This document shows, one piece after another, positions 1 through 64,000 of a stretch of DNA of 64,000 bases (the stretch's first letter is position 1; the number at the start of each line of letters is the position of its first letter). The notes beneath the pieces are model-generated. The model had not been told where the DNA came from, did no database searches, and worked only from the letters and a program-made list of their open reading frames with translations. The stretch comes from Massalongia carnosa (taxonomy: Eukaryota): NCBI GenBank assembly GCA_965645245.1, contig OZ287075.1, forward strand, positions 930,001 to 994,000. The letters run 5' to 3'. A program made the translations under genes and the position numbers.

Positions 1-578
1 ATGGACGAGGATGATGGAATCGGGGGCCAACTATCCTTGCGAACGCGATTGACCAAATGCCTTATGCAAGGTCGGGACCGACGATCGGCGATGACCGGTA
101 GAAGGAGGCGAAGACCCAGGAAGAAACGAGGAGACGGCCGGTGCGAAAGGGGAAGATGGAAGGGAAAGAGAAAACAGCGAGGGGCGGAGGGTCTTTTATA
201 CCTTCAGAAAAGCGGCAGGCCGGGGCGCGCATGACGCTTGGCCCGAAAGGGTCGCGCTCAACCCGTTTCGGGCGCGGCTTGCCTCGAAGCACCCTTTCGC
301 CGTCCCCTCGTTTATAGATAAATTTTGATTTAATAACGGTTGATTAGAATCGACGACAGCTTTCTTACATAAAAAGTCATGAACGAAGACAATAAAGATA
401 AAGAGGAAAGAAAGACTCGAAAGGTCGGACTCGCCCCTATAAAGCAACGCACTCTAGTCCTCATGCAGTAAGGTGGCGAAAGAGTTTTCCGCGCTATCTC
501 GTGAACAGGTCCATCTACGGTTTCCGTAGGTGCTCGATTAGGCTTAGTTTCCTAAAGGAAAAAGGTAGATTCGTGACA
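1..578 (-). mobile_element. Possible LTR (Ty3/gypsy-type) fragment running off the left edge of the window
   Basis: The minus strand from 578 begins TGTCACG, a common fungal gypsy LTR terminus. A TATA-like GGTATAAAAG at ~194-203 is followed by a CT-rich tract. No second LTR, PBS or pol sequence is visible. Confidence 0.35.
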
Positions 579-986
579 GACTCGATGTCTCATCGAACAA
601 ATATCAAGAATAAAAAAAATTTCATATGATATAATTCATATAACTTTACCCGCATGAGCCGATCTACCATTGATGTCATATTGAAGTATAAATATCTCAT
701 TATTATCATAATTCGATAAATAAATCTTAGACAATCAATTTTTCTGCCTCTTTAACGGGTAAAGTCGAGACTTTGCGTGTTTTTCTCTGTATTATTCATA
801 TGTTTGTTAGCTTAATACCACAGCGCTTCCGAGAACTTTTTCGTACCGTCTATTCTCTGTAATGGTTTACGATATTTGAGAGTTACGGAATACAAGCCTA
901 TCGCATTTCATGTTTATTAACTTCGGAAATCTCAATAGGGCAACATTCAAAAGCTCAACCTGTATCAAATAAACATCTCATCAAGA

Positions 987-2264
987 ATGCCAGTTGCATC
1001 TGAGAACCCCGCTTCGGAACCTTTACTACGCACGCATTCAACCTTGGCTCTTCCAAATGAGCTACTTCTCCTAGCTGAAAGGCAATGGATTTTCACAGAG
1101 TCAGAACTTCTACGAACGCCTTCTGTGTTAGATGGCCTCACTCCAGAAAAGGAACGTGAGAATCGAGGAAAAGGTGTGAATTTCATTTTACAAGTAGGGA
1201 TTATGCTCAGGCTTCCCCAAATCACCCTAGCCACTGCCTCTGTCTTCCTTCACCGGTTTTATATACGTCACTCTATGGTCAATCTTTCAAATCGATCAGG
1301 ATTTCACTACTATTCTATGGCCGCCACAAGTCTTTTTCTGGCAACCAAGGTAGAGGAGAATTGTCGCAAGATGAAAGAGTTGGTTGTCGCATGTGTAAGA
1401 GTCGCACAGAAGGATCCACATAAAGCGGTAGACGAGCAAGACAAGGAATATTGGAGATGGAAAGACAACATCTTGCACAACGAAGATCTACTCTTGGAGG
1501 CAATCTGTTTTGACCTTAGTCTGGAACCCCCGTACAAGACTTTGTTTGAGCTATTGGTTCGCTTTGGCGAGGAGACCAACAAACGCTTACGGAATGCAGC
1601 ATGGGCCTTTATTAACGATAGTTGTCTCACCGTGTTGTGCTTGTTATTTCCAAGCAGGACTATTGCCGCGAGTGCCCTTTACGCTGCAGCAAAGCATTGT
1701 GGTATTTCCTTTCCCGACGATGAGTACGGACGACCATGGTGGGATGCTGCGGGCATTGAACTAAAAGACATTCGAAAATCATGCAACTTTATGGCAGGAG
1801 TTTATGAAAACGCCCATACGAGAAGTGGTCGAGATGGCAGTATCTATGGGCGTACACCAGAGGACGGGGACGAAAAGGATGCAAAGACTCGGGCGATTTT
1901 AGGCGGTGCTTCGGGGCTGATAGAAGATGAAGCTAGCGAATCTGGTGTCTCGTCGGCTTCTGTCTCAAACCATGAGCGAAGAGGCAGAAAACATACAACA
2001 GATAACGAGGAAACTGTCAACGGAGATATACCTACAAACGGCGCCAGCGTCCACCATAGAAACGAGAGCTTTCCTCTTGCTAGCGGTGAAGGATCGAGTC
2101 TCGTTGATGTTCCAACAAGCGACTCTAGTAAGAGACGGAAGCTCAATGGTGACGGAGATCAAGCAAACATTAGTTTAGTTCTTGTTGAGCCATCAAGCAT
2201 CAAAAATACCAAAGCTGATCCACTGATCGATGATGTTAGCGAAGAAGGCGAGGTTGAGCCATGA
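987..2264 (+). CDS. pch1: Cyclin T/K-family transcriptional cyclin (Pch1-like)
   Basis: 425-aa ORF with a cyclin box: QWIFTESELLRTPS...GVNFILQVGIMLRLPQITLATASVFLHRFY...FLATKVEE...EDLLLEAICFDL. Confidence 0.88.
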   Translation: MPVASENPASEPLLRTHSTLALPNELLLLAERQWIFTESELLRTPSVLDGLTPEKERENRGKGVNFILQVGIMLRLPQITLATASVFLHRFYIRHSMVNLSNRSGFHYYSMAATSLFLATKVEENCRKMKELVVACVRVAQKDPHKAVDEQDKEYWRWKDNILHNEDLLLEAICFDLSLEPPYKTLFELLVRFGEETNKRLRNAAWAFINDSCLTVLCLLFPSRTIAASALYAAAKHCGISFPDDEYGRPWWDAAGIELKDIRKSCNFMAGVYENAHTRSGRDGSIYGRTPEDGDEKDAKTRAILGGASGLIEDEASESGVSSASVSNHERRGRKHTTDNEETVNGDIPTNGASVHHRNESFPLASGEGSSLVDVPTSDSSKRRKLNGDGDQANISLVLVEPSSIKNTKADPLIDDVSEEGEVEP

Positions 2265-4779
2265 CGATCTTATCCATTAACCTGCTTACTTTGGCTTTGA
2301 GCCGATCTGTTCACTGTCTTTAGTTTTTATGGGAGCCCCCAATCTAACAGGTATGTTGTTATGGTCAAAAACTAAGATTTGATGATGACAGGAATGTCAA
2401 GCTAAGCAATGAATCTAGGTCTGAATAACTTACCAACAGCCGAAAAAGCAATCCCTCGACGTCTTCTACTCCAGTTATATGGTTTTTCCTCCGTCCTCAA
2501 AAACCGCAGTTGCCAAAGTTTCAAATGGATTCCTGGACACTAGACTGTCGGGTCTTTCCTTCAGTAGTGCTCTCCAGCGGTTACTGACTTCCTCATGTAA
2601 CAGCATCAACCTAATCCTCACCAGCAAACTAATATGAAACTAAGGGTCGAATTCTATTGTAAATTATTACTGGCAATCTCCATAAGAATTCAATCATTAA
2701 GCTCTTTCTAATTCAAAGCGGCCATTTAACCCAGCCAGATCGATCTAACTCCAATGGTTAAAACATCCTGCTTAACTTTCGGCTACTTCTTTTATATGAT
2801 CTTTCAATGGCTGAACAAATTCGCTTACCTCCACCTTTATCAAGCAAACGAGGCGAGTGTCGCCAAAGATCAGCCGTTGTCGGGGCTATAAATTTTCTAA
2901 CATTCAAGTGAAGCTGCTGAACGGCAAGGCATGAGGGCCTTATTTACCAACAGAAGGGACGACGCTGATTCCCTGGAGACTACAACTATTATCGTAGGAT
3001 ATATGGTTTGCCTAAACCATTATTATAGTGACAAAATACACAGCGATTTCTTTTACAAGGCTATCATATAGTTCTTACAAGAACACACTGATCAGAGATA
3101 TCATCTTCCCCATACACGAGACTTTCTTGCTTGAAGGATTATGAATATCTTCGAACATTCAATGACCCATCAGCATTATAAATTATAATGTAAGGTGATT
3201 TTTGATCCCACAGACAAACTCCATTAAAATTACCTTTCTAGTTTCCTATCTCCATCTTGTTTTTTTATCTATCCATCAGTCAACCTAACAGGTATTAAGT
3301 CTACTTTCCGAATTTTTTTTCCTTTTACAATAGCTTCCTCGATTTTTCGTTTCACCTCTCCTATGACCTTTTAGGCACCCTTTCCATTAGTGTCCGACCT
3401 ACATAACCTAGCCTGACTCCCTACCTACCCCAAAAACTCACAGGAACCATCTCCAAGCCTCCTGTTTTCTCCACGTATGATTCTTCCATCTAACCCCGAA
3501 CGCAACATAACACCCGATATCCGATACAATTTGAGTTATCCAATCGATCAGGTGAGGTTATATGCTAGATTACAAGTTTACAAGGCGGACGGCCTGTCGC
3601 AGCTTTCGTGTGTCCATGCGGAGTTAGCCCTCCGGGGCATAATACGTCGTGTGCCTATATTATATTAGTACCAGACGTACGGAGGAAGGGTGAGGAGTGG
3701 AGGTGGCCGGGTATATATATTCGCTTATGAGGGATCTAGTTTCCCTTACGCGTGGCCTACATACATACCACCATTACGGCAAGAGAAAGGGGTGCTCACC
3801 ATTTTTTTTTTAAAACATTTTACGGATTTCGAATAGGGGGGAATTGGCTGTGGATTATGTTTGGATGGATGGATACAAGTAATGGAGGCTCGCTTTGCAC
3901 GAACCTTCTCCGCTTGCTGGCATCATGGTTGGGGAAATTAAGAGGTTTGTTTGCTTATGGTAGAGTATGCTGGTTCTAGCGTCTAGCTATGTATGGCGAG
4001 TCCCACGATGCAACTGCAGGTCTCTGAACCGGTCAAGCTGTATGAGGGAGAAGGGTGTTAGGGGGATTTTTGAATGGTGGAGAGGGGGGGGATTATGTCG
4101 ATACATATTCACTCACCTGCTCCATACATCTTTCAATTTACGCCCGGAAAATTGTGGTCAAACAAACAAAGCAGGATAGAGGATATTATTGATAGTAGCA
4201 AAACCTAACGCTAAACAGGCTTTTCCCAGTGATGAGAGAACGCAGTGATTCAAGGGTGTGCCAAGTAAAATCTGCATAGGGGGTCTTGTAATCCCTTTTC
4301 TTCAGTGTCAATGCCTATTCCGAAGGTAACATGAAGGCGTGAAAAGGACTTCACGATCGCAAGGCATCGTGTATAATGAACACGCTCCATGGTTGATAGG
4401 TAGAAACGTATTTGTCGAGTCAACCTAAGATCCGCATCTTCGTTGCAGGCACAGAAGTATTTGACGGGGCCCTAGGCCAGAATCTCATTGAAGTGCCATC
4501 TCTGTGGAAGTTTGTGATCCGCGCTGTAATGCGATAAAACGCTAGAAAATTTACGGACAACAAGCGCATAAGAGTTCGTAAAACCTCCAAAAGCAATAGC
4601 AGTTCCAGCACAAGCAGGAAGCCATAAAAAGAGGAAACGCGGTAATCGAACACGCTGAGAAAAGGCCTCCTACCCCAAAGGTTAATATGATGCAAATTAA
4701 TTAAATTAATCCCAAAGCCCTTTTGACTTGTTGACCAAAACTATCTTATGTATGATATCACCTACAACTTGTGCCCTCG

Positions 4780-7700
4780 TCAGTCATCAAAGTTGTGGTC
4801 ATTGAAGACGTAATCCTCATTATCCCCAGTTTTAAGGACGCCGCTCATCCGATCCCCTCTCCTTTGTTGGGGATTATGGCTCTGCTCCCAGTTGGCATCC
4901 TCCTCATCGTTCTCATCCTCTTCGCCTTCTTCCATTCTATCCAGATCGTTGGATTTGAACTGCTCTTCAATTGTCCTCTCGTCCACGAATGTGAAGCCCT
5001 TGAAATTAGCCTGCATTCCCGGTGACAAGGGAGTTGATGCAGGCATAGCCCCAGCTGCCAATGCAGCCGCACGAGCATTGAGAGAGGAAGAATTTTGAAG
5101 AGCATTTGTAAACTCAGGGTCGAAATTCGAGGTATCAAGCACAGACTTAAGCTTGGGTTTGAAAGGAGGTACTACTTTCTTGTTCATGAGCGCGGTCCAA
5201 TCTGTATCTGCAAAAAATGCGTGGGCTTTCAGCTCTTCGGCGTCATTCTTAGCGCCCAGTCGATGTTTGGGATTGCGATTTAATAGACCCTTCACAAAGT
5301 TTCTCCCTTCAGTGCTCAAGGCATCTCGAGGAAACCGGACCTTTCCAAAGGCTATGTTTTTGTACATTTGTTGGGTATCATCGGCATAGAAAGGGCTCCA
5401 ACCGCAACACATCTCAAAAACAAGGACTCCCAGGGACCAAAAGTCTACCATGGTGGTGTATCCCTGTTCGTCTAAGAGCACCTCCGGGGCAAGGTACTCG
5501 GTGGTTCCGCAGAATGTGTTTGTTGTGTCGTCTTTTGTAAGGTTGGCCTTTGATAGCCCAAAATCACAAAGTGCAATGTGCCCGTTGGCGTCCAGCAAAA
5601 TATTCTCTGGCTTCAGGTCCCGGTAAACGATATCATACTGATGCAAATGTTGTAGGGCAAGGATGAGTTCAGCGATGTAAAACTTAGCACGCCCTTCGTT
5701 GAATCTGCCCTCCTTCTGCAAATGCCAAAATAGCTCACCCCCAGACATGAAACCGGTGACAAGGTACAGATCTGTTGGCGTTTGAAACGAGAACTTCAGG
5801 CCCACAATGAAGGGAGATTCAGCCATTGCGGTTCGGACGAGTATATTTCGCTCCCCGAGCGTATGGGCTACTTCCTTTTTCTGAACAATAACCTTCTTTG
5901 AAAGAACTTTCATGGCATAAATCCGTTGCGTGTCTTTCTTGCGCACCTGATAGACCTGGCCGAAGGTTCCTAATGGTTCCTGAGCAGAGAGCACCAAACA
6001 GCAAAGTATTCTCTCCCTTACCTTTACCGATTAGCTTCAGGATCTGAAAGTCTTCTGGGCCATAATGCTTCTTGTCCGTCTTTTGAAAGAGTAGCTCAAG
6101 GCTTATCTCGCCAGAGACATAGTCCTCTTCTGGATCTCGGGCTCCTAATTTGTACCATCCTTCAAGTCTTGTATTGTGTTTGCTCACGTTGGGAGAAACC
6201 TTGACGTGACCTAAGAAAGCTTCGTGGTTAGATCGATCATAGACGTAAACGTCGATGTCAGAGTGCGTCCCAAGAACGTCGCTAGAAAGACGTTAGATTC
6301 AAATACAACTTGGTGCCCTGATGCTCTACGTACAAAACAGCCTCATGCTCCCATCTCGGATTAGTCAACTGCCTTCCGCTCTTGAAGTTTTTTTGATCCG
6401 ATAGACTGGTTGTGCTGCTCTGGCGGCTCTTCATCGGAATTGCCATTGATTTCCCCAAGTCGTTCCCTAACCGCTTAATAGGAACGCCACTAAAAAGCTC
6501 CTCCTTGCCTCCACCTTCATCCTTATCTGAAATTGCTTCTTCACGCCTTGGTCCCCTAGCAATAGACTCATTCCATTCGAAAACACACACTACATATGGA
6601 TCGTGACTAGGCCTTAACCCTCGAGCCTCTACTATCTTTACCGACAGTTTCCCTTTGGGGGGACCTACAGGAGCGGTCGCATTGGGAGGTACTGATACGG
6701 TTGGCGTAACGTTGTTGCTTCTATTAGGGTGTGATATCCTATTTACCGTATCATCTAGCTGAGGGGACAAGACAGATGGAGGAAGCTTCTTGGGACTTTC
6801 TATGCCGTCGTTGGATAGCGCTCTTGGGGTAAGCGGAGGCGTATTCTTTGCACGCGGCAGAGCCGCCACACCGTTAGTCAGCCTTGTAAGCTCAAGAAAT
6901 GAGGCCAAAGAAGAAAGAGCAGAAGTGGAGGATAAGTAACGGGTAGGACTTCTGGAATCCGTGCATTGGTGGGTAGCCGGATTCGAAAGATGCGCGGCAT
7001 GAACGGAGGAGCCTGACATGAGATTCGACAATGGGGAAAGACCTATTGTTGATTGGCATGTCCGAAGAGGCATAACATCATTTCCAGACTGATGTCTTCT
7101 GATAGCAGGGCGACTTAAGTTAAGGTCATCTCCCATCCTTGAAATCTTGCCCAAACGAGCCTTTTCGGCGCTCAAAGAGAAGTTTTTGCCCTCAAAAGTG
7201 CTATCGATATCCTTGTCTCCAATTGACGCCGGTGAAGAAGGAGGTGGCGTGGGGTACTGGGGAACCAGGAGGCCAATGTCCTGAGCCATAAAATTCCGGG
7301 TCCTTGAGCACTGATGCGCTGGGGATATAGAGTTCGTATGAACCTCGGCATCCGTGGACAGGTTTGGAGAGGCAGGTACTGCAGGTAACGCGACCGAAGG
7401 GCTTCCGTGTGCATCCATCAATGTGTAGATTCTTCCGGTTGCACCCGATACAGGTACCGGCAAACCACGCGATTCTTGATGACTAGAACTTGTAGAAGAC
7501 TGTGCACGAACCTGTCCAAAATAGCTATGTAATATACCTGGTAAACGTTTGTCCACAGGATTTGGATTGGGAGTTGCAACACCGGATGGTGTTGTACTAA
7601 TAGACCCTATGTGATCGTGTGTCTCTTCATCGGAGCGACTAGTCGCACAAAACATGTTAGCACGTGTGATTATGTGTGAAGTGATGAGAAAGCCTCAAAG

Positions 7701-7782
7701 TAACACCTCAAAACAAACTTGAGACACTGTTGCTCAATAGTTACCTAGTAACGATAAAATCCCCTGAAAAGGAGCTATGCAT
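4780..7782 (-). CDS. SCH9: AGC-family Ser/Thr kinase Sch9 (C2 domain plus kinase domain); first exon/start uncertain
   Basis: Motifs IGKG|TFGQVYQVRKKDT, YRDLKPEN, DFG, TFCGTTEYLAPE and hydrophobic motif FKGFTF; C2 domain KGKLSVKIVEARGL. GT-AG introns at 7639-7744, 6282-6333 and 5970-6021 join the ORFs in frame. Confidence 0.93.
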
Positions 7783-8410
7783 ATAAGCTATCTCACAGGC
7801 CAATTCACTTGTTTTGCAAGGGTTGAAGTATGTGAAGATATCCAGAAACACGACTGCTAACAGATCAAAGCAGTATGAAACGGGGAAGTGGTAGCATGCA
7901 ATGGCTAACGAAAAGTGTCCCGTCTCATGTTTGAATATGAAGTGATCATGGCGGCCTTGCTGTACTTTATGAGGAGTCACACATGATATTCAGGTGGAAA
8001 AGCATTGAACCAATTCTAGGCGGTTTTCTTTTGAGAGAGCGGATGGCCAACCCCGATCATCTACACCCCTGACATTCGCTCTTCACTTAGCCATCATTGC
8101 TCGCTGGTTGACCGACACAGTATATGTGGATGATGTTGAGGATTCGCACAGGACCAATAAGAAAGGCCCCCACATTTAGAAAAACGAAATGGCAAAGGCT
8201 AAGGAAGGAGATTTAACGACTGACTTTTGTAACATCGCTTTTCGTAGTAGGTCTGCAGCAGTATGTAGGTTGATGCCATCATGATGAGTCGCCATGATCG
8301 TCGAGGGAGGAAGAACGTGGGCCTAGTAGGACGATGTGTCTGACAAACATGGGCTTTTCAGCGTTGATGGCGGAAACACATTTTGGTGGTCTTTCGTGTA
8401 TAGTATTCCA

Positions 8411-8865
8411 TACAGAGTATAGCAGTGCAGTTTGATTGCGGGGACTAGCTGTAGCCGTTCATCGCCGCTTGAGAAAGATCCGACGAGCTTCAGCCGAGTT
8501 CTACAGCGTAATACAGAATACGGAGTACAGAATAACGTACAGAGCACTCTATTGATTATAGCCGCACAGCCACCCAGGATCAAGGCACTAGTTACCAAGT
8601 ATAGAGTGCTCTGTACAGAGTACTCTGTTCTCTATACGTAGTATCTATGTAACTTCTACGCTATACTCATGTACTCCGTACTCTGTACAGATAGTTACTA
8701 GCATAAGCCCGCGTACTCAACAGGAGAAAACAAATTTACCATCCCACCATTGGGCCAGCGCTAACAGGAATCGAAACCTATCGGACAACTACAGGTAACT
8801 TTTACGTAACTAGTAGGATGTCGGTACGGAGTACGGAGGTGTACAAGTACTTTTTGCTCTGTACT
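8411..8865. repeat. Cluster of TAC[A/G]GAGTA-like motifs in both orientations in the SCH9/NPL6 divergent intergenic region
   Basis: Exact copies at 8411, 8519, 8614, 8672 (rc), 8679 (rc) and 8825, plus several degenerate copies. Confidence 0.7.
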
Positions 8866-9031
8866 TGGTTAGTCAGCCTTCCCAAGCTCCAGCCTTGCAG
8901 GGCGGAACTCTTTGGAACCACTCTGTAACTTCTACACCTTGCTTGCGACCCCTAGCTAGATAAGTGGTTGTTGTGGATAACAGGCTCTCCCAAAAGGCAT
9001 AAGGATTCCGGCCTTTTCTGTAGCTTTGGGT

Positions 9032-10780
9032 ATGGCAAGAACGTCACGAAATTCGGCTCAAGCTGTGGTAGCTAAGCCCAGTATGTTCATTGCTTCCATC
9101 AACTCCTATCCTTCGCTATATATCATTCAAACCCTCCGTTGCCTCCATGACTCATATTCTAAAGGGATACCTACACCTCAAATCCTTGACGTTTCTGATG
9201 ATGACGTTTTAGACCAACCTCCGTCGGGTGTAGAAACGCCTCAGGAAACCGAAAGCCAGGAGCATGGCGACGAACCTCTACTAGAAGATGAGGATGTGGA
9301 TGATCCCGGATCACCAATCAATGACTCTGAAGAAATATCCCAAGCACCGATCCTAGCGCGAGGCCAATCGTCCATACCACGCAAGCGGCGCGCAGGGAGG
9401 CCACCTAAGGCCCGGCCTCATGATTGGGATCGCCCAGACGATCTTGATTCACGAGATGTAGGCTCTGATGTTGGCACTCCTCGGAAACGAGGGGGCTTCC
9501 GTGGACGTGGTTTTGGAGCCGGTAGGTGGGGGAAACCCCGGGGAGGGCCGTCGCACATTACCCAAGTCCCTGTGGATAAGGAAGGAAATATGGCGAACGT
9601 CAAAGATGACGAAGTAGAGTTGCCGGAAGATTCGGAAGGGGAGACCAAGGTCGATAAAATGGGAAGGCTTCTAGGTAATAGGGAGTATCGTGTGAGAGTA
9701 TTTACAATCAGCGGCAAGGGGGACCGCTTATACATGCTGTCGACCGAGCCGGCTAGATGTATCGGGTTCCGTGACAGTTACTTGTTCTTTCAGAAACACA
9801 AACAGCTCTACAAAATCATTCTTGCGGAGGAAGCCAAGCGGGATTTAATTGAGCGAAACATCATCCCTCATTCGTACAAGGGTCGGGCTATAGGGGTTGT
9901 CACCGCACGCTCCGTGTTTCGGGAGTTCGGCGCCCGAATCATCATTGGCGGCAAAAAGATTGTCGATGACTACCAGGTTGCTGCAGCACGGGCTCTTGGC
10001 CATGTAGAAGGTGAATTTGCCGTTCCAGATGACAAAATTCCTGGCGGCGGAGACTCTTATGACCGGAACCGGTACGTGGCGTGGCATGGCGCCAGCAGTG
10101 TCTATCATTCAGGTGCGCCAAGTGTCCCTCTGCCTAATGGCAAAGCTGGAGAGGGGAAAAAGCGAAAAGTCATTGTAACTGGGGTGAACTGGATGTTGGA
10201 GCATGCTCGAGAAGCCAGGTAGGCCCCTGTGCTGTAGGTATGGCTATGCTTCTATGCTTGCTAATTTCAATGTGGCAGTCGCTTCAATGCTGCGCTCACC
10301 CACACCCGGCGTCAGAACTTAAATGGGATCTATGACACGCACACAAATGTGATGCAATATCCCAGAATAATGCAGCCAACGCACGCTCGTTGGGAGCAGA
10401 TTTCGAATTCGTCGGGAGCTTCACGACCCCCGCCAGATCTCACTTCTGATAGTGAGCGTGAAACTGACGAAGTCCCCTCTACAGAGACATTATTTTCCAA
10501 CATTTCACAAGCCTTTGCGCGCAACTTCTTAATAGCAGATACTTACTTCGTTAGCCCATCGCTACCTAGCTTAGGATACCCCGGGCCGGATGAGGAGGTG
10601 CTGGATATTGGCCCTGGTGGGCTGATGCGCGTGCCTGAGGATGTTCTAGTAGAACTTCCTGACCGATGCCGGTTGGCATTTGAGGAAGCCAGGAGAGAAG
10701 AGATGAAGTGGAAGGCTGCGTGGGGTCGCGAAGAAGCTGATCGGACAAGGGCAAACTTACATATCTGCTACAACACATGA
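9032..10780 (+). CDS. NPL6: RSC chromatin-remodelling subunit Npl6/Rsc7 (Swp82 family)
   Basis: Signature GETKVDKMGRLLGNREYRVRVFT...YMLSTEPARCIGFRDSYLFF and an AT-hook-like RRAGRPPK. Intron 10219-10278 joins the C-terminal exon; a further intron near 9081-9164 is probable. Confidence 0.88.
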
Positions 10781-12022
10781 CGGATGGTTTGACCTTTACG
10801 TGAGGTTATATACCTTTGGGGGAGTCGAGCGGACATACAGCAAACTATGCTGCTTGAAGAAGCACATCGAAGCAAAGAGCCCAGCGGGGCCACACATGGC
10901 TTTTGGTGGGACATCAGATAAGTGCTAGTTTCAATCTACGGTCGCAAATGAAGGCACAAAGAAATTGAATTTAGTCAAAGGTTGTAAAGGCAAAATGACG
11001 ACGGGTTTACAGAGTAAATCAAGTAAGTGTGCGGTGTACCGTTAAGTGAATGGGGGAACGAGAGAAGCGGTCCGATTCTATCCGAAGTTGCATTAGCCGG
11101 CAGCCGTCAGTCCATCTTTTAAAGGACATCCATAGGTAGGCCTGCCGCCAGAGACACTAAGCATGAGTGCGGAGTACCATGCCCTATTACAGCTTTTGCT
11201 GCGAACTCGGGTCTGAGCTGAGGGTAAATTTAGTATTAACGCAGTTTTTACGTAGCCATCAGCTCCAACTCTAGGCAGACGAAAGCGCACGTTTGCTCCG
11301 CAGTTGCCCATCGTCCCCATCGTGCCAACAGCTTTAATTGTCATTCCAAAACAGGCCCACCACTTATTTCGATTTTCTCATTCTCGAAGGTGAGATTTTT
11401 CGAAAAGGAGTTTGGGCTGGTGATGAATCAGGAGCAGGAAGGAGGGTATTCCCTACTGGAAAGGGGAAGAAGCCACCAACAAGCTGGCCGTCATCATTGA
11501 TCAGCATCATCGCACAGGTTCTCGGGTACAGAGTAACTTATACGAAGTACCACATACCTATAACAATACCTACCCACTACTGTGGACTCGGCGGTAAATA
11601 CCTTACCCGTATCCGAACCATTTCTTCAGAAACCCTTCCACACCGCAACAGTGACGTCCTAATTCGGTCGAGACCGCAATGCAGAACTTAATGGATTGTA
11701 ACAAGCCTAGACGAGAAATAGGCGTTATGACTGGTCTCGTTTGATCAAGTGCTAGGTACTAAATAAATAAGCGTAGCGAATCGTACGCCTTACAGTGTAA
11801 TAATGATTCCTCGGTATCCTTCACAAGGCAGGCAAAAGCCCCTTCACTTGAAAATTCCCACTTTCAACACAAACTCCTCCCATCCACCCCCCCTCTCCCT
11901 CCGCAAATTCCTTGTCATCACTCTTCTCTTCGACTTCCCACATTCCTTCTCACATCTCCCTCTCAGCTTGTAGTCTCTGATCTTCTCAACGGTCCTGGAA
12001 TCGTTTTTCTTACCCTCACAGG

Positions 12023-12739
12023 ATGGAGAAATTGCAGTAATCTCCCGCTAGACAAGTTCTTCCTCGCCTAATTCCACGACCTCCTTTGTAGCCAGAGGAA
12101 AGAAATCATTCTTGGAGCTCCCTTCCTTGAGATACGATATTTACTCTCAGCTACAATCTGGATACCGGACACGTCTTCTTTCTACAGCAGAATCATCCTT
12201 GGAGATCCTTTCCAGGCCAAAAGGCATAGATCTTGTCTGGACAACACGTCGACGGTGCTGCAAAGAGTACAAGTTGAGGCCTGCATCCTGCTTCATCAGC
12301 ACGCACGTTGCCACGACTGAATTTTCCCTGCAGTTTGATAGTAAGCAGTCATCGCTTTTAACTGGCGGCTCTTCCTACAATACAGTAGATATATGGATTT
12401 TATATCTTAAGTCTTCTTCGCGCCTGGACTGTGTTCCTGTGTTAGCAAGTTCCTACTCTAGATCCTCTGGACCTTCTCCGATTCCAACGAGCTTTTAACT
12501 AAGTCTTGTGGGATTGATACACCTTTGCCACCATATCTTCACCTCCTGCACAACTCTTCACCAGCTGCGGCAAGGAACACTAGAAGCAGGCTCTATTGTC
12601 TCTTCTACTTAAACAGCCTTTATCCCGGTCATCTTTATCATATGGGTTTTCCTGATAGCACAGCTTTCACCCATGACCGATAGGCGGCTGTGTGTCTAAC
12701 CTCAACGGAAGTGTTCTACTTGTGTCCATGGCGCTGTAA
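12023..12739 (+). promoter_or_regulatory. Five short upstream ORFs in the putative CLG1 5' leader
   Basis: MEKLQ* 12023-12040, MDFIS* 12393-12410, MGFPDSTAFTHDR* 12642-12683, MTDRRLCV* 12673-12699, MAL* 12728-12739. They lie downstream of a CT-rich promoter-like tract at ~11870-11990. The transcription start is unknown. Confidence 0.45.
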
Positions 12740-12933
12740 CCTGCTCTTTACGGTTAGACGTTATCCCAATATTTTGGAGAAGCCCCTCTTGCCAATCGCG
12801 ACATATCGATAGTGTTGAAGGCAATCATTCGTCCTCCCACCATACCGCATCTGGAAAATCGAAGGAACTATATCCGGTCAGGCTTCTCTCGCTATTCTCC
12901 CTTGCTTCGTTGCTCAAAAAAACACTAATCGCC

Positions 12934-14361
12934 ATGCCATCTTTCTACCGAAACACTCAGCCGCGCCAGATGCCACCAACCCCACCGGATCATTGTGGAG
13001 CCTACCAAGAAAATACCACCTCCATGTTTCAGCAGCCAACGTTGATCTCAAATCAGCACCCTATGATCTCTCGCAATGAGTTGTTAGGGCTTGAGGGATC
13101 CGACTTCATGAAGCCACGTCCTCAGATATCTAATAACCTGTCGCATCAAGCAGTTTATGCTAAGGACAACAACCTTCTCTTGGGTTCAGTTTATGCTGCT
13201 CCCTCGTATGCTGGGGTGAATGCGCCGCTGTTACCGCCAATCAGGGTCCCAGATCGCTCCCTTGACGATCATCAACACCTTCGATCTAAGCGCACGCAAC
13301 CTACGTCACAGCAAATACCGGAAAAGGCGGTGGGTGGCGTTGCAGCCCACTTGGATTATGAGATGGAGCAAATGGCCGACTTTGTAGCCGAAATGGCACA
13401 GGGAATGTATACTCTCTATGAATCCCGAATCTGCTTAGCAGATATTGACATCATTCGAAGTGTTAATCCAAACGTATTAATTCCACCTGCTTTTCGCAAA
13501 TACGTTTTACAAGTTCTTTCTTCGACCCGCTTACCCAGCACCACTATTCTTCTTGGTCTCTATTATCTCGCTACCCGCATGACTATGCTATCAGTTAGCG
13601 GAAGGTATACCACTGGTAGTGGGCAGGTTTACCGTATGCTTGTGACATCGCTGTTGCTTGGCTCTAAATTCTTGGATGACAATACCTTCCAAAACCGTTC
13701 CTGGTCTGAAGTTAGCAACATACCTGTCAGTGAGCTGAACGTGCTGGAGATTGAATGGCTATTGGCTATCAACTGGGATATGCACGTTAAATACGATGAT
13801 CCACAGGGATTTCAGCTTTGGCATAAGCATTGGGAGAGGTGGCAGATCAAGAATGTGGAAATCTCTATGGACTCGCTGAAGTTGACGCCTCTCGATCCTG
13901 GCATTACACGGCAAGGGTCGTTGAACAAGCAGTTTTCTCAGTCTCCGCTGTATCCTACACTGTACAAGGACGCCACTTTCAGCACTGCTATTAAAGAACA
14001 CCTGCAGCTTCAGTGGCAGACCCCTTGTCATGATCAGTGGCCCTCGTTGCGGGTTCGTACGGATTACTCTCCCCCCTCAGCCCCAGAGACCGGCCCTACC
14101 ACACCCGACTGGTATGGACACTTTGGGAGCTATGCTTTTGGAACCAATTCAAGGAAGTACAATACGAGAACAACTCCTTTATCAACACATAGCCTATCGT
14201 CAAATGGTCAGTTTCCAGGCTACCAGACGCAATATACTCCGCAATATGGCCCAAATGCCTGGAATAACCACGGGGCCCATTGTGGATGTGTTTATTGTAT
14301 CCCTCACCACGATCGTTACCTCATGGCTTCTGGATTTGGACCTCAACCAGTTGCGGGTTAG
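12934..14361 (+). CDS. CLG1: Pho85-type cyclin Clg1-like
   Basis: GGVAAHLDYEMEQMADFVAEMAQGMY...FRKYVLQVLSSTRLPSTTILLGLYYL...LLLGSKFLDDNTFQNRSWSEVS. First ATG at 12934. Confidence 0.87.
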   Translation: MPSFYRNTQPRQMPPTPPDHCGAYQENTTSMFQQPTLISNQHPMISRNELLGLEGSDFMKPRPQISNNLSHQAVYAKDNNLLLGSVYAAPSYAGVNAPLLPPIRVPDRSLDDHQHLRSKRTQPTSQQIPEKAVGGVAAHLDYEMEQMADFVAEMAQGMYTLYESRICLADIDIIRSVNPNVLIPPAFRKYVLQVLSSTRLPSTTILLGLYYLATRMTMLSVSGRYTTGSGQVYRMLVTSLLLGSKFLDDNTFQNRSWSEVSNIPVSELNVLEIEWLLAINWDMHVKYDDPQGFQLWHKHWERWQIKNVEISMDSLKLTPLDPGITRQGSLNKQFSQSPLYPTLYKDATFSTAIKEHLQLQWQTPCHDQWPSLRVRTDYSPPSAPETGPTTPDWYGHFGSYAFGTNSRKYNTRTTPLSTHSLSSNGQFPGYQTQYTPQYGPNAWNNHGAHCGCVYCIPHHDRYLMASGFGPQPVAG

Positions 14362-15403
14362 CTGGGAAATATTTGTCGATGGCATTACTCTCAATTTGCA
14401 AACTCGACCTGGGAAGCTCCAGCTTCTGGTCCAAATCATACCTCAAAAAATACGCCATGAGTTTCGGTGGGGCTCGTCTGCTCAATACACTCCTGTCTTG
14501 CGATGTCAAATCTGATTCAGGCTTGGTTCTTTAAGATCGGTAACTCCTGGACGATCGACATCACTTTACCTTTTCCAAGTGGCTTACGTTCTAGCCTTAG
14601 ATTCCTGATGGTGCTGCATGGCGTTATTGGTTTATTCGTGTCTGACGGCCTCTAAAACCCCATTTCACTTTCGAATCATCACCTTCACCCCCGCAAAAAT
14701 TTCATTTCCATTTTTTTCTTACTAGAATCTTTGAGGCGTTTCTTCTCTTCGGGATCATTCATATGGTTTTCTCGGTGGAGGGCGTTGTTCTTGAGTCCTT
14801 CCCTTTCAAGATGGCGAACAGCTATGAGTTTGCGGCGGTAGGGGGGGGGGGGATGAGGGCGGGTTACAGCTGTTCGATGCTCTGTTTGCATGACCACTCG
14901 TTATCGAACCCATTTTTCTTAAGACGACTAAAAGTGCGGAATGGCCCAAGACATTAGCATTGCATTCTTTGCGCTGGCAGGAGGGACCGCATCGGTGCCA
15001 TTATGGATAGGTCTCTTGCTGTCCTTCTTTCCACATCACACAAAAAATCTTGTAATTTAAAAAGGGGATTCGCATGGGCTTGGAGATGGTCTGGGCAGTG
15101 ACTATCATATCAATCCATTGGTACGTTCGTATCAGGACAATTAACGAGTTTCGAACCCCCCATTGCCAATTTCTTTCCGCTATGATACTGTCGTCTATGC
15201 ATGCATTGAGAACAGCGCGTGATTTACAAATCCCAGTAAATCATAGGATCAATCAATCAACATAAGTTTAGTGTAGTCGGTCGGTCGGTCGGTCAGTCAA
15301 TCGAGTTCCATTGTGACAAAGCAGGTGCAAACAAACATCATGATTATGTAACGCGAGAAGAGTAAACGAATAGGTAGTTCCATAGTTGATAGGAATGGAT
15401 CGG

Positions 15404-15796
15404 CACGCGGGTGAAAAAAAAAGATGCAACGTGGGCAGAGGTTACCCCATGATCACCCCACCAAAAACCCTTCCAATTCCCCCTAAATTCCATCTAAAAA
15501 TCATGTTTAATACAGTTATTGCACCGTGACTGTCAATCACAGCTTGATTTGCGACCTCGAGTGTCATATATTTCTGACCCTTTATATTCTGCTCTTTCAG
15601 ATCTAACATCAAATTCTTTGAAAATATCGCGCACGTCGTGTGGAATACCTTTAGAAGAAAGATATTAATGCGCGCCTTGCAATTTAGCCTTCAGAGGAGT
15701 ATCATAATGTAGCATCACGTTTGAAAAGATGAGATTTCTGTGGGGTAGTCTGGGGTTAACCTCGGCCCACGTTGCATCTTTTTTTTCACCCGCGTG
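15404..15796. mobile_element. 393-bp non-autonomous TIR element (MITE) with CAC...GTG ends and 5-bp TSD ATCGG
   Basis: Left end CACGCGGGTG(A9)GATGCAACGTGGGCAGAGGTTACCCCA; right end (rc) CACGCGGGTG(A8)GATGCAACGTGGGCCGAGGTTAACCCCA. ATCGG flanks both sides (15399-15403 and 15797-15801). No internal ORF. Confidence 0.9.
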
Positions 15797-16586
15797 ATCG
15801 GTAACCAAATAATTAACGCGAAGGTTTGCTTGCTTTTTATTCGTTAGGGGAAGTATATTATATGTGATGAATTATAGTGAATGGGTATATATGTATATAT
15901 GGATAGATAGTATATGATATATAGTAAGTGACATATAGTAAGTGGTGTTATGGTGGTATTTATGTTGTTTGGTCGTCACTTTTTACACACTGCACGAGTG
16001 AGGGTACATACCTAAGACAAAATTGAGGAAGAGTATAATATACATACGTACGTACCTCCATGCAAGTTTTTTCCACAATCAGTTAGGGTGGAGAGGGGAG
16101 GGGGGGGTGAATGTTGATTGAGTAGTGGTCGATCGGTCAAAAAGCCCTGCAAGAGAAAGAAAAGAAGGAAAGGGGGGGGGAAAAAAGGGGGGGAAGAAAA
16201 AAAAGGGGGAGAGGGGAAAGGTAAATGGATGAACGTAGCATTTGTTATTAGTTAGCTTCTCAGATGTGGTTTTAGTAGGAGGTCTATGTATTCCATCCAG
16301 ATCATGAAGCAAGAGTAGTAATAGAAGATTAGATAGATATAGACTAATTGAATTTTCTAGATTTTTTTTATCGAGGTTAGTTAGCTTTATAGATGTCCCA
16401 GTTTCTAGCCATTACCCCCTTTCCTTCCTTCGTTCCTTCAAGCTATAAAATCATCAAATATGCTGGTTAAAAGAATGTGCATGTGCATTCCCAGGCCCAA
16501 ACCCCCAAAAAAAACTTTTACCGTCTTTTTCCTGCCTCCTAAACCAATGACAGAAGAAGGCTCCTGGATGAAAATGTAACGATATA

Positions 16587-18520
16587 TCAAACCCCGGCTT
16601 GCTTGACAATTCCTGCAACTTTTGCGGCCAAATCATCCGCTTCACCTCTCGTTGCCGCCTCGGCGTACACCCTTACCGCATCCTCGGTGCCGCTGGCTCG
16701 CGCAAAGCTTCGGCCATTCTTGTACTTCCCCACCAGAGCATCTATCTGTGCCTGAACGCCAGGTGGACTTTCGAGTTTGCGCTCCGCGTCCACAGTCTTA
16801 AAGATGTTCCGATCCTCAACCTCAACGCGCACCAAACGGTTTGGAAGATCGGTATAGGTCAAGTCCCATTCTTTGGGTCCCCAACCTTTGTGGGCGAGAA
16901 TGACTTCTACCAAAAGGAGGTCTGAGAGGGCGTCTCCAACGGTTTGGTTGATCAACAAAGTTAGAGCACGTAACGTCTCGAGGGCCGAAGCTTGTGCAGG
17001 CGACTTGGGCTCGTATTTGGTAAGCCTCTTAAGCGCCAAATCGGAGAAAACCACGGTGCCGTGCCCGTTAGCTTCAAAATATACCCCAACATCAAATTTA
17101 GTGGCTGCATGGTGCAAATACTTGACACCTGTAGGCGTGCACACCACGGGCAACTTCAGGTCTTGGGTCACATAGGCCGTGCTTGCTCCGTTCGCATACG
17201 CAGTTTGTACGACACCCACCTTAAGTCTCTCCCCTAATCCAGCACTTCTTGCCAGGTCGCCTATAAATAATGCTGCGAGGGTAGCAATACGGTCACCATC
17301 AAGAAGCCGAAAGGTATTGTCCGCATCCACGAAGTAATATACTATGCGGTCGGCATCTCCGTCGAGTGAGGCACATCTCGTCAATCTACTAGCCTGTGAT
17401 GACGGAGGAGCACGTTGTCCTGTCTTTACGAAGTCTGCTCCACACTGTCAAGAGAATCATCAGTACTCCTAGTGCTTGAGAATTGAATCATTTACTCAAG
17501 GGTGTACCTGATAGTTCAGACGTTCTGGATCTAAAACATCGTCGTTAACAACTTTGATATCAAGCCCACCTTCGGATACAGCTGGTAGGTATTTGAGCAA
17601 TTCTCTTAGCTTTGGCCCGCCAACCCCGTTCGCACAATCTACTGTAACGGATCCGTTGGGCTTTCGGCCTTTCATAGCCGATCTGAACGACGATGTAATC
17701 TTCTCGTAGTAGCCTTGCTCAGTCGGGACTCCATACTCAAACTGCGTGCCCTTGGTATTCAAACAGCGAGTAAGGTAATGTAATTGAGGAGTGGTGAGAA
17801 TCTTGAAATCAGTGTACTCAGCCTCAGCAGCGCTGAGACCTTCGACAAGAGCAGTGACTAGATGAGGTCCCGAAGCTCGTGTGTCACGAGCAAAAATTAC
17901 GCGAGCCTTAGCTTTCGGTTTGATCTTTAGATCCTCTGTCAGTTTCTCATAAAGCTGAGCAAGCAACTCGTCCGTCGGCGCATTTGCGAGCGCGGTAGCG
18001 AAAGTCTCCCAAGATCCCTTTACCCATCATCAATATTTGAAAGGATAACAAGACTAATGCTTGGAAATTGTACCTCCAACATCTCTCCCTAGCCCGAGAA
18101 TTAGCTTACAATATTAGACTAGATGAAAACAGGGGTACTCTTACCATGGGGTCAACTAATTTAACACCATTATCGTCTGGAGGATTATGGCTGGCAGTAA
18201 TCATAACTCCTACGACTTGTCCGTTCAATTTTCTTGATCGCAAGGCCGCCAACAACCCAATACGAAAGACAACAGAATCTAGAAGCAAGCTGTGCTCATA
18301 GAAAATTCAGCCATTTCCCTAGGACTGAGTTTCTGAATTCGTAAACTGTGGAGAGTTCACGCCAAAACCTACGATTTCATGCGGAACTGCAAGTCATTTT
18401 AGCGATTGCGGCAACAGACTAGGTTGTGTGACTCACTCCGGCGGTGCCATACTGAAATATTTTATCAGCAGGCTTAGAGTACCGAGCCGAACTCGATATA
18501 ATTGCGTCAATAGAAACCAT
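16587..18520 (-). CDS. PCM1: Phosphoacetylglucosamine mutase
   Basis: Motifs [38 protein letters not shown] and RASGTED. Spliced via micro-exons 18373-18386 (14 nt) and 18074-18088 (15 nt). Confidence 0.95.
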
Positions 18521-18848
18521 TTTGATAAAGTGAAGTAGCCTCAGATTTGTTCAACAAGTATTGAAGACTAGAAGAAAATGAGAGTCGAGGTATGAATTTC
18601 GGATTCAGGGCCACCCTGAGTGAGCCCCTCCGTCGCCTGCTTTGCCTTGAACTAACTTAGCCTAGATTCGATTCGTATTCGTATTCGCACATCAACGTCG
18701 CAAAAGTTTGCTTCGGATTTCTGGGAGAAAAAGAGAAAGAAAAACCATTATCGAGGACAGCACATGGAAATTGAGCAGATGAAGTGGCAAGAAACTAAAG
18801 TGTTTTTTTGCGAATCCCAAAAACTGGAATAGCCATGTGGCGTCCGCA

Positions 18849-20007
18849 TCAGGCCTTGAGCCTTTCTCCAGCTAGATCCTCACGTGAATCTTTGATAAGA
18901 AAGCTGATGGATAACCCGTCAGCTTCATGTACTATACTTCATGAATCTGAAGGACCTTACTTATACCACCAGATTGTGGGCCCAACAGTTCCCAAATGCC
19001 ACAAACTGTGTGCATCGACCATGCCTTTGATCGGGGGGAAATCCAATAACTCAAAGCTCATAGCCATAACGATCCACGCAAAAATTAGGCCAGGCCAAGC
19101 TGCCCATGGCTTTCTCAGTCTCTGATATCGCTTTACGCTAAACCAACTCCAAATTATGTTCTGTATTACCCCCACAGTTACATTCGCCGCCATGTTGTAA
19201 GTATAATCCCAACGCCATAGCGTGAGATAAGTGACGTGAGCGACGTAAAGCAGCACGCATATAGTTGTCCACAGACGTAATAAAGTGTTTTTAATCACGG
19301 GTGTTTTTTGGTCCAGCCGAAAAACCCTGATAGGAGCATAATAAAATCCATAGAGCACACTTGCTCCAGCAGCGAAGTAATCTAATCTCTCCGTAAGATT
19401 GAAGTCCCGAGTATGGAATATCATGCTGAAAAGCCAACTCGCAAGCCCCATATAGCTGAACATAACATAATATTTACGGAGAGAATAGTCGGCAGGTATG
19501 CTATCGTAGATTCTCGATAGGCCATCACGATGAGCGAGGAAGTTGAGGAGAGAGAAAAGCACCGAACAAGGCTCTTGAACACCGAAGATACGATAGAAAG
19601 GCCATTTGCCATGATACTGAAGTACAGGACTTGACATGGGAGGAATGCTAGAGACTCGTCGCTCGGTGATAATATGCTGGCATACATAATCACAATTGGA
19701 GGAACACGTCCAGAGGAGAAGGCGGAGATGAATAGCTGAATCAAGTACGTTAGCTTGTGTCAATGCAGTTGCTATTGTGAAGCTTACGAATAGAAGAATC
19801 TCCATTCCTACAATTCTCTGCCACGCATACCTGTAAAGTTGAGCACAATCAGCTAACAATTCGAAAGTTGTAACATACTGAGACGCATTGACCAAATTCT
19901 GGTAGTCGATCGCCTTGGGAAGCGCAAGTCGAGTTGATGAAACTTGATAAGAGAAGTAAGTGAAGCACGACATGTATCTGCCATGCGCATTGCCATCGAA
20001 TGATCAT
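18849..20007 (-). CDS. PER1: GPI lipid-remodelling protein Per1/PGAP3
   Basis: Signal peptide then ASQGDRLPEF..C, LLWTCSSNCDYVCQH, QYHGKWPF..GVQEP, FHTRD, DAHSLWH. Three GT-AG introns; stop at 18849-18851. Confidence 0.92.
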
Positions 20008-20224
20008 GATGCGGAATTTCTTTACACGGAACAATGCGAATATCGCCAAAAACCCTGTTTAAAAAAGGGGTAATGTAATACCTATTGATATTAAAACTTG
20101 AAATTAGGATTCAAGTTAACGTCTATAGTTATTTTCAATTCTTTAGCTACATGTTTTTAAAAATTAAACAGCTATAATTAAAATTTTAATTATACGAAAG
20201 TTAAAAATAAGCTAAAATAACCAA

Positions 20225-20306
20225 TGGAGGAGCGGAGGATCGAACTCCGGGCCTTCCGCATTAATACTAATGCAAAGCGGACGCTCTACCACTGAGCCAC
20301 ACCCCC
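20225..20306 (-). tRNA. tRNA-Ala(TGC) with a 10-nt intron (20261-20270)
   Basis: GGGGGTGTGGCTCAGTGGTAGAGCGTCCGCTT-TGC-A[TTAGTATTAA]TGCGGAAGGCCCGGAGTTCGATCCTCCGCTCCTCCA folds as a cloverleaf with the G3:U70 alanine identity pair. Confidence 0.95.
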
Positions 20307-20505
20307 AATTTTAAATTTAAAACTATTTATTTATTAAATTATTATAATTTACAAAATAAAGATTAATATTACGGCTAGCTAATCCTAGTTCCCGAATTTC
20401 CGAGAATTTCGGGTAACAAATCTTTAAGCTCGACTTAACATTAAACACGGCATGATGCGCTGACCCATCAACAACGCCTTAATCTGTTTGGCAAGGAGCT
20501 CCAAA

Positions 20506-21915
<1,410 letters not shown>

Positions 21916-22223
21916 CTAAGATTCATATCCCAATGTTTCACGGTAAACATACCCATGTTCAGCGAGCATAAGATGCATGCAAGGCGATCAAAGCGAGTTG
22001 GACGATCGAGTATTGTGGCTTCTATTTCATGTTCTTGTTGGCCTATTAGAGTTCGCTTGAATACTACGTTCGAGCGTTTTAAACACTTTGTCTTAAAGCG
22101 AGGCCTTTGCGAGCTTTCCACAGGGAAATGTAGCTTTCTGTAAGTCCATTTACTTTGATTAACTCCATGTTCATTTTCCCACTCCGAGCCTTGCACTTAG
22201 TAAGGCTTCATAAACAATAACTT

Positions 22224-22823
22224 TCATTTCAAAGGCTTTTCTTCATCAGCCCGCACCCGATGTCTTACCCTCATCAAAGCTTTCCCCAGCAAGTTTTGGC
22301 CCCAGTTGTCACGTTTTGACCCAGCATTTTTGGCGCCATACCCAACACCCCAAATTCTATCACGTGGGGAAGCCTTTTTATCAAGTCACTAATGAGACGT
22401 CAAACAAGTAAGAGTGTTATTTCCCCATACCTCAACTAACTCCCTTTCTCCAGTATCTAGCAATAGCTTTTTCAACTCCGATTGTCCTGTGGGAGTGCAG
22501 AACTTGTGCCAATTTCCCTCTTCCACAATTCTTTCTCGATGCTCGTTCCACGTCTTGTCATCAAACCCCTTGACTTTTCTCCCCAAGGCCTTCTGCTTCT
22601 TTGGCGTGTCGGCCACCATGATCTCCTCCGCTGTTTCGGTGTCGCCGAAGAGAATACCTTTGTGGTACATCATGTATTGCTCTGTGGTTGCAAAAATCAT
22701 TGTGGGAGTATCGGGTGTTGGCGAGGGAGCAGAAAAGGGCGCGGGGTACCATTGAGAAAGATACGATTGTGTTTCACCGAATTCTCTCCAAAAGTATATA
22801 GGACCGCTGTCTGATCTTGGCAT
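22224..22823 (-). CDS. NADAR/YbiA (DUF1768) family protein
   Basis: IYFW...YLSQWYPAPF...TTEQYMMYHK...KALGRKVKGFD...LLDTGERELVE|ASPRDRIWGVG...GQNLLGKALMRVR. Intron 22374-22430. Confidence 0.9.
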
Positions 22824-22864
22824 TGTGATTTTAGGCTTGATCTTGGAAAAAGTATGAAGTGTAT

Positions 22865-25022
22865 CCCTCTCGCTGTCATTCTAGCACCCCCCCCCCAAGC
22901 TAAACCATTGTTGGTTAGAAAGCGCTAAACCTTAAACTTTTGACCAATCAATGTTATTCCTATTCACAAGAAGTTGTACGGAGTATCAGATACCTATTTA
23001 CTCGTCCCCTATCATATGAATAGCTTCCCAACAGCTGGCTTTCTTAGAGCAGGGCCTGATTGGATTACATCCTCCACAAGCCCATATAGTCTGAGCACCC
23101 CTTCGCCTTCTTTTACGCCCATCGACACTTATTTCAGCCAGTGGCTCTCCCTTCCGCTTTGAAGGTCGTTTTTTCTCGGCGTTACATTGCACACATCTTT
23201 TTCTGCCTTCAAGACGAACGTAATGATGAATGGGAGATGGTACTAAAGCATCAATCGTGGTATTGATGTTTATCTTTGATGAGCCGGGCCTGATGCCCGC
23301 TTGATTTGATATCAGTTCAAGAGCAATCCGACGAAGAAATTCAGAACGAGTAAATTTTATCTCCTCGGAATCGAAAGAGTTCAGCGAGTAAAGTTTATAG
23401 GCATTCAATCCGGCTGCATCTAAAATAAAAATGAACAAAGGCCACCAGTAACGATCCGTTCGACGATTGTATGAGTAAATCGCTCGTTGCTGAGCGTTTC
23501 CATCCGATCCCCCCATATGAAGATTATATTCTTTGATTGGGGCTGGTATCGGTAATCCTAAGGGCCGTTGAACCTCTTGATTGAGCAAGGGAATGGAGTG
23601 AGCCAGAGTTGATGGGAAATACGATACAATAGGTTGAAGAGAGGTCTCGGGAATTCCATATCTCTTGTGCGGATTTATATAGTGCATTTCGTACAAGTCC
23701 TGAGGAGAATGACCGGTGGTCATGTACTGCACACCATTATTATCCACCCAGCCCATACAAAGCACCTTATCGTCGACCACCATATGGGCCTGAAGACCCC
23801 AGTCTTTTCCTTTTGAAGTGACGTCCCGTATGGCCAACAATTCTTCTGGAAAGCCCGAGCCCTTTTTAGCAGTTCCACTGGCAGCTATTCCGATTGATCG
23901 AAGTGCCTTGAATAATTTCGTACTAGTAAAGAAATTATCACAGAAAAGATGATAATTCAGTGAGGATGGAAGTTCTTTACATAACTGAATCACTAGCAAA
24001 GCACTAGGAGTTAGTTTATCTTTTGGCAAAAATCCCAATTGTCTGACTGTTTTCAATTCACTTATTCTGCTACTCTTCGAGGCAAACATAAATGACAACA
24101 GATAATTATCCTGACAGAGACTGTAGATTTTAAATCCTTTATGGGCACTTTTTGTAGTAATCTGCAAGGTATGTCGAGAACGGCCCTTGAATAACACCAG
24201 CTGTTCATCTATAGATATCATACTTCCTGGTCTGCAATGTTTCAATGAAGTCTTTCGGAAATCAGTAGCCAACGGTTCCAGTTTCTTCCACCAATCAGGT
24301 CCTTGACCAAGTCCGATAGGCTCAGTCTGTCCATTATTGATTTTCAAAAATCGTTTGATTTGTTGAAATCGACCAAGCGACATCGCGGACAGAATAGGCA
24401 TGATAACTGGTTTGTCAGGACGTTGATTCCAATAATCCTCTGTAGCAGGTAGATGATCGAGTCCCATAAGAATTAATATGCCCAAAAAAACCTCAATTTC
24501 CGAGTCAGTCCAAACCCGATGATTGTTCTCCTTCTCCTTTTCCATGTAGTTATTTGCCTTGATATTGGTATGATTTGCGATGATACGACAATGCTGCCTT
24601 GTTATAAATAACCGAAATAATCCCAAAGGATTTCGAGAATCGTTTTCAACGAGCGGAACAAAAGGCCTGTTTTCAACCCGAATGGGGGTATATTTTGAGG
24701 AAATAGGGGGAAGGTCGATTAAAATATCCCGAACACTTCTTTTGCGATTTATTTTATGTTGCTTCGCTGAAATGGGAGATTTGTCTGATACACTCGGGAT
24801 TTCTTCTTCATTGAGCGTCATACTTATAATATCAATTCCGAAGCTAGAAGAATAGTAATTTATGTGATTTATTTTGATTGAATGACCGAATAGTATTCTT
24901 TGAAAAGTAAACAAACGCGCAAACACTCTAGAGAAAACTAATGTTCTGATGACTCATCGGTGCGGAAGCTAGTCCAATATAGATTAGCTTGGGAGGGGGG
25001 TGCTAGAATGACAGCGAGAGGG
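22865..25022 (-). mobile_element. piggyBac-superfamily DNA transposon, 2158 bp, apparently complete
   Basis: 39-bp TIRs CCCTCTCGCTGTCATTCTAGCACCCCCC[C/T]CCCAAGCTAA at 22865-22903 and 24984-25022 (one mismatch). Flanks are GTAT (22861-22864) and ATAT (25023-25026). Contains a single transposase ORF. Confidence 0.93.
22998..24821 (-). CDS. piggyBac-type (DDE_Tnp_1_7-like) transposase, uninterrupted
   Basis: Catalytic motifs SIDEQLVLFKGR, FCDNFFTS and YNLHMGGSD; C-terminal Cys-rich domain HH...RCVQC...CGGC...C...CW..H. First ATG at 24821; the open frame extends to a GTG at 24926. Confidence 0.9.
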   Translation of the reverse strand: MTLNEEEIPSVSDKSPISAKQHKINRKRSVRDILIDLPPISSKYTPIRVENRPFVPLVENDSRNPLGLFRLFITRQHCRIIANHTNIKANNYMEKEKENNHRVWTDSEIEVFLGILILMGLDHLPATEDYWNQRPDKPVIMPILSAMSLGRFQQIKRFLKINNGQTEPIGLGQGPDWWKKLEPLATDFRKTSLKHCRPGSMISIDEQLVLFKGRSRHTLQITTKSAHKGFKIYSLCQDNYLLSFMFASKSSRISELKTVRQLGFLPKDKLTPSALLVIQLCKELPSSLNYHLFCDNFFTSTKLFKALRSIGIAASGTAKKGSGFPEELLAIRDVTSKGKDWGLQAHMVVDDKVLCMGWVDNNGVQYMTTGHSPQDLYEMHYINPHKRYGIPETSLQPIVSYFPSTLAHSIPLLNQEVQRPLGLPIPAPIKEYNLHMGGSDGNAQQRAIYSYNRRTDRYWWPLFIFILDAAGLNAYKLYSLNSFDSEEIKFTRSEFLRRIALELISNQAGIRPGSSKININTTIDALVPSPIHHYVRLEGRKRCVQCNAEKKRPSKRKGEPLAEISVDGRKRRRRGAQTIWACGGCNPIRPCSKKASCWEAIHMIGDE

Positions 25023-25114
25023 ATATTCTTAAGAAGTTATTATAGATACTATAGTGCTGGAGCGAAAGGTGGTATGCGACCACGGGTGGCTCACGATGAG
25101 CAAGTATGAGTCAT
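24949..25114. promoter_or_regulatory. Two perfect Gcn4/CpcA (AP-1-like) consensus sites
   Basis: ATGACTCAT at 24949-24957 inside the transposon 5' end and ATGAGTCAT at 25106-25114 in the host flank. Function is not shown by the sequence. Confidence 0.45.
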
Positions 25115-26908
25115 AATCGACAGATACATAATATTTGCACTCGGTGGATAAGATGAGACGTTCTTCTACTAAAACGTTGCGGAACATCTGTAGTCTCTCC
25201 AGTTATGCTTTACACAACAAACAGTATTTCGGTTAGTTAAATTGAAGTTGCGTTACCGTTGCGTCCCTACGTTTCTATCATGTGTTCAACGAGTATTGTC
25301 TTATCATATATTACTAAAAATCTTATGAATAAATACTCTTTGCACTCTTGATCTTTACATTCAGAGCTAGCTGTTAAAACCCCTATTTTCTCGTGATCTT
25401 TCATGTTCTGTGTTGAAATAAAAGGGGGCTGAGGGAGCTACACTGAATCAATGAAAAGGCTAATATGCTACGCTTGAAGCTCTATAACTAAATTGAACTT
25501 AACTAACTGAACTATCTAAGAAAGAAAGAGGTGGGATTATTTGCCCAAATATATACACCGAATATGGCTGTCATGGAGTCTTCGAGAAGCTTCCATTGCG
25601 TTCGTCGCAGGGACCTTGTCGTTCGATAATAGCGGAATTATAGATTCCCATAGAATGTTCCATGCAATTGTAAGGTGAAGTCATATCGGGTAAGACAATT
25701 AACCTCGGTATAGTGGCAAAAGCAAATAACGCCAAGACAGTATGAATCAACAGTCTGTCGGTTTGAACCTGATGATGTATTCAAACTGCTTTCTGAGTTT
25801 CAGCGACAAGATGCTAGAAAGATCTCGTTGCCAAAGACCAGTGCTACAGCATCATCATCCTTTATGATTTTAGAAGTACTTGAATATTCTTTCACACTAA
25901 TGGATTTTGGGAGAAAAAGCCCGAGTCCGCGGTTTGAACTTCGAGCCTAGGCACTTGATAATTTTGAGTGCAATTTCTGTTATGTTTCCGCTATCTCTTC
26001 AATCGCATACAAACGACCCTTGGGTTCCTTGATGATGCCAGTTGCATTGGCTGAACTGAGCAGAGTGTCAGCTTACGTAAATGCAACGCAACGTCGTCCT
26101 CCTTTCCTCTATTTTCTCTAGAATACGTTGAAATGGTTATTCCTCGCCGAAACTTGACGAAATGGAGTCTTTACGGAGGGATTGTTGGATAATCTTTGAT
26201 ATTTTCTGCAGCGAGCGATCGTGAGCTTATATCCTATAGTTCAGCTAGAATGCGGCCGCGGATTGTTGATTGAACTAAGTCTAAATTGGAATTCTAAACC
26301 TGAGATGCTAGGCCTTCTCTAGTGAGCCAATAACTATATTAAATCCTATCTCAAATTTCATAGTGAGCTCTTGTGCAAGAGAGACTCGTATTTAATCTTA
26401 AGATTAAACGCCGCTGCTGCATTAACTGCCTCTACAAATATTTCGTTATTCCTAGGAGTTATTCTGTAAATGTGAGCCGAATGCCAAAATTTAGGGTAGA
26501 ATCAACGTCTGTAAAAGGCGAGTTATCCATTCGTCAAGCCAGGAGGTTTAGTATCAAACAACCGTTGCAAGCTACAAGCTTAAAGGTAGGCCTTGCAGAC
26601 TTTACTTTCTATTTCAATGAATTTTCATCCAATGCGGTCCTAATCTAGACTAGAGAATGGAAATCTAAGATTACTTCTTTCTAAATCCAAACTCTGTCAA
26701 TATGATGAAGACCCCAAGAAAGAACCAGACGATCCTTGGATGAAAAGGAAGAATGAATCTCAGACAGCTCAAGGCTCCCGTATAAACACAAAGCTGTAAA
26801 TACTTGTGAAGGTTATTTTGTTCTGGTTCATTGACAGTAGATATATATTCTAAGTAAACGAACAAACCATGTTGACAAAAATAAAATGTTATGAGACTTG
26901 ATCGCAAC

Positions 26909-26980
26909 CGACACCTGGGAGATTCGAACTCCCAATCTTTGCCACCGGAAAGCAACGCCTTGCCATTAGGCCAAGGTGTC
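26909..26980 (-). tRNA. tRNA-Arg(CCG), intronless
   Basis: GACACCTTGGCCTAATGGCAAGGCGTTGCTTT-CCG-GTGGCAAAGATTGGGAGTTCGAATCTCCCAGGTGTCG forms a 72-nt cloverleaf with a perfect acceptor stem. Confidence 0.93.
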
Positions 26981-27237
26981 TTTACTTGATCAAGGTTCTT
27001 ATTACTAATTTGATTACATAAAATGACTGGCATGTGTTGGAGTCACGAGCATTATAAGCTAAGCCGCGTTAGGGTCATAAACCTTACTGATCATTTACTT
27101 GCGTAGACCCGTTAGTACAGAGCAGGTCTGAAGTAAACAATACTTAAGCCTCCCGGAACTTTGTAGCTTCAGCCCAGCTTTCTAAATCTCGATTAACCTT
27201 ATTAATACTGTTCCTCTTATACCCTCACAGTCTCATC

Positions 27238-28752
27238 ATGTCTACTCTCGAAGACCTGGATGATTTAGAGCGTGAAGGTAAAGAGGATAGAAAGGATGAT
27301 GGCAATAAAGATGGAAAACAACCTCATCAGAGTGGCGACGCGGAGATGGAGGATGCTGATGGAGAAAAGAAAGAGGGAGAGAAGGAAGAGGGGTTAATAG
27401 ATGCTGAAATCCTACACTCGAGCACCCGAGATATCAATATGAGACGACGTCTTCTAGATAATGACATGCGAATCATGAAGAGCGACTATCTGCGATTGAC
27501 ACATGAGCAAAGTGTCATGAAGGAGAAGATTAAAGATAACTTGGAGAAAATTGAAAACAACCGGTGTGGCTATCCCTTTCTACACAAATGCTGATAGTCT
27601 ATACTCATCCAGTTCATAGACAATTACCTTATCTTGTCGGAAACGTGGTAGAGCTTCTTGACCTTGACGTCGAGAAGGAAGCCGCCGAGGAGGGAGCAAA
27701 TATCGACCTTGACGCAACAAGGATAGGAAAATCCGCAGTCATCAAAACTTCTACTCGGCAGACAATTTTCCTCCCTCTTATAGGTCTCGTGGATCATGCT
27801 ACGCTTAAACCAGGTGATCTCATCGGCGTCAACAAAGATTCTTACCTCGTTCTGGACACATTACCTGCCGAATACGATAGCAGAGTTAAAGCTATGGAGG
27901 TTGATGAGAAGCCTACGGAGAAGTACACGGATGTGGGTGGCCTAGATAAACAGATTGAGGAGCTAGTAGAAGCTGTAGTGTGGCCTATGAAGGAAGCCGA
28001 GCGGTTTAAGAAGATTGGCATCAAAGCACCAAAGGGTAGAAAGCAACGCGCCTCTTCCACCCTCCGTTTGCACTTTTCGCTGATTCATTTAATTAGGAGC
28101 GCTTATGTACGGTCCTCCAGGAACCGGTAAAACCCTCCTGGCACGGGCATGCGCCGCCCAAACTGATGCCACTTTCCTCAAGCTCGCGGGCCCCCAGCTC
28201 GTCCAGATGTTCATAGGTGACGGCGCTAAGCTGGTGCGTGACTGCTTCGCGCTCGCAAAGGAAAAGGCTCCCTCGATCATATTTATCGATGAGCTCGACG
28301 CCGTGGGCACCAAACGCTTCGATAGTGAGAAAAGCGGCGATAGGGAGGTGCAGCGGACCATGTTGGAATTACTGAACCAGCTCGACGGCTTCGCGTCTGA
28401 CGATCGTGTCAAAGTTCTCGCCGCTACCAATCGCGTCGATGTACTTGATCCCGCTCTTCTGCGCTCCGGCCGCTTGGACCGCAAGATTGAATTCCCGCTG
28501 CCGAACGAGGAGGCGCGGGCGCAGATTCTTAAAATTCATAGCCGAAAAATGACGGTGGACGACGGGGTCAACTGGCATGAGCTGGCTCGAAGTACTGATG
28601 AGTTTGGTGGAGCGCAGCTCAAGGCCGTCTGTGTGGAGGCAGGTATGATTGCGCTACGTAAGGGTATGGTGAAGATTGGACACGAGCACTACGTCGATGC
28701 CGTGGCGGAAGTCCAAGCAAAAAAGAAAGAGACGGTGAACTTCTACGCCTAA
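27238..28752 (+). CDS. RPT5: 26S proteasome regulatory ATPase subunit 6A
   Basis: [23 protein letters not shown], Walker [19 protein letters not shown]-terminal NFYA. Introns at ~27564-27619 and ~28036-28097. Confidence 0.96.
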
Positions 28753-28825
28753 ACCTTGTGACCTTATATTTGTACCATTAAGGGCGGCGATAACGAGAGC
28801 AATTCTCTCTTATTATATTTTACAT

Positions 28826-29200
28826 GGCCATAGGGTGTACATTTAGAGCATGAGATACCCTGTAGGCCCGGCCCTTACGGGACTCGAAAGTTAATCCATT
28901 CTTCATAAGGATTTCCTCAAAACGGACACTTCATTTAGGCTCAGGAGCGGGCGAAGCTCTGGGTTGTAAAAGGGGTTTACAGCCCAAGAGCTATATGTAG
29001 GCAATCTTTTATCGAGCTAGGTACACATCTATCGACGAGAAGCAGCACACATAGTTATGTAACAGGAACGGTACAGTCTCCACCCCGCTGGAGATCTGAA
29101 ACTTGAACCTGGTTGAAGAAACTCATGTCCTTGTGGAACATGAGCTCGTAGAAGTTATTTTGAGGAAGTGTCCCCTTCCAGCGCTAGCGGGCGGCTCTTA
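28826..29200 (+). other. Hairpin-dense spacer between convergent RPT5 and RRP3 (candidate structured RNA or foldback relic)
   Basis: Stems at 28826-28868, 28955-28992, 29077-29094 and 29122-29144, plus long-range complements 28913-28922/29158-29167 and 28924-28932/29165-29173. Confidence 0.4.
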
Positions 29201-29254
29201 AACGGTAGTTTTTTGGACCACTACTAGAGGCGAAAATTGGGCGGTACTTTAGAC

Positions 29255-30769
29255 TTAGCCTTGCTCCCTGTCCATATCGTCTCTCCCCTTCTTCCCTCCC
29301 TTGCCAGTCACAGGTTTTCTTCCCCGTAAAGTGGCGCCCTTCGTTCCTCGTTTCTCGTGTAAGTCTTTCATTTCCCGGATCGCCATCCTTTGCGCCTCGC
29401 TCACCCGCTCCCCTAGAACCATGACCTCGTCCCTTTCCGTCTCGTACTCTGTCAGCTTCTTGCCCAGCGCTGTCTCGATCCGCTGCCAGATCTCGACATC
29501 GTACTGGGTGACAAATGACATCGCGTGACCGGATTTTCCCGCGCGAGCGGTGCGCCCTACCCGATGGATATAGGTTTTGCTATCCGGTGGGAGGTCAAAG
29601 TTCAGCACGATATCAACCGATGATATGTCAAGTCCACGGGCAGCCACATCGGTGGCGACAAGGATGTCCCTGGTGCCAGCACGAAATTTCCCCAGCGCCC
29701 CCAGCCGCGCGGACTGCGAAAGTTGGCCGTGAAGCGGGATGGCGCCAAATCCCAGAGAGCGAAGAAGAATCGCCAAACGTTGAGTTTCGTTCACCGTTCT
29801 CGTGAAGACGATGGTGGATTGGCCGGTGAATTCATTAAGAAGGTAAACGAGATAGAGATCTTTGTCTTTGTGGGGGAAGAACAGATAGGATTGTAGGAGG
29901 GTCGAGACTGTCTGGTATTTATTGGTTGAAATTGAGACACGAAGGGGATTTGACAGAGATGCACGTTGAAGAGATTCGATTTTAGACGTCATGGTTGCGG
30001 AGAAGAGATAAGTACGGCGCTCGCGTGGGAGGACCTTCAGTGTCTTGTCCAGGATTGGTCCAAAATCAAGATCCAGTAACCGATCCGCTTCATCCATGAC
30101 TAGATATTTGAGTCCCCGAAGAGAAAAACCCTTGGTGTTTTCTAGGTGATCCAGCAACCGGCCCGGAGTAGCGACAATAATATGGGGCTTTTTCCCCAGC
30201 GCAATGGCTTGAGGGACCATGTCCATGCCGCCGACTAGAACTGCGCATCGCACATTTATCAATGCGCCTAAACCTTCGAAAGCTTGAGAAATTTGATATG
30301 CGAGCTCGCGGGTGGGAGCCATGACCAGGCCAAAGAAGGGTTGGGGTTTGTCCATCAACGCTGTGTCAAATTATCCTCACTTTTCTCACAGCTTGGAGAA
30401 CCGGGATAGTTTACCTTGGAGTATTGGCAAAGCAAAAGCTGCCGTTTTCCCACTCCCAGTCTCGGCGAGTCCTATTAGATCCCTGCCCTGCAGTGCTAAA
30501 GGGATGGCCTCGGTTTGAATGGGCGTTGGGGTCTTGTATCCGAGCGCTGTGCACGCATCGCAAAGTGAATCAATAATCCCAAGATCTTGGAATGACTTGG
30601 GAGTTCTTTGATTCATATCTGTATCATCCGGCTTGATTCCTGAAGACAATAAGTCCTCTTCAGTTGGTGGTGGGGCTGTATTGGCATTCCTATTCGGAGC
30701 AAGCGTTTCTCTTGACTTATCTATTGTTTCGGGGGGAGTGTTGAGCTTTCTCCTCTTAGCTGTGGACAT
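29255..30769 (-). CDS. RRP3: DEAD-box rRNA helicase Rrp3
   Basis: Q motif, [21 protein letters not shown] and [10 protein letters not shown]. Intron 30361-30414. Confidence 0.94.
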
Positions 30770-30911
30770 AACGAAAGCCCAGTGTGTTCTGTCCTTTCTA
30801 GCAAAATGAAGAGAATAGCCAACCAGTTCTAGTTGTATGGAGACCTCTGTATTTATGAATTGAGTTTGTTAGAAAAGAAAACCATGCGATCTGATTTCAT
30901 GTGCCGTTGCT

Positions 30912-30923
30912 CTTATCGATAAG
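30912..30923. promoter_or_regulatory. 12-bp palindrome CTTATCGATAAG at the centre of the RRP3/SSF1 bidirectional promoter
   Basis: Perfect palindrome almost exactly midway in the 312-bp gap between the two ATGs (30769 and 31082). Confidence 0.5.
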
Positions 30924-31081
30924 CCTGCAAGTACATTTTTGATTGGCCAACTTAAGCTTAGTACTTACCTCCCGAGCCTCCTCAACTTCGATTGTGGATC
31001 GTTCATCAACACAACAAGTATCTGGCAGATATTACGATTTCGCCGGTTTATGAATCAAACAATATAAAAACTATAGCCATT

Positions 31082-32461
31082 ATGGCTAGACGACGCACAA
31101 AGAAACGTACCCATATTGGTGCTCGGAATGGACCTTCTAATGGTGTTCCAGCAGCAACATCGACAAATCGAGAACCCAAGAGCATGGTAATCAGGATTGG
31201 AGCTGGAAAAGTTGGGCCTAGTGTTAGCCAGCTGGTAACAGATGTTCGCACTATGATGGAGCCTGATACTGCCCGCCGGTTGAAGGTATATCTATGTATG
31301 GAATTGCCGATAGAGTTAGCGCTGAGAATGGTCTATAATTAGGAGCGAAAATCAAACAGATTACGAGACTATACGACTATGGCGGGACCCCTTGGCGTCT
31401 CCCATCTCCTACTTTTCTCTAGATCTACTGCAGGAAATATCAACCTACGACTCGCCCTTACGCCTCGAGGCCCAACTCTTCACTTCCGCGTGGAAAAATA
31501 CTCTTTGTGTAAAGATGTTCGAAAAGCAATGAAGCATCCGAAGGGCGGGGGAAAGGAATACCTCACAGCTCCACTTCTTGTCATGAACAACTTTGCTTCG
31601 CCGCCCCAAGAAGGCGACTTGGTCCCTGCAGTACCCAAACATCTTGAGTCTCTTACGACCACGATATTTCAGTCTCTATTTCCACCAATATCGCCGCAAT
31701 CGACCCCGCTATCCTCTATTCGGCGTGTTCTTCTCCTCAATCGCGAGCTTCCAAAGTCTTCATCCACAGCTTCACCTATCGACGATAGCTCATACATTAT
31801 TAATCTCCGACACTACGCTATTACCAGCAAGCGCACCGGCTTATCACGCGGTATACGTCGACTTAACGCAGCCGAAAGGCTAGTAAAAGAACGTAAGGGT
31901 AGGCGAGGAGTACCGAATTTGGGAAAACTAGAAGACGTTGCAGATTATCTTTTGGATCCTGCCGCTGCGGCTGGCGGGTATACATCTGGCAGCGAAAGCG
32001 AGATTGAAACTGATGCCGAGATCGAAGTGCTAGAAACAGATGCTAGGAAAGTCATGAGTCGAAAGCAATTTAAAGCCACGCAAAACGGTGATGCTAAGGC
32101 CTCGCGGCGCGAAGGTTCGGTGGTGGAAAAGAGAGCGGTAAAACTTGTGGAACTCGGCCCGAGGTTGAGATTACGGATGATGAAGGTAGAGGAAGGGGTT
32201 TGTGGTGGTAAGGTTATGTGGCATGAGTTTTTAAGCAAAAGCAAAGAGGAGGTGAAGCAGTTAGAGGAGATTTGGGAGGAGCGAAGGCGGCAACGGGAGG
32301 AGAGAAGGAGAGTGCAGAAGGAGAATATAGCGCGGAAGCGAAAGGAAAGTGGCCGAACAGGCAAAGGAGATGTTAAGGACGATGAAGAGATGGTCGATGA
32401 CGACTGGGATAGTGAGGAGTTGGAAGAAGTCTCAGAGATGGAAGTTGACGAGACAGGCTAA
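31082..32461 (+). CDS. SSF1: Brix-domain 60S biogenesis factor Ssf1/Ssf2 (PPAN)
   Basis: MARRRTKKRTH, PKSMVIRIG, MEPDTARRLK|ERKSNRLRDY, GPTLHF, KLVELGPRL. Intron at ~31287-31342. Confidence 0.93.
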
Positions 32462-33176
32462 AACAGCAGCGAATGAACTACATGCTCTTGCATGCTGGTT
32501 CCCAATCTTCAATCCCCTGCCGGTTCATGGTCTATGCGATCTTATATACAACCGTTGACCAAATATCCCCTTTCTAACATATCTAGTCTAGTTTTCCCAA
32601 ATTTGAACGGAATTGCCATTTGTTACCCAGCAAACCAAAACCATTTACGAACCTGATAAGCCGGCAATACGTGTGCTAAATTAATGTACCATAAGACTAA
32701 GTAAGGGCCTTGGTTCCTTCATCTACGAAATTTCATGGAACATGGACATTCTTCTTTGATTTCTGCAATCAGGGATCCCTTGAGTAGTTTATGTTTTCAA
32801 CTAATGGCAACTAAAGGCAATCAAAGGCACGAACCAGAAGCATCTGGGACAAAAAGCTGTTCGTAAAGAACTGCTTTGTATTCGCTTCAAGAAGGTACTG
32901 GTTTGTCTTGAGCCCCTTGTACTTGTTGAAAAGGCTTTTTCATGATTATTTTGCACCTTCTGTTTTGCTTTCTACGACGCTCCTTCCGATTTCATTTTAC
33001 CCTCATAAGTTTCCTTTTATTACTATGTTCGTATCTCTTTCAAGCATCGCCTCCTCCAAAGACGGACCACGACGTCTAGTCCTTCTTGGATACACCCCAA
33101 TTAGCATCACTATATGTAAAGGGCCGCTTTTCTTTCATCTTTCGTTCAAAAGTTCCTTGGGGTCCAGTAGTTTAGC

Positions 33177-36100
33177 ATGCTTTCACATGTCCCTAGCAAC
33201 GCTTCGAATCGACTTCAACAGGCTAAGTCGTCATCCACTCGAACGTCCCATTATGTCCCTATTGAGCCCAGCCACATTGATCCTGCAAGCTCACGCCACC
33301 ATGCGATCACAGCTGCATCCGTTGCCCTCGAACGCGCTTCCGAACGGGCATTAGCTTTACAAGAGATCCGAGAGCCCGGCCAGCAGCATTTACCAAATTC
33401 TTCCTCGAGTGTTGAAAACCAGCAACGATTGGGTAAAAAACATAGCATTAGATTTACGGGACCTACGGCGCGTCCAACCATAGATCGCCCCCTCACTCGG
33501 CGAGTTGCGGAGGATTCCATAGCCAACCTAGAGCCTCAGCCGATTACCTTGCAAGCTCCGCAGTCACTGGACGAATATGCAGCTCGTTGGCCAGAAAACT
33601 ACCTAATAGGCTTGCCTGTACCAGGAGAGGATTATCCTGGAACTCGCGTTTCTTCAATCCCATCTTCGTACAGGAAGCTGCGAAAGGCAAAGTCTATGTT
33701 TAACCCACGCAGCCACCGGTCTGTAATACTTACAAATGGGGCCCCCAGAAAATTGCTACATAACAATCAACAATTTACTCGGTCGCCCGGGCCTCGTCTT
33801 CATAGGTCGTTTTCCTTTCTACGTGGAGATTCAGACAATATAACCTTAGGTACTGAGCAAGTAGTCTTTCAAGAACCTGCTGTTCAGATCGCTCGAGACG
33901 AGTACCTTCGCAGATTGGATGATCAGACACTGAAGGAGCAATCACCTTTTCTGGTTCTGGACAAGCGTCGCAAGCCCAACAAAGCTTTCCGCAAAACTGT
34001 TCGAACTAGCAGTACTAATAGTTGTGATGGAGCAATCACTTCCTCTCCTCCCCAATTGACGGAGCCCCCCGATAGGAAGGGATTTGGGTACAAGGCAAGG
34101 AGCCTTTCATTGTCGTTGAAAAATAAATTAAAGCGGGTGTTTCACCGGCCTTCAGAGACAGAATCGGTGCTACCTGTACAACAAGTCGATGCGAGTCGGC
34201 CTCACTTTGGGGATTATATGTCAACGTCAACTGGTGTAGATCAGCAGTATCACCACATTCCTTCTCCTGATGGCGAAATCCTTCACAGAGCAAGGTCCCG
34301 TGAATCTCTTTTCCGCGATTTACCTGCATTACTCAGTAAATCGTCTCACCCTGGAAGTATCCGCAGCGTAAAAACTAATGAAGAAATCGCTAACAATAAA
34401 TCTCGTGTTACGAGCTGGACGAATTCGACAGCATTAAACACAATGACCTCGAATCAACTTATGGAGAAAAAGCGACTTTCGATTATTCAGGAAAACGGAG
34501 GGCCGTATCAGCCATCATCCTCAACCCGCCAGTATGGAGATTTGAGCGATATATTCCGCGTACCTACCAGCAACAGCAATAGGGATAGGCCAATCAATAC
34601 CAATAGCCAAGAGATATACTCCGCACTCCAGAAAAGAATCAATGGGAACAAGCGAACGGCCCAGCCACAAGAAAGCCATTTGAGAACAGAAAACGGAGAG
34701 GGTGGGGTAACAGTCAATTCATCTGGTAGTGGGCGGGCAAGCTCTCGTAAGGGAGATCTAAGTTCCTCGAGGGAAAGCCTTAGCCAAAGTCATGACATGA
34801 GGGTACCCGGATCAGTCATCTTCCAACCTTCAACGACAACTACGACCGATATTTTCGGTCCCCAAAAAGAACATTACTTGGACCAAGAGCAGCGATTAGA
34901 TTCCGCCGTGCATGAGGGTCTTACTCCTCAGCAGATTGCTGAGCGGAACGAGATCGGAAACCCATCCCCTAAAAGACCTCTTCGAGAGGTCAAATCTACG
35001 TTCTTCCCAGCATCGATGCGCATTGAAAGAAGTAACACAAGCCCGTACCGACGCACTATGAACATGAGTAGCGAGGGAGAGAATATCGTTGATACAGAGG
35101 AGAAGGGACTGGGCTATATGAACAGTACAGAGTTTCCCATCCGACGTCTTTTACCTAACCGGGCCGGTGTTAGAAGCGCAATTGAAACGGAAAGTATATA
35201 CTCCAGGACGTCGAGCGGGAATACTCCTAGGCCAAAAAGTTCTATATCCCTTGCAATGTCAACGGAATGCGATGAACCAGGTACTGCCGTAATAATTACC
35301 ACAAGACCCATGAAGCATGATCAATTTCTCAGCCCTATGAGATTGCGACCTAGTTACTTGACTAAACAAAATCGGGACTGGCAAGATTGGATGGCATCTG
35401 AAGCTGTACAACCAGAAAATCCTGGCGAGGAGAATAAAAGAGCATCTGACGCTCGTGTTATTAAGGAACACAGTCACAGAAGAGAAAGCCCACAGATCGA
35501 TGAAGATGATTTTCAAGGTGGTAGATTTCAAACTTTCAAAGACGCCCCGAAACGGCCACTCGTACTCCTCCAGGAAAATAGTAATACTCGGCCAATTCTT
35601 AGGCGTCAATCTTCTCGGACTATGGTAGATAGGTTTCCTCTTCTTGAAATGAGCCAACCAGCTCAGTCAACAGTTGCAGAGCGTACTCCGTCCACGCCAA
35701 AGGGTCCTTGTGCAACACCGCCATCTAAGTGGCCGCTTGCGGGACTTGGAAAAGAGGCGTCTGGTCGGAGAAGTAACATGTCGGCGGGGCTCCCTCTAAA
35801 AACCTCATACACGTCTCTAAAATCTCATGGCAGCAGCTCTATGCTACGCCAAAGCCAGGTGATGGATTCCGAGAATACAGAGTCGCATGCTTCCGGGAGT
35901 CCTCGTCCAGTAGCTGCGCGAGGGCTAACTCAAATTAAGCAAATGCACAAAGCTCAAAGTCGCCATAGCCCTGAGCGGCTTGCTCGCCTTCGTCGGAAGC
36001 AGAGTGGTATTAGCCTAGCACCAGAAGGTCCAGTCCAGCGGGGGCCAGACGCAGAAAACATTCGTCCTCTACAAGGAAACGGAATCGTTCAAGGCACTAC

Positions 36101-36263
36101 ACTTGAGACCACGCCAAATGGAAATGACAAGGATACCAATGATAAGAATAGCGCTGAAACCCCCACTGCTGGAGGTCGGAATATTGTGGATATCTTCCTA
36201 AGTAGTCGCAGAAAACAAATGCTGATGAATGAGGAGACAGCTGTAGATCCTGCATTCTTGTAG
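33177..36263 (+). CDS. Hypothetical 1028-aa Ser/Arg/Pro-rich, probably disordered protein
   Basis: Long uninterrupted ORF; no recognisable domain. Confidence 0.75.
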   Translation: MLSHVPSNASNRLQQAKSSSTRTSHYVPIEPSHIDPASSRHHAITAASVALERASERALALQEIREPGQQHLPNSSSSVENQQRLGKKHSIRFTGPTARPTIDRPLTRRVAEDSIANLEPQPITLQAPQSLDEYAARWPENYLIGLPVPGEDYPGTRVSSIPSSYRKLRKAKSMFNPRSHRSVILTNGAPRKLLHNNQQFTRSPGPRLHRSFSFLRGDSDNITLGTEQVVFQEPAVQIARDEYLRRLDDQTLKEQSPFLVLDKRRKPNKAFRKTVRTSSTNSCDGAITSSPPQLTEPPDRKGFGYKARSLSLSLKNKLKRVFHRPSETESVLPVQQVDASRPHFGDYMSTSTGVDQQYHHIPSPDGEILHRARSRESLFRDLPALLSKSSHPGSIRSVKTNEEIANNKSRVTSWTNSTALNTMTSNQLMEKKRLSIIQENGGPYQPSSSTRQYGDLSDIFRVPTSNSNRDRPINTNSQEIYSALQKRINGNKRTAQPQESHLRTENGEGGVTVNSSGSGRASSRKGDLSSSRESLSQSHDMRVPGSVIFQPSTTTTTDIFGPQKEHYLDQEQRLDSAVHEGLTPQQIAERNEIGNPSPKRPLREVKSTFFPASMRIERSNTSPYRRTMNMSSEGENIVDTEEKGLGYMNSTEFPIRRLLPNRAGVRSAIETESIYSRTSSGNTPRPKSSISLAMSTECDEPGTAVIITTRPMKHDQFLSPMRLRPSYLTKQNRDWQDWMASEAVQPENPGEENKRASDARVIKEHSHRRESPQIDEDDFQGGRFQTFKDAPKRPLVLLQENSNTRPILRRQSSRTMVDRFPLLEMSQPAQSTVAERTPSTPKGPCATPPSKWPLAGLGKEASGRRSNMSAGLPLKTSYTSLKSHGSSSMLRQSQVMDSENTESHASGSPRPVAARGLTQIKQMHKAQSRHSPERLARLRRKQSGISLAPEGPVQRGPDAENIRPLQGNGIVQGTTLETTPNGNDKDTNDKNSAETPTAGGRNIVDIFLSSRRKQMLMNEETAVDPAFL

Positions 36264-36802
36264 CACCAGAATGTTAAGTATTAGAGCTTTATCTGCATAT
36301 ATCGTTATCCATCAGACCCTCCATCCTGGAAGACCTTTAGGGGTGCATTCATTGGAAAGTCACTAGAATGCGCTACGATATTGGATAACTAGAAGCCTGC
36401 TATTTTGAGTATTCGGCCACGGCAGTTCCGTGGGCTTCGATGACTTGTGACACCTTAAGGGGAGAACCCACCTACACACTTAGAGTATGTATGAAAGGTA
36501 GTTTTGGGGAGAGTAGCGACAACCGCGTTACCTAACATTATGCATGCGTTATCATAGAGATATGAGAAGTAGCTTAATCTAAAACAAACGCGTAATAAAT
36601 CAACGACTTGGAAGAAAATTGGGTAGTTAGTGGAACTTTGAGCGATGTTTTGAGCTTAGTTGTCCCCTTGGTTGGTGTATTAGGCTTAGCCAAGATCCTT
36701 CTGGATTAAATATCTTTAGCTCCCGCATAAATATTTCTAGATAATTTTCATGGATAGTCCCAAGGAAGTGGACGAATCATATAATTAACCCATTCGCCGA
36801 CT

Positions 36803-39800
36803 ATGCGCTCATGCGCGCAGTTCTTCCTATGGCTTCTTGTCCTCTCAATCCCTTTCATCGTTCAAGCAGTCTTCGCCGACGAAGCTTATCAGATAGACTA
36901 TCATCACGCGCTTCTCGGAATTCCCCAAGCACACACCACATTCTTTCATCGACCCTCGGATAGATCCAAAGCCTCTCTACTTTACACTCTCTCGGAGAAG
37001 AACATTCTTGGTGCTGTTAATCCTAAAGATGGTTCGATTGTGTGGAGGCAACGACTCGTCGATACGTCCAACAACCAGATATGGGATTCTTTTCTTCGTG
37101 CTCTAGACGGCGAGAGCACAATTTACAGTGCAGTGAATGAAGTGGTTCAAGCCTGGGATGCCGCCGATGGAAGATTAGTATGGGACTGGAGAGGGAGGGG
37201 GGTTGTCAAGGCTTTGGAGGTCCTGGAGCCGAATGGCCGTCAAAGGGCTATCCTTACGTTAAACGAAGAAGAAGGGAAACCTAGCACTGTTCGAAAGTTT
37301 GCGGCTGATACTGGAGAAGTGATATGGGAGTTCAAGGATAACAGGTAGGATGCTCAAGAGCTATAGGTCTAGTTGGTCACAACGAGAGGCTAACGGAGAC
37401 AGTGGAGATATCCCCTTTGGGCTCTCGGCCTCACACTCCAGTATCTACTATATCTCGTTACACTCAGCACTTCTGAAGGGCTACAAAATCAAGGTTACAG
37501 CCATGGACCCATTGACCGGAGCGTCGTCGGGCCATACAGTACTGAGCTCAGATAGCGAAGTAACCTCGGCGGATCGAATTTTATTTGTCGGCACCAACCA
37601 CGTAATGCCACTGATTATTTGGACGGACAAGTCTTTTAAGAGCCTGAAGCTTAACGTAATTGGCAAAAAGCACGTATCGACCATTGCTATTAGTCCGCAT
37701 GGTGCAGAGCAAATTGAGAAGATTGTCATACACGCGCCTCATACCGCTGGGGCTCAAGCCCATTTTTTGGCCCACTTCCAGTCAAGCAAATCACATTGGG
37801 CTGAGGTTTATCATGTTAATATTGGATCGGGGGCTATACGGAAAGCTTATGATCTCCCAAAAAAAGGCGGGACAGGAGCGTTTTCAACAAGTACTCAGGG
37901 CACTAACGTATATTTTATTAGGAATACAGAATCTGAGAGTACGCTAGTATCATCAGCCAAAAATGACGTACTGGGAAATTGGCCTATGCATCCAAAAAGT
38001 CCGCTAGACGTCTCCCATGCTGTATCTGAGGTCGTACCTAAGGAACAGGCAAAGTATGCGGTGAGATCTGCTTTGTTGTTACCTTCGGGTGATTGGAAAC
38101 TGCTGCAAAACGGTAGTTCGTTATGGGTAAGAAACGAAGGCCTTGCCGGTGTGGTTGCGGCCGCATTCGTTGAACCAGCTGAAGAACTTGATTTGGCTGA
38201 AGAGCTTGCAATTGAGGGTCATAGCAGTGTTTTCGCAGCATATATACATCGGTTGAAAAGGCATTTCAAAGACTTGAAACACCTTCCTGCTTGGGCTGAG
38301 TCGTTATCAAGTCGCTTCAAAGCGAACATACTATCAGACAAAATCAACCTTAATGTTCAGGGTCAACAACGTGATGGATTCGGGTTTCGGAAGCTGGTAA
38401 TTGTGGCTACTGAGCGAGGGCGTCTTATAGCGCTAGACACCGGGATCCAAGCAAAAGTTATATGGGATATCAAACTCATGGATTTATCGGTGCAGCAGAA
38501 GTGGCAAGTCATCAACATTGAGGTCGAAAGCGGTATTGCATTAATACGAGGATCGGAAGGCGAGTTTTGGCGTGTTGAGACGTTGACTGGCAAGACTCTC
38601 CAGTATCAACCTGGTGGCTTGCTTGCTGGCCTTAAGACGGCTGTCTCCGTGCTGGACGCAGCAGGGGAGAAAGTTCTCATCCCAGTTCTCAGCGATGGTT
38701 CTCTTGGGGAGTATTCAACAACCAAGCTTCCAAAAGGAACAACCGTGATAACACGGGGACCCAATGGCTTTCTTAGAGGCTGGAGCCTCGTCAATGATGC
38801 TAATCTTGCCATGGCTTGGGAGTTTGCGCCTAATTCAAAGGAAACCATTACAACAGTTGTGCCACGACCAGCGCACGACCCTGTCGCATCGATAGGTAAA
38901 GCTCTCGGTGACCGCAATGTTTTGTACAAGTTCTTGAATCAAAACCTTTTGTTTGTCGCAACAGTCGTACGAGATATGTTTACAGTGGTGATATACATTC
39001 TTGACGCGGCGTCTGGTCAGATATTACACGTAACGTCGCACTCAAATACCGACACCAATCAGCCCATAACAGCAATCATGTCGGAGAACTGGTTTGCGTA
39101 TTCCCTTTTCTCGAATACTATGGATCTTTCACAGGACAGTTCAATAGATAGTTCTGGGTCGACTCAAAGCTTTCAGCTTATTGTTTCTGAATTATTTGAG
39201 TCTCAGTTTCCAAATGACCGCGGGCCGCTTGGCTCCTCCCAAAATTTCTCCAGCATCTACCCAGCTGCTTCTGAGGGTGGGCAGACCCTTGACACGCCTT
39301 ATGTTGTATCTCAGGCATACTCAGTTCAGGGCCCAGTATCAATAATGGCAGTTACGTCCACGCTTCAGGGGATCACACCGCGCTTGCTACTCTGCTTTCT
39401 ACCCTCACTCAACGCTCTCATCTCCATACCTCGCTCACACATAGACCCACGAAGACCAGTGGGGCGCGATCCTTCACCAGCTGAATTAGAAGAGGGATTA
39501 TATAGATACGCCACCTTGCTCGAATTTGACCCTAGATGGGTCATTAGTCACAAAAGGGATATCCTGGGAATCTCGGAGGTTCTCACCCACCCTTCGCTTT
39601 TGGAAAGCACGAGCTTGGTATTCGCCTTCGGTGAGGTAGATATCTTTGGAACGAGAGTGGCTCCAATTGGAGCATTCGATCTACTTGGGAAAGGGTTTAG
39701 CAAGCTACAGCTTGTTGGGACGGTAGTAGCTCTTGCCCTCGGGACAGGGGTTTTGGCGCCAATGGTGGGTTACCTTGCTGTCAATTCTCATCCATTCTTA

Positions 39801-39864
39801 AGCGTCTTGCTAATTCGATGAGCAGGTTCGCAAGAAACAGATTGATGGCAGGTGGAAGGCTTGA
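36803..39864 (+). CDS. EMC1: ER membrane protein complex subunit 1
   Basis: Signal peptide then AVFADEAYQIDYHHALLG; VASIGKALGDRNVLYKFLN, LESTSLVFAFG.VDIF, FDLLGKGFSK and a C-terminal TM segment. Introns 37345-37402 and 39765-39825. Confidence 0.93.
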
Positions 39865-42800
39865 TCTAGACATTATTAGTCTTTTGAAATACTGCCCGCT
39901 TCTTGTTTTAAGGGGCATCATTGCGCCTCATCTTCTTGTTAAAAGTTACTTGAGTCTCCGGCCTTAGTTGAGCCGGGTTTTACTTATTGAAGCCCGCTGA
40001 ATATAGAGACACCAAAATATGGCTTCAAGAAAAGAGAGCTTGCCTAATTTTCCCTAATTTTTCAAATCTCAAACGGTCATTCTTATTAAGGTGCAATTTT
40101 CAGATGCACCAATTCTTTCATCATGCTCTCTCTCTCCATCCTTTTATTTGCTTTTTTTGCCTAAACTTCCTCTACTAGCACAACCGAGTGTTTTACCAAT
40201 CATCATCATCTCCTTACGTATAGCATTGAAAAGCTAATAAGCTCAAAAGGGGCGAACGCAAAACTAGCTTACATAAGCAGGAGTTAAAAGAAAAACCGAA
40301 GTACGAATACTCGTAGCATCAGATTGCTACGCCTGAGCCAATCTAGGATTGGAAGTAGGTGGGTGGATCAAACGCACTCTGTATAGAGGCACAATCTTAC
40401 GGATTCAGGGCTATGTATCTCCGATGCTGCGTCGGATTATGGTCACGCTCTACGTTATGGGGAAGCTATCAAGCATATAATATAGGGGATGGTGGTTTTC
40501 GAGGATAAAACTGCTTGACGCAACCAGCGCTTTCTACTTGCCTTGAGCTTTTGGCCAGCCGCAGCACACTCTGTTTTGATCTATGCTTTATCATTTTGAT
40601 TGCCCCTCATCATGATCAACGCAAAGAAATATACATTAAAAGCTCTCGAGGCCTCAGGTAGCTCCTTATTGGAGGGAGCAGCGGCATCGGATACTGCGTT
40701 GCTAAAGCATGTCTTGAATCCGGCACGCATATCATCATCTCCTCCTAAGACTCCCTTGTGCAAGGCAGCGTCAAGAGCCTTCTTGACTTATATCCTTCTG
40801 CCAAAGATTGCCTCGTTGGATACACTTGCGACCTATCGTCCTCTTCCATGGAAGAGAATATCCAGACGCTCTTTCTCGTAGACTAGAATCAGCGACTACA
40901 TCATCTACACCGCCAATAAGAAGTTAGCAGCAATGAGCTTTTTTCATGGGCCGCTCTGGAGAGCATCCAGAAAGTCGGCGTGGTGAGCTTCTTCGCGCCA
41001 CTTCTCGTCGCCAAACATTTCCCGCAGTACCTCCGCGGCATGCCTTCCTCTCCCTCACCCTCACCACAGAATCAGCGTCGGAAAAGCCCTTTGCGGGCTA
41101 TTCGGTGTTCTCGTCCTATGCGGCTAGTCTTCACGACATAATGCGTAACCTGGCGCTCAATCTGGCAGCCTCTCCGCGTCAACCTGGTCTCGCTAGGCCG
41201 GGGTGGAGACCCTGCTGTGATTTAATTTGAAAGGGGGGCTCTGTTGTTTTGGGGCTAAGTGAGAAAGTTAAAGGGTGAAAGAAGTGCAACGAGGAGTGAT
41301 AGCGATGTAATCATTCATCTGAGCGCTAGAGGAGCAATCTTAGGTAATGGATGGGTTTAAGACGAGACTTGTTTAGGCTATGCTCTTTGGGGCTACATCC
41401 CCCTCTGTAGTTTCACAACCAATTCCCTTGATATCACCTTTCCACAACACGCCAAGTCTTAATGGCCTGTCTAGTGATCCATGTTTTGTTGTTGCGGTTC
41501 AGCCTCGATCGCAAGACCTGGATTCGCACAACCATGAACAAACTCCATGCCCCTTAAACCGGCGTAATGGCATGATTTACCAGGGTTCACATGTGTCACG
41601 ATATCTCTCGGTCTTGTTATCTGGATGACGAATCTCTACTGACTGAAGATTACCTTGGATGTAAGCCGACACGATTTCAGATCTACTTCCTTCGGCAATT
41701 TTCCAGCATGCCTTCTTGTTCTGTTCAGTTGCTTAATTTACAAACCATTGCTCCATCTGTTGGGCATTGTTGGAAGAGACCGAGGCGTGGGGAGGACGAC
41801 CACCCAACAAGGAATGAGTGAGGTCTGACCGCCGCAAGAAACGATAGTTAACTAAAGTCTTTAGGGGATCCAGAGTATGGCCTGAATCTTCTCCAGATAG
41901 TCCCTTTGGTGATATCAACGGGCCACAATGTATGGGGGAGGTCATCGAGCACCCACCTTAAGACTCACTTGCAGGAGATAGAGATTCAAATTAGACTTAT
42001 GGCTTTCATCGATCCATCGTCTATCGCATGTCACCCAACATTTTCTTCACTGCGAGCTGCCGTAATTGTCACAGTGTCGGAACTTTATCTTTGCGAACTG
42101 GGAGATAGAAGACGATAGAAACGGCTCTTCCTCCGCCTCCGAGGTCATGTCTTAAGTCTCCAACTGTCTAAGACGAGGGAAATAGTCGCATGACAGCGAT
42201 ATACGATGATCATCGATTTTAACTGTATGAAGGATCGTCTATGTTTGAGTTGAATAGCCATCGTCATTCACAATATTCCTTCGGCTAAGCATCTCTTAAC
42301 TTTCAAGTTTAATTCTCCGACGAAAGTTCAAAATCTTCGTTTTCTATTTGCGTGCATCTTGCCCTACACCATTTGGGTGGCTAGGCTTATATTACCTTTC
42401 AACGTCCACCCATCACTTCTGTCCCTCGGTATGAATGATATTCTTCATCTCAGTTCCCGTCCCAAGGCCCTTGTTTGCCTAAGGGGGTCCACAAGCCTGT
42501 ACAGAGTATGTCGGTATGATATTTACCCTGTTTCGCTTGACCGCACGGCCTATCCGACACACCTCCTTCACGAGCTAGGCGGGCTATCCATGCAAGACGA
42601 AAACTCGTCTTGGACCGTGCTGATGATCCCACCTGATCCGGATCTTCCATCGCCAGGGGTCGCAGAATCCTTTTGAAATGGGACCTTGTGGGCAGAATGG
42701 AGAATGGGGATCTTCAAGAAGTCTCCGAGCCACACCACCGCCCTTCCACACGCCCCAAGGAAAGGGAATCTACCACCGGAGAGTTCTTCTGGTAGGAGCC

Positions 42801-42914
42801 TCGATCGCTAGGTTCGACAGTTTCTTCATTCCTCGAGCAAGACTATTCAGCTATATCCACTTCCCAAGTGTGATTTCATATATTCTTTCTGCACTGTACT
42901 CTTGCTGAAAAAAT

Positions 42915-43733
42915 ATGCTTCTCTCAAGCATTTTCATCGCGCTGGGAGCAATTTTTGGCTACATATTAGCAAGAACATTGGTGGAAAGGAGACAAACCTT
43001 CAATGGCGTGGCAACTTCTAACAACTACGGCAAACAATCAAATATCATTTGTGGACCAAAGTCTGCTGGTGAGTTCAAGCCTCTCTCCAACATGCTATCT
43101 ATACGTTTCATTCACTTATCACGGCGGTTGCTAGACAAACTAGGTTATTTCGGCGCTGCAGCTGTAGATATCAGTCCAGATATCTCCAAAGGTCCATGTA
43201 ACGGCAAAATTGACCTAGGCCTATGGTAAGCGTCGACTCCTTCCCATTCCCCAATCCTTGGTTCGATCATTCGATCTGCAACCGCACAGAGGCTTTGTAC
43301 GTTTCGTTGACTAGCACTAAGTTTAGCCATGGCCAATCCCCGGCTCTTACTTACACCGGCCCGGCCTGCCCTAGTACTAAATACGGTACTTGTTACAAAG
43401 TCACGAATGCCGGCGGCTACGGCGGCAGGAGTGTCGGCCGGGTCGTTCTGGCAATGTCATCGTGGAAATCATCGACGCGTGCCCTGCGAGCAGCGCATGG
43501 AATTTCTGGAAGACAGATGTACCGGCGAACGAGCAGTGTAGCGACGAGAGCACGAACAGCTTGGACATTAATGTTGGCGCATACCAAAAACTTACCGGGA
43601 TACCGTGGAGGAGCGTAAAGAATATCTCTTCATTAGTCGCCCATGCGGAGAAATGAGCTTATCAGACACTGACAGGGGTACTTTCCAGGGCCAACTCAAT
43701 CTGCAGATTAAAATCGAGCCCGTCCATTTCTAG
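42915..43733 (+). pseudogene. Secreted double-psi beta-barrel (RlpA/expansin/GH45-like) protein, frameshifted
   Basis: Signal peptide; GTCYKVT...IVEIIDACP...LDI. Introns 43069-43134, 43226-43326 and 43615-43688. The frame breaks near GGG 43440-43442. Confidence 0.65.
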
Positions 43734-44619
43734 AGTCGATATTTGATGGTAGATAAGATCTCCCGGAATGAAGCCATATGGATGGCTAGTTGTTAGGATT
43801 TTTGGGAGGAAAATATACATATCTAACCTGTACATAGATACATATATGTCGCTGCGGGGAGCATACAGATAGACATGTAGTTATGCTTACTTATGGTTGC
43901 GAAACGAGGACTTCTTTTCTGAGTTATAGAGCATTCATCTCATCACCTTGTGACTGCGCTGTCCGCTTCATTTTGTGCCCCAGGCCCCTCCTTGGTTCCT
44001 GATTCCTGAACGCAGCCTTCTCCATCGATGGGTGGCATAAGGAAAATCTGTCTAGGTGGTTACCAAACCTAATAATCGCTTGGTCGATCCAGCCTTCATA
44101 GGCTGATGATAACATACATGCAGGGCGATGACTTTGCAAGATCCACAGGAAGGATGTCGTCGCTCGCTAGCTAGTTAGCATGGGGCGGGAATGATTCTGG
44201 CGGTGCTTCCGCCCGGAGGAACCTAACTTAGTCTCCGAGCACTAGCTAATTAGCCAAGATAGCACGTGAACGCGTTCATCCCGATTCGTTTTCTGAGTCA
44301 CTTTGCTTTCTTCCTTTCCCTTGCAAGCCATACATTGCCTTTGGGTTATCGAGTGAAGCGCGCTTTCTTCAACATGTTGTGTTTTCGCTATCTGGACCCA
44401 GTCTCATGTTCATACGCGATACTGCAGAAACCGCCTTAGTTGATTGGCACAATCTGGATACGTTAACTAATCGTGTCAAGAAACTAGTAATCGAATAGTA
44501 GGCGACTCGCTTCGATTACTAGTTTCTTGACACGATTAAGTAATTCGTTGATCGGTCTTTTTTCCCCGCTCCCCTATCCCTCCCTTCCGCCCCCGCCTGG
44601 TTCCCCTAGGCCAACAAGG

Positions 44620-45882
44620 ATGACAATGTTGGACGAAACTCTCCACACCTCCAACCGCCCAGTCCATCTCGACGGCACGACCCTCGAAGGCGGTGGCCAA
44701 CTCCTCCGGCTTGCGCTGTCCCTATCTTCCCTAATTCATATCCCCATCCACATCACGAACATACGTGGCAAGCGAGGACCCAAGTCGGCGCCTGGACAAG
44801 GCGGGGGACCCAAATCGGCGCATTTGGCTTGCGTGCAATGGCTTGCTAAAGCTACCGGGGCGGAGGCGAGCGGTGTGGAGGTCAAGAGCCGAGAATTGGT
44901 GTTTCGGCCTTCTGGGCGGGAGGGCGTAGATTCCAATACAACCGGAGTGTGGAAACATGTGTACGAAAAGGATAAACTTGTTAGACGGGATTCTGACATC
45001 CTTATGTCTACTCCTGGCTCGATATCTCTAATCTTCCAAGCTATCCTACCGTTCATTCTGTTCTCTGCACCCCTTCCCTCGACAGATCCTTCAGACTCAA
45101 GCATTCACCGGGCAGATACCACGCCGGTTCGAATTAACATTCAAGGTGGCACCAATGTGAGCAATTCCCCGTCTTTTGAGTATATCGATCAAGTGCTTCT
45201 ACCCATCCTTAGTAGCAAGCTCGGCATATCACCAATCCGCATAAAGCTTCATCGCCGTGGTTGGAACCAAGGGCGAGCGGATGTGGGAAGTGTGACTGTC
45301 GATATCACACCCCTGAAGCCTGGCTCCTCGTTGCCCGTTTTCTCCTTCACCGTCAGGGGAGACGTGCTAAAAATCCATGTCTCGGTGCTTGCGCCAGGCG
45401 CAGTGATCAGGAACAACATCAAGGACAAGGTTGTAGCGAAACTTCTCCAACGGCATCCGGATGTCGAGATTCTCTTCCCTCTTGACGAAGACTCGCGCGA
45501 CGAAAAACGGCTTTACCTGCTTCTGGTAGCTGAGACTTCTTCGGGTTATCGACTGGGCAGAGACTGGTTATACGATCGGAAGATAAGGTCTTCGAAAGCG
45601 GTCGATGATCTTGTCACGCGGGTGGTGGATGATCTGGAACAGGAGCTTGCGCATGGAGGGTGCGTGGACGAGTATCTGCAGGATCAGCTAGTGGTCTTCC
45701 AAGCTCTTGCTCAGGGAAGGAGTTGGATAGACGATGGGACGCGTAAGGAGGCTAGCTTGCATACGAGAACGGTTCGGTGGGTGGTGGAACGCATACTGGG
45801 CGTGGGGTTTGATGAAGCGGGCACATGCGCTGGGATTGGATACCAAGTGGGCGAGAACTTCCTGGGCGAGAGGAGAGGTTGA
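44620..45882 (+). CDS. RNA 3'-terminal phosphate cyclase (RtcA-type)
   Basis: LDGTTLEGGGQLLR, IRGKR, GGTNV..SP, RRGW, DEYLQDQL and SLHTRT (putative catalytic His position). Intronless. Confidence 0.88.
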   Translation: MTMLDETLHTSNRPVHLDGTTLEGGGQLLRLALSLSSLIHIPIHITNIRGKRGPKSAPGQGGGPKSAHLACVQWLAKATGAEASGVEVKSRELVFRPSGREGVDSNTTGVWKHVYEKDKLVRRDSDILMSTPGSISLIFQAILPFILFSAPLPSTDPSDSSIHRADTTPVRINIQGGTNVSNSPSFEYIDQVLLPILSSKLGISPIRIKLHRRGWNQGRADVGSVTVDITPLKPGSSLPVFSFTVRGDVLKIHVSVLAPGAVIRNNIKDKVVAKLLQRHPDVEILFPLDEDSRDEKRLYLLLVAETSSGYRLGRDWLYDRKIRSSKAVDDLVTRVVDDLEQELAHGGCVDEYLQDQLVVFQALAQGRSWIDDGTRKEASLHTRTVRWVVERILGVGFDEAGTCAGIGYQVGENFLGERRG

Positions 45883-46437
45883 GAAGAAAGTGAGGGAAGG
45901 GCTTGCGAAGCCTGCGCAAAGACTCTGCATCGAGGCGGAACCCTCGTGACTTTTCCAACGTGTGCTGAATGGGGATATTGCCCTATCCACAAAATCTCGG
46001 ACCAACGCTACCCCATCTAATCCAGTTTAACGCCACAAATAAAACCACCCTCCTAATCGTCCCATCCATCGGCCGTCTCTCGCCAGCATGAAACCGATAT
46101 CGCTAGTCAAGAATCCATCAACCAACCAACTCCCCTCTTGCTGACCCATCTTTATCTAATCCCCAAATCACATACAGTCCCCTTCTTCCATAATATAACC
46201 GAGGTATATAACAAAAGCCCCTTGCTGCTACTGCTGCTGCTGCTGCGAGAAACCACCCGATAAACTAACCGATAAATAAATTCATACCGGCCAGCTAGCT
46301 AGGCGAGGTCTGGGTCTGGATAATGATAATATTCCATGGCGGCGGCGGCAGCGCAAAAGGCCCCGAATGCGTCTCTCTCACTGACTCGCTCACTCACTCA
46401 ACCCCCCTTTCCAGCTTCTTCTTGACATGAACCTTTC

Positions 46438-46820
46438 CTAATCATCATAACCTTCCGGAATCCTCCTCGGGCCCGCCGGTACTGCATACAACACCCCAGC
46501 CATTAGCTTATCATTCAGCCATCCATCACCATCATCGTATCCCGTCAATCATCAACTAGTCCCCAACCACGTAAAATTACCCAATCACCTCCTTCCCGCT
46601 GGCCCCTAGGGGTGGTTTGTGGGAAGGTGTACTCACCGGGATACGTCAAGGGAATCCTCTCACGGGGCCCATCCCCGAACCGCGCCCGCAGGGGAGGGAC
46701 CACGACAATGAAGACGGGCCCTAGGCTGCCTAGTACAATGGAGTAGAAGATGGCGGGTTTCTCGTGCGAGGCCCAGCGCATGTAGTGGAAGGGCGTGCTC
46801 CAGAAGCGGGGGTAGGACAT
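46438..46820 (-). CDS. NADH:ubiquinone oxidoreductase 9.5 kDa subunit (NDUFA3-like)
   Basis: PRFWSTPFHYMRWASHEKPAIFYSIVLGSLGP...IPLTYP|VPAGPRRIPEGYDD*. Intron 46482-46636. Confidence 0.9.
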
Positions 46821-47932
46821 TTTCTTGAGATGATAGTTTGAGGGGGGGTTGCAGGGGAGTTGGGTGTTTGGGAGTTGGAAGGGGGATTAGAGTGATAGGG
46901 GGGTGGAATTGGGATTGTGAAAATCGTTAGGAGGGGTGCGGGAGGATAGCACGATAGGTAGATCTCTAGGAGGTCTTTAGGTACTCTGTATGTACTTTTG
47001 TATGTACAATACTCTGTATTAGGGTTTTGAGTTGAGAGAGAGCGGCAGTTCGGCAAGCTCGGCCCGAATCCCCCAAACTCGCAACTTTGAACTACGTACT
47101 ACATGGTTGTTCCGGCTTCGCGGACACTGGAGAACACATTTCGTACAAGCGGAACCAATGCTCATTCACATGCAGGAACGCCTTTAGATTTTGACGATTC
47201 ACTCATACATACGCATATCTCCCATAGCTCCCCCCCCCTAAGTGCATGTAACTAAAACGCTGGAGGTGAGAGTTTATTGTCAAGGAGCAGGCAGATGAAG
47301 AGTTGTTTTGTTTGTGCATGCAGGGATGGATGGATGGACGGACGGAGCGCGGAGATGGAAGGGGCAGGTGGGTGGGTGGATGGAGGAGAATCTGATGAGG
47401 GCGGAGGGGAGGGGGGGGAGAGAAAGCTTTTGAGAGGGAAGATATGCTGATGAACTTGGCTTTGAGTGTATGCTATGTTATGATACGTAAGTCTGTTTAT
47501 TTATTTATTTATTTATTTGGTTTCTTGTCTTTCGGCATTTTAGAATGTGTCGTGAATTTCGTCCCCTTGATTTTGGGAGGCTGATAGGTTTCGACATCAT
47601 GCAGTCATGATTGTAGATGATTAGTCCATCCAGCACTGCATCTCGAGGTCGTTTTGTGTCTTTCTGCCAAATGCATGAATATGACTGCAGATGCTTTATT
47701 TGTCATCTAGGTTCCATTCGTTCTTGAGTGCGATGTGGGCTGTTCAAAAACATTGGGATTCCGTTCCTTTTCTGGATTTATTCGTTCTTCGATCCGCGAA
47801 GCACTCGTCTCGATATTTCAAATCTATTCTTTACCTTCTTCTTCATCGAGTGGGGCGCTCTTCGCTTTTCTCCGTCCATATCATTAATTATAGAGCATAC
47901 TTCTCCTGTCAAGGAGTGGAGCAAAAAATTTA

Positions 47933-49022
47933 ATGGGCTTATCTATTCTCCTTATCGGCGTCAGTGGGAATGTAGGCGCCTTTCTTATTCCGGAATTCTT
48001 GCGGCAGAGGTCAAGCTTCAATCGCGTTGCAATCCTGACAGATGCGTCGAGAGCCAACAAGTTTGCTCAGGTAAAGAAGGATGGCATCGAGATTGTCGTT
48101 GGCTCCTTTCCGGATGTGGAGTCTTATCGAGGTTCGTTGCTTCCACGTTTCGTCAGAAAAGATGCCGGAACTTGAAAGAAGAATCAAGAAGCCGAAAATG
48201 AAGCAATTCTGGAATGTAAATATAGCCCCCTAACAAGCCAATGCGTAGGCTTTGATGTCGTCCTCTCTCTGGTCCGAAATCCAATCATGCGGCTTCAATC
48301 CGCCATGGCAGAACTAGCTATCGCAGCAGGCGTGCGTCATTTCTATCCATCCGAATACGGTGCAGCTGTCTACAACGAGTCGAACGCCAACCTTCGTTAT
48401 CTCCGGGATAAGCTCGTCACGCGGAACCATCTTGCCGCAAAGGTGAAAGAGGTCCCTGCATTCCACGCCACGTATATTGTCACTGGGAACTTTACCGAGT
48501 GGTCCGTGTCCGATTTCTACGGGGTAGACATGGAGCGGCGGGTGGTGAATACCTACGCACGACCGGATTCCGAGATTTGCGTGACTTCGACTCGGGAGTA
48601 AGTCTCTGCTTTTGTTTCTGGGGGGATTCGGATTACCGGGCGTGGAGTTAACGTGACCTGTCTATCCAAGTATCGCACGCTACACGGTCGACTCGCTTCT
48701 GATGCCACTCGATGCCAACAAGGGAGAACGAGAAATCCGAGTGGTGGGCAGCCGCCTGACGTTCCAACAACTGATCGACACCCTTGGCGCGGCACAGGGC
48801 GTCGAATATCGCTGCACGTACCTGCCCCTTGCGGAAGCGCTCGCGAAACAAGAACAGTATCGCACAAGCGGCGATGAAGCCTTGGAACTCATGTGGTCGG
48901 GAAAGTTGCTAGTTGCGCTAGGTGCAGTGTCCATCCCCGAGCCGCTGGATAACGGCAAGTTTGCCTTTACACCGGAGACGGCGGAGGAGACGATTTGCAG
49001 GGTGTTTGGTAATGAAGAGTAA
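47933..49022 (+). CDS. NmrA/isoflavone-reductase-like NAD(P)-binding protein
   Basis: ILLIGVSGNVG Rossmann motif, GVRHFYPSEYG, DIARY. Introns 48132-48248 and 48598-48670 give a continuous frame. Confidence 0.85.
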
Positions 49023-50149
49023 TTCTCTTGACCAAATGGGGGAGAAAGTTAAATTTATGGGTGTGCAAGGGGAGGAGATCGTCGAGCTACCAGCCCGCTT
49101 TTCTCTTTTATCTCCTCTGTCCCCTTCTTTCTTGGAGTAATAACATTTCCTGTAAAAAGTCCACGGCCAATATCTCTCCAAAAATCCCGTGAGCGCCCCA
49201 GTGCGTTTCCTTTTCTTTCTTAGTTATGTAGTTGGGCAACTATGTATGTAATCGAAGACGCGTATTTCTACCCTCAGGAACTTTTGCGGGAGACTGCTGC
49301 TGCTGCTGAGATTGAATAATCCTCCAGAGCTAGTTTGCTTGCTATTTGGTATTTATTGATCTGAAGAGAGGAGGGAAGGAGACGAGAGAAAAAGAAAGAA
49401 AAAGAAAAAGAAAAATAAGAGAGAGAGAGAGAAGCTTGAAAAATTAAGCGCGTAAACAACGTCACTAGCCCCTGTCTCTGAAGCTTATCTGAACGAGTCC
49501 TAAATCTCCCACCCTGGCTGGATCCAGAAAAAAAAAGGGGGTGGGGATCAAAGCTACAGGAAGATCCCAATTCACTATGGCATAGCAAATTCTAGGAGTT
49601 CAAGTACTTGTCTCGATCTTTCTAACGAGCGGGCAGTCTTATAAAGTGAGAAACGGTTGATTTAAAAAAAATTAAATCGGTTTGTTAGAGGCTCCCTAGG
49701 GCTACTCCCAATCGAAATTCATCAAAGTCGTCGTGAAGGAGTCCTCGAACTGCATCAGAAATCACATCGTCTAGCTTCAGGCTTCAGACGGCTGTATTCA
49801 CTGGACGCGAAATTGTCAGTAGATGATTCGTAAAAAAGCTGGAACGGCGAAACTTCTACTAGCTAACAAACGGTGATTAAAAGTAAAAGGCTAGCTAACT
49901 TGGAAGTTCGTAAGTTTAAAACTTGAAGATCACCTTGCGATATTATCACTCTCAAAAGATACCTATAGAGTCTTAGGCACTCTTGGGACTACAGGAGATG
50001 ACATCGCTCATCTCGATGATGGCACAAAAGATAACATAGACACCAGTAGTTCCAGCCACTATGGCCATTGCTATTCGATCATCATCCCAACCTTCTAGGG
50101 GCGGGTGGTAGTCCTCCTAGAAACAGTCAGTAGCAACAGCGGTATGCTA

Positions 50150-50711
50150 TTAACCACTGTCAGCATCAAAAGCTTCTTCCTAGTTCGTTCTTTCGCTAAA
50201 TATCAAAACAAAGGAAAGCAGTCTCATAACTTACAATTCCTGTTGGGCAATCATGACGTAAGGCATCACAATTCAGATGTTTTTTATCAACTGTTGTCAT
50301 GAATCAATCGTACAGGGGATTCAGCCGTTGGGAGGATTCTTGATGATGACAGGCAATGCTTACGTTTTCTACAGTTATATTCGCCCGTGTCCTCGTCGAC
50401 GTTGCAACATAGGTACAGTTTCTCATTTGATTTAGCGGGGGATGGTTTCCTTGCTAGCTCCAGACGCCCCGTTTCTTTAACTTCAAGGTCTTGCAGAGTT
50501 TGGTCAGTTGCGTCGAGCGGGTTGTCTGTCAATTCAAAATCGGCAAAATAATCCCCTGAGCGTTGGGAATTAGTGAAATTGTCTCAGCTTGAGGGAGGCC
50601 GAAAACTGTCTTGCCTGAGTTGGTGTTGAATGGATCGCCTGAGCTTTGAAGAAGTGATCTAGCAATTACTGAGGGTAGGGCAAAGAGGAGGAGGTAAAGG
50701 CGTACACGCAT
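50150..50711 (-). pseudogene. Small secreted Cys-containing (effector-like) protein, frameshifted
   Basis: Signal peptide MRVRLYLLLFALPSVIA. The frame shifts near CCCC 50553-50556 into DYFADFELTDNP...YLCCNVDEDTGEYNC. Canonical introns at 50291-50363 and 50180-50234. Confidence 0.5.
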
Positions 50712-50790
50712 GATGAAGTTCGGATGTAAATTCATAGAAAGAAAAAAGAGCGAGAAAGATTCGAGTGCTCATGGAGCTTTTGTTCATATC

Positions 50791-50874
50791 CCGTGTTGCA
50801 AGACGAGAAGTAGGCAAACTATTGCTTAAGATCCGTGTTGCAAGGCGAGAAGTGGGCAAACTGTTGCTTAAGAT
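50791..50874 (+). repeat. Tandem duplication, 2 x 42 bp
   Basis: CCGTGTTGCAAG[A/G]CGAGAAGT[A/G]GGCAAACT[A/G]TTGCTTAAGAT at 50791 and 50833. Confidence 0.9.
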
Positions 50875-50952
50875 GTGCCGCCCATCATGTGATGAAAACG
50901 GCCCGATAGTGCAAGTCTTTTGCAATCGAACATTTTCTAACAAAAACATCCA

Positions 50953-52902
50953 ATGACCAGTCGCTCAACAAAGCTAGCAGAATTGCTAACCCCTTTATTT
51001 CAGGCGTGCGTCACGCAAGCGTATCATCCTCGCGAGTTCAAAAGAGCGAACACGATAACGCTCAAAAAACCGGGAAAGAAAGACAACACCAGCCCAAAGG
51101 CATATCGGCCCATAGCTCTCCTGAACACAATGGGTAAAGTTCTAGAAGCGGTCATCGCAAAGAAAATCACCCACATAGCGGAACAGCATCGGCTCTTGCC
51201 CGACACGCAAATGGGTGCTCGGCGAGGGCGATCCACCGAGTCCGCACTCGAGCTTCTCACAGAACAGGTATACACCGTATGGGGACAAGGCAACGACAAG
51301 GTGGCAACCCTACTCAGCATGGATGTGGCAGGTGCGTTTGACACGGTGTCTCACCGTAGGCTAATACACAATCTACGGAAAAGGAAAATTCCGAAATGGA
51401 TCACAGACTGGACAGCAAGCTTTCTGGAGAATAGGAAAACCACATTAGCAATAAATCGGCGAGCAACCGGGGAGTTCGCAGTGCGCACGGGCATTCCTCA
51501 AGGCTCGCCCATTTCCCCTATTCTGTATCTGTTCTACAACGCGGACCTATTAGAGATATGCCAGAGACCCGGCACGAACACGAGTGCGCTGGGATTCGTA
51601 GACGACGTAAACGTGTTGGCATACGGTAAAAGCACGGAAGAAAATTGCAGAACTCTTGAAAGAATTCACAGGAAATGCGAATTGTGGGCGACACGGCATG
51701 GCTCCGTATTTGCACCGGATAAATATGAACTCATTCATTTGTCAAGAAATCCAAAGAAATTCAACATGACGGCCACTATTCAAATTGAAACCAATCTGAT
51801 TGAACCAAAAACGGACATAAGAGTACTGGGCCTACAAATCGACACAAAACTAAAATGGGGAGCTCATATACGGAAGACGCAGGAAAAGATGACGTCGCAG
51901 TCGCTAGCGCTCACAAAAATCTCGGCATCCACCTGGGGAGCATCCTTCGCAAAGGCCCGGCAGGTCTACACCTCCGTCGTCCGCCCGGCAATGACATACG
52001 GAAGCGCCGTGTGGCACACGCCCAAGGAAATCAAGAAAAACAAGGCCACGATGTCCAAACTCAGTGTCATGCAGAACAAATGCCTACGCACTGTGGCAGG
52101 AGCGTTTAAAGCAACACCCGTCGAGGTTCTCGAAGCGGAAACTTTCATCGCCCCTATGGAGCTACACTTGGATCATCTGCAGATGAAAGCAAGATACCGC
52201 CTACGGGCCTCAGGGCAAGCGAAACTGATCACCACTGCCTGCAGCACAATAGCGAACAAGCTACGAGGCAAGGCAGGACGCAAACGAATACAACGCCCCA
52301 CCCTAGGAGATTTAAAACACGAATGGGCCAGCAAGATGCTAAACAACGAAGCCCCAGCCGCAATACCGCCGCCGCCCCGACCCTGGTCAGGACCCGACCC
52401 TGTCCGTCTCGAGAAATACATCACGGCACGCCGAATTATCGGAAAGCACGCAAAGACCATTACAGTACGAATCAAGGAGCGTTGGGAGACCAGGTGGAAG
52501 GCGTATCAGGACCGCGTTCCCTACCCAACAGAGGCACAGCTCGGACCACTCAACAGAACTAGATTGAAGATTCATGACAACTTGATGAAGGCGGAAAGCG
52601 CGCTAACCACGCAAATCCGCACTGAGAAAATAGGTTTGGCAAACTTCCTGTTCAATCGTCGGGTTCCGGGAGCTATGACTCCAGCTTGCTCGTGTGGCTG
52701 GCAGAAACAGACTGCCAAACACATCATATTACACTGCAGACTAATCGAAGGCAGATATGAGCTGCTCAGACAATTGGGCACCCACGACTACCGGACGATT
52801 ACGCGTTCGTCGAAAATGCTGAAAAAGCTAACTGCATGGATAATAAAAGCAAACTTGTTAACACAGTTCTCACTAGCATCGCAAATGTTATACGAGATAT
52901 AA
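50953..52902 (+). CDS. LINE ORF2 remnant: reverse transcriptase plus C-terminal CCHC motif, open frame of 649 aa
   Basis: YRPIALLNTMGK, QMGARRGRST, MDVAGAFDTV, GIPQGSPISP, GFVDD, VLGLQID and CSCG...HIILHC. Confidence 0.85.
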   Translation: MTSRSTKLAELLTPLFQACVTQAYHPREFKRANTITLKKPGKKDNTSPKAYRPIALLNTMGKVLEAVIAKKITHIAEQHRLLPDTQMGARRGRSTESALELLTEQVYTVWGQGNDKVATLLSMDVAGAFDTVSHRRLIHNLRKRKIPKWITDWTASFLENRKTTLAINRRATGEFAVRTGIPQGSPISPILYLFYNADLLEICQRPGTNTSALGFVDDVNVLAYGKSTEENCRTLERIHRKCELWATRHGSVFAPDKYELIHLSRNPKKFNMTATIQIETNLIEPKTDIRVLGLQIDTKLKWGAHIRKTQEKMTSQSLALTKISASTWGASFAKARQVYTSVVRPAMTYGSAVWHTPKEIKKNKATMSKLSVMQNKCLRTVAGAFKATPVEVLEAETFIAPMELHLDHLQMKARYRLRASGQAKLITTACSTIANKLRGKAGRKRIQRPTLGDLKHEWASKMLNNEAPAAIPPPPRPWSGPDPVRLEKYITARRIIGKHAKTITVRIKERWETRWKAYQDRVPYPTEAQLGPLNRTRLKIHDNLMKAESALTTQIRTEKIGLANFLFNRRVPGAMTPACSCGWQKQTAKHIILHCRLIEGRYELLRQLGTHDYRTITRSSKMLKKLTAWIIKANLLTQFSLASQMLYEI

Positions 52903-53105
52903 CTTCTCATTTTCGTCAAGGATTCTAAAGAAAAACGATCACAGAGAGCAGCCTGTTGCCAGCGAGGCTCCGGAGGTAGTGCGTAGTCTACGGGGTTTTT
53001 ATTCCCAAGAAGGGTTTTCCTTGTATGATAAACATAGACAGCCCGCATGGGCCGGCCTTCGGCCGGTGTCATATCGGAATAAGAATAAATCAATCAATCA
53101 ATCAA
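50963..53105 (+). mobile_element. 5'-truncated non-LTR retrotransposon (Tad/I-group LINE) with 13-bp TSD and (AATC)n tail
   Basis: TSD CCAATGACCAGTC at 50950-50962 and 53106-53118; tail AATCAATCAATCAATCAA at 53088-53105; RT ORF inside. ORF1 and the endonuclease domain are absent. Confidence 0.93.
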
Positions 53106-53450
53106 CCAATGACCAGTCTATGATTAGATTATGGCCTTTCTTGTTGTACTCGTCACATAGTCTCGAGTGCCTTGAAGGAACATCATCGAGATGCTTGGCA
53201 GATACGCCAGTTGATGACTACCATAAGGGCAGTTTGGGGGGTTTTGACGTGGTCTTGATATGATCTTGAGATCTTGATTATTCAGAGAGATGTGTCAAAA
53301 TGGGTACGCCAGATCGTTCCCGGTTTGTATGTTTTTCTGAGCGATTTCTTTACTGAAATGACTCAATATTTTTCTGCGCGTGCAAAATAGCTCGAAAATG
53401 CAAAATGAACTTGAAAATAATTTTACAATGAATAATTAAAAATAAATCAA

Positions 53451-53600
53451 AAATAAGAAAATAAGAAAATAAGAAAATAAGAAAATAAGAAAATAAGAAA
53501 ATAAGAAAATAAGAAAATAAGAAAATAAGAAAATAAGAAAATAAGAAAATAAGAAAATAAGAAAATAAGAAAATAAGAAAATAAGAAAATAAGAAAATAA
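53451..53600 (+). repeat. (AAATAAGA)n perfect tandem repeat, ~18.7 copies
   Basis: Read directly from the sequence; it explains the spurious FLIFLFSY-repeat ORF at 53350-53604. Confidence 0.95.
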
Positions 53601-53790
53601 CCAAATATCATGATGTTATAAACAACAGGTTGTCAAATCTAAGTGGCAGGAATCGCTTAGTAATTAGCGAGCTGCAAATGGGTTGAAAACGGGTAACTAC
53701 GAATCGTGTCTGCTTAGCATTGAACACGTCTCTCAGAGCATGCAGACAAACGGCTATATACGCAACTGGGACGAGTTCTAAAGCCCAATC

Positions 53791-55366
53791 ATGCGTTGGC
53801 TCATCTCTTGTGTCTTTCTTGTGTCGCTCGGATTGGTTCAGGCCCTCAGCAGCAACGGCAATCGATTGCTGGTTGTCATTGAGGAAGCTGCCGAGAAGGA
53901 GAAATATTCACAGTTTTGGGGGGATTTGGAAGGTAAACTATCCCATCTCGTTCAAGAATAACATCGAAACATTTGCTAACGCTCATATTCAAAAGGTCGA
54001 GGTTTCAGGCTGACGTTCGAGTCTCCTAAGAATGAAAACCTTGCTCTTTTTCGACTCGGAGAAAGAACGTTCGATCACATCATTTTACTTCCCCCGAAGT
54101 CAAAGGGTAGTTTTTCTTTAGTAGAAAATGTCGACCATGCGCTTACTTTAGGACAGGGTTTGGACCAGCACTCACTCCTAATATTCTCCTTCAATTCATC
54201 AACCAAAACGGCAACATTCTCCTAACTCTTTCCGGAGATTCCCCGACCCCAACCGCCATCTCCTCTCTCCTTCTGGAGCTAGACATCCACCTTTCCCCAG
54301 ACCGAACGTCTCTTGTGGTTGACCACTTCAACTATGATACTCTTTCTGCGGTCGAAAAACATGACGTACTTCTTTTACCCCATCCCTCGGCATTACGATC
54401 AGATGTGAAGAATTTCTTCGCAGGTCAAGGCACGATTGCTTTCCCGAGGGCTGTAGCTCAAGAATTAGGGAATAATAGTCCACATCTTGCTCCAATTTTG
54501 CGAGCGAAGAACACGGCATATAGCTATAATGCAAAGGATGAAACCCAGACGGTAGAGGACCCTTTCGCCGTGGGCGAGCAGATCTCGCTAGTCTCCAGTA
54601 TGCAAGCCAGGAATTCAGCAAGGTTTACCGTTTTCGGTTCTGTTGAAGCGCTGGAGAACAAATGGTTCGATGCCAAGGTCAAGAGCCCAGATGACAAGGG
54701 GACTAAAACCGCCAACCGCGCGTTTGCGAAACAAATCAGTGCGTGGACTTTTATGGAAACCGGCGTGCTGAAAGTTGGAAGAGTTGATCATCATCTGAGC
54801 TCAATCGGTGGAGGAGCTGCTGGGAACGACAGCGTCACCAAGGTTGGCTATCTGAACCCACCAATATACCGGATCAAAACCGATGTCGTAAGTGGATCTT
54901 TTATGTATCCTTCCCTTTATAGCTGCTGATACCTTGAAAGACCTTCAACATTGAACTCTCTGAATACTCCTTCGATCACCTTGACCCGTTGACCATCCCC
55001 TCCACTGACGCTCTTCAACTTGAATTCACCATGCTCTCACCCTTCCACCGCCTGAACCTCCAGCCTATCTCGCGATTCATCAACAGCACCGTCTATAGCA
55101 CCACCTTCAAGCTGCCCGACCAGCATGGGATCTTCGCATTCCGCGTTAACTACAAACGACCGTTCCTCACCAACATTGACGTTAAAAGGGAAGTCACGGT
55201 CCGCCATTTCGCCCACGATGAATGGCCCCGCAGCTGGGAGATCAGCGCTGGTTGGGTGTGGATCGCGGGCGTATGGATTACGGTCATCGGCTGGGTGGGG
55301 TTTGTGGCGCTCTGGCTTTGGAGCAAACCGGCATTTGAGCGGAGTCGGGGAAAAAAGGTGCAATAG
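53791..55366 (+). CDS. WBP1: Oligosaccharyltransferase subunit Wbp1/OST48
   Basis: Signal peptide, YSQFWGDLE|GRGF, QARNSARFTVFGS, QLEFTMLSPFHR, LPDQHGIFAFRVNYKRP, C-terminal TM segment and KKxx. Three introns. Confidence 0.94.
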
Positions 55367-55640
55367 ATAGATGTTTGTGTATTATTGGGTTTATTGTAGG
55401 AATAGGGTATAAAAGTAAAACGAAACTTTTGACCGTGCATCGGACCTACACCGGCCATATCAGTTTCCAGACATTAGTTGACTTCGTTGCCCGAGGAAGT
55501 TACCCACCTGGAGCGAATAAACCCCCACCATCATTTCATAACCCATCCCAAAAAGCACCATTCACATAAGTTAGCGTGCCTCCTCCCTCCCCAAATTCAG
55601 CCTCTCACTCACAAATCACCCCCACCATAAACTATCCTAC

Positions 55641-56035
55641 CTACCCAGCCCCTTCCTCCCCCTCCCGCTCCCCCTCCTCCTTTCCCCCCTTAACCCCCCC
55701 TATTGCGTTCCCCCCCCCATACAGCTGCCCCCCTCCCCCTCCTTCCAACTCCGCACTCACGGCCACGGGCTGATTCCCCCGAAAGCGTTTCCGCATGTCG
55801 ATCATGCCGCGCTTGCACTCGCCGTAGCCGCGCTTGAGCTGCTGGCACTGCAGCGGGAGCGTCTCGAGCAGGGGCGTGCGCAAGCAGTCAGCGGGCTGGT
55901 TGCGGTGCTGGAGCACGCAGGGCGAGGATTGGAGGCAGAGGGCTAGGGCGGCGCCTATATTTTGAGGGGGGGTTAGATGTGGGGGAAGATGGGGGGAGGG
56001 TAAAGCTTACGGATGTCTTTGCAGGACGAGGGCAT
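55641..56035 (-). CDS. PET191: Twin CX9C-type cytochrome c oxidase assembly factor Pet191/COA5
   Basis: MPSSCKDI|RAALALCLQSSPCV...CL...C...GYGECKRGMIDMRKRFRGN. Intron 55955-56010. Confidence 0.9.
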
Positions 56036-56742
56036 TATTTTTCTGGATTTGGTTCTTGGGGGGGGGGGGGACGAAAGCGGTTGTTTGGGATGGGGAGAGT
56101 TAGGAGGTTTGGTGAGTAGGGGTGGGAGTGGGATTGAGGGGGGAAAAGGTAACTAGATGATGGGGTTGGTTGAGAACTTTGATACACCTATAAAACGGCA
56201 CGTTTACAAGAACGGCATCCCGATGGGGGCATCACGGGCCGCGAAGCCGCCTCACTTTGCTGGTTTGCTAGTTAGTTACTCGGCGCCTGCTTCCCACCAT
56301 CCACGAAACCACATGAGGAAATCTAATCTTACATATCTACTGCTTGGGATTGGTCGATTCGTTTAACTTTGGGACTTTGGAGAGCGGCTATATAGGCAGG
56401 AGATCGCTCTGTGGCTCCTTTGTGAGAGGTAGGTAACTATGTAGGAACAGAACCGAGTGCTGGGGGAGCTGCTGTGTAACTTCACGTTCAAATCACGTCT
56501 CGTAGGTTTCTGTTTGTCTCTGCACTAAGTTCTACAGCCACTTCCATGAAGGCAGGTCCCCGCGCGGTAAGTGTGTGCCTGTTTCTAAGTATGGTGATGC
56601 TTTCAACGCAATGAATTTCATTCTTATTACGTGGTCCCGCTTTTGATGTTTGTTAAACTCGGTCTTCATTGGACTTGAAGAATGGTGATCCGAGGTGTTT
56701 TGTTGTCACGGTGTATTTGGTTATTTCTATCATGAGTTCATC

Positions 56743-59184
56743 ATGGGGCGGTATCAGTCCTGCAAGATTAAGGAAAACATTGCCTTGCTGCGAATGCTAG
56801 TCACGGAGCCCGAAAGGCCCGTAGAGAACCCTGCGCCCCATAACCTGGCGGAAAGAAATTATGCAGATCTCAGGCAGCTGAGTTTCAGGCGGGAGCGTGA
56901 TCTCGTGGACGATTTGGCTTTTCTATCGGCCTCAAGTGAAGACCCGGAAAAGGTAATGGCGGTTTGCGTCGAGGAGAATCCAAATCAGATGAGTTAGTGA
57001 TCCGTGTAGCTATGAACAATGGCGATTTGGATTTGGCAAAGCAGGGGTTAAGGAGAATTGCGGACATACTAGAACGAGCCGCACGACTATGTTGAGCCTC
57101 ACCTTTCATGGTTGTTTCTAATATTAATGATTGTTTCAGCGACTAAGCCAGAAGAAGAAGAACGAATACTTCTTCGGGAAATCATTTCTCTAAACCGTGA
57201 TAGAATCCTATCTCGTTTGCGATCGAGGCATGCCATAAGGTCCGCTAGATCGTGGAAAAAACCTTCAGTTATAAGACGGCTTGCGGATGCCATCTCTGCA
57301 GCTTCTAAGCTCAACGTGGTGCAAGTTGTGCCAAACGGAGACCTCGAAGCATTAATTCTTGAGACAAAGGAGCTTGCGGAAGTTTTCGCGCGACTCGAGG
57401 CCTTGCCAGCGGTCAAAGCTAGGCCTCGAGCTGGTGTAGAATTGCTCGCAGAAATCTTGCAGCGCGCTTACAGACTTGCGTTACGGGATAATCTAGAAAG
57501 CGCTATTAACCTTATCCCATGTTCTGGAGACTTCGGACCAGGAACAGGGTTTTCTTTGAAGACCGCCGTTGGGAAAATTGGCCGTTATCAGTCGGCTTGT
57601 CGCTTCTTGATAGTCGCTGCCCGAAGACACACAATTTTCAAGCATATTCGGGTTGAGGGTCAGGCCTGGTCGAGGCCCATCACCTCTGTCCCATCATCTA
57701 CACAGCCTGAAATCTCGCTCTCAGAAAACCTAAGCCGAATTTTACAACTTTGTACATTGGCCGAACGGGAACAAATAAGTCAAACACTTCTGCAAAGATC
57801 AGGTATCACCCTCTCTTCTGCGGAAGCCGAGTATCGTGGACTTCTAGCTTCGTCAAAGAAAAGATGTAAGGTCCACGCCGAGATACAGCTTATCTTCCAC
57901 TATGAGCTACATCCTGAAAGCGTCCCTCCTAGAGTGATCTGTTCTAGTAAAAGTGCTTGTTATTTGTGCAACCTGTTCAACCAAATCCATGGGAAATTTT
58001 ATATGCCAAGGACACATGGGGTTCTCTATGAAAAATGGAAGTTACCGGATCCATGAACAATGCCGGTCTCATCAGCGCGAGTTCAAGCGCTAGCTAAAAT
58101 TATTTCGCGGTTCAATAAAAATCTCGAAGACCGGATTCGATTGGCGTTGCTGACAGAGAGAATGCGGCGGTGCCACCCAAATGAGAGCATTTTTATTAAG
58201 CCTGCAATCTGGACACCATCAGTTCAATCACTCAGTGTAGATGCCATCCCTCAAGCCCCAATTTTAGTTTCCGGTTTAAAGATAAATTCTAATGCTCAGT
58301 TCAGCTTGTTGGATGTACCTGAGGCGTCTGAAGTCGATCCGGAAATCCCCCGAGTTGGTGATGATTGCATAACGGGAGAGGGAGAAGATAGGGGTTCAGC
58401 CATACCGGTATCATCTAGCCAGACGTCGCAAATCGCTGTGTGGTCAGAGGCTCCGGCACCGTCCTCAAGTTCTCGGATATCTGCTATGGCTTCGGGTCAG
58501 TTTTTGGATTCTAGAAGCCAGGACCGAGACCACGGCGATGCTGAAGATGATCCAGAGCCCGCGTTATCGGTCAGCAAATATGAAGTGATTCATGCGATGC
58601 TTCGTTCTACCCCGCAGCCCAAAAGCCTGATAGACGTGTTCCGGGACCCGAAGTCCGAAGTCCCCGTAATAAGGAATGGGCTGGAAACCCTTAATTCAAG
58701 CTGGGTCCATCTTGAGTCTGGCAGGTCCATTTTACATGGCACTAACGCTCCGCCTAAATTGGATGCTAATGCTTTGTTGCCAGCATACGAGCAGTTAACC
58801 CAGGGAATTCCTATCCAGCGAGAAGTGACAGCGATGGGCCGACCCATAATGTTCAGTACAAGGTATGTCCATCTCACGCTATCTCTAGACGCGCTGAGAA
58901 CGAAACACAACGATGCTCTCCGGGCTCCTGAAGGAAAAGACAAAATACCCTCAAGCACCGATGGAAAAGCTTGGGTGACGGTCAAGTGGCTCAAGGCGGG
59001 CGAAGGGCTGATAAGAAGCGAGGATGGAGTAAGTAATATGGTGACCTTGGATAGCGCTGCAAGAAACCTGGAGCATATTCTGACTCATGGCGCATCGGCT
59101 TCATCCATACCGTTGTATCTTGTTCACAAGGCAGACGATCTTGGGGTCAAATATACACCCGAAGCCATTTTGGCTCTCGAATAA
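56743..59184 (+). pseudogene. OTT_1508-like zinc-dependent nucleic-acid deaminase gene with a frameshift and an in-frame TGA
   Basis: VHAEIQL...ICSSKSACYLC deaminase motif and N-terminal LAFLS...VMAVCVEE. The frame breaks near AAA 56982-56984. TGA at 58054-58056 separates two in-frame ORFs. Confidence 0.75.
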
Positions 59185-59646
59185 TGAAACGCCCGCAGTC
59201 TTCTGCAAAGTAGTCTTGCGTGAACGAAACGGGCTACTCTGAATTATGCGCCAGTAATGGAGAGATCGGTTAAATCTAGCCGTAGCTGCTAAGTATCTGG
59301 TGATTTGGCAGCCAAACTGTATGCGGAAGATCTTTATTCCTGATGAGGGTTGCCAAATCACCAGCGAGAGGATACAGCATGGTAGCGCTAGCAAGCTGTC
59401 GAGATATTGGCATAACAAAAGCTAAAATTTTCCGATTTCCGAGTTCCGCATCAAACAGCAACGAGTAGCAACGCTTCGGAATTGAACTATTCCTGCATTC
59501 GATAGAAGCGCTGCTGACATTATCAGCTCAGCGATTTGCAGCTCTCGCGGGGTCAATTTTAGCGAGGGACTTTGAGACTGGCAACATCTTCACCTCGTTA
59601 ATCACCGACTGAGGCTGAACCCATTTTCTATCAGGTACTAACTCAA

Positions 59647-61065
59647 ATGGAATTGCGTCTTCTGGTCAACGTTGGTCTAAACCCGTCATCTGGCAATTCC
59701 ATCAACGTAGAGGGGAGACAATGGCACCTGACGGAACCCCTCGATATTTCCGATTCGAGCCGAGTTCCGGAATACATCTGCATCTCGTATCGCTGGGGCT
59801 CCGGGCGATGCCCCAGCCCGTTGGACAAGAGACGGCTCATTTCGGACCAGACGCTCCCAGCGCTAGGCGCGGCCGTTCGAAGTTTCCCCGCGTCGGCGTT
59901 CTGGATCGATGTGTTCTGCGTACCGGACGAGCAGCCCCAGCGAAACGCCACGTTGCGAAGCATGGGTTTTATATACCACATGGCTTCTGGCATCGTCGTG
60001 TCATTTTCTGGCCCCATTTTTGCTGTGCTCGAGCAGATGAAGCGGTCTGATCGGATTAGCGAGGCGCAACTTGAAGTTCTGGAGCAGGATGAGTGGATTT
60101 CCAGCGTATGGACTTATCAAGAGGTCATGAACAGCAAGACGGGGCGACTTCATTTTGTTAGCACTCAGATTGGCGACGCGGTAATTGACGGGGAAGTCTT
60201 CTTGAATCGCTTGGGGTATTCCCTATTCTTGTACATAAGGGCAAATGGGCTCAGCAGTTTCGATATCCGCAGCCGGTTCCCCAGACTAGATGCTATGGAA
60301 GATTTGATTGCAGATTGGAGACTTGCAGCATATCTGGAGATATCTGCATTGCAAATTCTATCGAACCTGGATCGACGTTCCGCGATCGACCCTAAGAACT
60401 ACCTCTACGCCTCGCTGGGAGTCATCTCAACGAACCCGTCCTGGTTAAGCGTAGATTCGACAACCGCCCAGTTATCGGAAAGCTTCATGGATATATGTGA
60501 GCAGAAGAATGACTATTCATTCATCTACTCTTCTACTCCACGGGATGAAACTCCCGGGAAACGCTGGCGGCCAAGCCCAGGTCTTCTCCACGCAATCCTC
60601 CCAACGCATTGTGACGGTAGTGCCCAGAGAGGTCGCTATGGCCCTGAGGGCTTCTGGATTGATTCGGTAATAAAGCTTGAGATAGCTGAGCAGTTAGGCA
60701 TAGATGCCAGGGAAGACATCATCCAAAGGTTTAAAATATCTAATACGGAGAGCAGTTCCGATGATGCGATTGCTTCCAAGACATTTCATTGCCTTCAGCA
60801 AATAGGCTTTACAGGGAGGAATAGGTATGTACTATCACAACAGGGTTTCTTTTTCCCGCAGAGCCTGGTAAAGGATAGTGCTCACCTGACAGTTCTTGTT
60901 ACCACCGAAATAGCCTGGTATTTCGGTGGTCCGGGTATAGCTAGAATAGTCACCGAAGGAACTGAAAGCTTTACTCCAGGAGTTTTTGTGGGTACGCTTG
61001 CCAAAGAATCTGCCTTGTCAATTTTGCTGGACAGCACAAGTGTGCCAAGGAGCTCATCAGCCTGA
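59647..61065 (+). CDS. HET-domain (heterokaryon incompatibility, PF06985-like) protein
   Basis: Three HET blocks: YICISYRWG, FWIDVFCVP...MGFIY and WISSVWTYQE. Intact 472-aa ORF. Confidence 0.85.
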   Translation: MELRLLVNVGLNPSSGNSINVEGRQWHLTEPLDISDSSRVPEYICISYRWGSGRCPSPLDKRRLISDQTLPALGAAVRSFPASAFWIDVFCVPDEQPQRNATLRSMGFIYHMASGIVVSFSGPIFAVLEQMKRSDRISEAQLEVLEQDEWISSVWTYQEVMNSKTGRLHFVSTQIGDAVIDGEVFLNRLGYSLFLYIRANGLSSFDIRSRFPRLDAMEDLIADWRLAAYLEISALQILSNLDRRSAIDPKNYLYASLGVISTNPSWLSVDSTTAQLSESFMDICEQKNDYSFIYSSTPRDETPGKRWRPSPGLLHAILPTHCDGSAQRGRYGPEGFWIDSVIKLEIAEQLGIDAREDIIQRFKISNTESSSDDAIASKTFHCLQQIGFTGRNRYVLSQQGFFFPQSLVKDSAHLTVLVTTEIAWYFGGPGIARIVTEGTESFTPGVFVGTLAKESALSILLDSTSVPRSSSA

Positions 61066-63329
61066 CATGAGCCGAGGATCTCAGCAGCCGATGCTTTGGG
61101 CGGGAAGCGGCTAGCAAGGTATGCGGAAATGGATTGATCGATAGCCAAAGATGTGCTATTTGCCATACATCCTCGAAAGGCCCATTTGCCCGTTGAGAAA
61201 AAGATGCACCGAACAAGCTTGTTAGCAAATATAACTTACAAGTATCCATCTCAAAGCTCGGGTACGCAGAATGAAATAATGTTTCGCCCTCCGTTTAGGG
61301 ATGTAAGATAATGCGGATAAATATAGAAACTATATAAGAGCTCCATGATATTGGAAGCCCTACATATTCAGTAGGGATAGCGGACAGCATTCGAAACATG
61401 CATGGCTGATACTTTGAATGCGGGCTTATCATTGGGCGGGAAATGTGCACAAGTTATTCTTCAATCGCCAACTTACCTTGGATGGCGGTTGCATGTTAGG
61501 ATATAGCATAATTCTAGTTTGCACAGACCTGATATTGACTGGCTTCGTTTTTTAGACTATCAAAATGGAGAGTATTTCCGATTCATGGGGTTGACCGCTT
61601 CGCTTGCCCCGTTTCCGTAGGAAAAAGTTAAAGAATGGTAAACGGGTGTGACGCTACGCAGGTATATCCATTGCGTAGTATTCAGTGCCATTAACGATAC
61701 GATTGAGACGATGTTTTACGGAATGGCTTTGACATTGATTCTCTTGAACGCCACGTTTGCGTTAGACCCTCCGGTTATCGGTGGACTACGGATACCAAAG
61801 GCGGGCATCGATGTCAATCCTATTACGATATCAGTAAGCCATGGCCAGGTCGTGAACAACGCTACGGTAAATACTAATCTTAAAGGCTGGTGGCGCTGTG
61901 TCGTTTGCTGGTATAAGCGCTCTTTCTGGGCTGGTCTTTGCACTGTTCCAAATGTTGCATTCCCGGAATTGGGACCAGCCGAAGCAGCTCTTTGCTTGGT
62001 ACGAGATCAACATCAGACAGGGAGATATCTACTCATAACAGTCTAACCATGAATGTAGAGCTGCCTGGCTGTTGTCAGGACACCTCATGCGTGTTTTGCC
62101 TGTGAGTGTTTATTTTTCAGTCCACATTCTCACGCAGAAAGGCCAAACCTGCGCGCCAGGTACCAAGATTTGCTTCCACAAAAAAAATTTTCTACTCATA
62201 AGCCTGACTGCACGCGTTTCACCAACATGTAGGTCTAGAAATAGGGCTTTCCCTTGAGCTAGCAATGACCAGCCTGTATTCGAGTAGCTGCGGCCCCCAG
62301 CCAGATAAACATATCTGTGTATCTGAGCGCCATACTCGTGAGCTAGCCTCTACCCAAAGCAAGCAATGTAAGAACAATTCTTGGAGTGCTCGCAAAATAT
62401 GGTTGCTGATAAGTCATAGACATGTGTCCCGTCGGACAGTCGTGCGAGCTGACTTTAGCTCCTATGCGCGGCTGCCGAACTCGTAAGGAAACAAGTAATG
62501 GGTAGGTTCAATATCACGACTCCATCATGTAGTCGAAGACAGTTTTAGTCTAACATATTCACTGATAGCGATCTGGTTCAGTGGCTAGAAGAAAGCTACA
62601 TGTCGATATTTATACAAACGAGATTTTCGAAAACGCACAAATGCCAAGCGGCAGCGTAGCGGCCTATAAAAGATGAAGCAATGAATTCACATTTTCATTT
62701 GGATACTTGAAGAAATGATGAATGGAAAAAGAATGAAGGGGGGCGGAGGAAATGATGATCAACTATTGCAATAATATGCAGAATCCAACGTATTTCTCAA
62801 TGAACCTAATCTGATAACGTATCGTAGAGAAGCGGAGGATAACAAGCACGAGCGACTACGTACTTCGAATGACAGGGTAAATACTGCACTTGAAGGCTCG
62901 AGTCCACTGGGACATCGAGAAAAAGTGGCACGATGAATAGAAATATCTGAGCCAAGGGCCAGGGCTTAGAATAATAATCCGTAACAGTGGATATGTTGAG
63001 GGTTATCTTGAGACTAGCATATATTAGAAATGGACATGAACATGGGTTGACATACGCCGGTAATCAATGGGAATCGAACGCCAAGGTTTGAACCCAATGG
63101 GTGTTCTAGAGTTATCATCACCAAATGGCTTGCAGTGGCGCTGGTGGCAAATACAAGGTTCAGCCTGTGGCTGATGGCTTTCTTTGCCAAATCCACGTGA
63201 CTTTGGAGATGACGTCCCGCGTGGGTTGTTGCTCTTTATATTTTTCAAGGGCTGAGTTACTTAAATTCAATGGCCTTGGACCACAGTATGACATATTCTT
63301 CTAGAGTGGCTCGTTAAGCAACTCATGAA

Positions 63330-64000
63330 ATGGCGAGAGTACCATTTATTGGGAGATTGTTCTGGTTCGTCTAAATGCATCCTGTGTCTCGGATGGACAT
63401 TTCTAGTTGAGCTTACCCACACACTGTAGGCAAGAGTACTTGGCCCTCATTGGTTCTTTTGTGATAATCTTTCTTGAGGGTTTCATTAGAGTCGTTACTC
63501 TTGGTCTTCGTATGTCCTTGACCAGCATGTCTTTCTCTATCTCAACCTGACTTCGTCTAGCTCAACCTGTCATTCGATTCTGCTACAATCGGTCTAAAAA
63601 TCTTTTCAATTCCCTCTCCTCGCCCCAGGGGAGACAATCTCGTTCTAGAAAGAAATCGTTTGTTTCTTCAATCGCCAACGCTTCAGATTTTGTCGATTTG
63701 TGCGCTCTTTATGGTTATTATGCAGAAGAACACATCGTTCAGACGGGCGATGGTTATCTACTAGGGTTACATCGGTTAGGCTGGCGAAGAGGCGAAGAGG
63801 GTGTAAGGGTTAACGCAGGGGAGGGCAGTGTCTCGAAAAGAGTGGTATATCTCCATCATGGGCTACTAATGAATAGTGAGGTTTGGATGTGCTCAACGGA
63901 GAAAGAAAGATGTCTACCTTTAATGCTGGTTGAGAAAGGTTATGATTGTTGGGTATGTATTTTGGGTTGCTGTAGACGATCCTCAACGCTGACCTGGGTT
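63330..64000 (+). CDS. AB-hydrolase lipase/sterol esterase (Tgl1/Yeh-like), 5' part only
   Basis: Spliced MARVPFIGRLF|WQEYLALIG...; DFVDLCALYGYYAEEHIVQTGDGYLLGLHRL...VVYLHHGLLMNSEVW...GYDCW. Runs off the right edge of the window. Confidence 0.87.

Follow-up and report, generated by a model that had tools for sequence, protein, structure and literature searches.

Among the described DNA transposons closest to the element treated here are the Transib elements, and their hallmarks, as set out by Kapitonov and Jurka (2005, PMC1131882), are a 5-bp target-site duplication and a CAC that is universally conserved at the termini. The Transib end is described there as a 38-bp structure, which consists of CACAATG, a spacer of 23 bp (sometimes 12 bp) and an A-rich nonamer (AAAAAAATC), and the targets are described as preferentially GC-rich (PMC1131882). 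In AanRAGL, the ends contain elements of 13 bp and 10 bp with 4/13-bp spacers between them (PMC9435367). The CACTA/Mirage/Chapaev/Transib (CMCT) group as a whole is characterized by CA..TG ends and duplications of 2–5 bp; in its fungal lineages the duplications are 3 bp for EnSpm, 2–3 bp for Plavaka and TA for ESTA (Kojima 2025, PMC12730594), and most reports of these lineages come from Basidiomycota and Mucorales. Of the other superfamilies that come into question, hAT elements are represented in the legend of Figure S7 of PMC1131882 by 22 families, all hATs with 8-bp duplications, in which the third terminal nucleotide is always G, and Ginger elements have ends of the form TGTNR...YNACA, as in Gypsy LTRs (PMC2836005).

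The record of Transib in fungi has changed with time. In 2005, soybean rust was given as the only fungus with Transib (PMC1131882), and in the survey of Muszewska et al. (2017, PMC5751038), which used the RAG1 Pfam domain, Transib was scored as absent from the fungal genomes surveyed. Tao et al. (2022, PMC9435367) counted 20 Transib-like proteins in fungi, and their supplement includes Massospora platypediae, Rhizophlyctis rosea, Austropuccinia psidii and the ascomycete Erysiphe pulchra. The view that the superfamily is known mainly from animals, which the first-pass annotation of this DNA had adopted, is thus dated, and because Transib-like proteins from fungi, an ascomycete included, are already published, a case in a lichen would add a new host class and would be the first neither for fungi nor for ascomycetes. 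A preprint on transposable elements of the Peltigerales (bioRxiv 10.64898/2026.02.14.705750) names Fot1, Sagan, Gypsy, Copia, L1 and Tad1; MITE, TIR, piggyBac, CACTA and Transib are unmentioned in its main text, and its supplements may contain a repeat library in which the element described below is included.

The window, that is, the whole 64-kb stretch of DNA analysed here, is gene-dense outside the locus and carries housekeeping genes. The element lies within a 2.07-kb spacer between two convergent genes, one for a Pho80-type cyclin and one for phosphoacetylglucosamine mutase (AGM1). The ORF at 16587–17447 on the minus strand was assigned by Pfam to the C-terminal part of AGM1; its best database match is from Sticta canariensis (94% identical), and the matches from other Lecanoromycetes are 88–90% identical. 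Sticta belongs to the Peltigerales (Lecanoromycetes, Ascomycota). Judged from this neighbouring gene, the host is a lichen fungus of the Peltigerales, in agreement with the ascomycete origin that had been proposed at first. On the left side of the element, at a distance of about 110 nt, the spacer contains a (GTCG)n microsatellite (15273–15294); on the right side, after about 50 nt, comes a low-complexity, AT-rich stretch of TATA/GTATAT (15850–15950). The features of the locus are as follows.

12700–14515, plus strand: Pho80-type cyclin gene; its last long ORF ends 888 nt from the element
15399–15403, no strand: left target-site duplication ATCGG, identical to 15797–15801
15404–15461, plus strand: left terminal inverted repeat, made up of CACGCGGGTG, A9 and GATGCAACGTGGGC, then a less conserved part with ACCCCA at 15444 and 15455
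15462–15739, no strand: internal region without detectable coding or RNA homology, containing most of an 82-codon ORF
15740–15796, minus strand: right terminal inverted repeat, ending in ...CACCCGCGTG, with A8 (T8 on the plus strand) and TGGGGT at 15741 and 15751
15797–15801, no strand: right target-site duplication ATCGG, from the sequence and the comparison of the flanks
16587–18026, minus strand: phosphoacetylglucosamine mutase gene; its stop lies 790 nt from the element

The element corresponds to positions 15404–15796 of the window (393 bp, 42.5% GC) and is bounded by terminal inverted repeats (TIRs). Its 5' tip is CACGCGGG, an exact ATCGG is found on either flank, and the junctions read ...GGAATGG ATCGG, then CACGCGGGTGAAAAAAAAAGATGCAACGTGGGC ... 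GCCCACGTTGCATCTTTTTTTTCACCCGCGTG, then ATCGG TAACC.... In a repeat search, the outermost 18 nt of both arms (CACGCGGGTGAAAAAAAA; 15404–15421 and 15779–15796) formed a perfect pair, and a second, gapless pairing of 59 nt (81%) was found between 15415–15473 and 15728–15786; the two pairings are one base out of register because the A-run has nine residues in the left arm and eight in the right. When gaps were allowed, the first 46–47 nt of the arms aligned throughout except for an A/C mismatch at position 34 and two indels of one base each (A9 versus A8, and TTA versus TTAA), and this confirms the near-perfect TIRs of about 46 bp in the first-pass annotation. The two ends are symmetric in this alignment. 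By blastn, the pairing extends more weakly to 58 nt (15404–15461 with 15740–15796, 87.9% over 58 columns). Counted from the tip, positions 4–7 are GCGG, the A-run occupies 11–19, positions 20–28 are GATGCAACG and positions 31–39 are GGCAGAGGT. Each arm carries two ACCCCA motifs, 41–57 nt from the tip, so that the element has four of them; the count for the entire 64-kb window is 34.

Duplication lengths of 2–4 and 6–10 bp all fail on the flanks (left ...TGGATCGG, right ATCGGTAA...), and because of these mismatches 5 bp is the sole parse, a length read from the single copy that was seen (n = 1). The ends are placed at CAC and GTG because the next bases outward, a G at the left end and an A at the right end, do not pair. 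The sequence itself, the gapped alignment and the comparison of the flanks agree on CAC...GTG termini with an exact 5-bp ATCGG duplication, so both the termini and the unambiguous boundary reported earlier hold. At this one site, the GC content is 60% in the duplication, 47% in the 15-bp site and 31% in the 35-bp site, and that of the window is 46.8%.

The interior has an open frame of 82 codons at 15445–15690 on the minus strand. A search of this 82-aa ORF against 5.8 billion proteins returned only its own 55-aa record (P0121; one member, one contig), and a search against 1.84 billion representatives returned its own record and P0122; the latter match, a translated tandem repeat aligned in 14 weak stretches, was judged spurious. 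The interior, as represented by the one of its six frames that was searched, appears to hold no detectable transposase relic. No Rfam match was found in 15200–16000 at E ≤ 1, and an origin from an RNA gene was rejected on this ground. In the 64-kb window, neither a second copy nor a lone arm was detected by blastn (word size 7) or with arm patterns at up to three mismatches, and an exact 20-nt arm pattern gave, as one would expect of an element from a fungus, no match in prokaryote genome contigs. The cluster of the internal ORF has one member from one contig, whereas the best-hit cluster of a piggyBac-like ORF in the same window has 56 members and is 98% identical. Near-identical multicopy elements thus do surface in the protein database and the internal ORF does not, which is a hint of low copy number; the family of the element appears to be low-copy.

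Of the 134 stop-to-stop ORFs of at least 90 aa in the window, 77 were scanned with Pfam, the other 57 being judged to overlap, or to be antisense to, larger ORFs. No RAG1/Transib, CMC, hAT or Mutator (MULE) domain was found in the 77, and the domains of mobile elements among them were limited to two, a transposase of the piggyBac type (PF13843, E = 5e-51) and the reverse-transcriptase domain RVT_1. In the literature, no transposon paper was among the matches listed for the arm strings, which by title or abstract start concerned cloning, viral and bacterial topics; no fungal CAC-ended MITE was among those listed for fungal elements with 5-bp duplications; those listed for 5-bp duplications, again by title or abstract start, dealt mostly with LTR retrotransposons or unrelated topics, DNA transposons with such duplications being mentioned in two of them (PMC12730594 on hAT5 and PMC2836005 on TDD); and the word Transib was absent from the matches listed for lichens.

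The inverted ends with their ATCGG flanks exceed chance. A scan for inverted pairs, seeded with 11-mers, was applied to the window and to 25 dinucleotide shuffles of it. In the shuffles, the longest arm was 21 nt among about 100 seeded pairs each, and a flanking repeat of at least 5 bp accompanied five pairs out of some 2,500; long arms were absent from these five. In the real window, a flanking repeat of at least 4 bp was found for one of 133 seeded pairs, namely the element at 15404–15796. The 33-nt arm sequence of the element, with up to three mismatches allowed, did not occur in any of 100 shuffles. The element region, folded as single-stranded DNA, has an energy of -75.6 kcal/mol (z = -7.8), and none of 100 shuffles was as stable.

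The stretch 15404–15796 is very probably a transposon insertion, and its build is MITE-like, with no transposase encoded. A MITE in the full sense would belong to a multicopy family, with dispersed copies that share the ends; in the 64-kb window the element is present once. As the first-pass annotation had it, the 5-bp duplication and the CAC ends exclude Tc1/mariner (TA), piggyBac (TTAA), PIF and CACTA (3 bp), and typical hAT and Mutator (8–9 bp); Kolobok (TTAA) is likewise excluded by the ATCGG duplication. A solo LTR was rejected, the ends being other than TG..CA and the structure inverted, not direct. The CAC end of the CMC superfamilies (EnSpm/CACTA, Mirage and Chapaev) is shared by the element, but a duplication of 2–4 bp, the length known for Mirage and Chapaev, does not suit flanks that allow only 5 bp. 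The fungal EnSpm/CACTA, Plavaka and ESTA lineages resemble the element in CAC..GTG ends and in repeated subterminal motifs (here ACCCCA twice per end); their duplications, however, are 3 bp, 2–3 bp and TA, as against 5 bp here. Because of the CAC ends and the length of the duplication, with Transib the only described 5-bp member of the group, we regard the element as a likely, though far from assured, non-autonomous cut-and-paste (class II) transposon of the CMCT group. In favour of this, CAC at positions 1–3 and the 5-bp duplication are conserved Transib features, the third base, C, argues against hAT, and the TGTNR ends of Ginger/TDD are absent. Against it, the 77 scanned ORFs of the window include no matching transposase, and the 38-bp Transib pattern failed on the arms; the single copy, the low GC content of the 35-bp site and the score of Transib as absent in the survey of Muszewska et al. 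(2017) also count against it. Within the group, the element may be Transib or a member of an undescribed branch, since the layout of the arms departs from that of canonical Transib.

The possibility that the element is a true Transib-family MITE, with a RAG1-core-like DDE transposase of about 700 aa as its partner and with arms that are a diverged heptamer-spacer-nonamer, must be weighed within this assignment. The likeness to Transib elements, for example the non-autonomous TransibN1_AG, consists of CAC at both ends, a 5-bp duplication (both as in PMC1131882), an A-rich block in the arm, here a run after the terminal block, and a form without an ORF of its own. RAG-like ends with short spacers exist (AanRAGL, PMC9435367), and the 20 fungal Transib-like proteins, with an ascomycete in the species table, likewise count in its favour. 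The differences are numerous: the arms measure 46–58 nt, as against 38 nt in Transib; the heptamer is CACGCGG in place of CACAATG, so that positions 4–7 read GCGG and not AATG; the A-run, at 11–19, begins 3 nt past position 7 and not behind a 12- or 23-bp spacer; positions 31–39 are not A-rich; and the ends are symmetric, without the 12/23 asymmetry. In addition, the 35-bp site (31% GC) differs from the GC-rich targets preferred by Transib, although one site says little and proves little; the host is a lichen-forming ascomycete, and no RAG1-like transposase is linked to the element, none of the 77 scanned ORFs having a RAG1 domain; and the fungal survey mentioned above scored Transib as absent (PMC5751038). 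On this evidence, membership of the Transib family proper is possible but rather doubtful. The CAC ends and the 5-bp duplication of the Transib-like signature originally proposed stand; the layout of heptamer, spacer and nonamer published for Transib is absent. Nor is a 5-bp duplication peculiar to Transib any longer, since 5 bp is also given for hAT5 and for TDD-4 and TDD-5, and the range of the CMCT group is 2–5 bp. Transib is a reasonable lead, to be held tentatively, and no established finding. A further reading, that a RAG1-related (Transib-type) lineage is active now or was recently active in lichen-forming Lecanoromycetes, with ends that are long and symmetric, that retain nothing of the heptamer but its CAC and that have the A-tract directly next to the terminal block, is speculative and seems to us unlikely.

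The element may instead belong outside the CMCT group, to a hAT5-type hAT, to an integrase transposon of the Ginger2/TDD type or to an undescribed fungal superfamily with 5-bp duplications, and we consider this improbable. The TIRs of hAT elements are usually short. A hAT5 element would share with ours the 5-bp duplication and the form of a short, non-autonomous TIR element, and hAT5, with its 5 bp, does exist (cited in PMC12730594). Position 3 is C here, as against the invariable G of hAT, a criterion drawn from hAT families with 8-bp duplications. TDD-4 and TDD-5, of the Ginger2/TDD type, also give 5-bp duplications and have TIRs of tens of bases (40–270 bp in Ginger, PMC2836005), and both hAT and Ginger are described as widespread in fungi (PMC5751038); however, the ends of the element are CACGC...GCGTG, in contrast to TGTNR...YNACA. 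Finally, the structure might be no transposon at all, but spacer sequence that was duplicated locally in inverted orientation, or that forms a hairpin, and is flanked by ATCGG through coincidence. A single copy was seen, and the window has another unexplained perfect hairpin (44468–44538), which would agree with such a view. An exact 5-bp match of the flanks at the very point where complementarity stops is expected by chance about once in 1,000 cases, however, the few shuffled pairs with such a repeat lacked long arms, and CAC/GTG ends are typical of transposons, so that this last explanation is very improbable.

On the preferred reading, that of a non-autonomous CMCT transposon, a DDE transposase from a gene at another place in the genome would bind the arms, which would offer it the terminal CACGCGGGTG, the A-tract, GATGCAACGTGGGC and the two ACCCCA motifs. 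The enzyme would cut at the CAC ends and the two 3' ends would be joined to the target strands 5 bp apart, and repair of the gaps would then produce the ATCGG repeat. If the enzyme were of the RAG/Transib kind, excision would be expected to proceed via hairpins on the flanking DNA, as the authors of PMC1131882 anticipate. The intact duplication and the near-identical outer arms are compatible with a fairly young insertion, but are no proof of one.

With a Transib-like partner, the range of RAG1-related transposases would extend to lichen fungi, and the element would show how far ends can drift from the heptamer-spacer-nonamer, a matter that bears on the evolution of recombination signal sequences. 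On the reading of a RAG1-related lineage in lichen-forming Lecanoromycetes, the architecture of the ends would be new to the Transib/RAG group, and it would occur in a class of fungi without a described member of the superfamily. With a partner of another kind, a further lineage with 5-bp duplications would be added, and Transib could be called less safely from CAC ends and a 5-bp duplication. The ends and footprint of the element resemble those of the transposon family from which the recombinase of antibody genes arose, but one copy alone is no proof of kinship. Whatever its partner, the element amounts to a single small insert within a gene-dense spacer; with Transib-like proteins from fungi already published, it is a lead for genome-wide annotation of transposable elements, not a result in itself.

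Other repetitive and mobile sequences are present in the window. A piggyBac-like element at 22862–25025 is apparently intact; its ORF (22998–24953, minus strand, 651 codons) has a full DDE_Tnp_1_7 match (PF13843, with the E-value given above). The ends of this element are 42-nt inverted repeats (TATCCCTCTCGCTGTCATTCTAGCACCCC...) with one mismatch, and it lies directly upstream of a gene with a NADAR domain. Its flanks are TAT/ATA, not TTAA, and can be read as a TA duplication or as an extension of the pairing by three bases. For its ORF, the best match among proteins, 98% identical and in the 56-member cluster, suggests a young multicopy family. Mobilisation of the CAC-ended element by this resident was considered and rejected, as ends and duplication are both unrelated: the arms resemble neither those of the piggyBac-like element nor anything else in the window, the duplication is ATCGG in place of TTAA, and CCC...GGG ends and arms in common with the resident copy are lacking.

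A reverse-transcriptase ORF of 653 codons (RVT_1, E = 2.6e-31) is found at 50941–52902 on the plus strand, and behind it a tail of tandem (AAAATAAG)n repeats occupies 53450–53607. No long terminal repeats flanking it were found in 46000–54200, and the ORF with its simple-repeat tail looks like a LINE-type retrotransposon. Two 42-bp tandem units are located at 50791–50874. The perfect hairpin at 44468–44538 has 28-bp arms (TAATCGTGTCAAGAAACTAGTAATCGAA) and a 15-nt loop, was found to lack flanking repeats of at least 2 bp, and overlaps the start of the stop-to-stop frame of an RNA 3'-phosphate cyclase (44491–45882). Two tRNA genes were also called.

20224–20307, minus strand: tRNA-Cys(GCA), 82–84 nt, probably intron-containing
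26909–26980, minus strand: tRNA-Arg(CCG)

OTT_1508-like deaminase and HET domains are types known from non-self recognition loci of fungi. Toward the right end of the window, an ORF with an OTT_1508-like deaminase domain (57073–58053) adjoins one with a HET domain (59602–61062), and the locus comprising the two occupies 57073–61065.
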